From Candidatus Fermentibacterota bacterium (GTDB lineage Bacteria; Fermentibacterota; Fermentibacteria; Fermentibacterales; JCC-6), in assembly GCA_963845085.1 (NCBI GenBank), contig CAWJQI010000005.1, positions 224,001-288,000 of the forward strand: 64,000 nt of DNA. The letters run 5' to 3'. A program made the translations under genes and the position numbers. Below the pieces are notes generated by a model, which ran no database searches, was not told the DNA's origin, and saw nothing but the letters and a program-made list of their open reading frames with translations. Of this stretch, positions 1 to 64,000 are shown piece by piece. The first letter of the stretch is position 1. Every line of letters starts with the position of its first letter.

Positions 1-289
1 TGACCAGTGGAACGAAGGGCGAAAACAGGGCAGCGGCCGACTGACCCTCCCCGCAGTGGGCGCAGATAACGTCCGGATGAGTTTTCCGCAGCCGAAGCAT
101 GAATCCCCAGACACTGCAGGGGATAACACTATCAACACCAGCGGAAACAGCCATTTCCGCGACAGACCCAACTGCGGGAACCTGCAGCAATACCCTGTGA
201 CCGAGCTTCTGCAGCACGAGTGCCTGCATCGCAGCTCCCTGGGCCAGCGCGTTCCACCATTTGCAGTTCGCAGTGACGATCACCCTCAA
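1..289 (-). CDS. glycosyltransferase family 4-like protein, N-terminal part (runs off the window edge)
   Basis: Manually translated from TTG at 289 with upstream GGAGGG: MRVIVTANCKWWNALAQGAAMQALVLQKLGHRVLL...HPDVICAH. This fits a GT-B N-terminal domain (L..LGH.V, PDVI.AH). Not in the ORF track. Confidence 0.6.
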   Translation of the reverse strand, partial: MRVIVTANCKWWNALAQGAAMQALVLQKLGHRVLLQVPAVGSVAEMAVSAGVDSVIPCSVWGFMLRLRKTHPDVICAHCGEGQSAAALFSPFVPLV

Positions 290-355
290 GGCTTGCCCTC
301 CTTCAGAACGGTTTTATACTGCACCCAGCGGGGGATGAAAACACCGGGAGGACGG

Positions 356-1507
356 ATGAGGGCTTCAAACAGGATGAACGCGGTGCACATGCCGCCTATC
401 CACCCCATGATGAACAGAATCCGCGAGATGCGCAGGCATGGCGAGAAAGTGTTCTCGATGGCTCAGGCCGTTCCCTGGTTCGGGCCTCCCGAGCGGGCGC
501 TTCAGGCCCTCATGCAGCGGGCAGGGGAACCGTTCACCCATCTCTACAGCCCCGACCCGGGCCTTGATTCCACCCGCCGTGCGCTGGCTGACGATCTTGC
601 CCGGCGACGCGGCATCGAAGTCGATCCGGATACTGAGCTTCATCTCACCTGCGGAGCCAGTCAGGCATTTCTGGGCGCTCTGCTCTCGGTCGCGGACCAG
701 GGTGACAGGGTCATCGTCATTGAACCCTATTACTTCGACCACATGTTCGCCATTCAGTTTTCCGGCATCCAGCCCGACATTGTGTCAATGCGCGAGACCG
801 GGGGCTGGGAGTTTCCCTGGGAGCAGGTCTCCCGGAGGATCCCGGGGGCAAAAGCACTGGTCCTGGTCAATCCCGGCAACCCGACGGGTGCAGTGCTTTC
901 CGAGGGCGAGCTGAAGGAACTTGCGGCGGCCACTGAGAATCACGGGTGCGCGCTTCTTATCGATGAGACCTACGAACGTTTCAATTTCTCGGGAAGCAGC
1001 TGGCACCCCTGGAAGGAGGAAAAGGTCGGGCACGTTCTCACCCTGGGCAGCTTCTCCAAAAGCTTCGGCATCTCCGGCTGGAGGCTCGGATACCTGTTCG
1101 GCCCCGGCAACCTTCTTGGCGAGGCCCTGAAGGTGCAGGATTCGGTGGTCATCTGCCCGCCGACACCGGCACAGATCCTGCTCGAGGAGTGCCTGAGGAT
1201 AGATGGCTTCTCCGAGCTGAAGGCCGCAGGCGTACTGGCTCGGCTGAATTCTTGCAGGAAGGCGCTGGAGCATGCCGAAGGTCTTGCGTGGCGCGAAGCC
1301 GGAGGCGGTTTCTTCACACTAGCCGCGTGCCCGGGCAGGAACAGCTACGAGGTTTCCGAGCAGCTTCTGTCGCAATACAGGATCGGCACAATTCCGGGTG
1401 GGGCGTTCGGGGCTGCAGGCGAGGGACACGTTCGGATCAGCTTCGGCTGTCTGCCGGACCACCTGCTGTCGGAAGCCATGGATGCCCTGGCATCGGTGAG
1501 GCTTTGA
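356..1507 (+). CDS. PLP-dependent aminotransferase class I/II
   Basis: Motifs NPGNPTG, IDETY, SFSKSFGISGWRLG (PLP lysine) and GHVRISF. Start moved to ATG 356 after GGAG RBS. Confidence 0.9.
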   Translation: MRASNRMNAVHMPPIHPMMNRIREMRRHGEKVFSMAQAVPWFGPPERALQALMQRAGEPFTHLYSPDPGLDSTRRALADDLARRRGIEVDPDTELHLTCGASQAFLGALLSVADQGDRVIVIEPYYFDHMFAIQFSGIQPDIVSMRETGGWEFPWEQVSRRIPGAKALVLVNPGNPTGAVLSEGELKELAAATENHGCALLIDETYERFNFSGSSWHPWKEEKVGHVLTLGSFSKSFGISGWRLGYLFGPGNLLGEALKVQDSVVICPPTPAQILLEECLRIDGFSELKAAGVLARLNSCRKALEHAEGLAWREAGGGFFTLAACPGRNSYEVSEQLLSQYRIGTIPGGAFGAAGEGHVRISFGCLPDHLLSEAMDALASVRL

Positions 1508-1547
1508 TCAGGATGCAGTCAATACACCAATGAGGAAAGGGGGAAGC

Positions 1548-3020
1548 ATGAAGCTTTCCATCGCCCTGATGATCTTCGTTTCAGTCATTTCAACTCTCGC
1601 AGCCGAGCCGGTTTCAGTCTCGACCGCCCGGCAGGCGGCTGAAGGCAGGGTCGCCCGGGACGGACACACCGGCACCCACACAATATCCGCGGTCATCCCA
1701 GTCGAAAATGCCGCCTCGCAGCCTCTCGCCTACCTGTTCGAACTCAGCCCGACCGGATATGTCGTGACCTCTGCCGATGGCGACCTGCCTCCCGTGATAG
1801 CCTACTCATATGAGAACGGCTGCGCCGTTGATGAATCCGGGAGCAACCCCCTCCTTGAAATGGTCATCACCGACATGGGGCTTCGCCTGTCGGTGATTGA
1901 CCAGGCACCCGAGGGGCTGATCCGCCTTCACCGGGCAATGTGGGATGAGTACCTGTCCGGCAGGTTGGGTGTCTCCTCTCCTGCGCTGTTTGAGCAATGG
2001 CCACCCGAGGGCAGCACCCCGACAGGCGGATGGCTCATGGAGAACTGGCACCAGGGCGCGCCCTTCAACCAGTACTGCCCGATGGACCTGATCGCGGGCG
2101 CCAGAAGCGTGGCGGGCTGCCCGGCCGTCGCCATGGGCATGATCGTGAACCTCGGCGAGACCACGAACGGCACAAGGTTCGACGATGACGATGACTATTA
2201 CCACAACTACCACGAGTACTACTGGATCGACGACGACTTCGTTGCCCATGATTTCCCGTCCTGGACCGAACTGAACGGCTACATGGACATCATCGACTCC
2301 CACTACGCTGCTCAGACACCGCTCGCAGACTCGGACAAGGCAGCTCTCGTCTACGCGTGCGGTGCTGCATGCAGGCAGGTCTACACGGCATCTGTCTCCG
2401 GCACCTTCGGTGTGGATCAGGCCTACGAAGCATACCTCAGGTTCGACTTCGACGAGTGTCTCCTGATGTACGCATCCTCCGACAGCCTCTATGAAAAACT
2501 CTCACAGAACATGATGGATGCGATGCCGGCTCACCTCGCCATTGTGGATGCAGGGCCGACCTACGGCCACAACGTCGTTCTCGACGGTTACAATACCGAC
2601 GAATTCTACCACATCAACTTCGGCTGGAACGGCCCCTACAACGGCTGGTACCAGTTCCCCCTCACTGAAATGCCGTATGAAATGAACATCATCGAGGGGA
2701 TCATTCTGGACATCGGCGACGGTCAGCTTTCTGCAGATGAGGGTGCTGCCGGGGGTCTTCCCATGATCTCACTTGCGCCGGGATCGAATCCCGCTGCAAC
2801 GCCGGTTCAGCTGAGAATGACTCTGAGCCAGGAATCACAGGTCACGATCAGGGTCTACGACATCTCAGGGCACCTCGTCGACACCGTTGCGGGGGCTGCC
2901 TTCAGCGCGGGAACCCATGATCTGGCATGGAACGCGTCGAACGCATCGAGCGGGGTCTACTTCCTCGTTGCCTCCGGACCCTGGGGCGCAAGCACCCTCC
3001 GCTTCACACTGTTGCCGTAG
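1548..3020 (+). CDS. peptidase C10 (streptopain/SpeB-like) with propeptide and T9SS type A-like CTD
   Basis: Signal peptide; propeptide GYVVTSADGDLPPVIAYS; WHQGAPFNQYCP, AGCPAVAMG (catalytic Cys), GHNVVLDGY, YHINFGW; C-terminal VYDISGHLV...SGVYF. Confidence 0.85.
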   Translation: MKLSIALMIFVSVISTLAAEPVSVSTARQAAEGRVARDGHTGTHTISAVIPVENAASQPLAYLFELSPTGYVVTSADGDLPPVIAYSYENGCAVDESGSNPLLEMVITDMGLRLSVIDQAPEGLIRLHRAMWDEYLSGRLGVSSPALFEQWPPEGSTPTGGWLMENWHQGAPFNQYCPMDLIAGARSVAGCPAVAMGMIVNLGETTNGTRFDDDDDYYHNYHEYYWIDDDFVAHDFPSWTELNGYMDIIDSHYAAQTPLADSDKAALVYACGAACRQVYTASVSGTFGVDQAYEAYLRFDFDECLLMYASSDSLYEKLSQNMMDAMPAHLAIVDAGPTYGHNVVLDGYNTDEFYHINFGWNGPYNGWYQFPLTEMPYEMNIIEGIILDIGDGQLSADEGAAGGLPMISLAPGSNPAATPVQLRMTLSQESQVTIRVYDISGHLVDTVAGAAFSAGTHDLAWNASNASSGVYFLVASGPWGASTLRFTLLP

Positions 3021-3029
3021 TGCTGCGGG

Positions 3030-3872
3030 ATGGGCGGGTCGAAGGGAGCCTCAAACCTAAGGCTGCTTCTTGGAAAGGTGTATCACATTCTGAGGAGGAC
3101 CGGATACTGGTACCTCTCCGGAACCGATTTCGCCTCTGAACGACCCGCCCATCACCTGCCCCATACCGTTTTTTCGCATCGCACCCCGCTTCTGAGAGAT
3201 TTGCGCTCAGTTGACATGTGGTTGCAATACAATAAGATAACTAACCTCAGGATTGCGGTCGAACAACTTGACGGGCTCGTTGTCAGATCAGGCCAGGTAT
3301 TCTCATTCTGGCGGCAGGTCGGAAAACCAACCGCTGGAAGGGGGTTTCTGCCGGGCATGGTCCTGTGCCGCGGCAGGGTCATTCCGGGAACCGGCGGGGG
3401 ACTCTGCCAGCTGTCCAACCTGATCTACTGGATGACCCTGCACACCCCGATGACCGTCCTCGAGCGCTGGCGGCACGGGTACGACGTCTTTCCCGACGCG
3501 GACAGGGAACAGCCTTTTGGAAGCGGCGCCACCTGCGCATATCCCGCCATAGATCTGAGGATGAGGAATGGAACGTGCTCAACCTTCCAGCTGCAGCTTG
3601 AGGTGACAAAAACGCACCTTTGCGGAAGCTGGGTGAGCGATCAAAAGCCAGCGGTGGTCTACAGGGTCATTGAGGCGGATCACAGGTTCACGCAGGAAAG
3701 CTGGGGCGGTTATACACGCCACAACAGACTCTACCGGCAGGTGCTCGATCCACTGACCGGTGAAAAGCTTGGCGAAGAGTTCATAACGGAAAACCATGCA
3801 CTCATGATGTACAGCCCCCTGATCGCAGCGCCACGGGAACAGGGATGCAGTGAGCCGCTGGCGGTACATTGA
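3030..3872 (+). CDS. VanW family protein
   Basis: Motifs KITNLRIA, FSFWRQVG, GGGLCQLSN, ERWRHGYD, FGSGAT, DLR. Confidence 0.85.
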   Translation: MGGSKGASNLRLLLGKVYHILRRTGYWYLSGTDFASERPAHHLPHTVFSHRTPLLRDLRSVDMWLQYNKITNLRIAVEQLDGLVVRSGQVFSFWRQVGKPTAGRGFLPGMVLCRGRVIPGTGGGLCQLSNLIYWMTLHTPMTVLERWRHGYDVFPDADREQPFGSGATCAYPAIDLRMRNGTCSTFQLQLEVTKTHLCGSWVSDQKPAVVYRVIEADHRFTQESWGGYTRHNRLYRQVLDPLTGEKLGEEFITENHALMMYSPLIAAPREQGCSEPLAVH

Positions 3873-3942
3873 CGCAATTGCCCACTTTGCACAGTATTGC
3901 GGCCATCACGCCACCGAACAGCACAACCGTTGGAGGATCAGG

Positions 3943-4182
3943 ATGCAGCATGTCATGGGAATTCTGCCGTTTCTCATCATGATGGGGGTTTATTCCGTTC
4001 TCTCGATCGTCTTCGCCTTCGTACGTCCCCCCCATTTCCTTGAGGGGATCTTCAAGGTTCCCGGAATCTTCTCCTTTCTGCCCGACAATCTTGTCATGCC
4101 GGTCGGCAGGATATTTGTCGGCCTCTGCGGCATTGCCGTGATAGTGATCCTGGTGGTGCAGCTCACATCAATTCCAGCCTGA
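3943..4182 (+). CDS. small membrane protein
   Basis: GGAGG RBS before ATG 3943; two hydrophobic segments. Confidence 0.6.
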   Translation: MQHVMGILPFLIMMGVYSVLSIVFAFVRPPHFLEGIFKVPGIFSFLPDNLVMPVGRIFVGLCGIAVIVILVVQLTSIPA

Positions 4183-4210
4183 ACAGGCCGTGCACTCCCC
4201 TCGCAGGGCT

Positions 4211-5242
4211 TTACCGAACTGTGGGTGCAGCCCCTCCGGGTGAAAGGGCGGGGAGCATTCTCATCAATGTCGCGTTGAGATGAAAATGGCATGTACCCTG
4301 AACCCCGGTACTCAGAGCGACCTCGACCTGTGATGCCGCCTCATCGGCTGACACATCCAGCGCGCCGATGCTCGATCCAAGTCCGCAGACCGTGAAAAAG
4401 CCCGGAGGCAGCAGCTGCATCTGTTCGGACAGCGCTGCTTCCAGTTCAGCGGTCGTGGCGAAGTAGTTCATAGGGTAAAGCCTGTCCAGCAGTCCGGTTC
4501 CGCACCATTGCACCCAGTCCTGACCGCAGGCCAGAGCATCGGAACGGTCCGGCAGAACGGCTGCCGACACGACAGGGAGACGTGACCGTACGAGACTGGA
4601 GAAGACAGTCACGGCATGTGTAATGCGTTCAGCCCTCCAAACGAGGTATTGGTCACGGAGGGGGCCGGCGGGTGAGACGTCTTCCGGCCAGGTTGCCACG
4701 GCAAGTCCGGTCTGTTCGGTGAATCGCTCCCGGCAGCCCTCACAGTAACAGGTGTTGCTGTTGGGGAACCTCACATAGTCGAGCTGCACACCATCAAGAG
4801 GAAAACGGTCCATCATTTCTCCGATGAGTGAGGCCTCGAGATCAAGGTTCCGTGGATCAGTGGGACACAGCCATGGCAATGTATCGCCATCGATGCTCAC
4901 CTGAAGCCTTCCTTCCCCGGCAAGGCGTTCGAGCAGCGCGCTGTCTGCGTTTGAGGCCTTCCAGAGCACGACCCATGCATGAACCTCCAGTCCGCGCTCC
5001 GTGCATTCCGTGAGAAGGTTGTCGACCCAGGCGGTGTCCGCGGGAAAAACGGGTGAGTCGGGCACCAGCTCCGAACGGTATGCAGGGGTGATGCCGTAGA
5101 GAAGACATGGAAGGACGTGGTCGACTCCCGCCTCCAGAAGGCTTGATGCGGTTGTTTCCCAGTCACCCGGGTATCCCTTCGCAACCCAGACTCCGAGAAC
5201 CGGATCACCCATGGCGCAAAGGGCAAGTGCAAGTTGGATCAA
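4211..5242 (-). CDS. family 10 glycosylhydrolase-like protein (GHL10/DUF187, YddW-like)
   Basis: Motifs GLEVHAW, WLCPTDP, DGVQLDYVRFP, QDWVQW, PMNY. Confidence 0.8.
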   Translation of the reverse strand: MIQLALALCAMGDPVLGVWVAKGYPGDWETTASSLLEAGVDHVLPCLLYGITPAYRSELVPDSPVFPADTAWVDNLLTECTERGLEVHAWVVLWKASNADSALLERLAGEGRLQVSIDGDTLPWLCPTDPRNLDLEASLIGEMMDRFPLDGVQLDYVRFPNSNTCYCEGCRERFTEQTGLAVATWPEDVSPAGPLRDQYLVWRAERITHAVTVFSSLVRSRLPVVSAAVLPDRSDALACGQDWVQWCGTGLLDRLYPMNYFATTAELEAALSEQMQLLPPGFFTVCGLGSSIGALDVSADEAASQVEVALSTGVQGTCHFHLNATLMRMLPALSPGGAAPTVR

Positions 5243-5285
5243 ATCATCCTTTTCGGTCGGGGAAGCCGCAATGTAAAGCCCGACC

Positions 5286-5828
5286 TCAATCCGAGGCCTT
5301 GGCTGCTTCCTTCAACAACCTGCGATACAAGCTTTTCGCCTGTTTGAAGAACATGTTGAACCTGCCGTCAATGAAGTCGGGAAAGCTGTGATCGGGGCCG
5401 CAGAAATCTCCGAAACGGTACCTGAGGCACGTGTGGGCCCACACACCAGCACCCATGTAGATCTTGTCGGGCGCCTGTTTGAAGCTTGCAAGCACGAGTT
5501 TGCCGTGGTCAAGGTAACCCGGATCGAGGTTCACCGTTCTCCCCGCCCCGCGGGATCGGGAATTCTCCAGAACGTAACAGAAATTCTTCCAGTCAGGCAG
5601 TTCAGAGGCATCCCGGAGAATTTCAAAGCAAAGCCACACCCTTGCGAGCCCCCCACCCATCTCCGGCCCGTAGTAATCGCTCATGTCAAAGGCAAACGGT
5701 TCGCTGCGCAGCGCAATGTCCCCGAATCGGCGGCAAAGATCGGGTTCTACATCCCTGAGGGATTCCGGCGAACCTGTGAGGACACTTACCACCGGAAGCA
5801 CGGGAAGGACCTTCTCAGGACCCGACAT
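5286..5828 (-). CDS. DUF4416 family protein
   Basis: Motifs YYGPEMG, RTVNLDPGYL, KLVLASFK, FPDF. Confidence 0.8.
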   Translation of the reverse strand: MSGPEKVLPVLPVVSVLTGSPESLRDVEPDLCRRFGDIALRSEPFAFDMSDYYGPEMGGGLARVWLCFEILRDASELPDWKNFCYVLENSRSRGAGRTVNLDPGYLDHGKLVLASFKQAPDKIYMGAGVWAHTCLRYRFGDFCGPDHSFPDFIDGRFNMFFKQAKSLYRRLLKEAAKASD

Positions 5829-6609
5829 GATCCCTCCTCTCCCCCCTCAGCCTGGCGAGTTCCCGCCACGCCTCCACGGCTATGGCTGGATTCAGACCGA
5901 ATGCCTCCTCCACGCCTGTCCCGTAGTCCGATGAGAGCTTCCTGTTCATCTTCGCATTCCGTCCCGCGATCCTGAGGTTGCCGTTATGTGCGCTGAGCCG
6001 GCAATCCGGCAGAGAGATGTTTATGTGCAGGCTGTTCAGCCCCGGGGCGTTGAAGGAATTCCTCCAATACCCAAGAAACTCCTCTCTGGAAAGAATCCTT
6101 CCCTCAAGGTGATATCTCCACAGTCTGCCGCCGTCGTCCTCCTCACTGTGAAGGTCCCATCCATCACCGCTGCGTGTCCAGTAAAGTTTCCTCCCGTGAA
6201 GCTCAAGGGTGCCGCCCTCCGCTTTCAGTTGAACAGGCAGGGGAACGACAAAGCCCGGATCAAGCAGGAACACGCCGTCGCCACTTTCGGCAAGGAGCGC
6301 GCAGTGGATGTTCCTTCCATGCCTCATGTGTCCCGTCAGAGGGCGTACCTTCCAGCCGCAGTCGGCGAGTACGGAAGCCAGCGCTTCGGTGAGCGAGTAA
6401 CAGGTGCCGCCCGTGCCGTCTTCGGCAAAACCCCTGAATACCTCTCCCGGCAGTCTCAGTCTCTCCTCGCCGCGAACCTTCAGAAGGAACTTGGTGAGGT
6501 TCTCCCAGGGGATACGGCTGAATGCGGCAGCGATGTCATGGAGTTTCGCTGCCCCGGATGCGGGGCTAAGCCCGAAATGATCGAAGAATACATCGGCAGG
6601 TCGTTCCAT
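5815..6609 (-). CDS. arylamine N-acetyltransferase family protein
   Basis: IPWENL, GGTCY (Cys), HCALL (His), LDPGF (Asp) catalytic triad. Confidence 0.8.
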   Translation of the reverse strand: MERPADVFFDHFGLSPASGAAKLHDIAAAFSRIPWENLTKFLLKVRGEERLRLPGEVFRGFAEDGTGGTCYSLTEALASVLADCGWKVRPLTGHMRHGRNIHCALLAESGDGVFLLDPGFVVPLPVQLKAEGGTLELHGRKLYWTRSGDGWDLHSEEDDGGRLWRYHLEGRILSREEFLGYWRNSFNAPGLNSLHINISLPDCRLSAHNGNLRIAGRNAKMNRKLSSDYGTGVEEAFGLNPAIAVEAWRELARLRGERRDHVGS

Positions 6610-6751
6610 GATCCAATAATACCTTCACCAGGAGTCTCCGGCATCGTTACCGTAAATGAAGGAACGCGGGCAAGTATCTCATATTTTATTGCATTGCTTC
6701 AATTTACATCAACAATCTATTCTTTCTTAGTCCGTCCCCTATATTGCGGGG

Positions 6752-7699
6752 ATGGAGGAGCGGTACAGAAGCCTGAACGGCTTTCTGAGGGAGACATTCG
6801 GTACGAAGGTGTTCAAGGTCGGCCTGGTTGGCGGGTTCACCTGCCCCAACCGCGACGGAACACTCGGCACCGGCGGGTGCAGCTACTGCAACCCGGAGAG
6901 TTCCCTGCCGCTCGGCCGGATTCCCGGCAGGAGCATTCATGAACAGCTCGAGACGGGAACCGCCTATATCCGGAAGCGGCATGGATCGGGAGCCTTTCTG
7001 GCCTATTTTCAGGACTGCACCACAACCTACGGCGAGACGGGGCGCCTCGAGTCCATGTACCGGGAGGCGCTTGCCTTCCCGGGCGTTGTCGGTCTCTGCC
7101 TCTGCACAAGGCCGGACAGCCTTCCCGAACCGATGCTTGACCTGCTTGAGAGCCTCGCCGAAAAGCACTTCCTGTGGGTCGAGATAGGCGTTCAGAGCGG
7201 AAGCAACGCTACTCTCGAAAGAATGAACAGGGGCCACGACGCCGGGAGGTCACTGCAGGCGTTCCGGGCTCTTCATGGCCGCGGCATCCGCTCGGGAGCG
7301 CATGTGATACTCGGGTACCCCGGGGAAACACACGATGAGGCAATGGCCACGGCCGGGCTGGTCAACGAATCGGGAACATCGGGTGTAAAGGTTCAGAACC
7401 TGCACGTTGTGCGGAACACACCGCTCGAAAGGCAGTACCGGGAGGAAGGCTTCACCCTTCCGTCGCGGGAGGATTACGCTTCGCTTGCCGTGGATTTCCT
7501 TGAAAGGCTCAACCCTGAAACCGTCATCCTGCGCCTGACAGGCGAGGCCCCGGCCCACCTGACCGTGGCGCCCTACTGGAGCATCAATAAAATGGCGGTC
7601 CTGCAGGCTGTCAGAACGGAACTGGAGCACAGAAACACATTTCAGGGAAGGCTCTGCTCCGGTGCTGAGCAGGTCCGGCTTCAGTCGACCCTGCGGTAG
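6752..7699 (+). CDS. TIGR01212/YhcC-family radical SAM protein
   Basis: Motifs GFTCPNRDGTLGTGGCSYC, LAYFQ, TRPD, EIGVQS, NRGH, HVILGYPGE. Confidence 0.9.
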   Translation: MEERYRSLNGFLRETFGTKVFKVGLVGGFTCPNRDGTLGTGGCSYCNPESSLPLGRIPGRSIHEQLETGTAYIRKRHGSGAFLAYFQDCTTTYGETGRLESMYREALAFPGVVGLCLCTRPDSLPEPMLDLLESLAEKHFLWVEIGVQSGSNATLERMNRGHDAGRSLQAFRALHGRGIRSGAHVILGYPGETHDEAMATAGLVNESGTSGVKVQNLHVVRNTPLERQYREEGFTLPSREDYASLAVDFLERLNPETVILRLTGEAPAHLTVAPYWSINKMAVLQAVRTELEHRNTFQGRLCSGAEQVRLQSTLR

Positions 7700-8181
7700 A
7701 GGCTTCCCTTCGTCCCGCACACAGGGCAGACTTCCGGGGCTTCCTTGCCCGCGGTATGGCCGCAGACGGGGCACACGAAGTATGAGTACAGGTCCGCCCC
7801 GGGTTCGTCCATGGTTTCAAGAAGACCCTTGTAGAGGTTGGCATGGATCTTCTCCACCGCGTTGGCGAACTCGAAGGAGCGAAGCGCCTGTTTGTCACCC
7901 TCGGCACGGGCGGTTTCGATCATCTCAGGGTACATGTGCTTGAACTCGTGGGTCTCTCCGGCAATGGCCTCTTCCAGGTTCTCACGTGTTCCATGAACGC
8001 CCCCCATGGCCCTGAGATGGGCGTGGGCGTGAACGGTTTCCGCTTCGGCGGCGGCCCGGAAAAGCCTTGCCACCTGGGGAAATCCTTCCTTGTCAGCCTT
8101 CTCGGCAAAGGCAAGGTATTTTCTGTTCGCCTGGGATTCCCCGGCAAAGGCTTCCAACAGGCGATCCAAGGTTTCGCTCAT
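7681..8181 (-). CDS. rbr: rubrerythrin
   Basis: AFAGESQANRKY, AETVHA, GETHE, EKIHA; C-terminal rubredoxin-like CPVCG...CPVCG; GGAGG RBS before ATG 8181. Confidence 0.92.
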   Translation of the reverse strand: MSETLDRLLEAFAGESQANRKYLAFAEKADKEGFPQVARLFRAAAEAETVHAHAHLRAMGGVHGTRENLEEAIAGETHEFKHMYPEMIETARAEGDKQALRSFEFANAVEKIHANLYKGLLETMDEPGADLYSYFVCPVCGHTAGKEAPEVCPVCGTKGSLYRRVD

Positions 8182-8290
8182 TGCGTCCTCCAGTGCTTGG
8201 CGTAGCGAAAAGCATGAAAAAAATCCGCAGGGAACACTGCAATATGCATCATTTCCATTTTCAAAAAACCCCCGGCGGGAATCCCCCCAC

Positions 8291-8748
8291 TCATGGGGGC
8301 GTTCCTGCCGGGTCGGGGTAGAACACCACCATCCACAGACGACCGGAGTTCCGGTCCAGCGCGCAGAGCCACGCGTTCGTCTCCCCCCTGCCGCTCCGGT
8401 ACAGAAGGCTTGCATTTCCCGGTATCTCGTTGTTTTCCGGTCTTAGAAACTCGATCCACGGTTCAACGGCCACGGTAGTATCACTGAACCCGTTCACCTC
8501 CGTGAACTCGTCCACCGATCGGTCGGGCAGCCGAATGTGTGCCGAGGTGTAGAACTCGCCGCCGTCGAATACATCTATTTCTGAACAACCCTGGGGCAGG
8601 TCGATGCCCGAGGCTTCGGTGATGAACGAAAGGGCAGCGGAACGCGAGATGTCGCGGCAGAGCAGTACGATCGCCATGAATACCGCACCTGCAAGCGCGG
8701 CTGCAAGCACCGGCACCCTGAGGTTCATTCGCACGTTCCCACGCTTCA
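8291..8748 (-). CDS. hypothetical membrane-anchored protein
   Basis: N-terminal hydrophobic helix followed by a globular region; start uncertain. Confidence 0.55.
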
Positions 8749-8792
8749 TGGAAGCAACCTTCCAGTATCCGCCCTGTTCGAAAACGGAACTC

Positions 8793-9572
8793 CTAACAAA
8801 GCTGTACCCCCAGACTGCAAAGAAGGTCCGAAAGGGCTGGATAGTGGCTTCCCTTCCAGTAGACGGCCCCGCAGCCGGAGCATTGTCGAAACTCATGATA
8901 ATACAATCTCGTCAATGGTTGAAGCCTTTCAAGAACGCTCTCCCTGGAAACCTGTTCAAGCAGTCCGGAACATGACGCACAGCGGCCGAAGGGCCTTACA
9001 CGGCTTCTTATGTCAAATCTGTCAAGAACTTCGCGGGCCTGTTCCACAGGATTTCTGCTGCGGATGCAACAGCCGTGGACCACGATCCCCCTCTTCAGAA
9101 GCATTCTGTCACAGGTGAGAAGGATCCTGCCCTCCGATGCGGAAATACCGGCGAGCACACCGTCGTCGACATCCCCGGGAAAGAGTGCGTCGAAACCAAG
9201 CAGCCTGAGGATAACCGCGAGTTTTCCGAGGTGAACGTCGAGAACAAAACTTGTCCTGTCCGGCGGCTCGGGGCGCAGGCGGAATTCCCGTGGCAACTCG
9301 AGCGCCGCGAAAGCCGGATATATGCTTATCCTGTCGCCGGGGGCGACGTGCGTTTCGAAACCGGCGGAACTTCCGTTACGGATGATCAGATCTATCTCGG
9401 TGTGTGGTATGCCGGCGGATTCCACGAGATGCTTCAGGTTGTTTCCCCCGGTCATCGGGTACGGGAATTCCCTGTGTCGAAGAGCAGCGGGAAGAAAATC
9501 GTTCAGCCCGGCGTAAGCCCGGATCAGAACGGACCCCGGGGTTTCACCGGTCCCTGAAGGCTTTCCGGTCAT
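8793..9572 (-). CDS. Mut7-C RNase (PIN) domain protein with N-terminal ubiquitin-like domain
   Basis: LNDFLP, GIPHTEID, FVLDVHLGKLA..LRLLGFD, RC..C...C..C..VYWKGSH. Confidence 0.88.
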   Translation of the reverse strand: MTGKPSGTGETPGSVLIRAYAGLNDFLPAALRHREFPYPMTGGNNLKHLVESAGIPHTEIDLIIRNGSSAGFETHVAPGDRISIYPAFAALELPREFRLRPEPPDRTSFVLDVHLGKLAVILRLLGFDALFPGDVDDGVLAGISASEGRILLTCDRMLLKRGIVVHGCCIRSRNPVEQAREVLDRFDIRSRVRPFGRCASCSGLLEQVSRESVLERLQPLTRLYYHEFRQCSGCGAVYWKGSHYPALSDLLCSLGVQLC

Positions 9573-10180
9573 GGAGCCAGTTCACCGCCCAACCCTTCCA
9601 CCGTCTCACGGGCAATCGTATGAAAGAGGCCGTCGAAGTATTCGCTCTGCGCCTCCCAGACGCAAAGCCATTCCGCTGCCGCTTCAGGGTTCACAAGCGC
9701 CTGGGCGCTGGATTCGAACCGTTCCATCCAGACCGGAAGCCCGGCAGTGCCGATACGTCCCTGCTCCCCGTCAACATAGAAGCCGTCCGACGCGATGGAA
9801 AAGAACAGGAAGGCTTCCGAACCCGGCTCGCTCCTTGTACGGAAATGTGCGACGTTCACGCCGGCATTGTCGGATTCCCCCATCAAAAGTACGGTGATGG
9901 CAGGGGCTGCCCTGTCTCTGTAAAGCAGCCGGGTTTCATCGCTCCCGATCACGAATGCATCGGTCCGCAGGTCCTCGAACTGGCTCTCAAACGCCGGGGA
10001 GAGCGCGATCTCCAGGGCTTCACCGAACAGTTCCTCAAGGCTTTCGGACTCCAGTTCCGCAGTGCCGGACAGGCGGCTGTTCAGTACGTCCACCCTCTCC
10101 CACAGCACCGCATCCTCGACGAAAACACCGGTGTAATAACATGTGAAGGCGGCAAGAAGTACTGAGGCAACGGCGCTCAT
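9569..10180 (-). CDS. hypothetical exported protein
   Basis: Overlaps the downstream gene by 4 nt (ATGA); hydrophobic N-terminus. Confidence 0.55.
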   Translation of the reverse strand: MSAVASVLLAAFTCYYTGVFVEDAVLWERVDVLNSRLSGTAELESESLEELFGEALEIALSPAFESQFEDLRTDAFVIGSDETRLLYRDRAAPAITVLLMGESDNAGVNVAHFRTRSEPGSEAFLFFSIASDGFYVDGEQGRIGTAGLPVWMERFESSAQALVNPEAAAEWLCVWEAQSEYFDGLFHTIARETVEGLGGELAP

Positions 10181-10192
10181 TTGTGTGACCTC

Positions 10193-10699
10193 CTAGATCA
10201 GACGGCTGTCGTAAGCCCAGTTCATGAGAGCCTGCCTCTGTCTCGGCCTGCAGCTCTGATCGCCGGTCCGGCAGTTCTTCCTGAGTTGCGCAATGTGTCT
10301 TGTCATGGCTTTCCACCGCCGTATCTGGCGCTCGTCGTCGGCTCCCCTCCGCCCCATGAAATACCTGCAGTACCACTGAAACCAGCCTCTCGGATCGTCG
10401 GGATTTATCCATCCCTTGGCCTCCCAGACGAAAAGTGGCTGGGATGCGTTGACGCCGAAGAAGTTCAGGGCGGGGTCGTGCCGCGTGTGGCAAAGCTTCG
10501 CCCCCTCGAACCAGTCCGGAGGAAACTCGCCCCTGCAGTCCGTCATGTACCTGCCCCCGAAAACACCGAGATGAAGCATCTGCTTCGGGGTGAGTTCAGG
10601 CAAGAAATCCCGGTGAAACTCCGTTCCCGCCGGAACCGTGAGGAAATAGGTGTAGCCCTGCTGCATCAGGTCGTTAACGACAACCTTCACGGGGATCAT
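10193..10699 (-). CDS. conserved hypothetical protein (LGVFGG.Y / DPRGWFQWYCRY family)
   Basis: Motifs PELTPKQML.LGVFGG.Y, DPRGWFQWYCRY.MGRR..DD.RQI.RW, RQ.L..WAYD, typical of a widespread uncharacterised family. Confidence 0.75.
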   Translation of the reverse strand: MIPVKVVVNDLMQQGYTYFLTVPAGTEFHRDFLPELTPKQMLHLGVFGGRYMTDCRGEFPPDWFEGAKLCHTRHDPALNFFGVNASQPLFVWEAKGWINPDDPRGWFQWYCRYFMGRRGADDERQIRRWKAMTRHIAQLRKNCRTGDQSCRPRQRQALMNWAYDSRLI

Positions 10700-10771
10700 G
10701 ACACCACCTCCGGATCAGCCATTGCGACTCATCGAAGTTATTATACGGCGGTCACTGAAAAAGGGGGGGCG

Positions 10772-11827
10772 ATGGCACGGGTTGTGTTCGTACGGCAGGA
10801 GAATACCCTTCTCGCGGGAATTCGATTCGTTCTTCACCGGCGGGCGGAACTCACTCCCGCTCTCGGGCGTCTCAATGCTTGTGTGCCGGGTGCGATCATA
10901 ACGGGCCCGCCGGTGCTCGTGCTTCACTACATCAGCAGCGAGAGCAGCGGAACACTTGTTGAACTCGGCCTTCCCGTCAGCGAACCGTTCAGGGCCGACG
11001 ACATCCATACCTTCACTCTTCCCCGGGCGGAGTGCCTGGCCGTGACCCATTCGGGTCCCCTTTCCGGGCTGGGAGATGCCTACGGGGAACTCTACGGCTG
11101 GGCGGACGAGCGGGGCATAGTCTCCGATGAGTACGGGGTCGAGGTTCTGCACGACATGAACGATTTCGACAACTGCACCGTGGAGGCCCGACTCGTAATC
11201 CACAAGTGGGAGAAGCTTTTGCGGAAGAGCCTTTCTCGGGTTCTGGGCGACCCCGCGGCGGAACATGTGTTCGGAGGCTGCAGCGAGCTCGCGGAGGGAA
11301 CGGAACTTGGCACGCGGTTCGAGCTGGTGAAGGGCGCGATGGAACGGCTGGACAGGGTTGGGGATGAATTTGAAAAGTATGACTGCGTTTCAAGCTGCGC
11401 ACACGTGTTTCCGCAGGAACAGGTTGACAAGCTCAGGGCGGTGTTCCTGAAAGCCGGGGATGAAGGTCTGCCGCTGCTCGAGGCCGTGGACAGGGTGATT
11501 GCCTTCATGAAATCCGATCCCGGGTGGGGCGAGGCTGCCTCCCGCGACGGCTCAACCATCTTCACCGCCAAGGGCCCGCGTGACAGGAAGGCATACGAGG
11601 CTGCAGGCACCCCACGTGAAAAGGCCGCTGCAGCATGCTTCTGCCCGATAATCCGGAAGAAGCTCGACGAAGGAATGCCGGCTTGCTTCTGCTACTGCGG
11701 AGCAGGCTGGTACCGGCAGCAATGGGAGGGAGCCACGGGGCTTCCAGTCAGGGTCGAGGTACTCGCTTCGCTGTTGAAGGGAGATCCGGAGTGCCGTTTC
11801 GCGGTTCACCTCCCTGAGGCACCGTGA
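10772..11827 (+). CDS. GyrI-like effector-binding domain fused to a Cys-rich (DUF6144-like) domain
   Basis: HSGPLSGLGDAYGELYGW (GyrI-like); C-terminal CFCPII...FCYCGAGW...SLLKGDPECRF. Confidence 0.7.
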   Translation: MARVVFVRQENTLLAGIRFVLHRRAELTPALGRLNACVPGAIITGPPVLVLHYISSESSGTLVELGLPVSEPFRADDIHTFTLPRAECLAVTHSGPLSGLGDAYGELYGWADERGIVSDEYGVEVLHDMNDFDNCTVEARLVIHKWEKLLRKSLSRVLGDPAAEHVFGGCSELAEGTELGTRFELVKGAMERLDRVGDEFEKYDCVSSCAHVFPQEQVDKLRAVFLKAGDEGLPLLEAVDRVIAFMKSDPGWGEAASRDGSTIFTAKGPRDRKAYEAAGTPREKAAAACFCPIIRKKLDEGMPACFCYCGAGWYRQQWEGATGLPVRVEVLASLLKGDPECRFAVHLPEAP

Positions 11828-12033
11828 ATTGTTCCCGGCTTCCCTGCCGCGAAAGGCATCGCACTCCGAAATCCCGCTCTCCGCAGCCGTCGGTTCGAAC
11901 CAACCATCGGAAGACGGGGCTGCAGTAAAGCGGGCGCTTTGCTTGCTCTCGAAGTTCCTGTTATTTTAGGTTGTACAACCCGGAACAGCGATTTCACAGC
12001 CCGGGGCAAAATGGAAGGGGAAAAGGGGCCATC

Positions 12034-13152
12034 ATGAGAAGAAATCTGGTCTTGATAACAGCCTTGCTTGTGTTCCTTGCATTCGGGGGATGCGGCAAAC
12101 CGGCGGTTGAGATCACCGCTCCCGAATCAGCCAATGCCGGTTCGGAAATCTCCATCTCCTGGACCGGAACCGTGGCGGAAGGCGACAAGATAGTCGTCCG
12201 CGCCATCGGTGCAACCGAGGGTACCGAGGTCGAGGCGGTCGCCAATTCCGCAAGCGTAACCCTCCCGCTTGAAGACGGCGCCTTCGAGATCGTCTACATG
12301 AACGCAGAGGGTGAAGCCGTCGCCACGAAGGCTCTCACCATCAATGCGAACACCTACACCTTCGAATTCCCCGAGGAAGTCATTGCGGGTTCCTGGTTCG
12401 AAGTCGCATGGACCGGCCCCGACAACGCCAGCGATTACATCACCATTGTTCCCGAGGGCGCCGCCGAAGGCGAGTGGCTTAGCTATTCCTACACCGCAGA
12501 CGGCAGCCCCGTTCAGATTCAGGCTCCTCTTGAGCCGGGTGTGTACGAGGTCCGTTATTCGACCGAGCAGGTCTACCCCAACCCCACCCTTTTCAGCAAG
12601 ACAATCACAGTCATTTCAACCGATTACGCAGTGATGGCCCCCGCCGAGATCACTGCCGGATCTGACTTCCAGGTCGCCTGGCTCGGAGCCGACAACCCCG
12701 GCGATTACATCACGATCGTCCCGGTGGGCACCCCCGAGGGCGAATGGCTCGACTACGACTACACGGTTAACGGCAACCCCTGCACCATCACCGCTCCGGC
12801 CGAACCGGGCGAGTACGAGGTCAGGTATTCATCCGAGCAGGTCACACCGAATCCCACGCTTGCCACCACCCATGTGACCGTTATCCCGGCTGAGATAACG
12901 CTCACCGCTCCCGAATCGGTGCCTGCAGGCTCGGCATTCGAGGTCACATGGACCGGACCCAACGGCGCTGAAGACTACCTCACGATAGTGCCGGCCGGCT
13001 CTCCCGAAGGAACCTATACAAGCTACGCCTACACCTCCTCGGGCAGCCCCCTCTCGCTCGACGCCCCCGCGACACCGGGCGAATACGAGATCTGGTACGC
13101 CTCCGACAGGGTTGCGGGTACATTTGCCAGCATCCCCATTACGGTGGAGTAG
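12034..13152 (+). CDS. lipoprotein with tandem Ig-like repeats
   Basis: Lipobox FGGC; three ~90-aa repeats (F.V.WTGP.N..DYITIVP.G..EG.....Y......AP..PG.YEVRY) plus a degenerate first unit. Confidence 0.8.
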   Translation: MRRNLVLITALLVFLAFGGCGKPAVEITAPESANAGSEISISWTGTVAEGDKIVVRAIGATEGTEVEAVANSASVTLPLEDGAFEIVYMNAEGEAVATKALTINANTYTFEFPEEVIAGSWFEVAWTGPDNASDYITIVPEGAAEGEWLSYSYTADGSPVQIQAPLEPGVYEVRYSTEQVYPNPTLFSKTITVISTDYAVMAPAEITAGSDFQVAWLGADNPGDYITIVPVGTPEGEWLDYDYTVNGNPCTITAPAEPGEYEVRYSSEQVTPNPTLATTHVTVIPAEITLTAPESVPAGSAFEVTWTGPNGAEDYLTIVPAGSPEGTYTSYAYTSSGSPLSLDAPATPGEYEIWYASDRVAGTFASIPITVE

Positions 13153-13164
13153 AGCTTTCGCATC

Positions 13165-13200
13165 AAACCCCCGGCGGGCAACCGCCGGGGGTTTTTGTTT
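13165..13200 (+). terminator. rho-independent terminator (possibly bidirectional)
   Basis: AAACCCCCGGCGG-GCAA-CCGCCGGGGGTTT followed by a T-run, between convergent genes. Confidence 0.85.
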
Positions 13201-13218
13201 GGAACGAAACTGTGGCGG

Positions 13219-14335
13219 TCAGATCTCCCCACCCCCGCCCTGTGGGCTCACGCCGTCTGTCTCACCGTAGTAGATCACATTTTCCTCTTCGGGATTGAAC
13301 GGGGCGACCGCAATCGACCCGTGGCCCAGCGCAACGAGCCATCCATCCATCTCCTGTTCATTCCCGACAACTATCTCCAGTTCACGGGACGGTTCGTTCG
13401 CCGGTCCGTAGATGTCGAAACACATGCGCCGAACCGGGCCCCTGCGTACCCAAAGGTCTCCGTTGCTGCTGCAGTAAAGGGACTGGACGATGTTGTGAAG
13501 GGGGTCAGCCTCGAACTCGAACCCGGCCTCACTTCCGGTCCCGCGGATCCAGGCGTTCCTCAGCCTTAGTGTTTCGGATTCCATCTCTTCCTGCGTTTTC
13601 CCGACCGGTGTGGCATCCCCTGAAATTGTCGCCAGATGCTGGTTCTGGAGTGTTACCTGGTTGACCTCGTAAGACTCGGGGCTTATCTCGGAGATGAACA
13701 GGGCTTCCCCGTCGGGAAGGACCGAGAATGCTATCGCTGTCTCCTTGATGTAGACAATGGGATGAAAGCTGTCTCGCCAGTCTTGTGTGAAAGATCGTTT
13801 GCCTTGCCGGGTTTGATGGATCCGATACATCCCAGCTGCAGAGCCTTGTTCCACACCCCTCATCCTCGTCGAAGATGTAGTCGAGCCCTATGAGGCAGCT
13901 GTCAGAAATGGCGATCAGGCGGACAGGCGTGCCGGGACGCAGCGCGCACCCGTTGAAAAGCACCTCGCTGCTGCATTCATACCCGGCGTTATAGAAGAGC
14001 ATTTTCCTGTCGGCGGGGCAATTCAGAATGAAGCCCCCGCCGGGCCTTCCTGCCAGTTCTGTTGGCGCCGTGCATTCAAGGGGACCCTCGCCGATTGACG
14101 ATATCTGCATGAAATGCACACCATCCCTGTAAATGTGAACAGCCCCGGATATCTGATCAAGCACTGCCAGATCACCGTTCTCAAGGTAGCACAGGCTTGC
14201 GATGCCAGCCAGGCCATCTCTCTCGACATCGATTCTTGAGAAGAGCTCCACCGTGGAAAGCTGTTCTTCCGGGACGCGCGCTTTACCGCAACTGCAGGCG
14301 AAAAGCAGCGCAATGAAAAGAATTGGTTTGAGCAT
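13219..14335 (-). CDS. 6-bladed beta-propeller lipoprotein, frameshifted near 13770-13800
   Basis: Lipobox-like FACSCG; IGEGPLE..P motif. The protein continues from ORF 13529..14335 into the frame of 13219..13863 after removal of one base. Confidence 0.65.
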
Positions 14336-14361
14336 TGTTTCATCACCGTATCTTCAATTGA

Positions 14362-14396
14362 CCGGCGGACATCATCGAGACGACGATGTCCACCGG
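14362..14396 (-). promoter_or_regulatory. 16-bp RNA stem-loop downstream of the small peptide gene
   Basis: Minus-strand RNA CCGGUGGACAUCGUCG-UCU-CGAUGAUGUCCGCCGG pairs fully, with two G-U wobbles that only work on this strand; no U-tail. Confidence 0.75.
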
Positions 14397-14414
14397 CGCA
14401 GCGCCTGGTTTCGA

Positions 14415-14543
14415 TCAGAAGGGCCACATATCAAGGGTCTGGCAAACGCACTGCATGTAGAAGTGTTTGCACTGCTCATCGCACTGCTCGTTATCGAGCA
14501 TTCCTCCGAGGTCCGGCATGGCCGGGGGATTGACAAGAAGCAT
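14415..14543 (-). CDS. putative RiPP precursor peptide, 42 aa, Cys-rich
   Basis: AAAGGAGG RBS, then ATG 14543: MLLVNPPAMPDLGGMLDNEQCDEQCKHFYMQCVCQTLDMWPF*. Lies directly after a radical SAM/SPASM gene. Confidence 0.75.
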   Translation of the reverse strand: MLLVNPPAMPDLGGMLDNEQCDEQCKHFYMQCVCQTLDMWPF

Positions 14544-15800
14544 TTTTCGCCTCCTTTCCATGTTTCAAGGGTTGCCTGCGAGCCCGATAGTTTTCGAAGA
14601 TGAAGCTCTCGAACCCTTCTTTTGTGAATCTGCATTTGGGGACTCCGCGCTTGAGCAGGGCATCGGGACAACCTCCGCCACATGCGGGCAGCATTCTGCA
14701 GTCTCTGCAGCCTGCCTCGCTGAAGGGGTTCCAACTTTCCCAGACCCTGTAGGATGAAATAAGGCCGCGAAGTGAAAGCTCATGGGTATCGGATGTGTCC
14801 TGCACCTGGTTCCAGCACCTTGCAAGCCTTCCTTCCGGCAGAATCACACAACTCATGAGCGTTGTTGCCGCACAGCCGGGAAACCTCGCATTGAGCCTGT
14901 CGGTGTACAACTCGGCCGTGCAGACCTCCTTTTCCATTTTCATGAGGTTGCTGATCCCTTCGGAAAAGCTTTTCCGATGTTCATAGGTTGTGGGGGCGCG
15001 GTACACGTGTATGTTCTCATCGGTCGCGATCCCACGCCTGAATTCTTCATAGTCGAACTCGTATCCCCCATCGATGTTAACCCTTACCAGAACCTTCATG
15101 TGACGGGCTGCCGTTTTGATGTTTTGGACGACCCTTTCGAAGGTTCCCCTGCCGTCTTTTGTGGTTCGCCTTGTGTCGTGCACATGCGCCGGCCCGTCAA
15201 GCGTGATCTGTGCTGCCGTCACGCCTGCTTCGTGAAGCGAGACCGAAAGCGGCTCGTCGAGCAGATAGCCGTTCGTGACAAGCATCGCATTCGCTTTCCG
15301 GTCAGCATTTCTCACCGCCGCCAGCACCGCAAGGCAAACCCCGGGGTAAAGCAGAGGCTCTCCGCCGTAAAGTGTGGTGTGAATGCCCGCGGGCCTTGCA
15401 GCATCAATCAATTCAACAATGCCGTTGATGACTTCGTCGCTGAGGACTGCGTCGTTCTTCTCGCCCTCGCTCTGTATGCAGTAGGAACAGCTGAAATTGC
15501 ATCTGCGTGTGATGACCGCTGGTCATCCGCATCTCTCCTGCGAACCTCGCCGACTTCATGAGTGTTTCGAGGTAGTACCTCTCATCGAAACCGTCGGGGA
15601 TCACAAATCCCGCTGATTCAAGGGCGTCAAGGGTTGCGCCGTCGCATAGCGGAGGCGTCGAATTCACCCCCGGGTTCGAGAAGCAGCGCTTCCAGGTACC
15701 CGTGATCGCCGTCGAGTTCGAACATGCCCCCGGTGAACCCGTTGAAGATCACGTGAACGCCGTTTCGGCGAACAGACCAGTTGTACCGCGAGTTTTTCAC
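14491..15800 (-). CDS. radical SAM/SPASM domain peptide maturase, split by frameshifts
   Basis: Reconstructed: MKNSRYN..FNGFTGG (GTG 15800), LESAGFVI, CNFSCSYC, YGGEPLL, TNGYLL, QITLDG, SPASM CRDCRMLPACGGGCP. Frameshifts near 15645 and 15520; the natural stop may be TGA 14565-14567. Confidence 0.8.
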
Positions 15801-15949
15801 GTGTGATCCAGATAAATCATGGGCCGAATGTGGCGCATGAAACGTTTCGCAATACCAATGGTTTCATAGTCATTTACCCCAATTCTTTAGCAAGGGGCGC
15901 TCAGATGCCTGCTTCCGTATTCATAAGTACGGCCCGGACGGGCCGTTTT

Positions 15950-18900
15950 TCAAGAGGGTTCGTTCCCCGAATCCAGTGTCACCCTGACCATCCTGGCAAG
16001 CTCGGTACCGGAGAAGGGCTTCTGGATGAAGTTGACACCCTCGTTCAGAACTCCCTCGTTTGCTATGGCGTCTGCGGTATAGCCCGACATGAAAAGGCAG
16101 CGGATGCCCGGAAACAATTCCGATAGGCGCCCCGCAAGAACGGCGCCGTTCATGCCCGGCATGACCACGTCGGTGATGAGCATGTGAACCTGTCCGTCGT
16201 ATCTTCCGGCCAGTGCAATGGCCTGCTCGGGGCTGTCTGCTGTAAGGACGCTGTATCCCAGCCGCTCGAGCATTATCCGTGTCACGTCGAGTATCGCACC
16301 CTCATCTTCAACGACAAGGACGGTTTCATGGCCGTGAACGGTGGTCAGGGTGCGGGACCTTGCAGGGGGGGGAGGCGTCGTTCCATGACGGGGAAGACAG
16401 ACCCTGAACGTGCTGCCCTTGCCGGGTTCGCTGCGCACTTCAATGTAGCCCTTGTTCTGCTTCACGATCCCGTAGACCGTTGCAAGCCCGAGCCCGGTTC
16501 CCTTGCCCTGCTCCTTGGTCGTGAAGAACGGTTCGAAAAGATGCGAAAGCATGGCTGTGTCCATGCCGCACCCGTTGTCTCCCACCGAGAGCAGCGCGTA
16601 CTCGCCCGGGATCGAGCCCGGATGCGCCGAGCAGAAAACTTCGTCGAATGTCACGGCTCCCGTCTCTATCGTTATCCTGCCGGATTCTCCAACGGCATCC
16701 CGGGCGTTCACGCAAAGGTTCGTAAGGATCTGGTCAATCTGGGACGGGTCCATCCGTACGGGACCAAGGCCGGAGGCCGGGTTCCAGACCAGTTCGATGT
16801 TCTCGCCTATGAGACGGCGAAGCATCCGAAGCATGCCGTCCACCGTCTGGTTCAGATCAAGCACTTTGGGAGCGATGGTCTGTTTCCGGGCGAACGCCAG
16901 GAGCTGCCGGGTGAGATCGGCCGACCGTTCGGCCGCCTTTTTTATCTCCTCCAGATCGGATGCGAGGGGATGGTCGCGCTCCACGCGTTCAAGGGCGAAC
17001 TCGGCATGGCCGAGTATCGCTCCGAGCATGTTGTTGAAATCATGCGCAACGCCTCCAGCAAGTCTCCCGACTGAATCCATCTTCTGTGCCTGATAAAGCT
17101 GCTCCTGAAGAATCCCGCGTTCCTCCTCGGCCAACACCCTGTCCGTTATGTCGGTGGTGAGGATCACAACCCTTTCAACAACCCCTTCGTTGTTCGTGAT
17201 CCCGTTGAAGTGCTGGCTGATGATCCGGCGCTGTCCGGTGATGGGGTGCCTTGAATTGGTCTGCATCTCCGAGATGAAGAAATCCCCGCCCCTGGTGAAC
17301 ACCCGTCTCACATCCTCGTGAAAACGGTGGAAGTAGCTGTCCCGTTCATCGAAAGCCAGCATCTCCCGCGGGCGCATGTCATGTCTGATCCGTTCCTCCG
17401 TCATTCCCCAGAGGTTCTCCCAGGCCTTGTTGTAAAGCAGAAGCTGCCCGGTCGGCGACCGGACGGATATGCCGGTACGGGAGTTGTCGATGACCGTGCG
17501 GGCGAGGCTCTCGCTCTGTTGCAGAGCGTCTTCTGCCCTGCCACGCATTATGGCATGGATGATCATCGAACCGAGCAGGTTGAGTGAATCCATTTCAACC
17601 TCGGTCCAGACCCGCTCTGCCCTGATCGCATCGAACCCGAGGAACCCGACAAGGCTTCCTTCCAGCACCATGGGGATCACCATGAGGGATTTGACGCCCT
17701 GCCTCTGAAGGATCTCCTTCTCACAGGCAGCCTGCTCCGGAAGTTCGGAGACCGACGGGACATTGATGATCCTCCCCTCGACGAACCGCTCAATCCACCA
17801 TGGCAGTGGGCATTCCGGCATGTCCCTCGAACCCGGATCAAGGGGCTGGATTGATTCGGCGCACCATTCATGCGTCTTTTCCATCCTTGCGGAGTTGTTC
17901 CGGAACAGAAACACGTAGGCGCGGTCGGCGCCGACAAACGACCCGATGGAGTTGAGCGCCCTCTGAATGACCGCATCGGTGAGGGCGGGCGTCTCCCTTA
18001 TGAACTCGGAGGATGCAACAGAGATGAGCTTTTGCAGCTCGACATGCCGCGAGATTGTTTCCTGTGCCTTTCTGCGCTCAGTAATGTCATGCAGAACCAC
18101 CAGTGTTCCGATGTGCTTCCCTCCCGGTGTGACCAATGTCGTCCTGGAAGCGCTGAAAACGTTGTTTCCGAGAACAATGTCTCCCTTGTCGGAGCCGTCC
18201 GTGAAGAATTCGGAAGCCGGAACCGTGTGCACGGACATGACGCCTTCTGCGGAAACGCTGAATGCGCTCGAGGCGAGAAGCGTTTTGGCCCCCGGGTTGC
18301 TGCTGAGAAGCCTTGACCGCCTGTCGAGCACGAAAACGGCGTCGGGCAGGTTCTCGAACAACACATCCATCGCGAACGGCGTTATGTCGAAAAGCTTCAC
18401 GGTCATTATGCCGATGTAGAAGACCAGCCCGGTTCCCATGAAGGCGACCGGGGTAAGGTCGAGAAACCCGAAGGGCTTGTAGCCGAGGATGAATGCCAGG
18501 TGGGAGATGTAAGGAAGAAGGGCGCCCGCTATGATGAAGGCAACGCGTGCCCTGCTGGGCGACGTATTCCAGAGAAACATCCGGATCAGCAGCGCCAGCC
18601 CCATGGCGACCATCAGGTTGGAGTAGACGATGTGCTGCCACCAGAAAAAGCCGGGACGGTACGTCAGAAAGCTCTGCGTTCCCGACATTCCGAGCGATAC
18701 GGACGAGTAGAAGAGATGGTGCATGTCGTTGGTGGCCAGCATGATAACGGAGATGGCAGGAACGGTGAAGAACAGCGCGACGGCAAGTGGAGAGCGCCTT
18801 CGCACCGATCCTGAATACCTTGCTGCGAACATGAGCCAGAGGACGGGGGAAGCCGCGACCCCAAGGTAGGCCGGAACGAGAAGGGCTTTTTTGTCGGCAA

Positions 18901-19075
18901 GGTCGGGGGAAGAGAGCGAAAGGCCGTAGAAGAGCGACCACAGCGTGACAGCCGCAAGCAGGCGGGCCAGCGCAGAGGCCGCCGGGTTCTGTCTTCTTTT
19001 CCACGCATGGAAGCACAACAGCAGTGAGGCTATCGTGGATCCCAGCAGCAGCATGCCGGCCGGTTGCAGAGTCAT
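15950..19075 (-). CDS. hybrid sensor histidine kinase (HisKA_7TM-PAS-GAF-PAS-HK-REC)
   Basis: 7TM N-terminus (ATNDMHHLFY); GRLAGGVAHDFNN; NLCVNARDA; FEPFFTTKEQGKGTGLGLA; receiver VEDE..TDVVMP..MSGY..KPF. Confidence 0.93.
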   Translation of the reverse strand: MTLQPAGMLLLGSTIASLLLCFHAWKRRQNPAASALARLLAAVTLWSLFYGLSLSSPDLADKKALLVPAYLGVAASPVLWLMFAARYSGSVRRRSPLAVALFFTVPAISVIMLATNDMHHLFYSSVSLGMSGTQSFLTYRPGFFWWQHIVYSNLMVAMGLALLIRMFLWNTSPSRARVAFIIAGALLPYISHLAFILGYKPFGFLDLTPVAFMGTGLVFYIGIMTVKLFDITPFAMDVLFENLPDAVFVLDRRSRLLSSNPGAKTLLASSAFSVSAEGVMSVHTVPASEFFTDGSDKGDIVLGNNVFSASRTTLVTPGGKHIGTLVVLHDITERRKAQETISRHVELQKLISVASSEFIRETPALTDAVIQRALNSIGSFVGADRAYVFLFRNNSARMEKTHEWCAESIQPLDPGSRDMPECPLPWWIERFVEGRIINVPSVSELPEQAACEKEILQRQGVKSLMVIPMVLEGSLVGFLGFDAIRAERVWTEVEMDSLNLLGSMIIHAIMRGRAEDALQQSESLARTVIDNSRTGISVRSPTGQLLLYNKAWENLWGMTEERIRHDMRPREMLAFDERDSYFHRFHEDVRRVFTRGGDFFISEMQTNSRHPITGQRRIISQHFNGITNNEGVVERVVILTTDITDRVLAEEERGILQEQLYQAQKMDSVGRLAGGVAHDFNNMLGAILGHAEFALERVERDHPLASDLEEIKKAAERSADLTRQLLAFARKQTIAPKVLDLNQTVDGMLRMLRRLIGENIELVWNPASGLGPVRMDPSQIDQILTNLCVNARDAVGESGRITIETGAVTFDEVFCSAHPGSIPGEYALLSVGDNGCGMDTAMLSHLFEPFFTTKEQGKGTGLGLATVYGIVKQNKGYIEVRSEPGKGSTFRVCLPRHGTTPPPPARSRTLTTVHGHETVLVVEDEGAILDVTRIMLERLGYSVLTADSPEQAIALAGRYDGQVHMLITDVVMPGMNGAVLAGRLSELFPGIRCLFMSGYTADAIANEGVLNEGVNFIQKPFSGTELARMVRVTLDSGNEPS

Positions 19076-19295
19076 CAGGGATTGCCCTCCAGAAATTCCT
19101 GTGCCAGGACAGTAGCATACACTCTGCACCCGCGGCGTACAATCGGAGCTCCCGCCGGTGCAACAAGAGCATGGAGTGATGCAGGCATCCTGATCAGGGC
19201 TTTCAACAAGGTCTGAAGGACAGACCGTGGCCGTGCCGACAGCCGTATTGTCCTGGATCGCTTATTGACGGCCGGCTTGCGGGCGGCAGCCGGTT

Positions 19296-19790
19296 TCAGA
19301 CTTCCTGTCTGATCTCCACGGGAAGGAAAGTCACACCGGAAAGCCTCTCCATCTCCAGAGCCATCTCGACTGAGTTCTCAATCATCTGGGCGGGCACCAT
19401 GACAGGCAACCTTTTGCCCCGCATCTTCAAATAGAGAGGGCCCTTCAGCCCGGTCGTCCTGGCTTTCACAGCCGATGCCGCGGCAAGCCCGACGAGACCT
19501 CCGCCGAACTCGGCGCCGCTCATGGACGACAGTGTGACCGACTCGACATCCCCCCACCTTCCTGCGACGGTGGTAAGGTATCTGTATGCGAACCCCTCTT
19601 CCGTAATCCCGACGCCTGCTTTCCTGGCGCTGATGATAATCCAGACGCCAAGAGGGATCGTGATCACAAGGATGCAGCACAGAACGCCTGCGAAGACCTG
19701 CATCCCCCTCCAGGCGCCCTTCATGGGGAAGAATTTCCCGACCTGCTCAGCAGCCGCAAGCAGCGCCTTCTTGTCGATGGGCTCAGGCAT
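19296..19790 (-). CDS. hypothetical membrane protein
   Basis: GGGAGA RBS; hydrophobic hairpin CCILVITIPLGVWII. Confidence 0.6.
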   Translation of the reverse strand: MPEPIDKKALLAAAEQVGKFFPMKGAWRGMQVFAGVLCCILVITIPLGVWIIISARKAGVGITEEGFAYRYLTTVAGRWGDVESVTLSSMSGAEFGGGLVGLAAASAVKARTTGLKGPLYLKMRGKRLPVMVPAQMIENSVEMALEMERLSGVTFLPVEIRQEV

Positions 19791-19998
19791 ATCTCTCCCT
19801 TCCAACACATTGTATCGCTGACCACCACGAATTCACCGGCCGTCTCCCTGCGATGACGGCACCTCCCGTTTTCGGCAGTCTGCAGAATACATTCAGGAAT
19901 GCCTTGGTGCAATACCTGAGGAACCGCCCGACACGCGGCGGAAACAGTTCGGCCATGAGGTTCCCCTCATGGCCTGGCTGCGTCGGAAAGGTTCCGTG

Positions 19999-20604
19999 TT
20001 ACCTGTAGAGCGCCTTGATCCCCGCAAATGTTGTGTCTTCAAGGTCCATAAGAGTGTAGTCGACTTCGAGAAGGGGGTGGTTCCCCTGACCCGCCTCGCG
20101 GGAGCGGAAGTACTGGTAGGTCCCGCCATCCGAGGAAGTGCCGTAAAAGACGAGGCCGTAGTTCTCATAGGCGGCGTCGACCCAGGCCTGCACGAGAAGC
20201 TGGATGTCAAACTCGTACCAGCCCGTTCCCTCGATCACCGTCTGGGCGTAGGACATTGATTCGTCGTGCGCGACCGAGTCGGCCAGCACCGCCTCCACCC
20301 AGGGTTCGGTAACCCTGTACAGGTCGCAATCGAGTGAGCCGGTGGGATCACCGTCGTACCTGTACACTCTCAGAACTGCCGAGTTGATCAAGGAACCGGA
20401 GGGAATCGACGACAGGTCGAACCTGATCACTATCTCCTGATCAAAGGAGGTATGGATGTTGGTTCTGAGTTCCGGGCTCGTTCCATTCGGACCCTGGTCG
20501 ATCCAGACCCAGGTGTCGGCTGCCGGTTCAGCGCTGTAGGTTTCAGCGTATGCAACCGTTGCCGAGAGCAATGCGATGCTCGCCAAAATAAACGCGTTCC
20601 TCAT
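19999..20604 (-). CDS. secreted DNRLRE-domain protein with C-terminal TFAGIKALYR tail
   Basis: Signal peptide; ADTWV, IRFDLSSIP..INSAVLRVY, VTEPW, NYGLV, FRSRE, PLLEVDY. Confidence 0.78.
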   Translation of the reverse strand: MRNAFILASIALLSATVAYAETYSAEPAADTWVWIDQGPNGTSPELRTNIHTSFDQEIVIRFDLSSIPSGSLINSAVLRVYRYDGDPTGSLDCDLYRVTEPWVEAVLADSVAHDESMSYAQTVIEGTGWYEFDIQLLVQAWVDAAYENYGLVFYGTSSDGGTYQYFRSREAGQGNHPLLEVDYTLMDLEDTTFAGIKALYR

Positions 20605-21188
20605 GCCCTCCTCCAAACTGTCGGTTATCACAACCCTGATCCAGTTCACCCCTGTCATCCCGAACTGCATCATTCTTCATATCCCGGCATTCGCCCGGAT
20701 TGTTCCGGACAGCATAAAAGCAGAACCCCCGCAGGCACGCCAATCAAATCTCGCGGCTGGAACGCTTGTTCCATCGTCGGTGCGCACCCGTCCCGCAGAT
20801 ACAACGGCTTTAGCTACAAAGATATGATGGGACTGTCAAGTCGCAATAACGACAATAGATTTCATGAAACGACTTCACTCCACGGGCATTCCGGGCTTGG
20901 CAAATCAGCTGCGGGTCAATCGCGTCCGTGCCTTTCCAGTGGCTGAACCGGCGCGCCCGGGCTGCTCAACGGCAGCCCTTGAAAAACTGCGCTCCGGAGC
21001 CGTACTTACCTTTACCGACATCTGATGCGAAAGATTCACTTCCAACGCGAAGAACAGGTCTGTAAATGCATCATCATGAACCCGGGCAGAGGGTGCCGGA
21101 GCGCAGGCAGGATACCCCGTGACCGTCCGCGGCCGGGTCGCCGCATGGTGCGGTGCCCGAACCCGGACACAATAGGGAGGGATGTATC

Positions 21189-22317
21189 ATGTTGATTGGA
21201 AAAATGGAGTTCAGCGCCGGCTCGCTGAAGAAGCCGCTGATGATCAGCCCCGAGGGGAAGTTCATAACGGTCCAGCAGGTCGCGGAATCCCCCGCACTGG
21301 GCAGGGGATCCCTCTTCTCCCTCAGCGAGGACCTTCAAATGAAGCTCGCCATCGAGCGCTACTCCCACGAATCCGATTTTTCACTGGGAGTGATAGGGGT
21401 GGGCCTCTACACACGCGACGAGATCATCGAAAACATCCGCAAGCGTACCGAGTTCGGCATACTCGCAACAAAGGTCGAGATGGGTTACTGCAGCGAGCTG
21501 GCAGGCTCAATCACCCGCCGGACCATCCCCTCCTGGCCCAAGGTCCCCATCAAGCCGATCCAAGGAAATGGAATGGTGGAAACCGATCCAGAGGTGCATA
21601 CGCCTAAGGCTCAGAAACAGGGCGCTCTTCTGCGAAAACACCACTGACAGCGTTGCCGGCCCCATCGCAACATGGCGCATTGCAAACGTCCACCCCAGCT
21701 TCACTTCCCAGGGCTTCGTCGTTCTTGTCCTGTCCGGCAGCGACGACACCCGAAGCAACTTTGTCGACAAGGCGAAAAGCTCCCTCACCACCTACATCGG
21801 GGGTGTGGGGCACGGCAATTACGACCGTTACACCGGCCACTGGTCCGACATCATCCTCAAGGTGGGCTCCTACGATTCCGCAGAGGTGAGCGGGAAGTCC
21901 CTCCATTTCCTCAGCTGCAGGACCGCGAAGAACCTTGGCCCCGACACTGTGACCAAGGGCGCAAGGTCCTACTGCGGATACGACGAGAACTTCACGTTCG
22001 TGTGGGACGACTCGGCCACCCCGGTCAACGAGTTTGTCCTCTTCATGCAGGCAGACGGCACGTTCGACCAGTTCATGGCCAGTGGCTCGAAGGCCTCCGA
22101 GGCCTACAATGCGGCGATCCAGGCCTTCAATGCGGCCATTGCACAGGTTCCCAACACCGCCGCAGCCTCATGGCTGACGTACGACCGTGACCATCTTAGA
22201 TTGCACGGAGACGGCGACGCCACGATCAAACCCCACCGCTGGCTGAAGATTTGTTTCCCGATCCGCCACTTCATTCACGAAGACCGCCTTGTCGAAGCGG
22301 GTGAACTCGAGGACTGA
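21189..22317 (+). CDS. clan CD (caspase/gingipain-like) cysteine protease with N-terminal helical domain; apparent +1 frameshift near 21560
   Basis: GGAGG RBS before ATG 21189; GGVGHG (His) and LHFLSC (Cys) followed by LG...GA.SYCGY. Removing one C at ~21560 joins ORFs 21153..21647 and 21568..22317. Confidence 0.65.
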
Positions 22318-22329
22318 AACACCGCAAAC

Positions 22330-22355
22330 GGGGCCTCCCCCACGCGGGAGGCCCC
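22330..22355 (+). terminator. GC stem-loop between the protease and its partner gene
   Basis: GGGGCCTCCC-CCACGC-GGGAGGCCCC; short T tail. Confidence 0.55.
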
Positions 22356-22376
22356 TTCAGCGAAAGGAGAACCCGC

Positions 22377-22718
22377 ATGAGCCTTCCAGAAATCAGGGGC
22401 GAGGACAGGATGAAGCCGGTCTGCTACGACCCCGCACGCAGGCTCTTCATCACCATCGACGATCTGCTCTCCGGGCGGGAGAAAATCGTGCCGCTCTCGA
22501 CCCTCTCCGAAGAGGAACGCAGGCTCCTCGTCATAAGGCGCCAGGAACTCGGCCCCGACTACACGGTGCAGGCCGTCAGCGGCACCCCCATGTCACGCGA
22601 CGATGTGATCAGTGCGATCCGCCGGAACGACGGCTTCGGAGCCGCAGCGGTTGAGGCCGAGCTTTCATATCTCAAAGGTCTTCTCGAGCTTCTTGCCGGG
22701 GAGATCAAACCCGGGTGA
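22377..22718 (+). CDS. stand-alone paralog of the protease N-terminal domain
   Basis: AAGGAG RBS; aligns by eye with residues ~14-110 of the upstream gene (KP...FIT....L..LSE.....L.I.R.....D..........RD..I..IR....FG.....E..Y...L). Confidence 0.75.
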   Translation: MSLPEIRGEDRMKPVCYDPARRLFITIDDLLSGREKIVPLSTLSEEERRLLVIRRQELGPDYTVQAVSGTPMSRDDVISAIRRNDGFGAAAVEAELSYLKGLLELLAGEIKPG

Positions 22719-22801
22719 TCCTGGCGGGGCAGCGGTCTCTCCGCTCTGTTCCGTGAGCTGTTCGATAAGGGTTCACGGGATTGACCTCAATAAAGGGGAA
22801 T

Positions 22802-22828
22802 GCCCCCCGCACAAAAAGCACGGGGGGC
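22802..22828. terminator. inverted repeat between convergent genes
   Basis: GCCCCCCG...CGGGGGGC. Confidence 0.45.
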
Positions 22829-22834
22829 CATCGC

Positions 22835-25276
22835 TCAGTTGCCCAGAACCACCAGCCGTGTGACTGCCGACTGCCCGGCACTGTGGGCAACAACGGGGTA
22901 AACACCGGCAGGAAGCCTGTTCCCCGAGGAATCGGTGAGGCTGAACGGGATCGAAACGTCGCCCGCCGGTGCATTCCCGTTGAAGACCGTATTGATCATT
23001 CGGCCGGAAATGTCGTAGACCTGAAGGATCAGCTGACCTGCAGCGGGCAGTGAACACCTGAAGCTTGTGGATGCCAGTGCAGGGTTCACCCCCGAAATGC
23101 ACAGCCCGAGCACCGATGAAGGCTCGCCGGATTCCACCGAAACGGCCCCGAGCGCCCAAATCTCCACATCGTCGATGTTCCACCCGCAGTACTCCCAGTC
23201 CGGGTCACTGGCGCCCATCACCCACCTGAGATACACCTGCGGCTGGTCGTCGGCGAACGGCGAAATGTCGAAAACCATTTGGTTCCAGTCATTGTCGGCG
23301 GTTTCCCCGGGACCGTTCTCCCAGACCGTGTCCCAGTTCTGGAGGTCGGTTGAGACGAGGATGCAGGCGTTGTCGCTCTGGTTGCCCTCTACGCCGAGCC
23401 ACCTCTGGAAGCGCAGTTGAGTTCCGTAAAGGCCTGAGCAGTCCATCGCACCGGTTGTCAGGTTCTCCTCCCCCATGCCGGGAGAATAGTCACCGAGAAG
23501 GTTGTAACCGTATACGCACTGCCCCGTAAAACCGGCGGCGGGGTCGTGATTGCCGTGCGCGCCTCCGAACCCCTGTGGAATGCCCCATTCCCAGCCGCCA
23601 TCGTTCTCCCACTCAGGGTCGTCCTCCATGTTCCAGCCGTAGACCACACCGGTCTGGCCGACGACCAAAACGATCCTTCCCGTTGCGCCCCCGATCCCGC
23701 CCGAGGCGTTCACGAAGGAAACATCAGCGGTGTAGACACCCGTCGGAAGCGATGACGCCTCATTTGAAAGGGCTGCAGTGATCTGCACGGTCTGCCCCGG
23801 CGAGATGGTTCCCGAGAGCGGCCCGAGCAGGGTGAGCCATTCAACGGGATCGGCGCTCACCTGGTACTGGGCCGAGCCGGCACCAGTGTATTCAAGGGTC
23901 CACGCCCACGAGGAGGGGGCGAACGGGCCACCGACCTCCCCCTGGAAGAGAGCATCGCCCGCCGGTGAGACCCTGAGCCCTGCGTTAAAACCAAGCAGCT
24001 TGAGGCAGAAGTTGCCTGTCTCGGGGTACGGGTTGTCGGGGCAGCCATAGAAATCATGCCATGAGCCGTCGTAGTAGTAGCTCTCGCCCTCGGAGGCGGT
24101 GGATTCAACGATCACACGGGCGGATGAGCCCAGAAGAACCGGCACATCGGCGGTCCTGTCGTAAGGGAACCCCCCCTGTGAAAACTCCATGGCAAAGTAG
24201 ACACTGTCCCCCGGACCGACCTGGAAGGGTTCGTCAAGCTGGATCGTGTGAAAACCCCTGACCTGGCAGAACTCCTCCTGCAGCCCCAGAGGGACGGAAG
24301 GGGAACCTCCGGCGAAGCTGCCGTAGAGTGCTGCGCTGCAAGTGACCGAGTCATCCGATGTAAAAAAGGAACACGCAGTGATGTAGTGGTCGCCCGAGAC
24401 TTCGAATGCGTTCATCACCCGGTCGGCCCCGGTGAAAGTGTCCCGCCAGCCGTGATAGTCGTGGTAGTAGACCTGCTCGTACTCCATGAACTCGGCGTTG
24501 TTGAAGGACACCGCGCCCATGAAGGGTTCCCGTCCGCACCACTTGTCCCAATAGCTGATGTAGAAGTAACCCTCGAACCCCCAGCTCTCGCCCCAGCTGT
24601 TCTTGCAGATCCAGGCGCCGGGTTCGGGTGCCTGGGTAACCTTGTTGTCGTCCCAGCCGATGATCGCGACGGAGTGGTTGGGGAGCTCGTCGGTGAAGGG
24701 CGGCTGGTAGTGTATGTAATCCTGCATGTAGGATGAGCTTGCGTAGTAGCATGTGGCAATGGCGCCGTTCTCCATCAGGGCGGCCTTGATCCCGTTGAGC
24801 GAACCCAGGTCGTCGCCGGCGACAAACCACTCCACGTCATCGGGGTAGTAGTAATGGTAATCCGGAGAGTTGAGCGGCGGCGCCGTGCTGAAGGACTGCG
24901 CGTCGATGTCGCGGACCGTCCCGCTTCCCCTTGAAAGGTAGGCAGTTGTCACGAGGTAGTCGCCACCCTGATGGACAGTGAGCCCCCCGCTTCCATAAGG
25001 AGGGTACATGTCTGCGTTGTGCCAGTTGTTGAAACCGTTCCACCAGTCGAGGTGGTACTCGGCAAGGTTGGGTTCACCAGCCTCACCCTGGTTCTCCCAC
25101 TCCCCCGTGAGAAGCATGTTTGATTCGATGGATGCCATTGTTCCGTGTGTCCAGCAGGTTCCGCCCTGCTGGTTCTTTACGGAGGTTACATAGCTTTGCC
25201 CGCCCACGTCCCGAAGATCGAAGGTGGAAGGGTACTGAAGCTCAAGCACTGCAAGCAAACACACAGTGACGAACAT
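22835..25276 (-). CDS. papain-family (C1) peptidase with lectin-like, BACON-like and T9SS CTD-like domains
   Basis: FDLR...VTSVKNQQGGTCW (Cys), NHSVAIIGWDD (His), WICKNSWG (Asn); C-terminal VYDISGRM..LPAGVY. Confidence 0.88.
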   Translation of the reverse strand: MFVTVCLLAVLELQYPSTFDLRDVGGQSYVTSVKNQQGGTCWTHGTMASIESNMLLTGEWENQGEAGEPNLAEYHLDWWNGFNNWHNADMYPPYGSGGLTVHQGGDYLVTTAYLSRGSGTVRDIDAQSFSTAPPLNSPDYHYYYPDDVEWFVAGDDLGSLNGIKAALMENGAIATCYYASSSYMQDYIHYQPPFTDELPNHSVAIIGWDDNKVTQAPEPGAWICKNSWGESWGFEGYFYISYWDKWCGREPFMGAVSFNNAEFMEYEQVYYHDYHGWRDTFTGADRVMNAFEVSGDHYITACSFFTSDDSVTCSAALYGSFAGGSPSVPLGLQEEFCQVRGFHTIQLDEPFQVGPGDSVYFAMEFSQGGFPYDRTADVPVLLGSSARVIVESTASEGESYYYDGSWHDFYGCPDNPYPETGNFCLKLLGFNAGLRVSPAGDALFQGEVGGPFAPSSWAWTLEYTGAGSAQYQVSADPVEWLTLLGPLSGTISPGQTVQITAALSNEASSLPTGVYTADVSFVNASGGIGGATGRIVLVVGQTGVVYGWNMEDDPEWENDGGWEWGIPQGFGGAHGNHDPAAGFTGQCVYGYNLLGDYSPGMGEENLTTGAMDCSGLYGTQLRFQRWLGVEGNQSDNACILVSTDLQNWDTVWENGPGETADNDWNQMVFDISPFADDQPQVYLRWVMGASDPDWEYCGWNIDDVEIWALGAVSVESGEPSSVLGLCISGVNPALASTSFRCSLPAAGQLILQVYDISGRMINTVFNGNAPAGDVSIPFSLTDSSGNRLPAGVYPVVAHSAGQSAVTRLVVLGN

Positions 25277-25461
25277 TGCTGCCTCCGTTTATTATGAACC
25301 GGGAAAACCTTTCCCCAACAATACAGAAAACAAAGCGCCATGACCCCCCGTGCCGGGGTGATCGGATCCTGCACTGAAATGCTTCACTGAAATAGATATA
25401 CCCTGCCGGGCACGATGTTCCGGGATGGTAACAGGGCGTTGAGTTCAGTCAGATGAATGAC

Positions 25462-25486
25462 GGTTCGAATCCTCTTCGGCGTACCA
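25462..25486 (+). other. tRNA 3'-end-like remnant (possible att-site scar)
   Basis: GGTTCGAATCC-TCT-TCGGCGT-A-CCA matches T-loop, T-stem 3' strand, acceptor 3' strand and NCCA; the upstream sequence does not fold into a cloverleaf. Confidence 0.45.
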
Positions 25487-25489
25487 CCA

Positions 25490-26911
25490 TCACCGGCCAA
25501 GCAGGGTCAACCGATGAACAAAGCCTGACTGCCCGACAACAGAGTAGATGCCCACGGGCAGTCTGACTCCCGAGAAGTCCATACCATGCCAGATGCCTGT
25601 TCCGTCAGAGACCTGAATACTCGACACCTCTCTCCCGGTGATGTCGTATACGCGAAGGGTCTGCGTCTCTGAACCGGTGTGAACGGTTACAGAGCCCGCC
25701 ACAGGGTTGCATGAAAAACTGAATCCATCGCCGGGAACGGCAGCGAACTGCTGCTCTGCTGTGCTGACGTAATCGTAGTCGAACCAGCCGAAGGTGGGGT
25801 AATTACCCAAGACCGGCTCGGTCTCAGCCTGTTCATAAGCGATGTAGAGATTGCCTTCTGCATCGGCTTCTCCACTAATGAAAGGCAGACCTTCAGGGTC
25901 CTCGTCCGCATAGTCGTATGCAATCGCCCAGTCAACTATTACATCTCCGTTGCCGTTCATCAGGAGAAAAAGTATCTGATTGTCCTGGCCATTGTCTGTC
26001 CACACAAGGTAGAACAAATCAGTTCCGGGTATGTTGCTAAGGACGAATTCGAGGCTGACATACATTTCCGGTGGTTCAGATGTGACAATGACCTTCTGGT
26101 TTATCAGGGTGAATCCGCTATACTTATCCAGCTTCCACAACACATAACCGTAGGTATCAACTGAAGTCTCATGAACTACCATGAGGTTACCGTTCTCGTC
26201 AACGGCAAGTTCAGGGAACCGATTGCAAATAATGTAGTCTGGAGTAAAGTCAGTGATTGGTACAACCGTATTCCCATTTAAATCGTATTGAAGGTAGGAA
26301 TAATTGTGATCCACCGGATCCTGCACCACGACATGAACCCGGTTCCCGTCAACGAGGAGAACTCCACCCGCGTCCGCGCCGTCTATCTTCCAGTCCCGTT
26401 CCACGGTGAAGCCCGATCCGGGCGCCGGTGTCCACACGGCATACCTGACATCATCTCCGTCATTGTAGAGCACATGCAGTCTGCCAAGACTGTCCGGGCA
26501 TGCCCTGATGTAGGGATAAAGAGTGGAGGTCGTGAACAGGTAGGTGGCTGGGGTATCAATATTTCCGTTTGTCAAGTTGCAGATGCAGTAGTATGCCTGT
26601 GAGTAAGCCCTCCAGAATACAAACAGGCTGTCGCCCATCGCTGCTGTTGAGACAAGAGAGCTGTGTGAGTCCAAAGAAATCATTGTGTCAGGGTAGATGG
26701 TGGTTCCGTCAAGCAGAAATGCCTTATAACCAATCCTGCTTTGGTCTTTGTAGCCTGACCAGACAAGATGGAATCTGCCCAGATCATCAGAATGCAGGTG
26801 CAGCTCAGGCCTTGCAGTATTCGCCTCCTCAGTCACCAGAACCGGCATGCTCCAGCCCGGACTCGGGGTAACCCCGGAGAGCCAGAGACAGAGAAGCCCG
26901 AGAACCGTCAT
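25490..26911 (-). CDS. secreted BNR/beta-propeller-like protein with T9SS CTD-like domain
   Basis: Signal peptide; repeated D.LGR.H.(V/L) blades; C-terminal CNPV..LRVYDITGREV..LPVGIY; ATGA overlap with the upstream gene. Confidence 0.75.
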   Translation of the reverse strand: MTVLGLLCLWLSGVTPSPGWSMPVLVTEEANTARPELHLHSDDLGRFHLVWSGYKDQSRIGYKAFLLDGTTIYPDTMISLDSHSSLVSTAAMGDSLFVFWRAYSQAYYCICNLTNGNIDTPATYLFTTSTLYPYIRACPDSLGRLHVLYNDGDDVRYAVWTPAPGSGFTVERDWKIDGADAGGVLLVDGNRVHVVVQDPVDHNYSYLQYDLNGNTVVPITDFTPDYIICNRFPELAVDENGNLMVVHETSVDTYGYVLWKLDKYSGFTLINQKVIVTSEPPEMYVSLEFVLSNIPGTDLFYLVWTDNGQDNQILFLLMNGNGDVIVDWAIAYDYADEDPEGLPFISGEADAEGNLYIAYEQAETEPVLGNYPTFGWFDYDYVSTAEQQFAAVPGDGFSFSCNPVAGSVTVHTGSETQTLRVYDITGREVSSIQVSDGTGIWHGMDFSGVRLPVGIYSVVGQSGFVHRLTLLGR

Positions 26912-29900
26912 TGCAGTACACCCGTTCTTCCCTCATCATGCTGGAACTGAGGCCAGGGGGCATAGCCGGATGTGCATGCACCAAGTTCCCAGCAGTGAAG
27001 GTATCCGTCGCTGGTGCCGAAGACCATCTCGACAACACCATCCCTGTCGATGTCTGCTATGCTGAAACCACCAAAGGAAGTGACATTGTCCGGAAGGGTT
27101 ATTGGGAAGTCGGAGTTGACGGGAGGGTTCGAACTGCTTTCATACGCAAGTAGGATACACTTTCCATCCAGGAGTGTTGAAAAAAGCACATCGGCATAAC
27201 CAGCATTGTCAATGTTCCCAAGCGCCGCAGGACTTATGGGAGAGCTAATACTGGCACCAGAAAACTCTCCTGTCGGCCAGTTACCGAAAGGTTCACCGTA
27301 CTTATCCCATGCCAAAGTTTCCATCTCTGAAGGAAGAACGAAGGTATCAGCTCCCTGTATGCCTGGATTCCAGTCCGCGAAAACACCGTACCTGAGGTTG
27401 TCGGCGTCACAAGTCCCGACTTCGCACTCTTCCTCAATGAGACCATCGGGTTCAACGATCAATGCCGGATTCTCGGATCTGTACCTGTATTTTCTGTACG
27501 GATACCCGACGAGATACTCACCGCCCAGTCTTCCCGCTGCCGGCGTAACAGGCAGTCCGGGTTCCGATCTTGATTGTACAAAAGGAGTTCCTCCTGTTTC
27601 CCAGTCGTACACAACAAGGGCATTATAGCCTGTAGCAGGTGGAGGCGCGGCAATGGAATAACCACAGCAATAGACCGCGTCAGCGTAGGAATTGTTGTCA
27701 AGATCCGCACAGGCCAGAGAGTACTCTATCGGTTCGTTTGGAAGGCTCAACTGCTTCGTTGAATTGGCGCTGAAGCTTTGAACAAGCGAATTCCATGTGT
27801 AGAGATAAAGTGTATTGCCCACTGCCGCGCAGAGTTCAAGTCCCTGTGTGCTTTCCATCTCTCCAACGCAGAATACGCCGGTCGCCAACTGAATGGTCTG
27901 GAGGACATCTCCATCAGCACTTACCACTTTGATGCCGTCATCCGAGGCCAGGATGAACTCGGTTTCACCGTCATTGCCAAGGTCTGAGGCAAGAATCTGA
28001 ATTGAGCTGGAAAAGCCTTCGCGGGCGACACTCCAGATCTCTCCGCCGTCCTCTTCGAAAGCGGTGAGCGTGTTGCCCACAAGAACAATCACCTCCAGAT
28101 CAGGGTCATTGTCGATGTTCGCCAGAACAGGTGTTGTGGAAACAACCTCATCCACGAGCTGAATCCAGCCGCCAAACACGGGATAGGTATCGTTGAAGCC
28201 GACGGTTACCGATGCATCGTTGTTGTGCCACCAACAGTCATCACATACTTCTTCATAGTCAACTGTAATTGAGACGGTCAGATCAATTGGCGGCTGGAAC
28301 CACGCGGAGCAATCCCATGTGTACTGGAAATCCTGATAACCGCCAGCGTCTATTGGATCGCACTCGATGTAATCTGTGAAGGTGTTTGCTCCGTTTCTGA
28401 ACGTTATCCGGATGTCGCACTCATCCGAATCCTGGGCGCCATTGTTTCTTACCCTGAATTGAAGTGGAAGATCCAAACCTGTTGATGTCTCTTCAGGGTA
28501 CTGTGACACAACAATCTCACCGCCATAGATAGAGAGGTCACACTTATCGGGGTACCGTACCCTGTCGCTGATATCGAGAGCAGGGTCTCCGAGAAGATTG
28601 AATTGACCGAGTGCAGGAAGCCCTGAGCCAGATTGGCTTATAAAGTAGTCAATGTGCTGGTTCCGAGCGGAAGCAATCGCGTCTCCCAGCCGTCCGTGCC
28701 CTCTTGCATAGATGGCTTCAAGAATCCCCTTCCCGTAGTATTCATAACAATCCATGTCGGATGGCCGGGATCCGCAGAATACACCTGCAACCGGAACAGC
28801 CGTGTTTTTAAGAATCCTCTCAGCCAGGCAGTCCGAACTGAAATTGAAGGGCATTGTATCAGATTCATCATCGAAACAGAAATAGGTGTGACTTTCACGA
28901 TTCTCGTGTTCGTAGAGTGTATGGTTGAATGTTCCCGCAGAGCAGCACAGGAGAAGAGAAAATGGGGCCGAGTAACCCTGAGCAGTGCCAGTGAGGTGCT
29001 GCTCAATCTGGTAGTTGTTGAAAGTACTGTCTCTGCAGCCCTTTGTATCATCACCGAACTCATAGAGCCACTCGCACCATTCAAGCCCGGCGCTGAACAT
29101 GTGAAGCTCGCCGTGGTTGCTGAAAAAAGCTACTCCGGCTCCCCTCCCGAATTCAGTGATGCAGTTTTGAACCCACTCGCTGCTTTTCATGGGACTCTGA
29201 TCGGACTCCTCGTCGGTAAACCATCTCCCGTCTCCACAGTAATGTGAGACATAGCCGTACGATGTCCAGTCGGCAAAGCCCGAAGCCCAGAGATCGAGAG
29301 GTTCATTGTCTATCCCGAAGTTCTGGTGAAAAACACCCTCGATTGGATCTCCGGTTCCGGCAAGCCTGAGGATTCGTCTCCTGTAGTCTGTTATCGGCTG
29401 ACTGGTAATGGGCTGTTCCAGATCGATCATGTTCTGGATCAGTGTGCTGAGTGTATCCGGGGCATGCTCACCGCCGTTTTTCACGGAAAGTCTTCCCACG
29501 AACATGCTCGGCACGGCGTTGTCAACGGACTGGAGTTCAGCGAAATAAACGTACCATTCATCGTTGCCGATCATGCCCGCACCAAAAGGCGCCAGGTATT
29601 CGTGAGTCGGCAGATACCATGGCTCATCAGAGTAATCAGATTCCTCGTGGTCACCGATCAGAAGAAGATAGCCGGGCTTTTTCCCCGAAGTCTGGGTCCA
29701 GTTGTTCCACATGTGTTCCGTGAACTCCCTGATCGTGTAATCGGTGAGCAGCAATTGACCCTGCCCGAAATCATCGAAGATGTCATCCGTTGTCACCAGG
29801 GCAACATCGAAGTCGTTAAGTTCAACCCTGTGTTCTGCCAGATCGTCAATGGCATCCTGACACTGGGCGTACAGACCGGAAGCACAGATTATCACATAGT

Positions 29901-30618
29901 CTGGCATTCTGAGCGGCCCTGTGTACGGGTCAACCTGACCGAAGTATGTCGGAACCGGCGCCACAGACCTGGGAATTCTGTGATAACCCACGATTGGAGA
30001 ATCGTCCACAAGATCCTGGAACGCACCGAGGCCGATGCTGCTCCATACCGCCTCCGTGCTGTCGAATGAAAGTGATGCGCTGATCGAGGAAACGGTCACA
30101 AGTGTACTGTCGGAAGCCCGGTACCTCGCCGGAAACAGCTGGACCTTCAACAACCGCTGACCGCAGATCCGCATCTCGCCGATGACCCGTGCCATTTCAC
30201 CTGGCCAAAATGAAGCTGAGACGTATGCTGTCGAATCCTGAACGAATGAATCAACAACAGCCGGGGTGTACTCATACGATATCACCTGTGCCGACGCCGG
30301 GTAGACCGGGTCTACATGCCACTCCTGCAGTCCGGCCCAGGCAAAATCGAGTTCCGGCGTCACGCTGTCAGGCAGTGCAATCATACAGGTGATCATGGGA
30401 AGTTCGGGGTAGCCTATACTGTCGGTTACCGGCGAACCGGTGAACCTGATGAACTCAAGGTTGTCGTGCTCCACGCGTTCCCAGAAGAGGGGAGTTTGGG
30501 CGATAAAGACCACCCTGGAACTGTCCGAGACTGTAGTCCTGATGAGGGGAGTATCTGCGAGAAGTACTGAAGAGATTACCAGAAGTGAAAAGCACTGAAG
30601 GAAGTGGTTTGATCTCAT
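26908..30618 (-). CDS. gingipain-like C25 cysteine peptidase with propeptide, CARDB and FG-GAP repeats
   Basis: Propeptide IGYPELP, DYVII, YLLLIGD, VGRL, FSNHG (His), LLCCSAG (Cys), FNLLGDPAL, VRNNGAQDS (CARDB), DIDRDGVVE, WPQFQHD..RTG. Confidence 0.85.
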   Translation of the reverse strand: MRSNHFLQCFSLLVISSVLLADTPLIRTTVSDSSRVVFIAQTPLFWERVEHDNLEFIRFTGSPVTDSIGYPELPMITCMIALPDSVTPELDFAWAGLQEWHVDPVYPASAQVISYEYTPAVVDSFVQDSTAYVSASFWPGEMARVIGEMRICGQRLLKVQLFPARYRASDSTLVTVSSISASLSFDSTEAVWSSIGLGAFQDLVDDSPIVGYHRIPRSVAPVPTYFGQVDPYTGPLRMPDYVIICASGLYAQCQDAIDDLAEHRVELNDFDVALVTTDDIFDDFGQGQLLLTDYTIREFTEHMWNNWTQTSGKKPGYLLLIGDHEESDYSDEPWYLPTHEYLAPFGAGMIGNDEWYVYFAELQSVDNAVPSMFVGRLSVKNGGEHAPDTLSTLIQNMIDLEQPITSQPITDYRRRILRLAGTGDPIEGVFHQNFGIDNEPLDLWASGFADWTSYGYVSHYCGDGRWFTDEESDQSPMKSSEWVQNCITEFGRGAGVAFFSNHGELHMFSAGLEWCEWLYEFGDDTKGCRDSTFNNYQIEQHLTGTAQGYSAPFSLLLCCSAGTFNHTLYEHENRESHTYFCFDDESDTMPFNFSSDCLAERILKNTAVPVAGVFCGSRPSDMDCYEYYGKGILEAIYARGHGRLGDAIASARNQHIDYFISQSGSGLPALGQFNLLGDPALDISDRVRYPDKCDLSIYGGEIVVSQYPEETSTGLDLPLQFRVRNNGAQDSDECDIRITFRNGANTFTDYIECDPIDAGGYQDFQYTWDCSAWFQPPIDLTVSITVDYEEVCDDCWWHNNDASVTVGFNDTYPVFGGWIQLVDEVVSTTPVLANIDNDPDLEVIVLVGNTLTAFEEDGGEIWSVAREGFSSSIQILASDLGNDGETEFILASDDGIKVVSADGDVLQTIQLATGVFCVGEMESTQGLELCAAVGNTLYLYTWNSLVQSFSANSTKQLSLPNEPIEYSLACADLDNNSYADAVYCCGYSIAAPPPATGYNALVVYDWETGGTPFVQSRSEPGLPVTPAAGRLGGEYLVGYPYRKYRYRSENPALIVEPDGLIEEECEVGTCDADNLRYGVFADWNPGIQGADTFVLPSEMETLAWDKYGEPFGNWPTGEFSGASISSPISPAALGNIDNAGYADVLFSTLLDGKCILLAYESSSNPPVNSDFPITLPDNVTSFGGFSIADIDRDGVVEMVFGTSDGYLHCWELGACTSGYAPWPQFQHDEGRTGVLQ

Positions 30619-31042
30619 GGAAACCAGCCCCTTTTACATCAAGTAAAATACTGTTGGTGTTATAAATGTTGGGATGAGCAAAAACTGTCAATGGGTCTTG
30701 CCTCTCACGGCATCATGAAAGCTGTTCAATCTGAGGAAATCTTCGCTGGAACAAGCCGTTGCGTTCTGAAGTGGAAGAGTTCAATTTTTAGTGCTTTTAT
30801 TACCGCCCTGCGCCATGCTGTTATTTCACAATACCAGCATCCCGAACAGGCTATCTCCATGCTTTCCAGTCGCTTTCAGCCTTGATGCGAAAGTTCTAAA
30901 AGCGTCCGCCGAGGCGTACCTTTCTGGCATCTGCTGTCCCGGTTCTCCGCCACTTCACGCTGCCCGCGTAAATCATCATTGTTGACTGCTCGATTGATAT
31001 CAAGCAAGGATTGCCGAACGATGGAGACACAGGAGGACCCTG

Positions 31043-31477
31043 ATGCGCTTTGCTACTCTAATTCTTCTCGTTATGGTCACTTCGGTTATGGCTTCCTACA
31101 GCCGGTTCCCGGAAGACCCACCGGGCGTTGATGTCATCGACAGGGCATTCTTCAGGGAAATTGTTGATGGAGAAGAATACGTCGTTTACCTCATCATGTA
31201 CAATCAGAACGATCTGGGCACTTTGGATGTGATAAGCGGAACGCTCTCGTCAGGAAGTTATCTCTGGGAGACTGTTTTTTCGTGGAAACCTCTCGGCATC
31301 CTTTCAGAGCCCGTCCGTTTCGATCCCGGAAGTGTGATAGACATGCAGCTGTCCGGTTCCTCGTTGATCATCACATGGCTGGACAAGTTCAACAGTACGT
31401 ATGTCGAGGGGGCAGCCTCCCTGTATCTTGAATACGACCTTCAAAGCGGGAGTGCCGAAGAGGTCTGGAGTGACTGA
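31043..31477 (+). CDS. hypothetical secreted protein
   Basis: AGGAGG RBS; signal peptide MRFATLILLVMVTSVMA. Confidence 0.65.
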   Translation: MRFATLILLVMVTSVMASYSRFPEDPPGVDVIDRAFFREIVDGEEYVVYLIMYNQNDLGTLDVISGTLSSGSYLWETVFSWKPLGILSEPVRFDPGSVIDMQLSGSSLIITWLDKFNSTYVEGAASLYLEYDLQSGSAEEVWSD

Positions 31478-31569
31478 GGGAGCCTGACAAAACTCATTGA
31501 ACGGGTTCCGCGTTTTAAGGGATTTGCCTGAAAAACTTGGCACACGAATGTTCAGCGAACGGAGAATTC

Positions 31570-32685
31570 ATGATCCCGGCGCTTGTTCTGCTTCTCGCTT
31601 CACTTTCCGCCAGCCCCTGCGTTCCCCTCAAATCCATGGAGGACACGGACAGCCCTCTCATAAACCTCGACGACGGACCCCATGTGTACTGGCGCAATGA
31701 TTCAACCATCGTGGTGTTCAGTTTTATCGACGGAAGACTGGAACAGGAGACCCGCTCCGCCGCCGACACGACAATGCTCGAGTGTTCATTCCGTGAAGGC
31801 GGGGCGTTCATCATCCCGACTGCCGCTCCAGAACGTGTCTCCTGCGAGTTCGAGGATGTGCCGGGGATACTTGCAGTGAGTGACGTGCACGGAGAATACG
31901 AACATCTTCTCGGAATCCTGCATGCAGCGGGCGTTGTCGACGACAGTGGTTGCTGGTCATGGGGAGGCGGCCACCTCGTGATAGTCGGTGACGTTATGGA
32001 TCGCGGCCCCTCCGTGACTGAATGCCTCTGGCTCATCCACCGGCTGGAGCGTGAAGCCCGAAACGCCGGAGGTGCGGTGCACTTCGTTCTCGGCAACCAT
32101 GAGCTGATGGTGCTGCGCGGCGACCTTCGCTACGTAAACCAGCGATACCTTGACGGCATTGCCGGCCCCACAGGAATTGACTACGGCGACCTTTTCGGCC
32201 CCGACATGGAACTGGGGCGCTGGCTTAGGACAAGGCCGGTTGCTGTCCGACTCAACGGCATCCTTTTCGTGCATGCGGGCATGGCGCCGGAATCGGTTGC
32301 TCCGAACCTCCTCCACATCGATGAAATCAACGAACTGGCCCTGCGGGGGCTTGGGCAGACCACGGTGGGCGTGGCTCTCAACGACGAGCTGGGAATGCTC
32401 TTCGGAGCCCTGGGGCCGTTCTGGTACCGGGGTTACCACTACGCCATGGAGGGAGTTTACCCCGAAGCAACCGGTGAAGAGATCGACCGGCTGCTCGAAT
32501 TCCACCAGGTTGATCGCATAGTGGTTGGCCACACCGAACATGACAGCCTGTCCGTCCTTCATGATGGCAGGGTGATCGCCATCGATGTTCCTGCCGGGGA
32601 GCTTGGCGGCCTGCAGGCTCTCCTGTGGGAGGATGGCAGTTTCTACCGCCTGGATGCCGACGGAGGAACAACGCTCATTCCCTGA
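31570..32685 (+). CDS. secreted metallophosphoesterase (Shewanella-like phosphatase type)
   Basis: Motifs SDVHG, GDVMDRG, LGNHE, FVHAG, PFWYRGY, VVGHT. Confidence 0.9.
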   Translation: MIPALVLLLASLSASPCVPLKSMEDTDSPLINLDDGPHVYWRNDSTIVVFSFIDGRLEQETRSAADTTMLECSFREGGAFIIPTAAPERVSCEFEDVPGILAVSDVHGEYEHLLGILHAAGVVDDSGCWSWGGGHLVIVGDVMDRGPSVTECLWLIHRLEREARNAGGAVHFVLGNHELMVLRGDLRYVNQRYLDGIAGPTGIDYGDLFGPDMELGRWLRTRPVAVRLNGILFVHAGMAPESVAPNLLHIDEINELALRGLGQTTVGVALNDELGMLFGALGPFWYRGYHYAMEGVYPEATGEEIDRLLEFHQVDRIVVGHTEHDSLSVLHDGRVIAIDVPAGELGGLQALLWEDGSFYRLDADGGTTLIP

Positions 32686-32921
32686 TCACCCGTTCCGTCC
32701 CCGCGGGCTTCCTCCCGTTGTTCTGCTTGAGAAGGGGCTGCCCCGCACATGCGTGGATATGCTGTCGTCAGTGCATGCATGAATTTATTCGCATTATCGC
32801 CTTAATCAGCCATACTTGACGTACGGGGTCAACATGCATATGTCAGTTCCGCTGCTCCGCCTGCTTGTCGAGGGGTTGGCAAGCAGAATGACAGCATCAC
32901 TTTAGGGGAGGGGGCTGACAC

Positions 32922-33920
32922 ATGAAGGCAATTCGTGGCACTCCGCTCATCATCTCCGCAGTTCTGTTGCTCTTGTCCGGCTGCCAGGATGGACCCGGCA
33001 TCATGGATCCTGCCGATTTCGAACTGACCACGGGCCCAAAATCCGATCCGATGGAATACCCGATCTGGGCCGGGCAGAACATCCTTGTGGGAAGCCTCGC
33101 CATATCGAACGACGAGGAATACCTGTACGTGACCTACACCCTGTTCGACGGCTGGGAACTAACTGAAACCCACGTTCACGTAGCTGCTGATCTTGCCGGC
33201 GTACCGGTGAACAGGAACGGAATACCCATACCGGGCCAGTTCGACTATGGTGACACCCATGACCCAACGGTGGCGGTCTTCACGCTGCCGATTCCGCTGG
33301 CATCGTATGCTTTCGTGCCCGGGGACGAAATCGTCGTGGCTGCGCACGCCGAGGTAACGAAATACGATGAGCAGTCACAGCAGTACATCACCGAAACGGC
33401 GTGGGGCGGCGACCAGCCCGGCCCGGGGAACCGCTGGTGGTTCTATGCGTTGTACACGCTTCAGACCTCCGGGGAGGAGGAAGAGTCCGGCAACGAGACT
33501 GCCTGGGCCAGGATGTACGATGACCCGTACGACTTCACTTACGACAACCCAAACACCACCAGCTGGGCCACGTATGTAAGGGTGGTGCCTTCAGAAGGCG
33601 GAAGCGGCGAGACCAAGGACTACAGTACATTCTACTTTTACGCCGGTCAGCACTACAGGGTCGGGGAGGTTTACATCTCGAGGGATGCCGGTTACCTCTA
33701 TGTGCAGGTTGTCCTCGACAACACGTACCTTCTCGCGGAAAGCCACCTGAACGTGCAGCTCGACGAGTACCTTCTAGGCAGCGCACCCGGTCAGTTCCCG
33801 TACATTGTTGAGCATGATCCCTATGCAAGCGGCTACATCTTCTCCATCCCATGGGATCCCGCCTGGACAGACCAGGAACTTTGTGTAGCGCTCCATGGAA
33901 CGGTCTACGGAGAATACTGA
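32922..33920 (+). CDS. lipoprotein with an internally duplicated domain
   Basis: Lipobox LSGC; two copies of AGQ...VG......D..YLYV......L.E.H..V.....PGQF.Y...V..H. Confidence 0.75.
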   Translation: MKAIRGTPLIISAVLLLLSGCQDGPGIMDPADFELTTGPKSDPMEYPIWAGQNILVGSLAISNDEEYLYVTYTLFDGWELTETHVHVAADLAGVPVNRNGIPIPGQFDYGDTHDPTVAVFTLPIPLASYAFVPGDEIVVAAHAEVTKYDEQSQQYITETAWGGDQPGPGNRWWFYALYTLQTSGEEEESGNETAWARMYDDPYDFTYDNPNTTSWATYVRVVPSEGGSGETKDYSTFYFYAGQHYRVGEVYISRDAGYLYVQVVLDNTYLLAESHLNVQLDEYLLGSAPGQFPYIVEHDPYASGYIFSIPWDPAWTDQELCVALHGTVYGEY

Positions 33921-33937
33921 CCCGCCGGCAACCCATA

Positions 33938-33969
33938 AAAAGCCGCCATGCACGTGCATGGCGGCTTTT
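33938..33969. terminator. bidirectional terminator (perfect palindrome)
   Basis: AAAAGCCGCCATGCAC|GTGCATGGCGGCTTTT between convergent genes. Confidence 0.85.
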
Positions 33970-33988
33970 CTTCGTGCGTCAGGGTGTG

Positions 33989-35683
33989 CTACAGCAGGAT
34001 CATCCTTGTCGTGGCCGTTCCGAGTACGGTTTCGATCCGAACCAGGTAAACGCCTGCGGGAACGGAAGCCCCGCTGTTGCCGGTTCTGTTCCAGCTGACC
34101 GCAGGATTGTTCACGGTGACGGAGTGGCTGAGTTCACCGACAAGCCTTCCCGACAGGTCGAAAATGCTTATTGATGCGGTCTCCCCTGCCAGCCCCCCGA
34201 AGGTGAAGCATACCGCACCCGCCGAAGGGTTTGGTGATATCCGCAGGTACGCCTGCCCGCCCTCCTGGCCGGCTATCCCCAGGTACTCGCCCATGGTTCC
34301 GTCGGACTGGATGTTCTGGGCATAGATGCCCGTGCCAGTTCTTGCGTCCGTCCAGGCATAGTAGGCTCCATCGGCGTATCCGGGGCAGACCACGGGGTCA
34401 TCCTTCGCACCAAGGCTTCCCGCGGAGATGGTGACGGGACCCCACATCACCGCACCCGAGAAATCGAGCTTCATCACCCGGAGGGCCGTGTTCACGGGGT
34501 CGATCAGGTACGAGACGAGTATCCCGTCGGAAGAGACGACTGCGTCGACGAAGGATATCTGGGCCGATCCAAGCGGAACGAGTTCGAGCCCGCTGTCGGT
34601 CCACATCCTGTCACCAGTGCCGGAGAACTTCTGGCCGTAGACCCCGTAATTGTTCTGGTTGCCGTCGCTTTCAACCCAGAACGCGAAGCATTCACCGGCT
34701 GAATTCATGAGGGCGGAAGGGTTCATATGCAGCCTGTCCGAGGAGTTGGTCGAAGCCTGGGCGCCGTTGAACGGGAAGAGGTTGATGCCTTCGCTGTCGA
34801 GATGCTGCACCCAGACGTCGAAGGAGTTCACCGAAGGTGAATCGTACCAGTAACAGAGCGCGCCGCCTGCGCCATCCTCCCTCATGCCGGGGAAGGTCCA
34901 GGGAGTGATCGCTCCGGTATTGTAGACGAGCACAGGGCTGTCTCCCCACGTACCCACGCCGTCAACGTCGAGCATGTCGGCGTAGAGGTGAGTAACGGTC
35001 ATGGGGTACGAGCCCGTCGAGTTCTTCCACAGGACTATGACGCTGTCCTGACCGGCGGGGATGATCTCCGGAGAGGACAGATCGGATGACGCACTCGTCA
35101 TGACGATCCCGTAGTCGCCCCAGAGCTTCTCACCGGTTGGGGACAGTTTCTGGAACACCAGGCAGGCCGTGTCGTCGGACCTGCCCCAGGCAAAGACGCA
35201 GTTCCCCTCCCCTGTCACCGCAACAACAGGGTTGGGTTCAAAACCCGGGACCGATGGATCGGAGAGACAAATTCCATCCACACCCCACAGGAAATCGCCG
35301 GAACTGCTAATCATGTATGCGGAAACATCCAGTTCGCCCGAGGCGTTCCGTTCGTCGGAGAATGTGAGGATGGCGTTGTCCGACCCGTCCACAGCCATGG
35401 AGTAGTCGACGAGCCAGCTCATCTGGGGCTGGCTGCTCACAAGGATGCCGTCATCTTCGAATTGAGGCACTCCCTGGTAATCCAGCCGCTGCAGATACAT
35501 GGAGTACCCGCCCGACCTCTGGTCGAACCACGAGATGAAGCACCCTCCATCCGAGGTCGGCACGATCTTGGAAAGCACCTGCTCGCCCGTGAGGTTGCAG
35601 ATCTCAAGGTTCATCGTTGAGTCGGCGCTCCATTGTCCAAACAGAAGGAATGGAAGAAAAACCACCCATAAAACGGATTTCAT
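33989..35683 (-). CDS. secreted repeat (propeller-like) protein with T9SS CTD-like domain
   Basis: Signal peptide; repeats DG.GG....W.D.R / Q..D..G...W; C-terminal SPNPS..IFDLSGRLV..PAGVYLVR. Confidence 0.8.
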   Translation of the reverse strand: MKSVLWVVFLPFLLFGQWSADSTMNLEICNLTGEQVLSKIVPTSDGGCFISWFDQRSGGYSMYLQRLDYQGVPQFEDDGILVSSQPQMSWLVDYSMAVDGSDNAILTFSDERNASGELDVSAYMISSSGDFLWGVDGICLSDPSVPGFEPNPVVAVTGEGNCVFAWGRSDDTACLVFQKLSPTGEKLWGDYGIVMTSASSDLSSPEIIPAGQDSVIVLWKNSTGSYPMTVTHLYADMLDVDGVGTWGDSPVLVYNTGAITPWTFPGMREDGAGGALCYWYDSPSVNSFDVWVQHLDSEGINLFPFNGAQASTNSSDRLHMNPSALMNSAGECFAFWVESDGNQNNYGVYGQKFSGTGDRMWTDSGLELVPLGSAQISFVDAVVSSDGILVSYLIDPVNTALRVMKLDFSGAVMWGPVTISAGSLGAKDDPVVCPGYADGAYYAWTDARTGTGIYAQNIQSDGTMGEYLGIAGQEGGQAYLRISPNPSAGAVCFTFGGLAGETASISIFDLSGRLVGELSHSVTVNNPAVSWNRTGNSGASVPAGVYLVRIETVLGTATTRMILL

Positions 35684-35835
35684 TTCGTCCCCCCCCAATC
35701 TGTGTTGCCTCAGCTGTGCACGGAGCCTAAAGTTGAACTGGTCATGAGATACAACATGCACGGGAATATGACAATGGAGCCGGAATGACCATGCATGGCA
35801 CAAGGCTCACCACGATTAGTAAAGGCGGTCACCAA

Positions 35836-36639
35836 TCACTGATGATGTTGTCCCGGCTCGCTGGCATCGTCGGGCTCCGCTCCAAGTGCACCGAGTTCCC
35901 GGACCAGCTCACCGTATCGGTTCCAGGCCTTTTCGAATTTGAGTTCGAGTTCGGAAATCGACCCGACCTTGAGAAGATCCTCCACCAGCGCCGCATCCTC
36001 GGGCGGATAATCCCTGTATCCGTACCGAAGCCCGAAATCAGCCCTGCATGGGCGATGGCTCAGGTTCAGCATGATCGCAAGGTTCCGCGCAACGAACTGG
36101 AAGTAGAATGGAAACGCTTCGGAGAACCTTCCCCTTGCCAGGGCCTTGCGGATCTCGAGAACCATCAGGAATTCCTGAGCCACAGCCATCCTGTAAAGCT
36201 TCCGTGACCTTTCGAGCACCTGGCCGGAAGGGGTCGGCGTCGTGTCGACAACCGGTTCCTTCTCGAACCACACCACGGCGTTCCCGTGACGATCGGAAGC
36301 CGTGAACTTGTCGGGCAGCGATTTTCTGATGAAGGCCGCATCGAGGTAGTAGAGCTCGGGTGTGTCCCTCAGCCGATAGAAACACTGGGAGAAGCCGTGC
36401 CACGCAGGCTCAGGTACCCGGAACCTGCGTTCTATGCCGTACCGTCCCTCCAGGAACTCATCCAGCAGGGATATGACGACCTCAACCGAATCATCCCCGC
36501 AGACCACGGCCAGATCAAGGTCGGAGTACTCGTCATGCCAGCCCGTTGCGGCGGAACCGCCCTCCCACGCTGCGACGACTTCGTCCCGGCCGAACAGGAA
36601 TCCGCTCAATTCTTTCGATATCTGTTCCGGAGTGTGCAT
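35836..36639 (-). CDS. nucleotidyltransferase domain protein
   Basis: WEGGSAATG..DEYSDLDL Pol-beta-type motif. Confidence 0.75.
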   Translation of the reverse strand: MHTPEQISKELSGFLFGRDEVVAAWEGGSAATGWHDEYSDLDLAVVCGDDSVEVVISLLDEFLEGRYGIERRFRVPEPAWHGFSQCFYRLRDTPELYYLDAAFIRKSLPDKFTASDRHGNAVVWFEKEPVVDTTPTPSGQVLERSRKLYRMAVAQEFLMVLEIRKALARGRFSEAFPFYFQFVARNLAIMLNLSHRPCRADFGLRYGYRDYPPEDAALVEDLLKVGSISELELKFEKAWNRYGELVRELGALGAEPDDASEPGQHHQ

Positions 36640-36794
36640 TCCGTTTCCCCCCACCGTTAAGGGCATGCCTGATCCGCTATTCAGAGGCAAATATAAAAAC
36701 CATTCGATAGTCACAGCCCGGTGACAGACTGCCCTCCCACTACCTTGTCCTCAAGTGGTAGATTTAGGATGTTGATAATTCTTTCCTTTTCTTC

Positions 36795-38165
36795 ATGGAG
36801 GCAGTGATGATTCAGCGCACCGGTATAGGCGGAATACTCGCCGGTGGGTTCACCGGGAGCAGTGTTACGGTTTACGGATGGGTGAGGACTTCCCGTTCGG
36901 GGAAGAATGTTGCCTTTGCTGCGCTGAACGACGGTTCCTCAGTGATGAACCTGCAGGTCGTGTTCGACCGCCAGGTATTCTCCGACGAGCTTCTTTCGGG
37001 GCTCCAGGTGGGTGCATGCGTCAGGGTGACCGGGTTTGTCGCCGAAAGCCAGGGCAGCGAGCAGCCCTTCGAGCTTCAGGCCTCCTCGCTCGAGATAGTG
37101 GGTCCCGTCGACGAGGAGTTTCCACTTCAGAAGAAGAGGCACGGTCTCGAGTTCCTTCGTACCATGCCGCACATACGGCCCCGTACGAACACATTCGGAA
37201 GCGTCTTCCGTTCAAGCCATCACCTGTCGCAGGCGATACACCGTTTCTTCGACTCCGAGGGCTTCTTCCACGTGCACACCCCCATCATCACCGAGAGCGA
37301 CTGCGAGGGCGCCGGTGAGACTTTCCGGGTGACAACGCTCCCCGCAGGGTCGTGCGATTGCGAATCCGACTACTTCAAGCGCAGGGCTTACCTCTCCGTC
37401 AGCGGGCAGCTCGAGGCTGAACCGCTCGCGCTCGCACTGGGGAAGGTCTACACCTTCGGTCCCACGTTCAGGGCCGACCCGTCCGACACCCGCACCCATG
37501 CTGCCGAGTTCTGGATGATCGAACCGGAGATGTCGTTCTTCGACCTCGAGGATGACATGGACCTCATCGAGCGCTTCGTGAAGTCATGCGCGCTGTACAT
37601 GGCGGACAAGTGCGCCTCCGATATCGCATTCTTCTCCGAGCACTACGAGAAGGGGCTTAACGAAAGGTACCGACTCATCGAGAAGGAGTTCGCAAGGGTG
37701 AGTTACACCGAGGCCGTATCCATCCTCGGCTCCGCATCATCCTCCCTCTCCTCGGTGCCTTCATGGGGTGACGATCTTGCCACCGAGCATGAGCGGTACC
37801 TCTCGGAGAAGCACTTCTGCAGGCCTGTCTTCGTAACTGACTACCCCGCATCCATGAAGCCGTTCTACATGTACCTGAATCCCGACGAGCGAACTGTCGC
37901 TGCGTGCGATCTTCTCGTTCCCGGCGTGGGCGAGATCGTCGGAGGCAGCCAGCGCGAGCACAGGCTTGAGGTGCTCAGGAAGAGGGCTGTGAACCAGGGG
38001 CTGGATCTCTCCGTCTATGCCTGGTACCTCGAACTCAGGCGGTGGGGTTCAGCGCCTCATGCAGGCTTCGGGCTTGGTTTTGAAAGGCTGTTGATGTACC
38101 TCACGGGGATGGACAACATCAGGGATGTTATCCCGTTCCCGCGCACTTTTGGAAAAATGTACTGA
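36795..38165 (+). CDS. asnS: asparagine--tRNA ligase
   Basis: OB-fold GWVRT..LNDGS, LQKKRH, DCEGAGE, SGQLEAE, GPTFRA, EFWMIEPE, GEIVGGSQRE, HAGFGLGFER. Confidence 0.95.
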   Translation: MEAVMIQRTGIGGILAGGFTGSSVTVYGWVRTSRSGKNVAFAALNDGSSVMNLQVVFDRQVFSDELLSGLQVGACVRVTGFVAESQGSEQPFELQASSLEIVGPVDEEFPLQKKRHGLEFLRTMPHIRPRTNTFGSVFRSSHHLSQAIHRFFDSEGFFHVHTPIITESDCEGAGETFRVTTLPAGSCDCESDYFKRRAYLSVSGQLEAEPLALALGKVYTFGPTFRADPSDTRTHAAEFWMIEPEMSFFDLEDDMDLIERFVKSCALYMADKCASDIAFFSEHYEKGLNERYRLIEKEFARVSYTEAVSILGSASSSLSSVPSWGDDLATEHERYLSEKHFCRPVFVTDYPASMKPFYMYLNPDERTVAACDLLVPGVGEIVGGSQREHRLEVLRKRAVNQGLDLSVYAWYLELRRWGSAPHAGFGLGFERLLMYLTGMDNIRDVIPFPRTFGKMY

Positions 38166-38180
38166 AAAGGCTGGTGTTTC

Positions 38181-41100
38181 ATGAGTGATACCATCATGAC
38201 CATCGACGGGAATGAAGCCGCGGCCAGAGTGGCCCACAAACTCAGCGAGGTCATCGCCATCTACCCTATCACCCCCTCGAGCAACATGGGGGAGCATGCC
38301 GATGAATGGTCGGCCGCAGGCAAAACAAACATCTGGAACACCGTCCCGCTGGTGCAGGAGATGCAGAGCGAGGGCGGAGCAGCGGCATCGGTTCACGGAG
38401 CCCTTCAGACCGGCGCCCTCACTACAACCTTCACCGCAAGCCAGGGGCTTCTTCTCATGATCCCCACGATGCACAAGCTCGCAGGGGAACTCACCTCCAC
38501 AGTGTTCCACGTTTCCGCCCGCAGCCTTGCCTGTCAGGCTCTCTCGATCTTCGGTGACCACAGCGACGTCATGTCCGTGCGCAATACCGGCTTCGCGCTG
38601 CTTTCCAGCGCGAGCGTGCAGGAAGTGCCCGACATGGCAGTCATCTCTCACGCGGCCACTCTCAGCAGCCGCATCCCCTTCCTGCACTTCTTCGACGGGT
38701 TCCGCACGAGCCACGAGGTCCAGAAGATCTCCGTGCCTGGCGATGACGTGCTCCGTGCGATGATCGACGACGAACTGGTCCTTGCCCACAGACACAGGGG
38801 AATGAACCCGAACCGACCCGTTCTCAGGGGAACCAGCCAGAACCCCGACGTTTACTTCCAGGGCCGCGAGACCGTCAACACCTATCACCTCGCAACCCCG
38901 GGCATCGTTCAGGAATACATGGACATTTACGCCGGCCTCACCGGCAGGCAGTACCACCTGTTCGACTACGTGGGCGCCCCTGATGCGGAAAGCGTTGTCG
39001 TGCTGATGGGTTCGGGCTGCGAAACTGCACATGAGACGGTCGAGTGCATGCTTGCCGACGGTGCAAAGGTGGGCGTTCTGAAGGTAAGGCTTTACCGTCC
39101 CTTCGACCCGCGCGCCATGCTTGCCGCCATCCCTTCCACCGTGAAGGTTCTCAGCGTTCTCGACCGCACCAAGGAACCCGGAAGCGAGGGTGAGCCCCTC
39201 TACAAAGACGTGGCAACCGCCCTCAAGGAATCCGGCCGCTGCGGCGTGAAGGTGCTCGGCGGCAGGTACGGCCTGTCCAGCAAGGAATTCACGCCCGCGA
39301 TGGTGAAGGCTGTGTTCGACAATGCCGCCGGTGAGAAGAAGCACGGCTTCACCGTCGGGATCAATGACGACCTCACGGGCACGAGCATCACTGTTCCCGA
39401 GTTCTGCATACCCTCCCAGGGCATGCACCAGGCCGTTTTCTTCGGCCTTGGCTCGGACGGAACCGTGGGCGCCAACAAGAACAGCATCAAGATCATCGGT
39501 GAAACCACCGACTTCTACGCCCAGGGGTATTTCGTCTACGACTCCAAGAAGGCCGGCGCCATCACAGTGAGCCATCTCCGCTTCGGTCCCCGCCCGATCC
39601 GCCAGACCTGCCTCATCGGGCGTGCCGACTTCGTGGCATGCCACCAGACCGTGTTCATGGAGAAGTACGACATACTCCGCTACGCTGCCAAGGGGGCAAC
39701 CTTCCTTCTGAACACCCCCTACAGCAGGGATGAGGTCTGGAACAGCCTGCCCCGCGAGGCCCAGAAAGACATCATCGAGAAGAACATCAGGTTCTATGTG
39801 ATCGACGCCTACAAGGTGGCCCGGGAGACAGACATGGGCGTGATGATCAACACCATCATGCAGACCTGCTTCTTTGCGATCAGCGGTGTCATCCCGAGGG
39901 AAGAGGCGATTGCGAAGATCAAGGGCGCCATCAAGAAAACCTACGGCCGCAAGGGCGAGAAGATCGTTGCCAAGAACTACGCTGCGGTGGACCACAGTCT
40001 GGCCAACCTCTTCGAGGTGCAGCACCCCGCAGAGGTCACAAGCTCATTCAACAGACCCCCTTCCGTTCCTGCCGATGCACCTGATTTCGTGCAGAACGTA
40101 ACCGCAGAGATCATCGCCCAGCGGGGCGACAGCCTTCCCGTGAGCGCGATGCCTCCCGACGGCACCTGGCCAACCGGAACGACCCAGTACGAGAAGAGGA
40201 ACATCGCCCTCTCGATACCGGTCTGGGATCCCGCCGTCTGTCTGCAGTGCGGGGTGTGCAGCCTTGTCTGTCCCCACGCCGCCATCCGCATAAAGCACTA
40301 CGACGCGGGCTGCCTGAAGGGTGCCCCCGCCACGTTCAAGAGCATCGATGGCAAGGCCAGGTTCCAGGGCACTTCCTACACGGTCCAGGTTGCCCCCGAG
40401 GACTGCACCGGCTGCGGTGCCTGCGTCGAGGCATGCCCGGGCAGGAACAAGGCCGTCGAGGGCCGGAAGGCCATCAACATGGAGCCCCAGATCCCTCTCA
40501 GGGCTCCCGAGGCTGAGAACTACTCATTCTTCCTTGCCATACCCGACTACGACCGTTCCAAGGTTGACGTCTCCTCCGTGAAGGGCAGCCAGCTTCTCCG
40601 CCCGCTGTTCGAGTACTCCGGAGCATGCGCCGGCTGCGGCGAGACCCCCTATGTGAAGCTCCTCACGCAGCTCTATGGCGACAGGGCCGTGATCGCCAAC
40701 GCCACGGGCTGCAGCAGCATCTACGGCGGGAACCTTCCCACGACCCCCTACTGCAGTAACGCCGACGGGCGAGGCCCCGCCTGGAACAACAGCCTCTTCG
40801 AGGACGCCGCAGAGTTCGGCTTCGGCTTCAGGCTCACCGCCGACAAGCACACCGGATTCGCTGTCGAACTGCTGCAGGCCATGGGTGACAAGCTCGACGC
40901 ATCACTGGTCGCCGGGCTTCTCGACTGTGCCCAGGTCTCCGAGGAGGAGATCGAGGCCCAGAGGAAAAGGGTGGATGCGCTCCGCAAGGCGCTGGGACGA
41001 ATCGACACCCCCGAAGCCCGCCAGCTTGAAAGCCTCGCCGACTACTTCGTGAAACGAAGCGTCTGGATCATTGGCGGGGACGGCTGGGCGTACGACATCG

Positions 41101-41714
41101 GTTACGGCGGTCTCGACCATGTCCTTGCCCAGGGCAAGAACGTCAACGCTCTTGTGCTCGACACCGGCGTTTACTCAAACACCGGCGGGCAGTGCTCGAA
41201 GGCAACCCCGATGGGCGCTGTCGCCAAGTTCGCAGCGAGCGGCAAACCCATGCCCAGGAAAGACCTGGCCATGATAAGCATGACCTACGGCAACATCTAC
41301 GTGGCACAGATCGCCATGGGCGCCAACTACGGCCAGGCAGTGAAGGCGTTCGTCGAGGCCGAAAGTTACGACGGCCCATCGATCATCATCGCCTACAGCC
41401 ACTGCATCGCCCACGGAATCAACATGACCAAGGGCATGGATGAACAGAAGCTTGCCGTGAAAACCGGCCTCTGGCCGCTGTTCCGCTTCGATCCGAGGCT
41501 GATCGGCAAGGGCCAGTCACCACTCCAGCTCGATTCCAAGAAGCCCGACACACCCTTCAGCGAACTCGCCCGCAGCGAGGTGCGCTGGAAGGTTCTTCTC
41601 GACAAGGACCCTGAGCGCGGAGAGATGCTCGTAAAGCAGGCCCAGGTTGAGATCAACAGAAGGTTCCACCTCTACGAGCAGATGGCTGCCATGAATTGGA
41701 ACGCCGGCGAGTAG
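38181..41714 (+). CDS. nifJ: pyruvate:ferredoxin (flavodoxin) oxidoreductase, homodimeric
   Basis: YPITPS, MQSEGGAA, GLGSDGTVGANK, two 4Fe-4S motifs, GACAGCGETPY, GGDGWAYDIG, YSNTGGQ. Confidence 0.97.
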   Translation: MSDTIMTIDGNEAAARVAHKLSEVIAIYPITPSSNMGEHADEWSAAGKTNIWNTVPLVQEMQSEGGAAASVHGALQTGALTTTFTASQGLLLMIPTMHKLAGELTSTVFHVSARSLACQALSIFGDHSDVMSVRNTGFALLSSASVQEVPDMAVISHAATLSSRIPFLHFFDGFRTSHEVQKISVPGDDVLRAMIDDELVLAHRHRGMNPNRPVLRGTSQNPDVYFQGRETVNTYHLATPGIVQEYMDIYAGLTGRQYHLFDYVGAPDAESVVVLMGSGCETAHETVECMLADGAKVGVLKVRLYRPFDPRAMLAAIPSTVKVLSVLDRTKEPGSEGEPLYKDVATALKESGRCGVKVLGGRYGLSSKEFTPAMVKAVFDNAAGEKKHGFTVGINDDLTGTSITVPEFCIPSQGMHQAVFFGLGSDGTVGANKNSIKIIGETTDFYAQGYFVYDSKKAGAITVSHLRFGPRPIRQTCLIGRADFVACHQTVFMEKYDILRYAAKGATFLLNTPYSRDEVWNSLPREAQKDIIEKNIRFYVIDAYKVARETDMGVMINTIMQTCFFAISGVIPREEAIAKIKGAIKKTYGRKGEKIVAKNYAAVDHSLANLFEVQHPAEVTSSFNRPPSVPADAPDFVQNVTAEIIAQRGDSLPVSAMPPDGTWPTGTTQYEKRNIALSIPVWDPAVCLQCGVCSLVCPHAAIRIKHYDAGCLKGAPATFKSIDGKARFQGTSYTVQVAPEDCTGCGACVEACPGRNKAVEGRKAINMEPQIPLRAPEAENYSFFLAIPDYDRSKVDVSSVKGSQLLRPLFEYSGACAGCGETPYVKLLTQLYGDRAVIANATGCSSIYGGNLPTTPYCSNADGRGPAWNNSLFEDAAEFGFGFRLTADKHTGFAVELLQAMGDKLDASLVAGLLDCAQVSEEEIEAQRKRVDALRKALGRIDTPEARQLESLADYFVKRSVWIIGGDGWAYDIGYGGLDHVLAQGKNVNALVLDTGVYSNTGGQCSKATPMGAVAKFAASGKPMPRKDLAMISMTYGNIYVAQIAMGANYGQAVKAFVEAESYDGPSIIIAYSHCIAHGINMTKGMDEQKLAVKTGLWPLFRFDPRLIGKGQSPLQLDSKKPDTPFSELARSEVRWKVLLDKDPERGEMLVKQAQVEINRRFHLYEQMAAMNWNAGE

Positions 41715-41734
41715 GGGCTTCATGTTTTTGAAGC

Positions 41735-41756
41735 GGGGGGGGCATCCGCCCCCCCC
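41735..41756. terminator. inverted repeat after nifJ
   Basis: G8C-ATCC-GC8 hairpin between convergent genes. Confidence 0.6.
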
Positions 41757-41770
41757 TGTAGTTTCCCGGC

Positions 41771-43336
41771 CTACCAGGTTTCCGCCGTTACGGCGAATTC
41801 CCTTTCGCAATCGACAGGACCGGCGTGAACCACATCAGGGCACTCCCTGTCTGAGTGCCTTGTAAGAAGGCTTACAACCACTGTGCCGGCAACGGCCATC
41901 AGCACGCCGAAAGCCAGGTAATTGTAGCCATAGCTGTTCGAAAGCCATCCAGGAAGAGCCTCGGCCCAGGAGTCAGCTATCGTGTAGTACTCCCAGAAGT
42001 AACCGCCTATCGACCCGGCCAGGCCAAGTAGAATCCCGGCGGTAACACCGGCAGCAGTCGCCCGTTTCCAGAAAGCTGCAAGGAACGGAACCGCAATGCA
42101 GGCAGAAAGCACTCCACTTGAAATGTAGTACACGTCTCCCAGCTTCTCGCTTGCCAGCGCCGCAGCCAGGGCTAAAAGGATTGTCGCCATCGAAATGATC
42201 CTTGAAAGGGTGTGCCGCTTGCCTGAAGCGGTGTTCCTGCGTTTCAGAACGGGCTCAACCATGTCGTGCGCAAGAGCCATGGAAGTCACGTTGCTGAAGG
42301 TGTCGATGGTGGACATCTGGCACGCCACAAGTCCGAGGACCATGATGATGGAAAGCCAGCCCGGCAGGCCGGCTATCACGGCACTGATAATCCCCAGTGC
42401 GTCGGGACCCACTTCAGGGGCCGGTGCTCCGTCAACAGGGGGGAATGCCGCAAGGGCGCCAAAGGCGGCAATGGATGGCAGCAGGCAGATAAAGACACCG
42501 ATGAGAAGCACCCCGAGCCATGCTCCCCGTCTGGCCTGCCTCGTGGAGGGTGCAGCCTGAACGCGGATCACCAGGTCCTGCTCCAGAAGCCATCCCGGAA
42601 GGTAGCCGACAAGCAGCACAACGGGGAACAAAACACCCAGAAACCACGGATTGCCGGCATCGCCGGCTGCCGCCCAGGGCGGGGTGACGGTTCGAAGGGC
42701 GCCCACGATATCTCCATTTGTCGCCTGCTGGGCCATTTCCAACACACCGCCCGCAAGAACTATCATGAAGAGAGCCATTATGCCGAACTGAAGCAGGTCG
42801 GTGGTGACGATGGCCCGAAAACCACCGAACCACGTGTAGAAAAGAATCGGCACAACTATCACCAGCATTGCTGCCCAGGCCGGAACTCCCAGAAACGGTG
42901 AAGCAAGGCTTCCCGCCATGAAAAGCTCCGCCTGCGTCCAGGAAAGAAAAACACCGAATGACATCACAGCAGTGAGAACCCTTGCGGCCGGACCGAACCG
43001 CCTCTGAAGGGCCTGGGGAATGCTGATGGTCGGGATGCGCCGGAGCATGGGTACGGCGGCCACGATAATGAACGTTAAAAGAATCCACGGTATCGGAAGG
43101 ATCCAGAGCCCGGACGCTCCATACATATAAATCTGCGACATTCCGAAGCCGATCCACCCCAGCATGAGCCAGCCGGCTGTCAGGCTGACGCCAAGCCGCC
43201 ACCCGGGAATCTTACGGTTGGCAAGCCAGAACTCGAGCTGGCTCTTCTCATCACTGGACTTTGCCCGAAGCTTCCATCCGAGAAGCATCACTGCCAGGCT
43301 GTAAAGAACTACTGCGCCCCAGTAAGCCCACGTCAT
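41771..43336 (-). CDS. sodium:solute symporter (SSS) family transporter
   Basis: About 13 TM segments; FWLANRK, YTWFGGFRAIVTTDLLQ, ACQMSTID, FWKRAT..G. Confidence 0.88.
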   Translation of the reverse strand: MTWAYWGAVVLYSLAVMLLGWKLRAKSSDEKSQLEFWLANRKIPGWRLGVSLTAGWLMLGWIGFGMSQIYMYGASGLWILPIPWILLTFIIVAAVPMLRRIPTISIPQALQRRFGPAARVLTAVMSFGVFLSWTQAELFMAGSLASPFLGVPAWAAMLVIVVPILFYTWFGGFRAIVTTDLLQFGIMALFMIVLAGGVLEMAQQATNGDIVGALRTVTPPWAAAGDAGNPWFLGVLFPVVLLVGYLPGWLLEQDLVIRVQAAPSTRQARRGAWLGVLLIGVFICLLPSIAAFGALAAFPPVDGAPAPEVGPDALGIISAVIAGLPGWLSIIMVLGLVACQMSTIDTFSNVTSMALAHDMVEPVLKRRNTASGKRHTLSRIISMATILLALAAALASEKLGDVYYISSGVLSACIAVPFLAAFWKRATAAGVTAGILLGLAGSIGGYFWEYYTIADSWAEALPGWLSNSYGYNYLAFGVLMAVAGTVVVSLLTRHSDRECPDVVHAGPVDCEREFAVTAETW

Positions 43337-44067
43337 TGAAGGAAACCCCAGGTTACTGAAATACCGGCGCGAAAGTGCGAGGGATCTTCAAAAGCATCCT
43401 TGATTTCGCCGTCGAGAAGCGTCGAGAAATCGGCGGACGGGGTGAGGGTTATGACGGACGAAAGCGGGATGGGTGCGGAAATCCCGATTGTGAGGTCGGC
43501 GAGGGCAGCCTTGTTCACGCCGTAAATCGCAAGGTTGTGCCTGCGGTTCCCATAGCCGAGATTTAGGTTAACCGCAGGTTCTACACAACCCACCGGTATT
43601 CCCTGGGCGAGGGAAACGGAACCGTAAAGCCCCTCGGCCTGCTCAAGATCGCGATACAGGTTCAGCGACGGTGACAGGGATACATTGGGACCCATGCAGA
43701 TATAGAGCTCTGATGAGCTTTCGTATCCCGTATTTGGATACCAGTACTTGCCGAGTCCACCGTACACCCACAGCGGGCCCAGATCCCTCGTATAGTCAAG
43801 GATGAAGTCAACTTCCGTGAACTCTCCGGCAGCGAATCCATAACCGTCACCGTAGTCATTCTCCTCGGTCATTTCCATGCTGCCCCACAGAGTGGTGCTG
43901 AACCCGGATAACCCCGCAGAGGCTGAAGGCTCGAGCACCGGAGCGTCAACGTATACCACGCCCCTGAAGAGGTAGCTGCTTCTTGCCGTGAGGTCTGCAG
44001 AACCCCAGAGATCACCGGCTGCTGCAGCTGCGAGCAGCGTCAATACAAAGATCAGACTTGTTCTCAA
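43333..44067 (-). CDS. TorF-like putative outer-membrane porin
   Basis: Signal peptide; SSYLFRG, EVDFILDY, Y.YP, ELY; terminal beta-strand AGISVTWGF; TTG start. Confidence 0.7.
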   Translation of the reverse strand: MRTSLIFVLTLLAAAAAGDLWGSADLTARSSYLFRGVVYVDAPVLEPSASAGLSGFSTTLWGSMEMTEENDYGDGYGFAAGEFTEVDFILDYTRDLGPLWVYGGLGKYWYPNTGYESSSELYICMGPNVSLSPSLNLYRDLEQAEGLYGSVSLAQGIPVGCVEPAVNLNLGYGNRRHNLAIYGVNKAALADLTIGISAPIPLSSVITLTPSADFSTLLDGEIKDAFEDPSHFRAGISVTWGFLQ

Positions 44068-44070
44068 GGA

Positions 44071-44160
44071 AACCCTCCCCCGGTATTCCGGCCGGGAAGG
44101 TTATGCGAATACAGCCCCCCGGACCGGAGTTGTCGATCGGCTGCCCAACCCGGACAGCAA
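44071..44160 (-). promoter_or_regulatory. structured leader with an SD-sequestering hairpin
   Basis: AACCUUCCC-GG...CC-GG-GGGAGGGUU covers the GGAGGG SD; CCGGGGGG (44115-44122) can pair with the same anti-SD. Confidence 0.5.
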
Positions 44161-44169
44161 TTCAATTCC

Positions 44170-44193
44170 TCATGTACGACGGACTGCGGTCAT
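44170..44193 (-). CDS. putative leader peptide uORF MTAVRRT
   Basis: AAGGAAAGGA RBS, then ATG ACC GCA GTC CGT CGT ACA TGA, just downstream of the promoter. Confidence 0.45.
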   Translation of the reverse strand: MTAVRRT

Positions 44194-44220
44194 CTTGTCC
44201 TTTCCTTGAAGGTTGGTCGG

Positions 44221-44249
44221 ATTCTTTTCACGAAACACATCGATGTCAA
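44221..44249 (-). promoter_or_regulatory. sigma70-type promoter
   Basis: TTGACA-N17-AAGAAT. Confidence 0.55.
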
Positions 44250-44333
44250 GCGGCACCCGGCACTGTCGTAGCTCACTGCGGGTACCGGCCGGGCGCAGGT
44301 TCCCCCGGCCGGTCCGCGAAATGCCCGCAACTG

Positions 44334-45423
44334 TCAGAAGGCAGCCTTTTTAGCCTCGTCGGAGAGCTCGCACCCGTACTTTTCCACCAGATACCTGTCA
44401 AGGTCATCGGCCCTGGATGCCATGTTCACGATGTTTTCCCGTAATGCTGTCGACATGGTCCGATTTCAGGTCAGAGAGGTGCACCCTGTACGAGATGTAG
44501 ACAAGCCCGCTGTCGACACCCAGGTTGTAGGGCAGCGCAGGATTGCTGAGGATATACCTGTAGAGCTCGGTGAGGTTTTCGGTCGGCAGTTTCACAAGGG
44601 GACATGTGACAGTCAGGTAGTTCGACCTGTATACGAAGATCCTGATGAGAGCGCTTCCCCGGTGAAACTCCCAGAACTCGTAGCCGTTCCGCGCCAGAAC
44701 GGGGTCAATCCCCATCTTCTCGACGGCGCTCTCGACAAACACGGAAAGATCGGTCATGGGAGCTCTTTCAAAGAGGCTCTTCACATCGAGCCTGACCCCG
44801 CAGTTCTCGCAGTACTCATCCTCCTGCTCGAGGAGGCAGCCGCACGACGGGCATCTCACCGAGTAGTGTTCGGGCATCTTCTTCTCGAGAAGTGCCAGCT
44901 CCCTCCCTATGATATCCGCCGGGAGCGAAAAACCTATGTTCTCGGCTTCCTTGAACTTGCACGTTGTTATGCCGACCACCCGGCCGTCGGGAAGCACCAT
45001 CGGGCCACCGCTGTTGCCGGGATTGATCGCGGCGTCGGTCTGGATGTAGCACTGTCCGTTCACGAGCTGGTTGACGCTCGAAATGATGCCCTCGGTCACG
45101 TTGAACGGATAGCCGAAGGGGTAGCCGAGCACAAGTATCCTGTCCATCACCTTCAGGTTGTCGACGCTCGAAAAGTCAAGTTCAGGGGCATCGATCACAC
45201 CCGCGGGTCTGAGAAACGCGAGATCGTGCTTCGGGGAGATCAGTATCACATCCGCCCTCATGGCTTCACTGCCGGTGTTCTCGACCGAGACCTCCCTCTC
45301 TCCGTCGACAACGTGGTGGTTCGTGATGATCACACCGTGCTTCTTCGAATAGAAGCCCGACCCGCTTCCGCGCGAGGTTCTTACCTTGAAGACCAGTTTG
45401 AAGATGTCATTGAGATCTGCCAT
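44334..45423 (-). CDS. cytosolic trypsin-like serine protease with zinc ribbon and YbjN-like domain; +1 frameshift near 44438
   Basis: TNHHV, DLA, INPGNSGGP; CPSC...CENC; FHRGSALIRIF. Removing one G gives the tail ENIVNMASRADDLDRYLVEKYGC...AAF* ending at 44334. Confidence 0.8.
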
Positions 45424-45426
45424 GAT

Positions 45427-46548
45427 CTACTCCGATGGCTGTTGGAGTTTCATAACTTCCGACACCGCCTTGAAAAGCTCTTCAGCGGCCGTCTTCCAAT
45501 CTTTTCCCGACGCCGCGTGCAATCCATGGTTGAGGGTTTCTTCTATGCTCCTCGGAACCAGGAACCTGTAGAGGAGATTGTAGACATCGTAGAGAAGGAA
45601 CACCACCGCGCTCATGAACGCCGAGGAGGAGATGTCCTTCTCTGCATTGAGATAGTAGTTCTCAAGCTCCTTCTTTATCAGGGGCAGGAAGGCGTGCTTC
45701 CTGAGGGAAATCAGGCTTTCAGTCCTGTAGATGGATTCCGAGAACTTTTCAGGAGTGATGGCTGCGAGGTCGCTGAAAAAGCCGCAGAGATTGTCGAGCT
45801 TCTCAGCGGGGGCCGCCTTGGAAAATGAATCGTTCACGACCTTTCCGATCTCGGCGGCCAGAAATCCCTTCGGCGAAAAGATGTAGTCGATCTTCCAGAG
45901 GGATATCAGGCCGGACTCAACGCCCATGTCGTACCACCGGTTGTCCCTGAAGTAATGAAGGTAATCGAGACCTTCCTTCACATGCGCTCCAAACCTTGCG
46001 TAAATGTCGGCCAGTTCGGCGTCGGTGCAGTGAATGCACTTCGGTTCGCAGATCCTTTTTGCCTGGAACTTCTCGATGAACACGTCGTCGAAATGATCGG
46101 CGTTGATGCACAGCTCGTACAGGATGTCGTACAGTTTGTAGGGCTCGCACAGCGAAAGCGGCACATCGATCTCGAAATGAAGCTGGTCCTCCCTCAGCAC
46201 GATCTGTGTCAGGAAGAGGACGCCGAAGTTGATCTCCGACACCTGTCTGAGCAGGGCGTTCACCCTTTTCTCCGGCAGGCTCAGGAATGGTGCACGAATC
46301 TGAAGGGCCGAATCGGTGATCCTCATGTTGATAATGATTGAGCCGTGGGGCAGGTTGAACTCGTTCCCGTCTGCACTGCCGTACTTCGCGGCGGCTTCCG
46401 GATCCAGGTAGTCAAGCAGGTTCAGGATGGTTTCCCTGTGTTTTCCGGCGCTGTGCGAATCAAGCACCGCCTGCCATCTGTTGGTGAAATCCGTGAGCCC
46501 TGTCAGGCCTCCCGTAGGCGTTTCGAAAATGTACGAAGTGTTCATCAT
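45427..46548 (-). CDS. hypothetical protein with N-terminal YbjN-like (T3SS-chaperone fold) region and helical C-terminus
   Basis: PHGSIII...IRAPFLSLP...ALLRQVSEINF...ADHFDDVFIEKF; operonic with the protease. Confidence 0.65.
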   Translation of the reverse strand: MMNTSYIFETPTGGLTGLTDFTNRWQAVLDSHSAGKHRETILNLLDYLDPEAAAKYGSADGNEFNLPHGSIIINMRITDSALQIRAPFLSLPEKRVNALLRQVSEINFGVLFLTQIVLREDQLHFEIDVPLSLCEPYKLYDILYELCINADHFDDVFIEKFQAKRICEPKCIHCTDAELADIYARFGAHVKEGLDYLHYFRDNRWYDMGVESGLISLWKIDYIFSPKGFLAAEIGKVVNDSFSKAAPAEKLDNLCGFFSDLAAITPEKFSESIYRTESLISLRKHAFLPLIKKELENYYLNAEKDISSSAFMSAVVFLLYDVYNLLYRFLVPRSIEETLNHGLHAASGKDWKTAAEELFKAVSEVMKLQQPSE

Positions 46549-46748
46549 GCCTCCGTTACGAGTTAGGCTTCCGGCGCCCGGAGCGGCTCATTCACCCCCT
46601 GCACGCCTCGAATTTCCTTTCAGGAAGGCGACAATAGCGCAGGTTTTAATACCAGTCAATCGCACGGCACGGTCATGCCGGAATGTGTTGACCGGAGTCC
46701 GGTTCCTTCCATATCATCCCTGCGGGATACCCTTTCATCGGAGGATGA

Positions 46749-47171
46749 ATGACAACCATTGAATTCATCATAATGTGCGTGCTGATGGCAATGGTCCCCG
46801 CTTGCGGGGAAGACGGCGACGACGGAACAGGGGAGGCTTCTGATGCGTCATCCGCGGAGGTGGCATTCTCCGGAGTAGAGGAGTTGACCCGCCTTCACGG
46901 GAAGCGGGAGTCCGAAGTCGTATCTGAAATGGGTCCGCCGGATTTTGAGCAGGAACTGGTCCTGCATGCCGGAGAGACCCTTCCCGAGTTCTTTATCGAG
47001 GTTCACAACACCTATTCACCGGAAGATCCCGCCATTGAAGGAAGGGTGATAAGACACCTTCAGTGGGACAGGGATGGTTACAGCGAAGCCGTATTCATGC
47101 ACAGACCCGACCCTGACGGCGAGTGGATCGTACTCGAGTCTGTGAAGTGGTCGGAAGGGGTGGAGTTCTGA
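46749..47171 (+). CDS. lipoprotein
   Basis: Lipobox VPAC, acidic linker, MGPPD motif. Confidence 0.65.
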   Translation: MTTIEFIIMCVLMAMVPACGEDGDDGTGEASDASSAEVAFSGVEELTRLHGKRESEVVSEMGPPDFEQELVLHAGETLPEFFIEVHNTYSPEDPAIEGRVIRHLQWDRDGYSEAVFMHRPDPDGEWIVLESVKWSEGVEF

Positions 47172-47172
47172 C

Positions 47173-48000
47173 ATGAGGATACCAATGGTGTTTTTCTGCA
47201 CTGCCGCCACTGCCGTCTTCAATGCATCCCCCGCAGACACCGTCTACGGTTTGCCGGCCAAGGATGTTGCCATTGTCTATGCCGAACCGGCGCATCTCTA
47301 CGCAGAGCCTTCGGTCAACTCAGAACTTCTCTGCAGCCCGCCTGTCGGAACGCCTGTGCTCGATCTGGCTCCCGCCGGGAGCAGCATCCTGCAGGGCGGC
47401 ATCCTCTCCCCGTGGATGGGGGGCGTTTGCGAGGTTGATGGCAAGAGCCATCGAGGTTTCATCCTGATGGCTGACCTCGCCCTGACGGAACTGAAGCTGG
47501 GGGGTGACACACTGTTCGTGTTCGGGCTGGATTCCCTCAGAACGGTCGGTTCCGGGTACTGCGGCCAAGCCAAGGTGGTATTCGAAGGCAATGTGCTGCA
47601 GCGCATACAGCTCACTCCACCGAACGGTTTCTGGGAGGAAGGTGAATATCTTTACTGGGTCTCATCGCGTCGGATCGATCCAGCCGGCTTTTCGGGCATG
47701 GACGCCCTGTTCGTTCTCTCCTTCGAGTATCAGGCGTGCGGCTTCTTGAACCGCGCCATTCTGTTCGCCTGGTCGGACCGGTCCCTGGTGATGGGTCCTT
47801 CCGCAGACAGTGTCGCTGAGGCCGGGCTTTTCCACACTGTCGAGGAATTCCTGTTTCCGCCGGATGACGGCTCGGATCCCAATATCCTGAGGATTTCATT
47901 GGTCGTCGAGGAGTTCGTTGAAGAAGCGAGAGCCTATACCGTTACAAGAAGCGATACAACGAGATTCGAGTGGACGGGCACCGCGTTCAGGGAGTTGTAA
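47173..48000 (+). CDS. secreted protein with SH3-like N-terminal domain
   Basis: AHLYAEPS..S.......GT.V.....W.......GFI pattern; EYQACG. Confidence 0.6.
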   Translation: MRIPMVFFCTAATAVFNASPADTVYGLPAKDVAIVYAEPAHLYAEPSVNSELLCSPPVGTPVLDLAPAGSSILQGGILSPWMGGVCEVDGKSHRGFILMADLALTELKLGGDTLFVFGLDSLRTVGSGYCGQAKVVFEGNVLQRIQLTPPNGFWEEGEYLYWVSSRRIDPAGFSGMDALFVLSFEYQACGFLNRAILFAWSDRSLVMGPSADSVAEAGLFHTVEEFLFPPDDGSDPNILRISLVVEEFVEEARAYTVTRSDTTRFEWTGTAFREL

Positions 48001-48089
48001 CCCGCCGGCCCTGATTCCTCCGGGCCATAATCCGGTATGTTATTTGTCTCATTCAGCTTCCGGGAACAAAACTGCATGCCGTATTCACC

Positions 48090-50828
48090 GTGATGAATCG
48101 TGAGGAAATGATCGAAAACAAGATTTCAGGGCAGGTCTCAAGACCGCATGAACCACGAACCGCCGGAGCAGTCCTCTTCATCTTTCTTCTGTTCGTCCTT
48201 CCGTCACTGGCCCTCGCAAATGCTGCATCAGCAGTTACAGAAGTCGAACCGATCTCACATCGCATGATGATGCTGATGCTCCAGCTCGGAACCATCATCT
48301 TTGCAGCACGTATCGGTGGAATCGTGTTCGAAAGGATGAAGCTGCCGGCCGTTCTGGGAGAATTGACGCTCGGTATTGTCATCGGCCCTCATCTTCTCGG
48401 CGGACAGGCAATTCCTGGTTTTCCTCTTGGTCTGTTCCCCCCCGGCACATCAACACTCCCGGTGTCTCCGGAGTTGTACGGAATCTGCTCAGTTGCTGCT
48501 GTGGTACTGCTTTTCAACGTTGGACTCGAGACTGACCTGTCGCTGTTTGTTCGCTACTCAGTTGCCGGTGGACTGGTGGGTCTTGGTGGTGTTGCGGTCT
48601 CGTTCGTCGCGGGGGACTTCCTGGCCGTGGCCTGTTCGGAATGGCTTTTCGGCAGGCAAATGGGCTTTTTCTCCGGGCAGTGCCTGATGATGGGCATAAT
48701 AATGACAGCCACATCCGTAGGAATAACAGCGAGGATTCTTTCCGAGCAGCGGAAGATGAAGTCTCCCGAGGGCGTCACGATTCTTGCAGGAGCCGTGGTG
48801 GACGACGTTCTCGGCATCATCCTCCTCGCAGTGGGACTTGGCGTCATTGCTGCATCACAGGCGTCGGGCAGAGTTGATTGGGCGCACATCGGGATCATCG
48901 GCGCCAGAGCGGTCGGAATCTGGCTTGCGGCAACCGTGGTCGGAATCCTCTCGGCACGCCGCATCAGTGCGTTTCTCAAGTCCTTCGGCAACCCTTCCGT
49001 AATTGCGATCCTCGCACTGGGGCTTGCGCTAACACTCTCGGGTCTTTTCGAGAAGGCTGGCCTTGCCATGATCATCGGGGCCTATGTGATGGGACTTTCG
49101 CTGTCCAGAACCGACATCAGCCACTTGGTCAGGGAGCGGCTTGCACCAACGCACTCCCTTCTGATCCCGGTTTTTTTCGTGGTAATGGGTATGTTCGTCG
49201 ACCTGCATGCATTCGCTTCCCCAAAAGTGCTGCTTTTCGGGCTCTTCTACTCGGCGGTTGCGATCGGAGCGAAACTCGTGGGCTGCGGGATCCCGGCCCT
49301 GTTGTGCCGATTCAATACACTTGGTGCTCTTCGAATCGGAGCCGGAATGCTGCCAAGGGGGGAAGTGACGCTCATCATTGCCGGCACGGGGATGGCGATG
49401 GGCATCCTCAATGGCGAACTGTTCGGAGTTGTGGTTTTCACAACACTGCTCTCCTCTCTGGTGGCTCCACCGGTTCTGATACGGCTTTTCAAGATACCAC
49501 GGCACGGCCTGCGCAACCCTGTTCAGGAAGAGGACGTCTCTCCGATAGTATTCCGTTTCCCCTCCGCCAGAATGACCGAGCTTCTTGTGGAGAGGCTTCT
49601 GGATGTCTTCCGGGCCGAGGGTTTTTTCGTTCATGAACTCAGCAGACGCGAGCAGATCTTTCAGATCAGAAAAGACGATTACATCATAGCCTTTCAGCGG
49701 CTTGGCGATCGTATCTCCTTTCAGGCACACCAGCGCGAAGTTCCCTTTATCAATACTGCGATGATGGAAGTGGTTGCAGAACTCGAGGGGATTGCCAGGG
49801 AACTCAGCAAGCCAAAGAACCTTGGGGAAATGGGACCAAAGGTTCAATACCGGAACGGCGAAATTCACTACAGACAGGAGTTGTCAAGATACCTCTCCGT
49901 CTCGCTGCTTTTTCCTTCGCTGAAGGGTGACACCAAGGAGGCAGCATTGAACGAGATGCTGGACCGGCTTGCTCACGATAACAGGGTGAAGGACCTTCCC
50001 CTGGCTCGCAGCGTCGTCTGGGAGAGGGAGCAGAGCATGTCAACAGGCATGCAGCACGGAATTGCTCTTCCTCACGCTCGAACGGATGCGGTGTCATCCC
50101 TTGTCTGCGCTGTGGGCATGAAGCGCAGTGGAATAGAGTTCGGATCGATTGATGGCGAGCCGACCCGGATAATAGTGCTGACCTTGTCGCCGGAATCGGC
50201 ATCAGCTCCGCAGATCCGGCTCATCTCGACGATAAGCCAGGTGCTTGACGAGTTTGGACGCAAAGCGCTTCTATCATCGGAGTCGCCGGGAGAGATGTTC
50301 CTTACACTCACCGGCATTGCGCATTCGGAAAGCACCGGAAAAAGATTCTCCCGGAGGACGGGGCTTCTCCGCAAAGGTACGGGTGAACCTGACAACCTGA
50401 AGGAGTATCTGACACCAGGGCTTGTCCAGCCGGACCTTCAGGGGCGTACAGCGGAACAGGTCATTGATGAACTGCTTGGCATGCTTGTCAAATGCGGTTT
50501 CGTGTCCGATCAGGCAAATGCCCTGGATGAGGTGCTCTCCCGAGAGAAAGCAATGCCGACAGGCCTTGAACACGGTATCGCAGTTCCACACTGCCGTACA
50601 GGCCAGGTTGACCGGATTCGCTGCGCACTGGGCATTTCCAGAAGTGGAGTCGACTTTGGAGCATTCGACGGAAAACCTTCGAAAATCATCATGCTTGTTC
50701 TCTCCCCCCTCGGGGATCCTTCCTCCCACATCCGCCTGATGGCCGTGATGGGCCGTTCCCTTGACGCCCCGGGACGGGAAAGACTTCTTTCCGCAAGGAC
50801 AGTCGATGAGGTTTTCAAGGCGCTTTGA
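48090..50828 (+). CDS. cation:proton antiporter (CPA2) with two C-terminal PTS EIIA domains
   Basis: ATSVGITARIL, AVVDDVLG, MLPRGEV; EIIA motifs STGMQHGIALPH and PTGLEHGIAVPH. Confidence 0.88.
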   Translation: MMNREEMIENKISGQVSRPHEPRTAGAVLFIFLLFVLPSLALANAASAVTEVEPISHRMMMLMLQLGTIIFAARIGGIVFERMKLPAVLGELTLGIVIGPHLLGGQAIPGFPLGLFPPGTSTLPVSPELYGICSVAAVVLLFNVGLETDLSLFVRYSVAGGLVGLGGVAVSFVAGDFLAVACSEWLFGRQMGFFSGQCLMMGIIMTATSVGITARILSEQRKMKSPEGVTILAGAVVDDVLGIILLAVGLGVIAASQASGRVDWAHIGIIGARAVGIWLAATVVGILSARRISAFLKSFGNPSVIAILALGLALTLSGLFEKAGLAMIIGAYVMGLSLSRTDISHLVRERLAPTHSLLIPVFFVVMGMFVDLHAFASPKVLLFGLFYSAVAIGAKLVGCGIPALLCRFNTLGALRIGAGMLPRGEVTLIIAGTGMAMGILNGELFGVVVFTTLLSSLVAPPVLIRLFKIPRHGLRNPVQEEDVSPIVFRFPSARMTELLVERLLDVFRAEGFFVHELSRREQIFQIRKDDYIIAFQRLGDRISFQAHQREVPFINTAMMEVVAELEGIARELSKPKNLGEMGPKVQYRNGEIHYRQELSRYLSVSLLFPSLKGDTKEAALNEMLDRLAHDNRVKDLPLARSVVWEREQSMSTGMQHGIALPHARTDAVSSLVCAVGMKRSGIEFGSIDGEPTRIIVLTLSPESASAPQIRLISTISQVLDEFGRKALLSSESPGEMFLTLTGIAHSESTGKRFSRRTGLLRKGTGEPDNLKEYLTPGLVQPDLQGRTAEQVIDELLGMLVKCGFVSDQANALDEVLSREKAMPTGLEHGIAVPHCRTGQVDRIRCALGISRSGVDFGAFDGKPSKIIMLVLSPLGDPSSHIRLMAVMGRSLDAPGRERLLSARTVDEVFKAL

Positions 50829-50879
50829 GTTTTGGCAGCAGCAGGGTTTTACATGCAGGGATATTCCCGGAGGTTTATC

Positions 50880-51788
50880 ATGATGATGTGTCTTGTGCTC
50901 ATCCTGACGGCATCAACCGCGCAGGCAGATGACAATGCGATATGCCTTCACGAGTGGGGCGTGGTGATTTACGACGGGAACACGGCCCGGGCCGTGGGCG
51001 GACCCGGGAGCATCCTCTTCGCGAGGGATGAAGTGCCGATCGAAGCCGAAGCGCCCGTGATAAACATCTACGGCCCGGAGTTCACGGGAGATGTCACCGT
51101 AGCGGCGCTGGGAGCCATTTGCGAGATGTACCCCGAACCCGATGCGGCCGGAGGGCCCGGAATGATGCCCGGAGGACTGGGTTCGTTCATCAGATGGGCC
51201 GGGCTCAGGGCAAGTTCAGGAGACGAGTGCGAGGAGAGCCTGCAGGAATACTCCGCGCAGCCCGTTCCCGCGTTCGCCTACGCCGTTCCGTCGTGGAGAC
51301 CCGCCGACGCCCTCACACTTGAGAGGGCTGACGGGTTCAGCGACAGGTTCCTCTACTACGAGGTGGATGTCACGGGAACCGGGTTTCCCCTCCCCCTGGC
51401 AGGTCATGCAGCCGAAAACGAACCTGTTGCCCGCGAGATCATCGTGCTCCACGGCAACAGCCAGGGCGTGGCGGTCACTTTTGAGCTGCTGCACGGCGGG
51501 GACCCATCCATGGCGGGAACAACGGCGCCGCATCTCTACTCGGGCGCCGAGGTAAGGCAGATCCTCGCAGGATGGGCTTCCGGCACCCTGACCGATCACG
51601 AGATCGATGCCATGTGGGCTACATGGGAGCCCTACATCCTGTCCGACGGGTGGGCGGGGGAAAGCCTGATGATCTTCCCCCTTCCTGGGGAGGTTGTTGA
51701 CAGGATCAGCAGCATCAACGTTGAAAACGATCAGGGATTCCCTGTGACCGTACAACGCTTCTTTCTCGGGATGATGTACCTTCCCTGA
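50880..51788 (+). CDS. hypothetical secreted protein (LHEWGV family)
   Basis: GGAGG RBS; signal peptide; LHEWGV, APVI..YG, RFLYYE, L...E..AM..TW, RFFLG. Confidence 0.7.
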   Translation: MMMCLVLILTASTAQADDNAICLHEWGVVIYDGNTARAVGGPGSILFARDEVPIEAEAPVINIYGPEFTGDVTVAALGAICEMYPEPDAAGGPGMMPGGLGSFIRWAGLRASSGDECEESLQEYSAQPVPAFAYAVPSWRPADALTLERADGFSDRFLYYEVDVTGTGFPLPLAGHAAENEPVAREIIVLHGNSQGVAVTFELLHGGDPSMAGTTAPHLYSGAEVRQILAGWASGTLTDHEIDAMWATWEPYILSDGWAGESLMIFPLPGEVVDRISSINVENDQGFPVTVQRFFLGMMYLP

Positions 51789-51791
51789 GCA

Positions 51792-52298
51792 TCAGGCGAA
51801 GAATACCTCGCACTTTTCAAGTCGGGCACCTTCGGACAGCAACACCGTGCCACCGGCCGTTACCTCGGTGTGTTCATCGAAAGGACCCACGCCTGTGAGG
51901 ACGATGGTCGCCCTGTGACGACACATCCCCAGCGTTGACGAGAAGCTGCTCATGCTCATGCTTCCGATGGACCGGTCCCTGACGGGCGGCTGGACGTTGC
52001 CGATGCCGGCGCGCTCTCTGACCAGGATCACGCCCGATGCCATGCAGGTGTATTCGACAACAAGCCCGTACTCGTCTTCACCGCCCTGGAAGCGGATGTC
52101 GAAACGAAGGCAAAGTCGATGCTTTCTTCCGGGCTTCGGAACAAAGGTCAACCTCCATTCGGAGCCGGTTTCCACCCCGACTGATGCAACCGGCTTCCCC
52201 GGCATCCACCGGGATGCGATCAACGCAAGGACAAGAGTCACGGCAAGGACGATCAGAACAAGCGCGAGCTGATCACTGCACAACAGAAGCACAGGCAC
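51792..52298 (-). CDS. hypothetical membrane-anchored protein
   Basis: N-terminal TM segment; operonic context. Confidence 0.55.
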   Translation of the reverse strand: MPVLLLCSDQLALVLIVLAVTLVLALIASRWMPGKPVASVGVETGSEWRLTFVPKPGRKHRLCLRFDIRFQGGEDEYGLVVEYTCMASGVILVRERAGIGNVQPPVRDRSIGSMSMSSFSSTLGMCRHRATIVLTGVGPFDEHTEVTAGGTVLLSEGARLEKCEVFFA

Positions 52299-52304
52299 TC
52301 CCTT

Positions 52305-52739
52305 CTATCGTGGCGGGCACGTGATGCCGTGCTCCCTCAAAAGTTCGGCGGCCGTGTCGCGATAGATCCGGAACCGCATGCCGCCGAGGTGTTTGCCACC
52401 GTACCACCTGGCCACGAGAACGATGCAGTCGACGGCGTTCATGTTTCTCATCACCTCGAGGATGCAGTTACCAGCGCCGCTCTCCCCGCCGTCGCCCCTG
52501 CCCTCGATGCAGCCGTGACGCCGAAGCGCCCAGCTGAGGTGGCTTGCCTTCTCCAGGCGGAACATGTCGGTAAGGGTGCGGACGGCCGAAGCAGGGTCAC
52601 TGTCAGCTTCGACCGGCACCCCGCATGCAAGGAAACGGCTCTGCTTTTCGAGCACCGGGTTGCCTGAAACAGGGCATTTCAGTGTTATCGGGAGCCCCGC
52701 CGAGTGATCACTTTCGCTTTTCCCGCGCACCCGAGCCAC
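52305..52739 (-). CDS. YigZ/IMPACT family protein (N-terminal domain only)
   Basis: EKQSRF, KASH..WA.R, GDGGESGAG, VARWYGGKHLGG.RFR. Confidence 0.85.
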   Translation of the reverse strand: MARVRGKSESDHSAGLPITLKCPVSGNPVLEKQSRFLACGVPVEADSDPASAVRTLTDMFRLEKASHLSWALRRHGCIEGRGDGGESGAGNCILEVMRNMNAVDCIVLVARWYGGKHLGGMRFRIYRDTAAELLREHGITCPPR

Positions 52740-53045
52740 CTAGACCAGCAGTACCAGAGTAAAAGCGAAAACGGGGATGTAAAGCACAAGAGAGGTCAGC
52801 GGCGGGATAAGCTGCAGTCGGATGGAACCAGACCCGGAATGCATCATCGCCGCGTTCACAGCCAGCAACCCCGCAAGACCGACGAAAAGCAGCACTTTTT
52901 GGATGGCCGGAAGGAACTGCACAGGTTCCGCGCCGGGTTCGTTCTCGATCCGCCACTGCAGAAGAGCAACGCTGAGGGAGAGAAGGAGAAGGAACGTGAA
53001 GATGCCGGAGCAGACCAGCAGCAACATCCTCCCCTTTCGGTTCAC
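52740..53045 (-). CDS. small membrane protein
   Basis: Three hydrophobic helices; GTG start with GAGGG RBS. Confidence 0.5.
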   Translation of the reverse strand: MNRKGRMLLLVCSGIFTFLLLLSLSVALLQWRIENEPGAEPVQFLPAIQKVLLFVGLAGLLAVNAAMMHSGSGSIRLQLIPPLTSLVLYIPVFAFTLVLLV

Positions 53046-53055
53046 CCAGTGGCCC

Positions 53056-53316
53056 TCACTGCGAGCCCAGGATGGAGTCAACGGCGTGGACGCGTGCGCC
53101 GGCCCCGGCTGCAGCACTCCGTGCGTCGTCAATCACCCCTGTGGGAACCGGTGGAGTGGCAATCCCGTTGATCGCTTCCTGCGCTTCGATCACCTCGACG
53201 ACCGTGGAAGCGGGAGTTGCCGCCGTTGAGTCCCCATCCCCCGAATCACCGCATGCACAGAGGAGAACCACTGCAAGAACAGCGGGAACAACGGGTCTCA
53301 AGGCTGCGGTCATCAC
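53056..53316 (-). CDS. small lipoprotein
   Basis: Lipobox LCAC; overlaps the upstream stop codon. Confidence 0.55.
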   Translation of the reverse strand: MMTAALRPVVPAVLAVVLLCACGDSGDGDSTAATPASTVVEVIEAQEAINGIATPPVPTGVIDDARSAAAGAGARVHAVDSILGSQ

Positions 53317-54008
53317 CGGAAGACCGCCTTGATGGCGCCAAAGGTTGCAGCCCGAAGAGTCTGGGGGGCCAGAATGACCTGGAAATTGTCGGCGAGGATC
53401 GATGGAATTTCCTCCTGGTAGAACAAGGCGAAACCGCTGAGACCGCCGCCCAGCCTGTACTGGGAATCAACGATCTGTGCTGTCTGTTCTCCATCGATGT
53501 TCAGGGTGAGCTCAACATCGGAGCCCACGTTCTGAAGGGTCAGCCTGACATTCACCCAGTCATCGGGGGTCACCGTGGGGCCGTATCCGCTGTAAAGCAG
53601 CTCGTAGTCGCCCGTAACGCTTACGTAACCGATATAGGCGTAGGAGAAGGGTTGAAGGAAAACGATCACACCCCCAACGTATGCCTCTCCCGTGGTGATC
53701 TGCAGCCTTGCGACAACGTTTGCCAGGCTGCCCGTGCCGTTTGGATTGAAGTCCATCGAGACCGAGCCGTTGTCCCAGAAGCCCGCCGCAGTGCAGAGGT
53801 AGCCAATGTAGGCCGAGTCGGGGAAGAAAGCCTCAATGACCTGGTCCCCGCCCTGCTCGGTCACCAAAGTGTACCCCCCGGTCTCTTCGCGGGTCCAGTT
53901 GCCGGAGGATTCCGGGTCATCCCCGGGAGTGTAGGATTCAAAGTCGTCAAGGAAGTCACCGAACACAAGCCCGGTGAGAACCATCAGCACCAGCCCTGCA
54001 AGTTTCAT
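53313..54008 (-). CDS. secreted beta-sandwich (lectin-like) protein with C-terminal TFGAIKAVFR tail
   Basis: Signal peptide; DDFESY, W..VRL, IDG, DNFQV pattern. Confidence 0.7.
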   Translation of the reverse strand: MKLAGLVLMVLTGLVFGDFLDDFESYTPGDDPESSGNWTREETGGYTLVTEQGGDQVIEAFFPDSAYIGYLCTAAGFWDNGSVSMDFNPNGTGSLANVVARLQITTGEAYVGGVIVFLQPFSYAYIGYVSVTGDYELLYSGYGPTVTPDDWVNVRLTLQNVGSDVELTLNIDGEQTAQIVDSQYRLGGGLSGFALFYQEEIPSILADNFQVILAPQTLRAATFGAIKAVFR

Positions 54009-54376
54009 GCCCCCCCCTTGTCATTTTTCACAGGATATCACAGGTGAATATACTGCAAAGGGACGGCATTCCCCCCGAGCCTGTTACATGATTCCGGAGT
54101 TCAGCCCGCTTCCTGGTGGCAAATGCCCTGAAGAGCGTCGAGGAAACAAGGCACAGAGTTTATTCATTCACCGACACTCCGGTTCTTCATCCCGTTGCAA
54201 ACCGGAGTTTCGGAGTTGCCGAGATCAGGTTCAGTCTTCCCGAACCTGTTCCGGTTGATTGCATAATGATCGTGCGATGGCCTCTGCCCGCTTCGCTGTC
54301 AGTCGCTTCTTGATTCCCCCTGCAATCCCTCATTGTTATACTTGGCAGAAGAACACCTCCTGAAGGGAGCCATGCG

Positions 54377-55501
54377 ATGCTTTACAGGAAGCTCGGGAAG
54401 ACCGGCATCAGCGTTTCGTCACTGGGTTTCGGAGCCATGAGGCTGCCGCATGAACCAGGAGACCCCGAGAGCATTCGCCACGAGGAGGCGCAGGACCTCA
54501 TCTACAGGGCGCTCGACCTCGGCATAAACCTTGTCGACACCGCATGGAACTACCACAGGGAGAAAAGCGAGGCATTCATTGGCGATGTGATTTCGCCCGC
54601 GGAGAGGAAGAGGATACTTCTCTCGACGAAGCTCCCGTGCTGGCTTGTCTCGACGCCTGATGAAGCCCGGCGCCATCTTGACACGCAGCTCTCAAGGCTG
54701 AGAACGGACTGGCTCGACATCTACCTTCTTCACGGTCTGAACAGGAAAAGCTGGGAAAAAATGAAGGCTTCAGGGATCCCCGAGTGGGGCGCCCGCATGA
54801 AGGAAGAGGGCAGGATACGTCTTTTCGGCTTCAGTTTCCACGACCGCTATGAGACCTTCGCCGACATTCTGCCGCATATGGACTGGGACCTCTGCCTCCT
54901 CATGCTCAACTACGTCGACACCGAATACCAGGCAGGGCTGAGGGGTGTTCTGAGCGCTTCTGAAAAAGGCATGGGCGTCATGATAATGGAACCGCTTCGC
55001 GGCGGTTTTCTTGCCGGAAACCTGCCCGGGGAGGTTTCGGCCTGCTTCGGAAACACCCCCTTCTCCCCCGCCGCCCTCGGGCTTCGGTGGGTGTGGAACA
55101 TCCCTGGAGTATCCACTGTGCTGAGCGGAATGGGCAGCATTGCACAACTTGAGGAAAACGCGGCTCTTGCCGACTCGGCGCCTCCGGGATGCCTCAAGCC
55201 GGATGAGCTTGAAGGCTATGAGTGCGCAAGGAAAGCATTCCTGGCACGTGCGGAGATTCCCTGCACGCAGTGCGAATACTGCATGCCATGCCCCGAAGGC
55301 GTGGCGATCCCATGGTGCTTCAACTACTACAACTACTTCACGATGCACGGCGACCTCGAACAGGCGAAGATCCTTTACGGGTTCATCGGTGAAGGTCACG
55401 GCGCACACAGGTGCACCGGGTGCGGGGCATGCCTCGAGAAATGCCCCCGCGGGCTTTCCATACCCGACCTTCTTGCCAAGGTGAAGGCAACACTTGGATA
55501 A
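54377..55501 (+). CDS. aldo/keto reductase with C-terminal 4Fe-4S domain
   Basis: LGFGAMRLP, DTAWNYH, STKLP, GFSFHD, MEPLRGG, CTQCEYCMPCP, CTGCGACLEKCP. Confidence 0.92.
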   Translation: MLYRKLGKTGISVSSLGFGAMRLPHEPGDPESIRHEEAQDLIYRALDLGINLVDTAWNYHREKSEAFIGDVISPAERKRILLSTKLPCWLVSTPDEARRHLDTQLSRLRTDWLDIYLLHGLNRKSWEKMKASGIPEWGARMKEEGRIRLFGFSFHDRYETFADILPHMDWDLCLLMLNYVDTEYQAGLRGVLSASEKGMGVMIMEPLRGGFLAGNLPGEVSACFGNTPFSPAALGLRWVWNIPGVSTVLSGMGSIAQLEENAALADSAPPGCLKPDELEGYECARKAFLARAEIPCTQCEYCMPCPEGVAIPWCFNYYNYFTMHGDLEQAKILYGFIGEGHGAHRCTGCGACLEKCPRGLSIPDLLAKVKATLG

Positions 55502-55504
55502 ATG

Positions 55505-55538
55505 GTTGCGGCCGCGCCATCATGGCCGCGGCCGCAAC
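55505..55538. terminator. inverted repeat between convergent genes
   Basis: GTTGCGGCCGCG...CGCGGCCGCAAC. Confidence 0.6.
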
Positions 55539-55551
55539 GGAGAATGATCCC

Positions 55552-56157
55552 CTACTGTTGTGTGTAGAGCTTGTTTATGAGAAGCTCGGCGAGTTTTACG
55601 CTGGTCTCGGTCCTGTCCAGTGTCGGGAACACGGCGGGTTCCCAGTCGATGATGAAGCAGAGGTCGCCGCGAAGGCCGACGAACCTGATGGGCATGCGGT
55701 CGGCCTGAGGCACATCGCCGATGGAGGCGACATCCCAGAGATCACCGGAAACCTCGACGGGGTTGGTGAGATAGCCGAGAGCAAGGTCGTACCCGTCTCT
55801 GCCGCCTGCTATGTCAACCTCGAAACGAACCTTGCTGTAGGGCACACTGCCAATGTTGTAACCGCCGACAGGCCTGCCGCCGGGGGCATTGCTGGCGGCC
55901 TCGGGGAAGGCGGCGAAGCCGGTCATGCCCATGATGGCCTCAACTTCAGCGGGGGTTATGGCATCGGTCATGACCCACCCGGCAGGAAGCACGATGGTGT
56001 CACCGGGCTGCCCGGAAGCGACGTTGTTGGGTGCCGTTTCCGTGGCAACCGGCTCCTCGGTGGCGGTGTTGTCGGTTGTTTCAGGGGCGGGCTGCTCGCC
56101 GCAACCGGTCACTGCAAAAGCCAGCAGAACTGCAATAAGAACCAGGATGACCTTCAT
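55552..56157 (-). CDS. lipoprotein
   Basis: Lipobox VTGC followed by a T/E/P-rich linker. Confidence 0.7.
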   Translation of the reverse strand: MKVILVLIAVLLAFAVTGCGEQPAPETTDNTATEEPVATETAPNNVASGQPGDTIVLPAGWVMTDAITPAEVEAIMGMTGFAAFPEAASNAPGGRPVGGYNIGSVPYSKVRFEVDIAGGRDGYDLALGYLTNPVEVSGDLWDVASIGDVPQADRMPIRFVGLRGDLCFIIDWEPAVFPTLDRTETSVKLAELLINKLYTQQ

Positions 56158-56238
56158 AGCTTCACCTTTCAGTCAGATGGTTGTTTCGAACCGGGGCTGC
56201 ATGGGAACAAGCCAGTCCCGATTGACAAGTATAATGAC

Positions 56239-59200
56239 TCAAAGGGGATTCTGCATCTCCGGAATGCGCGAATCGGCCCCTCCCAACAAGCCATCGAGCC
56301 TCTGGAGTTTCTGCAATGATTCATCCCCCTCGCCAATCCCGGGTTCAAGCGCGCGCACCCTTTCACGGAAGCTTACGGCTGCGGCATGGTCTCCGCGCAG
56401 AAGTGCTGTTTCCGCAAGCATGCACAGGGCGTTGATCTCTCCCGGTGAGTCACCGCAGCCACGGCACTGCTCAAGCGCAAGTTCGAGCAGAGGTCTGGCT
56501 TCCTCAAACCTGTCCGTGAGCAGCAACAGCTCGGCCAGGCTGTTGAGCGTTTCGCCCCTGTCGCGGGTCTGCCCTATCTCCTGCTGCAGAAGCAGGGATT
56601 TTCTGAGGCAGTCCTCGGCTTCCGCATGCCTCTGAACCCTTGTGAAAAGCCTGCCCAGTTTCGACAGTGTCTGCATCTCGAGAAGCCGGTTGCCCGTGCG
56701 CCTGTAAATCGAAAGCGCCTCCTCATAATGTTCACCCGCGTCGGAAAGCCTTCCGTCGAGCAGCGCGAGTATTCCGAGATTCGCGTGTGCGTTGGCCTCA
56801 CTCTGCATGTTGCCTGTCTCGCGGTTCAGCTCAAGCGCCAAAAGATAGAGCTCCCTTGCGCGATCAATCTCTCCAAGGCAGCGGTGGATGACACCCATGT
56901 TCAGAAGGGTGTTCCCTTCGTACCACCGGTTCCTGGTCTCCCGGCTCAGTTCGTTGGCCGCCCTGAAACAGCTGAGAGCCTCCGGCATGTCGTCCATGTT
57001 CCAGTGGGCTATGCCAAGCGAGTTTATGACCAGGCACTCGGAGTTCCTGTCGCCGATATTTCTGAAAATCCCGAGGGCCTCCTCCAGAAGCGGAAGGCTT
57101 TCCTTCGGCCTGTCCTGCTTGATGCAGAGAGCGGCCATATCCGTGAGAATGCCTCCATGCACGGCCCTGTCGGTCATCCCCGCCGACTCGTTCAATACCG
57201 GTTCGAGGGTCTCCCTTGCCTGATCGAGCTTTCCGGTGAATATCTGCATCCGTCCAAGGCGGGCCTTCGCCATCACCTTCCAGTCTGGCCTGCCGCTTCT
57301 CTCCGCCACGGTGGCCAACTCGCGCAGCTGCCCGGCCTGTTCCTCCCTCCGGGCGAGAAGGCCCAGAAATTTCTCCCTCATCATCATCACCTCGAAGAGG
57401 GAGTTGTCCCTGTATGAGCTTCCGGGCTGTGTTCCGATCCACTCCGTCAAACGGTCGGCGACCGCGAGCCCTTCCTCGTTCAGGTAGTTCGCGTCGCAGT
57501 GGGAGAGGGCGCGGAGCCCCCATTCAATGGCCTTGCCGATGTTGCCCGCGAGGCTCCAGTGATTTGAGAGCACACCGGCCATATCACCTCCCGCACATTC
57601 GGGATCGCCCTCCAGAGCCTCGGCGGCGTACCTGTGAAGAAGCGTCCTGTTCCGATGGAGAAGCATCTCGTATGAGGCATCCCGGATGAGAATGTGCGAG
57701 AAACGCCAGACCGGCTCATGCCGGCTGCCCGCTTCGCTGAGGAAACCGCGCCTGCAAAGCTCCCGCAGACAGCCGTCGTAAGCTCCCCCCGCTCCGCCGG
57801 TCATTCCTGCCACCTTCATAAAGAGCCCCTCGCTGAACTCGGCTCCCAGCACTGAGGCGATGAGGATCGATGTTTTCAGTTCGGGTAAAAGCCTGTCGAT
57901 CCTCGCCCGAAGGATCCCGCCCAGCGATTCCGGAATGCGGGCTTCCGCCTGATCGCCCGTGGCAACCCATCCCCCGGGGGTCTCGACGAGAAGGCCTCCC
58001 TCGACGAGGTCAAGGATCAGTTCCTCGATGAAGAAGGGATTGCCCCCGGATCTTGCAAGAACGAGGTTTTCGATCGAGGCATCAGCACATCCGTCAAGCA
58101 TGTGCCTGATGATGAGCCGTCCGTCCGCTTCCCCGAGTGCGCCCAGTTCAATGAAGGTCTTAATTGCGGAGGCATGCAATTCCCTTGCGCCCTCTGTGCG
58201 GCTGGAAAGAAGGAAGAGAACCCTCTTCCGGGACTTCAGCCCGGCAAGCAGAAACTCGAGTATCTCATGCGAGGCTGCATCCATCCAGTGTAGGTCCTCG
58301 AGAACGAGCACGAGATCACGGTTCGAGGACGCCGATACGATGAGGTTTCGCAGGCCGATCATCATCTCCCTGCGCCTTGAGTCCTCGTTCATCTCCTTCA
58401 GTGACGTGTCTTCAGGGTCAAGTGAGAAAAGGCTTCGAAGAAATGGAAGCTTTTCCGCAACAGCCGCCTCGGAAGAGGACGGACCGGGTTGCCCGGACAC
58501 CCCGTCTCCGGAGGCAAAAACCGAAGCTGCGTCTTCCATGAGCGTAGTCCAGAGTCCCAATGGCGGCTGTGAAAACGACAGGTTCCTGCCCGTGAGGACC
58601 CGTGGTGGAGAGACCTCCCTGCGAAGCTCCGAGACAAACTCGTGCAAAAGCCTTGATTTTCCTATCCCTGCCTCTCCCATGATCGAAACCACGCCGAAGG
58701 AACCCTCTGAAACACCCGCCCAGGCGGACCACAGCAGAGCCATCTCCCTCTCCCGGCCCAGGAGGGGTGTGCCCGAAATCCGCGCGGCCCGTTCCCAGCG
58801 CTGAACTGGAATCTTCCCGGGACCGGCCGGCTCGAAGGCGTGAACGGGGGCCGTCCTGCCCCTGATGGATATCTCTCCCAGGTCTTTCCAGAGGTAGAAC
58901 TCTCCGCACCTGTCCCTGGCGCTGGAGGATACGATCACACATCCGGGGTTCGCCACGGCTTCGAGCCGGGAAGCCACGTTCACCACGTCGCCGGTCGCCG
59001 TGAGGTGGCCGCAGGCATCGGGAGCGACTATTACCTGCCCGCAGCTCACACCTGCCCTTGCCCCGACCTCGATACCCTCCGCTGAGAGTATGTCGTTGAC
59101 CTTGCCAAGAGCTTCGAGCATCCGAATCGCACAGTCGACAGCCCTGATCGCATCATTGTCGCCCGCCTGCCCCGCCCCGAAGAGCGCCATGATGCGGTCG

Positions 59201-59460
59201 CCCTCCAGCTTGTCAACATAGCCTCCACCGGCGGCGACTATCCCGGAAAATGCCTGCATGATCCCGTTCACGAGCAGATGAACCAGTTCGAAGTCAAGCT
59301 TTTCCGCAAGGGCAGTGAATCCGCTGATGTCAAGGAAAAGAACGGCCACATCGCGTCTTTCGCCGGGAAGCAGATGAGGTGCCTGCAACGGGCGTTCGCC
59401 GGCGTTCCCGGCAATCCTTCCGAGATCGCGCGCAAAGTGATTCTCCAGAGTGTGCAACAT
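56239..59460 (-). CDS. class III adenylate/guanylate cyclase - STAND ATPase - TPR protein
   Basis: LFLDISGFT, KLEGD, GDVVNVASRL; Walker A GEAGIGKSRL, Walker B LEDLHW, GGNPFF; TPR array. Start uncertain. Confidence 0.9.
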   Translation of the reverse strand: MLHTLENHFARDLGRIAGNAGERPLQAPHLLPGERRDVAVLFLDISGFTALAEKLDFELVHLLVNGIMQAFSGIVAAGGGYVDKLEGDRIMALFGAGQAGDNDAIRAVDCAIRMLEALGKVNDILSAEGIEVGARAGVSCGQVIVAPDACGHLTATGDVVNVASRLEAVANPGCVIVSSSARDRCGEFYLWKDLGEISIRGRTAPVHAFEPAGPGKIPVQRWERAARISGTPLLGREREMALLWSAWAGVSEGSFGVVSIMGEAGIGKSRLLHEFVSELRREVSPPRVLTGRNLSFSQPPLGLWTTLMEDAASVFASGDGVSGQPGPSSSEAAVAEKLPFLRSLFSLDPEDTSLKEMNEDSRRREMMIGLRNLIVSASSNRDLVLVLEDLHWMDAASHEILEFLLAGLKSRKRVLFLLSSRTEGARELHASAIKTFIELGALGEADGRLIIRHMLDGCADASIENLVLARSGGNPFFIEELILDLVEGGLLVETPGGWVATGDQAEARIPESLGGILRARIDRLLPELKTSILIASVLGAEFSEGLFMKVAGMTGGAGGAYDGCLRELCRRGFLSEAGSRHEPVWRFSHILIRDASYEMLLHRNRTLLHRYAAEALEGDPECAGGDMAGVLSNHWSLAGNIGKAIEWGLRALSHCDANYLNEEGLAVADRLTEWIGTQPGSSYRDNSLFEVMMMREKFLGLLARREEQAGQLRELATVAERSGRPDWKVMAKARLGRMQIFTGKLDQARETLEPVLNESAGMTDRAVHGGILTDMAALCIKQDRPKESLPLLEEALGIFRNIGDRNSECLVINSLGIAHWNMDDMPEALSCFRAANELSRETRNRWYEGNTLLNMGVIHRCLGEIDRARELYLLALELNRETGNMQSEANAHANLGILALLDGRLSDAGEHYEEALSIYRRTGNRLLEMQTLSKLGRLFTRVQRHAEAEDCLRKSLLLQQEIGQTRDRGETLNSLAELLLLTDRFEEARPLLELALEQCRGCGDSPGEINALCMLAETALLRGDHAAAVSFRERVRALEPGIGEGDESLQKLQRLDGLLGGADSRIPEMQNPL

Positions 59461-59609
59461 GCGCTCCCAAAGCTCCAACACCCGTGACCGATGCCGGTAT
59501 CCCCCCCGGAAAAGACAATACCGGCACCGGCATGCGGAGGTCAATGCTCTCCGGGGCTTCGCCCCCGCTGTGCCCCGGGTTATGTTCACCCCATCGAAGG
59601 GAGTGCGGT

Positions 59610-60164
59610 ATGAATGACCCGGCCCGGTCATGCCCTAAACGCGGGGGAAGGGTTCAGGTCTACACGGGCAATGGCAAGGGTAAAACCACTGCGGCCCTTG
59701 GCCTTGCGGTGCGGTCGGCATGCGCCGGCTGCAGGGTCTACATCGGGCAGTTCATGAAGGGCGGCGAGTACTCCGAGCTTTGCCTTCCTTCACACTTCCC
59801 GGGGCTCATCACCATCGAACAGTACGGAACCCCGCAGCTGATCCCAAAGGGACAGGCTCCCTCCAGGGAAGACCTGGAAGGGGCGAAACGGGGGCTCTCG
59901 CTTCTCATCAAAGCGCTCTCCGGAGGCGAATACGGCCTGGTGATTGCAGACGAACTCAATGTAACGGTTCACATGGGGCTGCTCCCGGTCGGGGATGCGC
60001 TGCAGGTCCTGAGCGCAAGGCCATCAGGGGTTGAACTCGTCATCACCGGCAGGTACGCCCCGAGCGAATTCATCGAGGCCGCCGACCTGGTGACCGAGAT
60101 GGTTGAGATACGCCATTACTACAACACGGAAAAGCTTGCAGCCCGAAAGGGCATCGAATTCTAG
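59610..60164 (+). CDS. cobO: cob(I)alamin adenosyltransferase (CobO/BtuR)
   Basis: VYTGNGKGKTTAALG, QFMKG, ADE, ELVITGR, ADLVTEM, ARKGIEF. Confidence 0.93.
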   Translation: MNDPARSCPKRGGRVQVYTGNGKGKTTAALGLAVRSACAGCRVYIGQFMKGGEYSELCLPSHFPGLITIEQYGTPQLIPKGQAPSREDLEGAKRGLSLLIKALSGGEYGLVIADELNVTVHMGLLPVGDALQVLSARPSGVELVITGRYAPSEFIEAADLVTEMVEIRHYYNTEKLAARKGIEF

Positions 60165-60177
60165 GCAGGGGGTTTTC

Positions 60178-61275
60178 ATGTCGGTGCTTTTGTTGTTCCT
60201 CGCATCAGCCATCGAACCGGTTCGCATTGCCGAAAGTGCAGTATCGGTCGTTCCCCTCGATTCCGTCACGGTGCTGCTTTTCGACGAAGATGGCACCGGG
60301 CGCACGCTTGATGTCACAACCGGAATTTCCGGCCCGTGGTCACCCTCGTGGCAGCCAGCCGACGACGGCTGGATCGAGGACGGCTATACTTTCATCCTGG
60401 ACAGAAGCCCGGACGGGCGGTTCATCCTGATGGTCCGCGGCGTGTACGTGCCCGATCAACTCCCGATGCCCGAGGGCATGGAGGGCATGCGCGGAGCAGT
60501 GCTCGCGATGGTGTGCCGCCGGGATGGTTCCGATGCACGGCCTTTGGCGGTGAGCATTCTTGTGGGAGGCGGTCCGGATTTCGCAATTACGTCCGATTCA
60601 CGCTTTCTGATCGGCACTCCGCTTTTCGCCTGCGAACCCACACCGGAAGGGTACACGGCTGCAATTGGCCCGAATGGTGATGAAGACGGCATAGGTATGG
60701 TGAACCGGGTGAACCTCGCCACAGGTGACCGCGAGTTCGACGAGACGCTCGAGCTCTCCGACGGTTTCTGGAAATGCCCCTACAGCGACTGGGCAAGGCT
60801 CGAGAACAACTGGTACGCAGAACATACATTCAGCAATCTCGCAACCGGGGGCGTCGCAGGTTTCTACAGGGTCCCGGAAGGGGAGGCTTCGGTTCAGGGC
60901 TGGGTCAGGGAGGATGCCCTTCTCATGACGACGTGCAGTGGGCAGGGGCTTCTTCACGTTGACGGCAGCTTCGTGCCCTCGGCATCGCCGGATATCTGGG
61001 ATATCGTGTCGTGGCTTCCTGATGGAAGGTTCATCTACAGCACTGACGAGGGTAAAAACCTCCGGCTTGGCCGGGTGGACTGGGATACGTTCAGCCCTGA
61101 CGCCGGGGCTGTTCCGGTGGAGATCCCCGAAGACCTGCTGCTTTATGCAGCCATTCCGATGCCCGGAAGGCTCTGCACCGGGGTTCTGTTCCATGACAGA
61201 TGGGGCGACGGTTCCCTCTGGTTCCTTCCAACGGCCGGTCTGACTGAATCCGGGGCTGGGGGAAATGAACCATGA
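60178..61275 (+). CDS. secreted TolB-like/beta-propeller protein
   Basis: Signal peptide; SPDGRF, TSDSRF, LPDGRF blade motifs. Confidence 0.6.
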   Translation: MSVLLLFLASAIEPVRIAESAVSVVPLDSVTVLLFDEDGTGRTLDVTTGISGPWSPSWQPADDGWIEDGYTFILDRSPDGRFILMVRGVYVPDQLPMPEGMEGMRGAVLAMVCRRDGSDARPLAVSILVGGGPDFAITSDSRFLIGTPLFACEPTPEGYTAAIGPNGDEDGIGMVNRVNLATGDREFDETLELSDGFWKCPYSDWARLENNWYAEHTFSNLATGGVAGFYRVPEGEASVQGWVREDALLMTTCSGQGLLHVDGSFVPSASPDIWDIVSWLPDGRFIYSTDEGKNLRLGRVDWDTFSPDAGAVPVEIPEDLLLYAAIPMPGRLCTGVLFHDRWGDGSLWFLPTAGLTESGAGGNEP

Positions 61276-62537
61276 ACGTGCGCAACCATGCACTGGCCCT
61301 GCTTTTGGCCCTTGTCTCCACCTCCTTCGGGAACGGTGGCCCAGTGGACATGTCCCACATCGCCTCAACGGGGAACCTTCGGCTCGAGAACCGACCGGAG
61401 ATAAGGCTGCTGTCCGAAAACCTTCTGATAACTGTCGGTCAGTCAGAGGTTTCCGTGCGCGCCGAATACCATCTCTCAAACACCGGTGAGTCGGCCGATC
61501 TTGTCTACGGTTTTCCGGTGGAGCGGTTCATCTCCGAGTTCGACGACTACGGTGAAGACATCACGATGCTTTCCTTCACTGCCGACGGAACGCCGCTGTC
61601 CGCCTTCGAACCGCTCGCCGGTGACACGCTCGACTTCGAGGTCGAAGGGATGATGCAGAGCGGCACCGCAGTCAGCACCTGGTACCCCGTGAATCTCCAC
61701 ATCGAAAGGGGGGCCGGGATGACTCTGGTTGTCGAGTACAGCGTGAGACCCTGCTTCTCGGACTGGGAGAATTCGAAGACGTCATTTCAGAGCCACTCCT
61801 ACAGGTACTTCCGTTACCTGCTGGCCCCGTCTGGAAGCTGGGGCGACGGAACGGCCGGTTCATTCTCATGCAGGATCGACTTCACCCGCCTTCTTGAAAA
61901 CGGTGGTGAGGTGATCGCACCGCCCGCAAACGGAAGCTGGTCGGAGCCGGAGTACGGCGTTCACTGTTTCACAGCCTCACCTTTCAACATGTCCTCGGCG
62001 AACCCCGTCGAGTTCGTCTACGATCCCAGCCTGTGGATGCTTGAAGACGAGCTGCGCGAAATGTCGATAACCCCCGTGAGGATGTCATCAACAGAAACCC
62101 TTCCTCCGGCAGGGAGCAACACATACGGTGCGGAGAACCTTTTCGACTCCGATCCGTCAACGGCATGGGCGGTCCCGTTCACAGGTAACGGCGATTCCCC
62201 CTGCATAAGCATCGACCTTGAAGGCGCTGAGCTTGGTTGTGTCGCAATCATCGGGGGCTATGCAAAAAGTGGGGAAGCGTGGAACAACAACGCCAGGCCC
62301 AGACTGGTGCGGCTCACCCTTTTCAACCAGGACAACGAATGGGGCAGTGTCAACGAAGTCGAGCTCCCCGATACGGGGTATCCCGGCGAAGCAACTACGA
62401 TCGAGGCAATGAAGGTGCTTTTCGATTCGGGAATGTTCCTCCCCCAGGACTCGCTTCGGCTTGAGATCCTCAGTGTCTATCCAGGGCTGCTCTGCAACGA
62501 CCTGTGCATTTCCGAATTGGTTCTCACGGGGTGGTAG
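61272..62537 (+). CDS. DUF4424-like secreted protein with C-terminal discoidin-like domain
   Basis: NGG start of the mature chain, IRLLSENL.I, YGFP, Y.L.PSGSW; YGAENLFDSDPSTAW, GYAKS, NARPR, CISE. Confidence 0.7.
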   Translation: MNVRNHALALLLALVSTSFGNGGPVDMSHIASTGNLRLENRPEIRLLSENLLITVGQSEVSVRAEYHLSNTGESADLVYGFPVERFISEFDDYGEDITMLSFTADGTPLSAFEPLAGDTLDFEVEGMMQSGTAVSTWYPVNLHIERGAGMTLVVEYSVRPCFSDWENSKTSFQSHSYRYFRYLLAPSGSWGDGTAGSFSCRIDFTRLLENGGEVIAPPANGSWSEPEYGVHCFTASPFNMSSANPVEFVYDPSLWMLEDELREMSITPVRMSSTETLPPAGSNTYGAENLFDSDPSTAWAVPFTGNGDSPCISIDLEGAELGCVAIIGGYAKSGEAWNNNARPRLVRLTLFNQDNEWGSVNEVELPDTGYPGEATTIEAMKVLFDSGMFLPQDSLRLEILSVYPGLLCNDLCISELVLTGW

Positions 62538-63394
62538 GGGCGCTTCTTCCCGCAGCGGTACTTTTCTCCGCGAACCATGCACTGGCAGCGAGGTGTCTGC
62601 CGACTGAGCTTTCGATACCGGCCGGCGACACGCTGACACTTGAAACGGGCTGCACCTGGACACTGCTGGAGCCCGTCAGGCACGGGTATGAAAACATGAT
62701 CCCGGGAGGAACACCGGCAGGGCTCGGCGTCGACACGCTCAGCTATGCGGCCGGAACTCTCGGTGATGAAGAACTCACTCTCGTGCCGGAAGCCGGCGTT
62801 TTTTACCTGGGCATCGGTCTTGCCGGCTCTGGCGCACCTGATACGCTGCGATTCGTCGAACCGCCCAATCTTGTCTTCCCGGGCAGTGTGGTCCAGATCG
62901 CAGTGCGCACTGACGACAGCTACATCGGCTACCTTATGGAGTTGTTCAACACGCCGTTCATCATGACCCCGAGGCTGACTCCCGGCGGAGTCCACCAGAC
63001 CGACGCCAGGCTCGGGTCCGATTGCGCGGCGTTTGCCGTCTACGGACGAAGGCGCATGGGATGCCCGGTCGAGTATCTTGGCCCCTCGGGAATAAGAAGG
63101 TACCTTGAGAGCCTTATAAACGGGCAATTGCGCCCCGGACGCATTGATGGCGTTGAGGTCTACATGACGGACGCAGGGGCAACCATGCCGGTCGGGGAAG
63201 GCGGGCTCATTCCGGGCGACGTGCTGCACTTCGGTAGCCAGGTGTCGGTGTTCTATCAGGACGGCGGTGTCCCTGGCATTCTCGACCCATGTGATCTCGT
63301 CATCCAGTCCTTGTTCGACGGCCCGTGTATCGTAACCCTCCGCGAGAACGGCTTCTACCCCCTCCCCCTCTGCGTTCTGCGCTGGCGGAATTGA
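62531..63394 (+). CDS. hypothetical secreted protein
   Basis: Operonic overlap with the upstream gene; signal-like N-terminus; GSDCAAFA and LHFG..V motifs (possible NlpC/P60-like Cys-His pair, unverified). Confidence 0.55.
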   Translation: MVGALLPAAVLFSANHALAARCLPTELSIPAGDTLTLETGCTWTLLEPVRHGYENMIPGGTPAGLGVDTLSYAAGTLGDEELTLVPEAGVFYLGIGLAGSGAPDTLRFVEPPNLVFPGSVVQIAVRTDDSYIGYLMELFNTPFIMTPRLTPGGVHQTDARLGSDCAAFAVYGRRRMGCPVEYLGPSGIRRYLESLINGQLRPGRIDGVEVYMTDAGATMPVGEGGLIPGDVLHFGSQVSVFYQDGGVPGILDPCDLVIQSLFDGPCIVTLRENGFYPLPLCVLRWRN

Positions 63395-63429
63395 CATTCT
63401 GGCATGGCCCCCCCGAGCAGCACCGGCAG

Positions 63430-64000
63430 TCAGTTCTGAGCTGCCTTGATCTCGGCCCAGCTGCCGCCTTCCAGACTGTAGGGTGAATAGGTCACAACAA
63501 GGGTCGGCAGCAGGTCTTCGTGGCCCGAGTCCTTCGACCAGAAACCCGGGGCGCAGTTTCCTGTGGTTCCGGTCGAAGTGCAGTAAATACCGTGATTGGG
63601 GTGCGCTCCGCTTACCCATGCTTCGACAAACTGGGTCACATCCACACTGAACCAGCTCTGCGCTACGGGCCAGGAACCGCCGACAGACGGCTCCGGGTCG
63701 ATTGACGGCTGGGTGTTCAGGGTAACGGTCTGTTCATCCCAGTCCTCCCCGATCAGCTGGAAAACCGGCTGTCCGCTCGCAGAACCGAAAAAGCTGATGC
63801 AGTAAAGCCTCATCTCCGCGGATTCCACAACGGCGTCCTGGGGAATCGCCGACAGATCCCATTCGACAAGCGTTCTGTCCAGACAGCTTGAGTATCGCCC
63901 GAAGTAAAGGTGCGTGGGACCGCCGTTCGGATTTGTGGAATCGGGCTTGCAGTCGCAGATGTATGCATCCTGCGAGGCCGTTATCTCAACCACTTCCGCT
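63430..64000 (-). CDS. DNRLRE-domain protein with C-terminal SWAEIKA tail (5' end beyond the window)
   Basis: QDAYI..PDSTN, WDLSAIP..VESAEMRLY, WDEQTVT, DVTQFV.AW, NHG, PTLVVTY. Confidence 0.75.
   Translation of the reverse strand, partial: AEVVEITASQDAYICDCKPDSTNPNGGPTHLYFGRYSSCLDRTLVEWDLSAIPQDAVVESAEMRLYCISFFGSASGQPVFQLIGEDWDEQTVTLNTQPSIDPEPSVGGSWPVAQSWFSVDVTQFVEAWVSGAHPNHGIYCTSTGTTGNCAPGFWSKDSGHEDLLPTLVVTYSPYSLEGGSWAEIKAAQN

What the first reader, a model, noticed from the sequence alone, without database searches (positions are those of the whole stretch)
13219..15800. Hidden RiPP-like cluster: radical SAM/SPASM maturase, 42-aa Cys-rich precursor and beta-propeller lipoprotein
Seen: right after the rSAM/SPASM gene is an unannotated ORF (14543-14415) with an AAAGGAGG RBS. 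It encodes MLLVNPPAMPDLGG|MLDNEQCDEQCKHFYMQCVCQTLDMWPF, with a Cys-free leader ending in LGG and a core of four Cys (CxxxC...CxC), repeated (E/M)QC units and several aromatics. A 16-bp strand-specific hairpin and a propeller lipoprotein follow. Known: SPASM enzymes with an N-terminal RRE-like region install thioether (sacti-/ranthipeptide) or C-C crosslinks on such peptides. Inference: a peptide family I do not recognise, from a poorly studied lineage. No C39 peptidase-exporter is present in the window, so processing would have to be in trans.
Basis: partly seen in the sequence, partly recalled or inferred. Interest (0 to 1): 0.82.

Follow-up and report, generated by a model that had tools for sequence, protein, structure and literature searches.

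The report
Cysteine-stapled peptides paired with propeller lipoproteins
An uncultured anaerobic bacterium carries a real, conserved three-gene unit (a radical-SAM enzyme, a 42-residue four-cysteine peptide and a propeller-shaped lipoprotein) that likely makes a sulfur-stapled peptide and belongs to an apparently undescribed family of highly variable peptides spread across its phylum.

Summary
Observation confirmed; interpretation mostly right. The 42-aa ORF is a real gene: intact in two other species of the genus, 69-81% identical (more than the enzyme or lipoprotein), with mostly synonymous changes. The RRE-radical-SAM/SPASM enzyme has seven conserved SPASM cysteines and shares 3 of 6 active-site signature residues with CrpC, a thioether-forming enzyme, against 0 of 6 with CteB. 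It passes no curated family cut-off. It belongs to a Ca. Fermentibacterota clade (15 loci, 12 of 70 genomes). All 13 loci with downstream DNA carry small Cys-rich ORFs (22 precursors found in all), and 11 of 14 peptide loci have a 6-bladed propeller. Propeller clades follow peptide type even behind the 'wrong' enzyme. The double-glycine reading fails: GG is lost in one ortholog group and no C39 peptidase was found in six genomes. The window's three frame breaks are single extra bases absent from close relatives' contigs, so either assembly error or strain decay. This scan had already noted the sister cluster elsewhere in this genome (e1-1167392/3). Chemistry and function are untested. Verdict: new variant of Cys-thioether RiPP systems.

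The parts
14491..15800 (-). RRE-radical SAM/SPASM maturase, 437 aa when read through with X; single extra bases at about 15650 and 15520 split it into three frames
   Evidence: 53-54% identical over full length to intact G003 and G005 orthologs; close relatives' contigs lack one base at both places
15540..15800 (-). N-terminal RRE (three strands, three helices; leader-binding role inferred)
   Evidence: AlphaFold model of the G003 ortholog, residues 1-85, pLDDT 80-93; best fold match CteB 5WGG, TM 0.65
15478..15501 (-). CxxxCxxC SAM-cluster motif
   Evidence: PF04055 76 bits
14632..14874 (-). SPASM region with seven cysteines invariant in nine clade members (3 for AuxI, 4 for AuxII by analogy with CrpC/CteB)
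   Evidence: an eighth Cys near the first ligand is not conserved in position; CrpC ligand pattern in PMC13692751
14550..14557 (-). Shine-Dalgarno site AAAGGAGG of the precursor, inside the rSAM 3' end
   Evidence: AAGGAGG kept in both orthologs
14415..14543 (-). 42-aa precursor: N-terminal leader with hydrophobic residues 3-4 and Pro6-Pro7; core with Cys21, 25, 32, 34 and C-terminal WPF
   Evidence: (15 synonymous vs 8 non-synonymous codon changes against G003; dN 0.11, dS saturated)
14361..14397 (-). 17-bp RNA hairpin without U-tail between precursor and lipoprotein; likely mRNA stabiliser or partial terminator (inferred)
13219..14335 (-). 6-bladed beta-propeller lipoprotein (DUF5128/NHL-like), 371 aa read through with X; one extra base at about 13773
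13165..13194 (.). Intrinsic terminator hairpin between the cluster and the convergent gene 11971-13152

Best explanation
The region is a three-gene ribosomal-peptide unit in which the radical-SAM/SPASM enzyme likely grips the precursor's N-terminal leader with its RRE and likely staples core cysteines to nearby residues as thioethers, most likely of the non-alpha (ranthionine) kind, and the propeller lipoprotein is predicted to be the peptide's cognate partner outside the cytoplasm. Shown: gene order, conservation, fold, seven SPASM Cys, leader motif, first core Cys at position 18-21 in 19 of 22 precursors, propeller clades matching peptide type. Inferred: leader binding (as CteA binds CteB); H-abstraction by the 5'-deoxyadenosyl radical with the substrate Cys held on the open iron of AuxI; up to four -2 Da links, candidates being Cys34-Asp38 (PapB-like CX3D, kept in 7 of 8 variants) or Cys to the +3 residue as in CrpA; a hairpin that raises precursor mRNA over lipoprotein mRNA. 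Leader removal and export have no dedicated gene here; a C39-less ABC exporter lies in 3 sister loci, so a generic protease and exporter, or no cleavage, is inferred. The biological role (antagonism with immunity, or signal with receptor) is not shown.
For: Best family model TIGR04463, 176 bits, whose member CrpC makes Cys thioethers judged ranthionine (PMC13692751). Six catalytic-site-proximity residues (defined in PMC10288494): here I-Y-V-T-W-N; CrpC F-F-V-T-W-E, read by eye from its supplement; CteB F-F-T-S-H-Q. The G064 clade member is exactly F-F-V-T-W-E. Best solved relative CteB by profile (E 9e-28) and fold. Cys is the feature shared by all 22 precursors, 4-9 each. 13 of 13 clade loci with downstream DNA have such an ORF. 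Propeller at 11 of 14 peptide loci; type A and type B propellers form separate clades (100/100, 100/99), and two type B peptide-plus-propeller units lie behind the type A enzyme in G003.
Against: No chemistry was tested. The enzyme scores far below all cut-offs (176 vs 525; 133 vs 600; 130 vs 600), signature position 1 is Ile rather than aromatic, and CrpC's own linkage type rests on MS behaviour. CX3D/E is present in only 9 of 22 precursors and in 1 of 4 Cys here. The genome has 11 DUF5128 matches, plus the window's broken copy which that search missed; only one of the 11 (the type B copy) lay beside a precursor in my scan, and 3 of 14 peptide loci showed no propeller (one ends 370 nt after the peptide), so the propeller family works more widely than this system and linkage alone could explain matching clades. 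The window copy may be dead: three breaks in 2.4 kb against about one per 19 kb elsewhere.
Confidence: 0.55

Rival explanations
1. Same system, but the links are S-to-C-alpha (sactipeptide), possibly hairpin-like from Cys21/25/32/34 to partners on the other strand.
For: Three-Cys AuxI is shared by sacti- and ranthisynthases (PMC8326336 passages); sactisynthases are polyphyletic and some resemble ranthisynthases (PMC10288494); the signature differs from CteB at all six positions.
Against: Signature matches CrpC at 3 of 6 positions and exactly in one clade member; only eight residues follow the last Cys. The sactisynthase signatures are in figures I could not read, so this was not compared directly.
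Confidence: 0.2
2. The enzyme makes non-sulfur links (aromatic C-C or C-N through His27, Phe28, Trp40) and the cysteines form disulfides or bind metal.
For: His27, Phe28, Trp40, Phe42 are invariant in 8 of 8 variants; TigE, SuiB and ChlB are among fold matches; the G003 and G005 enzymes have an extra Cys that could fill AuxI.
Against: Aromatics are not shared across the 22 precursors (the G066 and G026 cores have one Phe each) whereas Cys is; the extra Cys is shifted by one in the window enzyme and absent in the rest of the clade.
Confidence: 0.12
3. Orthogonal to chemistry: the cluster is a recent pseudogene in this strain, not a misassembled intact unit.
For: Three breaks in 2.4 kb versus 16 (15 distinct) in 218 genes, 290 kb (Poisson about 3e-4 by my arithmetic if breaks were independent); a type A cluster has decayed in G007, losing the enzyme body and peptide.
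Against: All three are the same event type, one extra base; contigs 95-99% alike from three studies lack them; breaks cluster elsewhere in this assembly, with 5 of 16 in 10 kb of C1 and three in one gene at 83-86% identity to its relative; no in-frame stops in any piece.
Confidence: 0.3
4. The peptide is an unmodified metal-binding or redox mini-protein and the enzyme acts on something else.
For: CxxxC and CxC motifs with an acidic N-terminal half could bind metal; CrpA is proposed to bind metals.
Against: RRE-bearing enzyme directly upstream in 13 of 13 loci; conserved leader with hypervariable cores and Cys spacings.
Confidence: 0.07

Closest known systems
CrpC/CrpA of Methanococcus voltae (TIGR04463; PMC13692751)
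   Same: RRE-rSAM-SPASM layout, seven SPASM Cys, V-T-W at signature positions 3-5, Cys-rich substrate encoded beside the enzyme; best-scoring family model.
   Different: Score 176 vs cut-off 525; substrate is a 42-aa peptide, not a 298-aa repeat protein; bacterial; propeller lipoprotein partner; Ile at signature position 1.
Clo7bot (TIGR04334) and Cys-every-fifth CefB (NF038107) peptide maturase systems
   Same: Next-best models (130 and 133 bits); small Cys-rich precursors; type B sister peptides have Cys every fifth or sixth residue.
   Different: Cut-offs of 600 not approached; no precursor model matched the peptides tested; neither name was found in the paper library.
CteB/CteA (SCIFF ranthipeptide; PDB 5WGG, 5WHY)
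   Same: Best solved relative by profile and fold; RRE plus SPASM with open AuxI site; first core Cys near residue 21.
   Different: 18% identity in the fold match; 0 of 6 signature residues identical; TIGR03974 56 bits vs 425; four Cys rather than six.
PapB/PapA (freyrasin)
   Same: One Cys-X3-Asp motif (Cys34-Asp38) in 7 of 8 variants.
   Different: PapA has six such motifs (PMC9413430 abstract); NF047865 88 bits vs 340; 13 of 22 precursors have no CX3D/E.
Double-glycine-leader RiPPs with C39 peptidase exporters
   Same: LGG lies before the core in the window and G003 peptides.
   Different: GG not conserved, no C39 domain found in six genomes, adjacent ABC exporters in sister loci lack C39 (2 tested).

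Membership tests
Radical SAM/SPASM RiPP maturase | CxxxCxxC radical SAM domain | tested here: met
   PF04055 76 bits vs 29.5
Radical SAM/SPASM RiPP maturase | C-terminal SPASM cysteines for two auxiliary clusters | tested here: met
   Seven Cys invariant in nine sequences; no Pfam SPASM model hit was reported
Radical SAM/SPASM RiPP maturase | N-terminal RRE | tested here: met
   Three strands plus three helices in model; full-length match to CteB
Radical SAM/SPASM RiPP maturase | Adjacent conserved precursor gene | tested here: met
Ranthipeptide | Enzyme-made S to non-alpha-carbon thioether | not testable with these tools
   Needs co-expression and MS or NMR
Ranthipeptide | Active-site signature like thioether-forming relatives | tested here: inconclusive
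   3 of 6 identical to CrpC, 0 of 6 to CteB
TIGR04463 (CrpC family) | HMM score above 525 | tested here: not met
   176 and 161 bits for the intact orthologs
TIGR04463 (CrpC family) | Large Cys-rich protein substrate nearby | tested here: not met
   Substrate candidates are 34-53 aa
Clo7bot TIGR04334 / CefB NF038107 | HMM score above 600 and matching precursor model | tested here: not met
   126-150 bits; no model hit for four peptides tested
SCIFF / PapB ranthisynthases | HMM cut-offs 425 / 340; six-Cys or repeated CX3D precursor | tested here: not met
   56 and 88 bits; one CX3D
Double-glycine leader peptides | Conserved GG/GA cleavage site | tested here: not met
   4 of 8 type A variants, 6 of 22 precursors
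Double-glycine leader peptides | C39 peptidase-ABC exporter in the genome | tested here: not met
   0 of 6 genomes, 88-98% complete; control rang in 7 of 14
DUF5128 (PF17170) 6-bladed propeller | Pfam score above 22.9 | tested here: inconclusive
   Type A proteins give no Pfam hit; a sister-locus propeller passes at 27.4; Atlas nearest clusters are DUF5128 at 0.96; fold is a six-bladed NHL-like propeller

The most novel reading that the evidence does not exclude
Ca. Fermentibacterota run a polymorphic peptide-recognition system: one clade of radical-SAM enzymes staples hypervariable Cys-rich peptides at a fixed distance from an RRE-bound leader, with no leader peptidase, and each peptide type is inherited with its own propeller lipoprotein as receptor or immunity protein in mobile peptide-plus-propeller cassettes. 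This would give the first ligand class for the large orphan DUF5128 propeller family.
Probability: 0.25. Interest if true: 0.82.

Novelty: new variant of a known kind. Interest (0 to 1): 0.58.

Why it matters
The enzyme lies in the TIGR04463/Clo7bot neighbourhood, for which my searches found one characterised member, acting on a large archaeal protein. Intact orthologs with short, easily expressed substrates make the chemistry of this branch directly testable, and 22 natural precursors with varied Cys spacing suggest a tolerant stapling enzyme. The pairing of peptide types with propeller clades offers a testable function for an abundant lipoprotein family that returned no paper in the library searched, and a first natural-product pathway lead for an uncultured anaerobic phylum.

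Tried and rejected
Double-glycine/C39 processing: rejected. Upstream hybrid histidine kinase (15950-19129) as part of the unit: kinase-like genes near only 2 of the other loci among 17 stretches searched, absent beside G003 and G005 type A clusters, and many paralogs in the genome, so treated as a bystander; the downstream Ig-repeat gene had no match in those stretches. Peptide profile found only 3 of 70 phylum genomes and 2 clusters among 5.8 billion proteins. No RNA holder listed; no contig laid covered the peptide ORF itself. No sigma-70-like promoter found. Hairpins after peptides are strong (z below -3) in 4 of 18 tested, so the feature is not universal. Paper searches with no describing paper: FlmE/OhkG (36), Fermentibacter + radical SAM (37, three unrelated listings), 6-bladed beta-propeller + radical SAM + precursor peptide (45), Clo7bot/TIGR04463/TIGR04334/geopeptide/Cys-every-fifth (46, one hit, CrpC), DUF5128/NVEALA/PF17170/GG-Bacteroidales (63), ranthipeptide + lipoprotein + beta-propeller (91), Fermentibacterota + BGC + RiPP (104, one listing not read). 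The supplement of PMC10288494 gave 0 hits for six terms; its figures and Fig. S25 of PMC13692751 are images I could not read and may bear on the sacti/ranthi call.

Full report
Observation. The minus strand from 15800 to 13219 holds a radical-SAM gene, a 42-codon ORF (14543-14415) with AAAGGAGG six bases upstream, a hairpin and a lipoprotein gene. The rSAM is split over three frames and the lipoprotein over two. The window is contig C5 of a 2.45-Mb, five-contig, 88% complete genome. A member of the 90% cluster of the window's pyruvate:ferredoxin oxidoreductase is named Ca. Fermentibacteraceae, which gives the lineage.

The peptide is a real gene. Two of seven other genomes of the genus carry an intact ortholog of the enzyme (433 and 409 aa) followed by a 42-aa peptide and a 361-362-aa lipoprotein. 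The peptide is 81% and 69% identical to these, against 53-54% for the enzyme and 51-52% for the lipoprotein. Against G003, 15 codons differ synonymously and 8 non-synonymously, with 19 of 27 base changes at third positions. Eight variants keep all four Cys, both EQC units, KHF and WPF; the third QC and the GG are not kept. Comparable small Cys-rich ORFs with a ribosome site occur 44 times in the genome. A profile of the peptide finds 3 of 70 phylum genomes and two clusters in the large protein collection, one listed as hypothetical protein.

The frame breaks. Contigs from four runs of three studies, mostly 95-99% alike, lack one base at 13773 (2 runs), 15520 (3 runs) and 15650 (3 runs), exactly the three breaks; most of these contigs have depth under 5. 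In a background test, 327 ORFs from 20 stretches of four relatives gave 218 ortholog-like matches over 290 kb with 16 breaks, 15 distinct, five of them within 10 kb. Three breaks in 2.4 kb is therefore well above the mean rate, but breaks cluster in this assembly. I put assembly error at about 70% and strain-specific decay at 30%. A type A cluster has decayed in G007, where only the first 95 codons of the enzyme remain directly before an intact propeller, with no peptide.

The enzyme. The model of the G003 ortholog (pLDDT 78.5) shows an N-terminal three-strand, three-helix RRE, a partial barrel and a SPASM region. CteB is the best solved relative by profile and fold (TM 0.65). Seven SPASM cysteines are invariant in nine sequences, the pattern reported for CrpC, where three ligate AuxI and leave an open iron (PMC13692751; I read abstract, passages, section 12 and supplement passages). 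NCBIfam best models are TIGR04463 (176 vs cut-off 525), CefB (133 vs 600) and Clo7bot (130 vs 600); none of 108 further relatives scanned passed a cut-off either. The six catalytic-site-proximity positions defined on CteB (PMC10288494; abstract, passages, section 7) read I-Y-V-T-W-N here. CrpC reads F-F-V-T-W-E (by eye) and CteB F-F-T-S-H-Q. One clade member matches CrpC exactly, and the x-[YF]-[VI]-T-W pattern dominates the TIGR04463/04334-like relatives. CrpC forms Cys thioethers judged to be ranthionines. This makes a thioether the likeliest chemistry and the non-alpha type the likelier of the two; it does not show it.

The family. A profile from nine enzymes finds 15 loci with E below 1e-100 in 12 of 70 phylum genomes, plus weaker hits; the profile was built from nine of them, so the scores lean that way. 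In a tree of 72 enzymes (17 phylum rows, 7 top relatives, every third of 142 further relatives) these 15 fall in one group with seven unlabelled proteins (support 91; 98 with one more row), and the window's type A enzymes form a 99-supported subgroup. Two loci end at a contig edge; all 13 others have a small Cys-rich ORF right after the enzyme, and a cut locus in G002 has one upstream. In all I found 22 precursors of 34-53 aa with 4-9 Cys. The scan required hydrophobic residues at positions 3-4, which the first 18, picked without that filter, all had. Pro7 is present in 17 of 22, the first core Cys lies at position 18-21 in 19 of 22, GG/GA lies in the leader of 6 of 22, and CX3D/E in 9 of 22. 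The leader looks like an RRE-binding strand, as CteA's leader binds CteB (PMC8326336 passages); the cores are hypervariable. No C39 peptidase was found in this genome or five relatives. Three sister loci have an ABC exporter next to the unit; the two tested have no C39 domain.

The lipoprotein. It folds as a six-bladed NHL-like propeller and its nearest Atlas clusters are DUF5128 (0.96; one commonest in Ca. Fermentibacterota), though type A proteins do not hit the Pfam model. Propellers occur at 11 of 14 peptide loci. In a tree of 24 propellers, the four type A proteins (100/100) and four type B proteins (100/99) form separate clades. Type B propellers sit beside type B peptides (Cys spaced x4-x5-x5) in G003:C13 and in this genome's second cluster, and also twice behind the type A unit in G003:C27. 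So peptide and propeller travel together apart from the enzyme. Against a tight functional link: the genome has 11 DUF5128 matches, of which only the type B copy lay beside a precursor in my scan, and physical linkage alone can give matching trees. Binding could not be modelled.

The hairpin. A 17-pair stem follows the peptide (z -3.4); G005 and G003 have stems of unrelated sequence at the same place (z -5.0, -2.0). Strong stems also follow the last peptide in G007 and the peptide in G070, but only 4 of 18 tested reach z below -3. With no U-tail it likely stabilises the precursor message or damps read-through (inference).

Mechanism committed to. Leader bound by the RRE; core Cys held at the open AuxI iron; radical H-abstraction from a nearby residue; thioether formation, up to four links; candidates are Cys34-Asp38, as in PapB's Cys-X3-Asp motifs (PMC9413430, abstract only), or short Cys-to-+3 links like CrpA's motifs. 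Export and trimming are by unlinked generic systems or do not occur; the propeller likely binds the product. Confidence 0.85 that this is an enzyme-substrate pair, 0.75 for thioether, 0.55 for the non-alpha type, about 0.3 for cognate binding by the propeller.

Novelty. No curated family or paper found describes it (searches listed under Tried and rejected; subscription journals are mostly outside the library). It works like CrpC and the ranthipeptide systems but is a member of none of the named families. This scan's earlier notes describe the type B cluster of the same genome and several other rSAM-peptide-propeller units in other genomes, so the pairing recurs; I verified the former myself before seeing the notes and did not test the latter. 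Class: new variant of a known kind; interest 0.58.

Noticed in passing
G000:C5:858782-861524 (L027): Second, intact cluster in the same genome: clade enzyme (33% identical), two type B peptides (47 and 45 aa) and a type B propeller.
   Followed up: yes
L030 10356-11798 (-) (G007:C2): Decayed type A unit: first 95 codons of the enzyme directly before an intact type A propeller, with no enzyme body or peptide; a transposase-like fragment (judged by eye) follows. It faces a separate intact cluster with three tandem peptides, a propeller and an ABC exporter.
   Followed up: partly
L021 7985-10818 (G003:C27): Three type B peptides and two type B propellers appended behind the type A unit; the type B enzyme is on another contig.
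   Followed up: yes
L024 11253-11366 (-) (G027): Second copy of the local precursor about 5 kb upstream of the enzyme, among large genes that look duplicated around the cluster; no propeller nearby.
   Followed up: no
L031 5853-6014 (-) (G022): 53-aa precursor whose core is a near-perfect threefold repeat with nine Cys.
   Followed up: no
L032 (G008:C3) and L060 (G044:C165): rSAM/SPASM enzymes outside this clade with three-gene ABC-type transporters; G008 also has an upstream 37-aa Cys peptide and a propeller.
   Followed up: no
window 21153-22317 (+) and 44422-45828 (+): ORFs of 164, 249 and 468 aa without a convincing Pfam match.
   Followed up: no
window 1530-3020, 22835-30618, 33989-35803: Several secreted-type proteins (peptidases C10, C1, C25) with FlgD-Ig or Por-secretion-tail-like C-terminal domains.
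   Followed up: no
window 56239-59631 (-) and 61272-62537 (+): Adenylate/guanylate cyclase-AAA-TPR protein, and a protein with an NAD-glycohydrolase-translocation F5/8-type domain.
   Followed up: no
G000:C1:56200-65700: Five frame breaks in about 10 kb of genes 83-88% identical to a relative's, showing locally poor assembly quality.
   Followed up: partly
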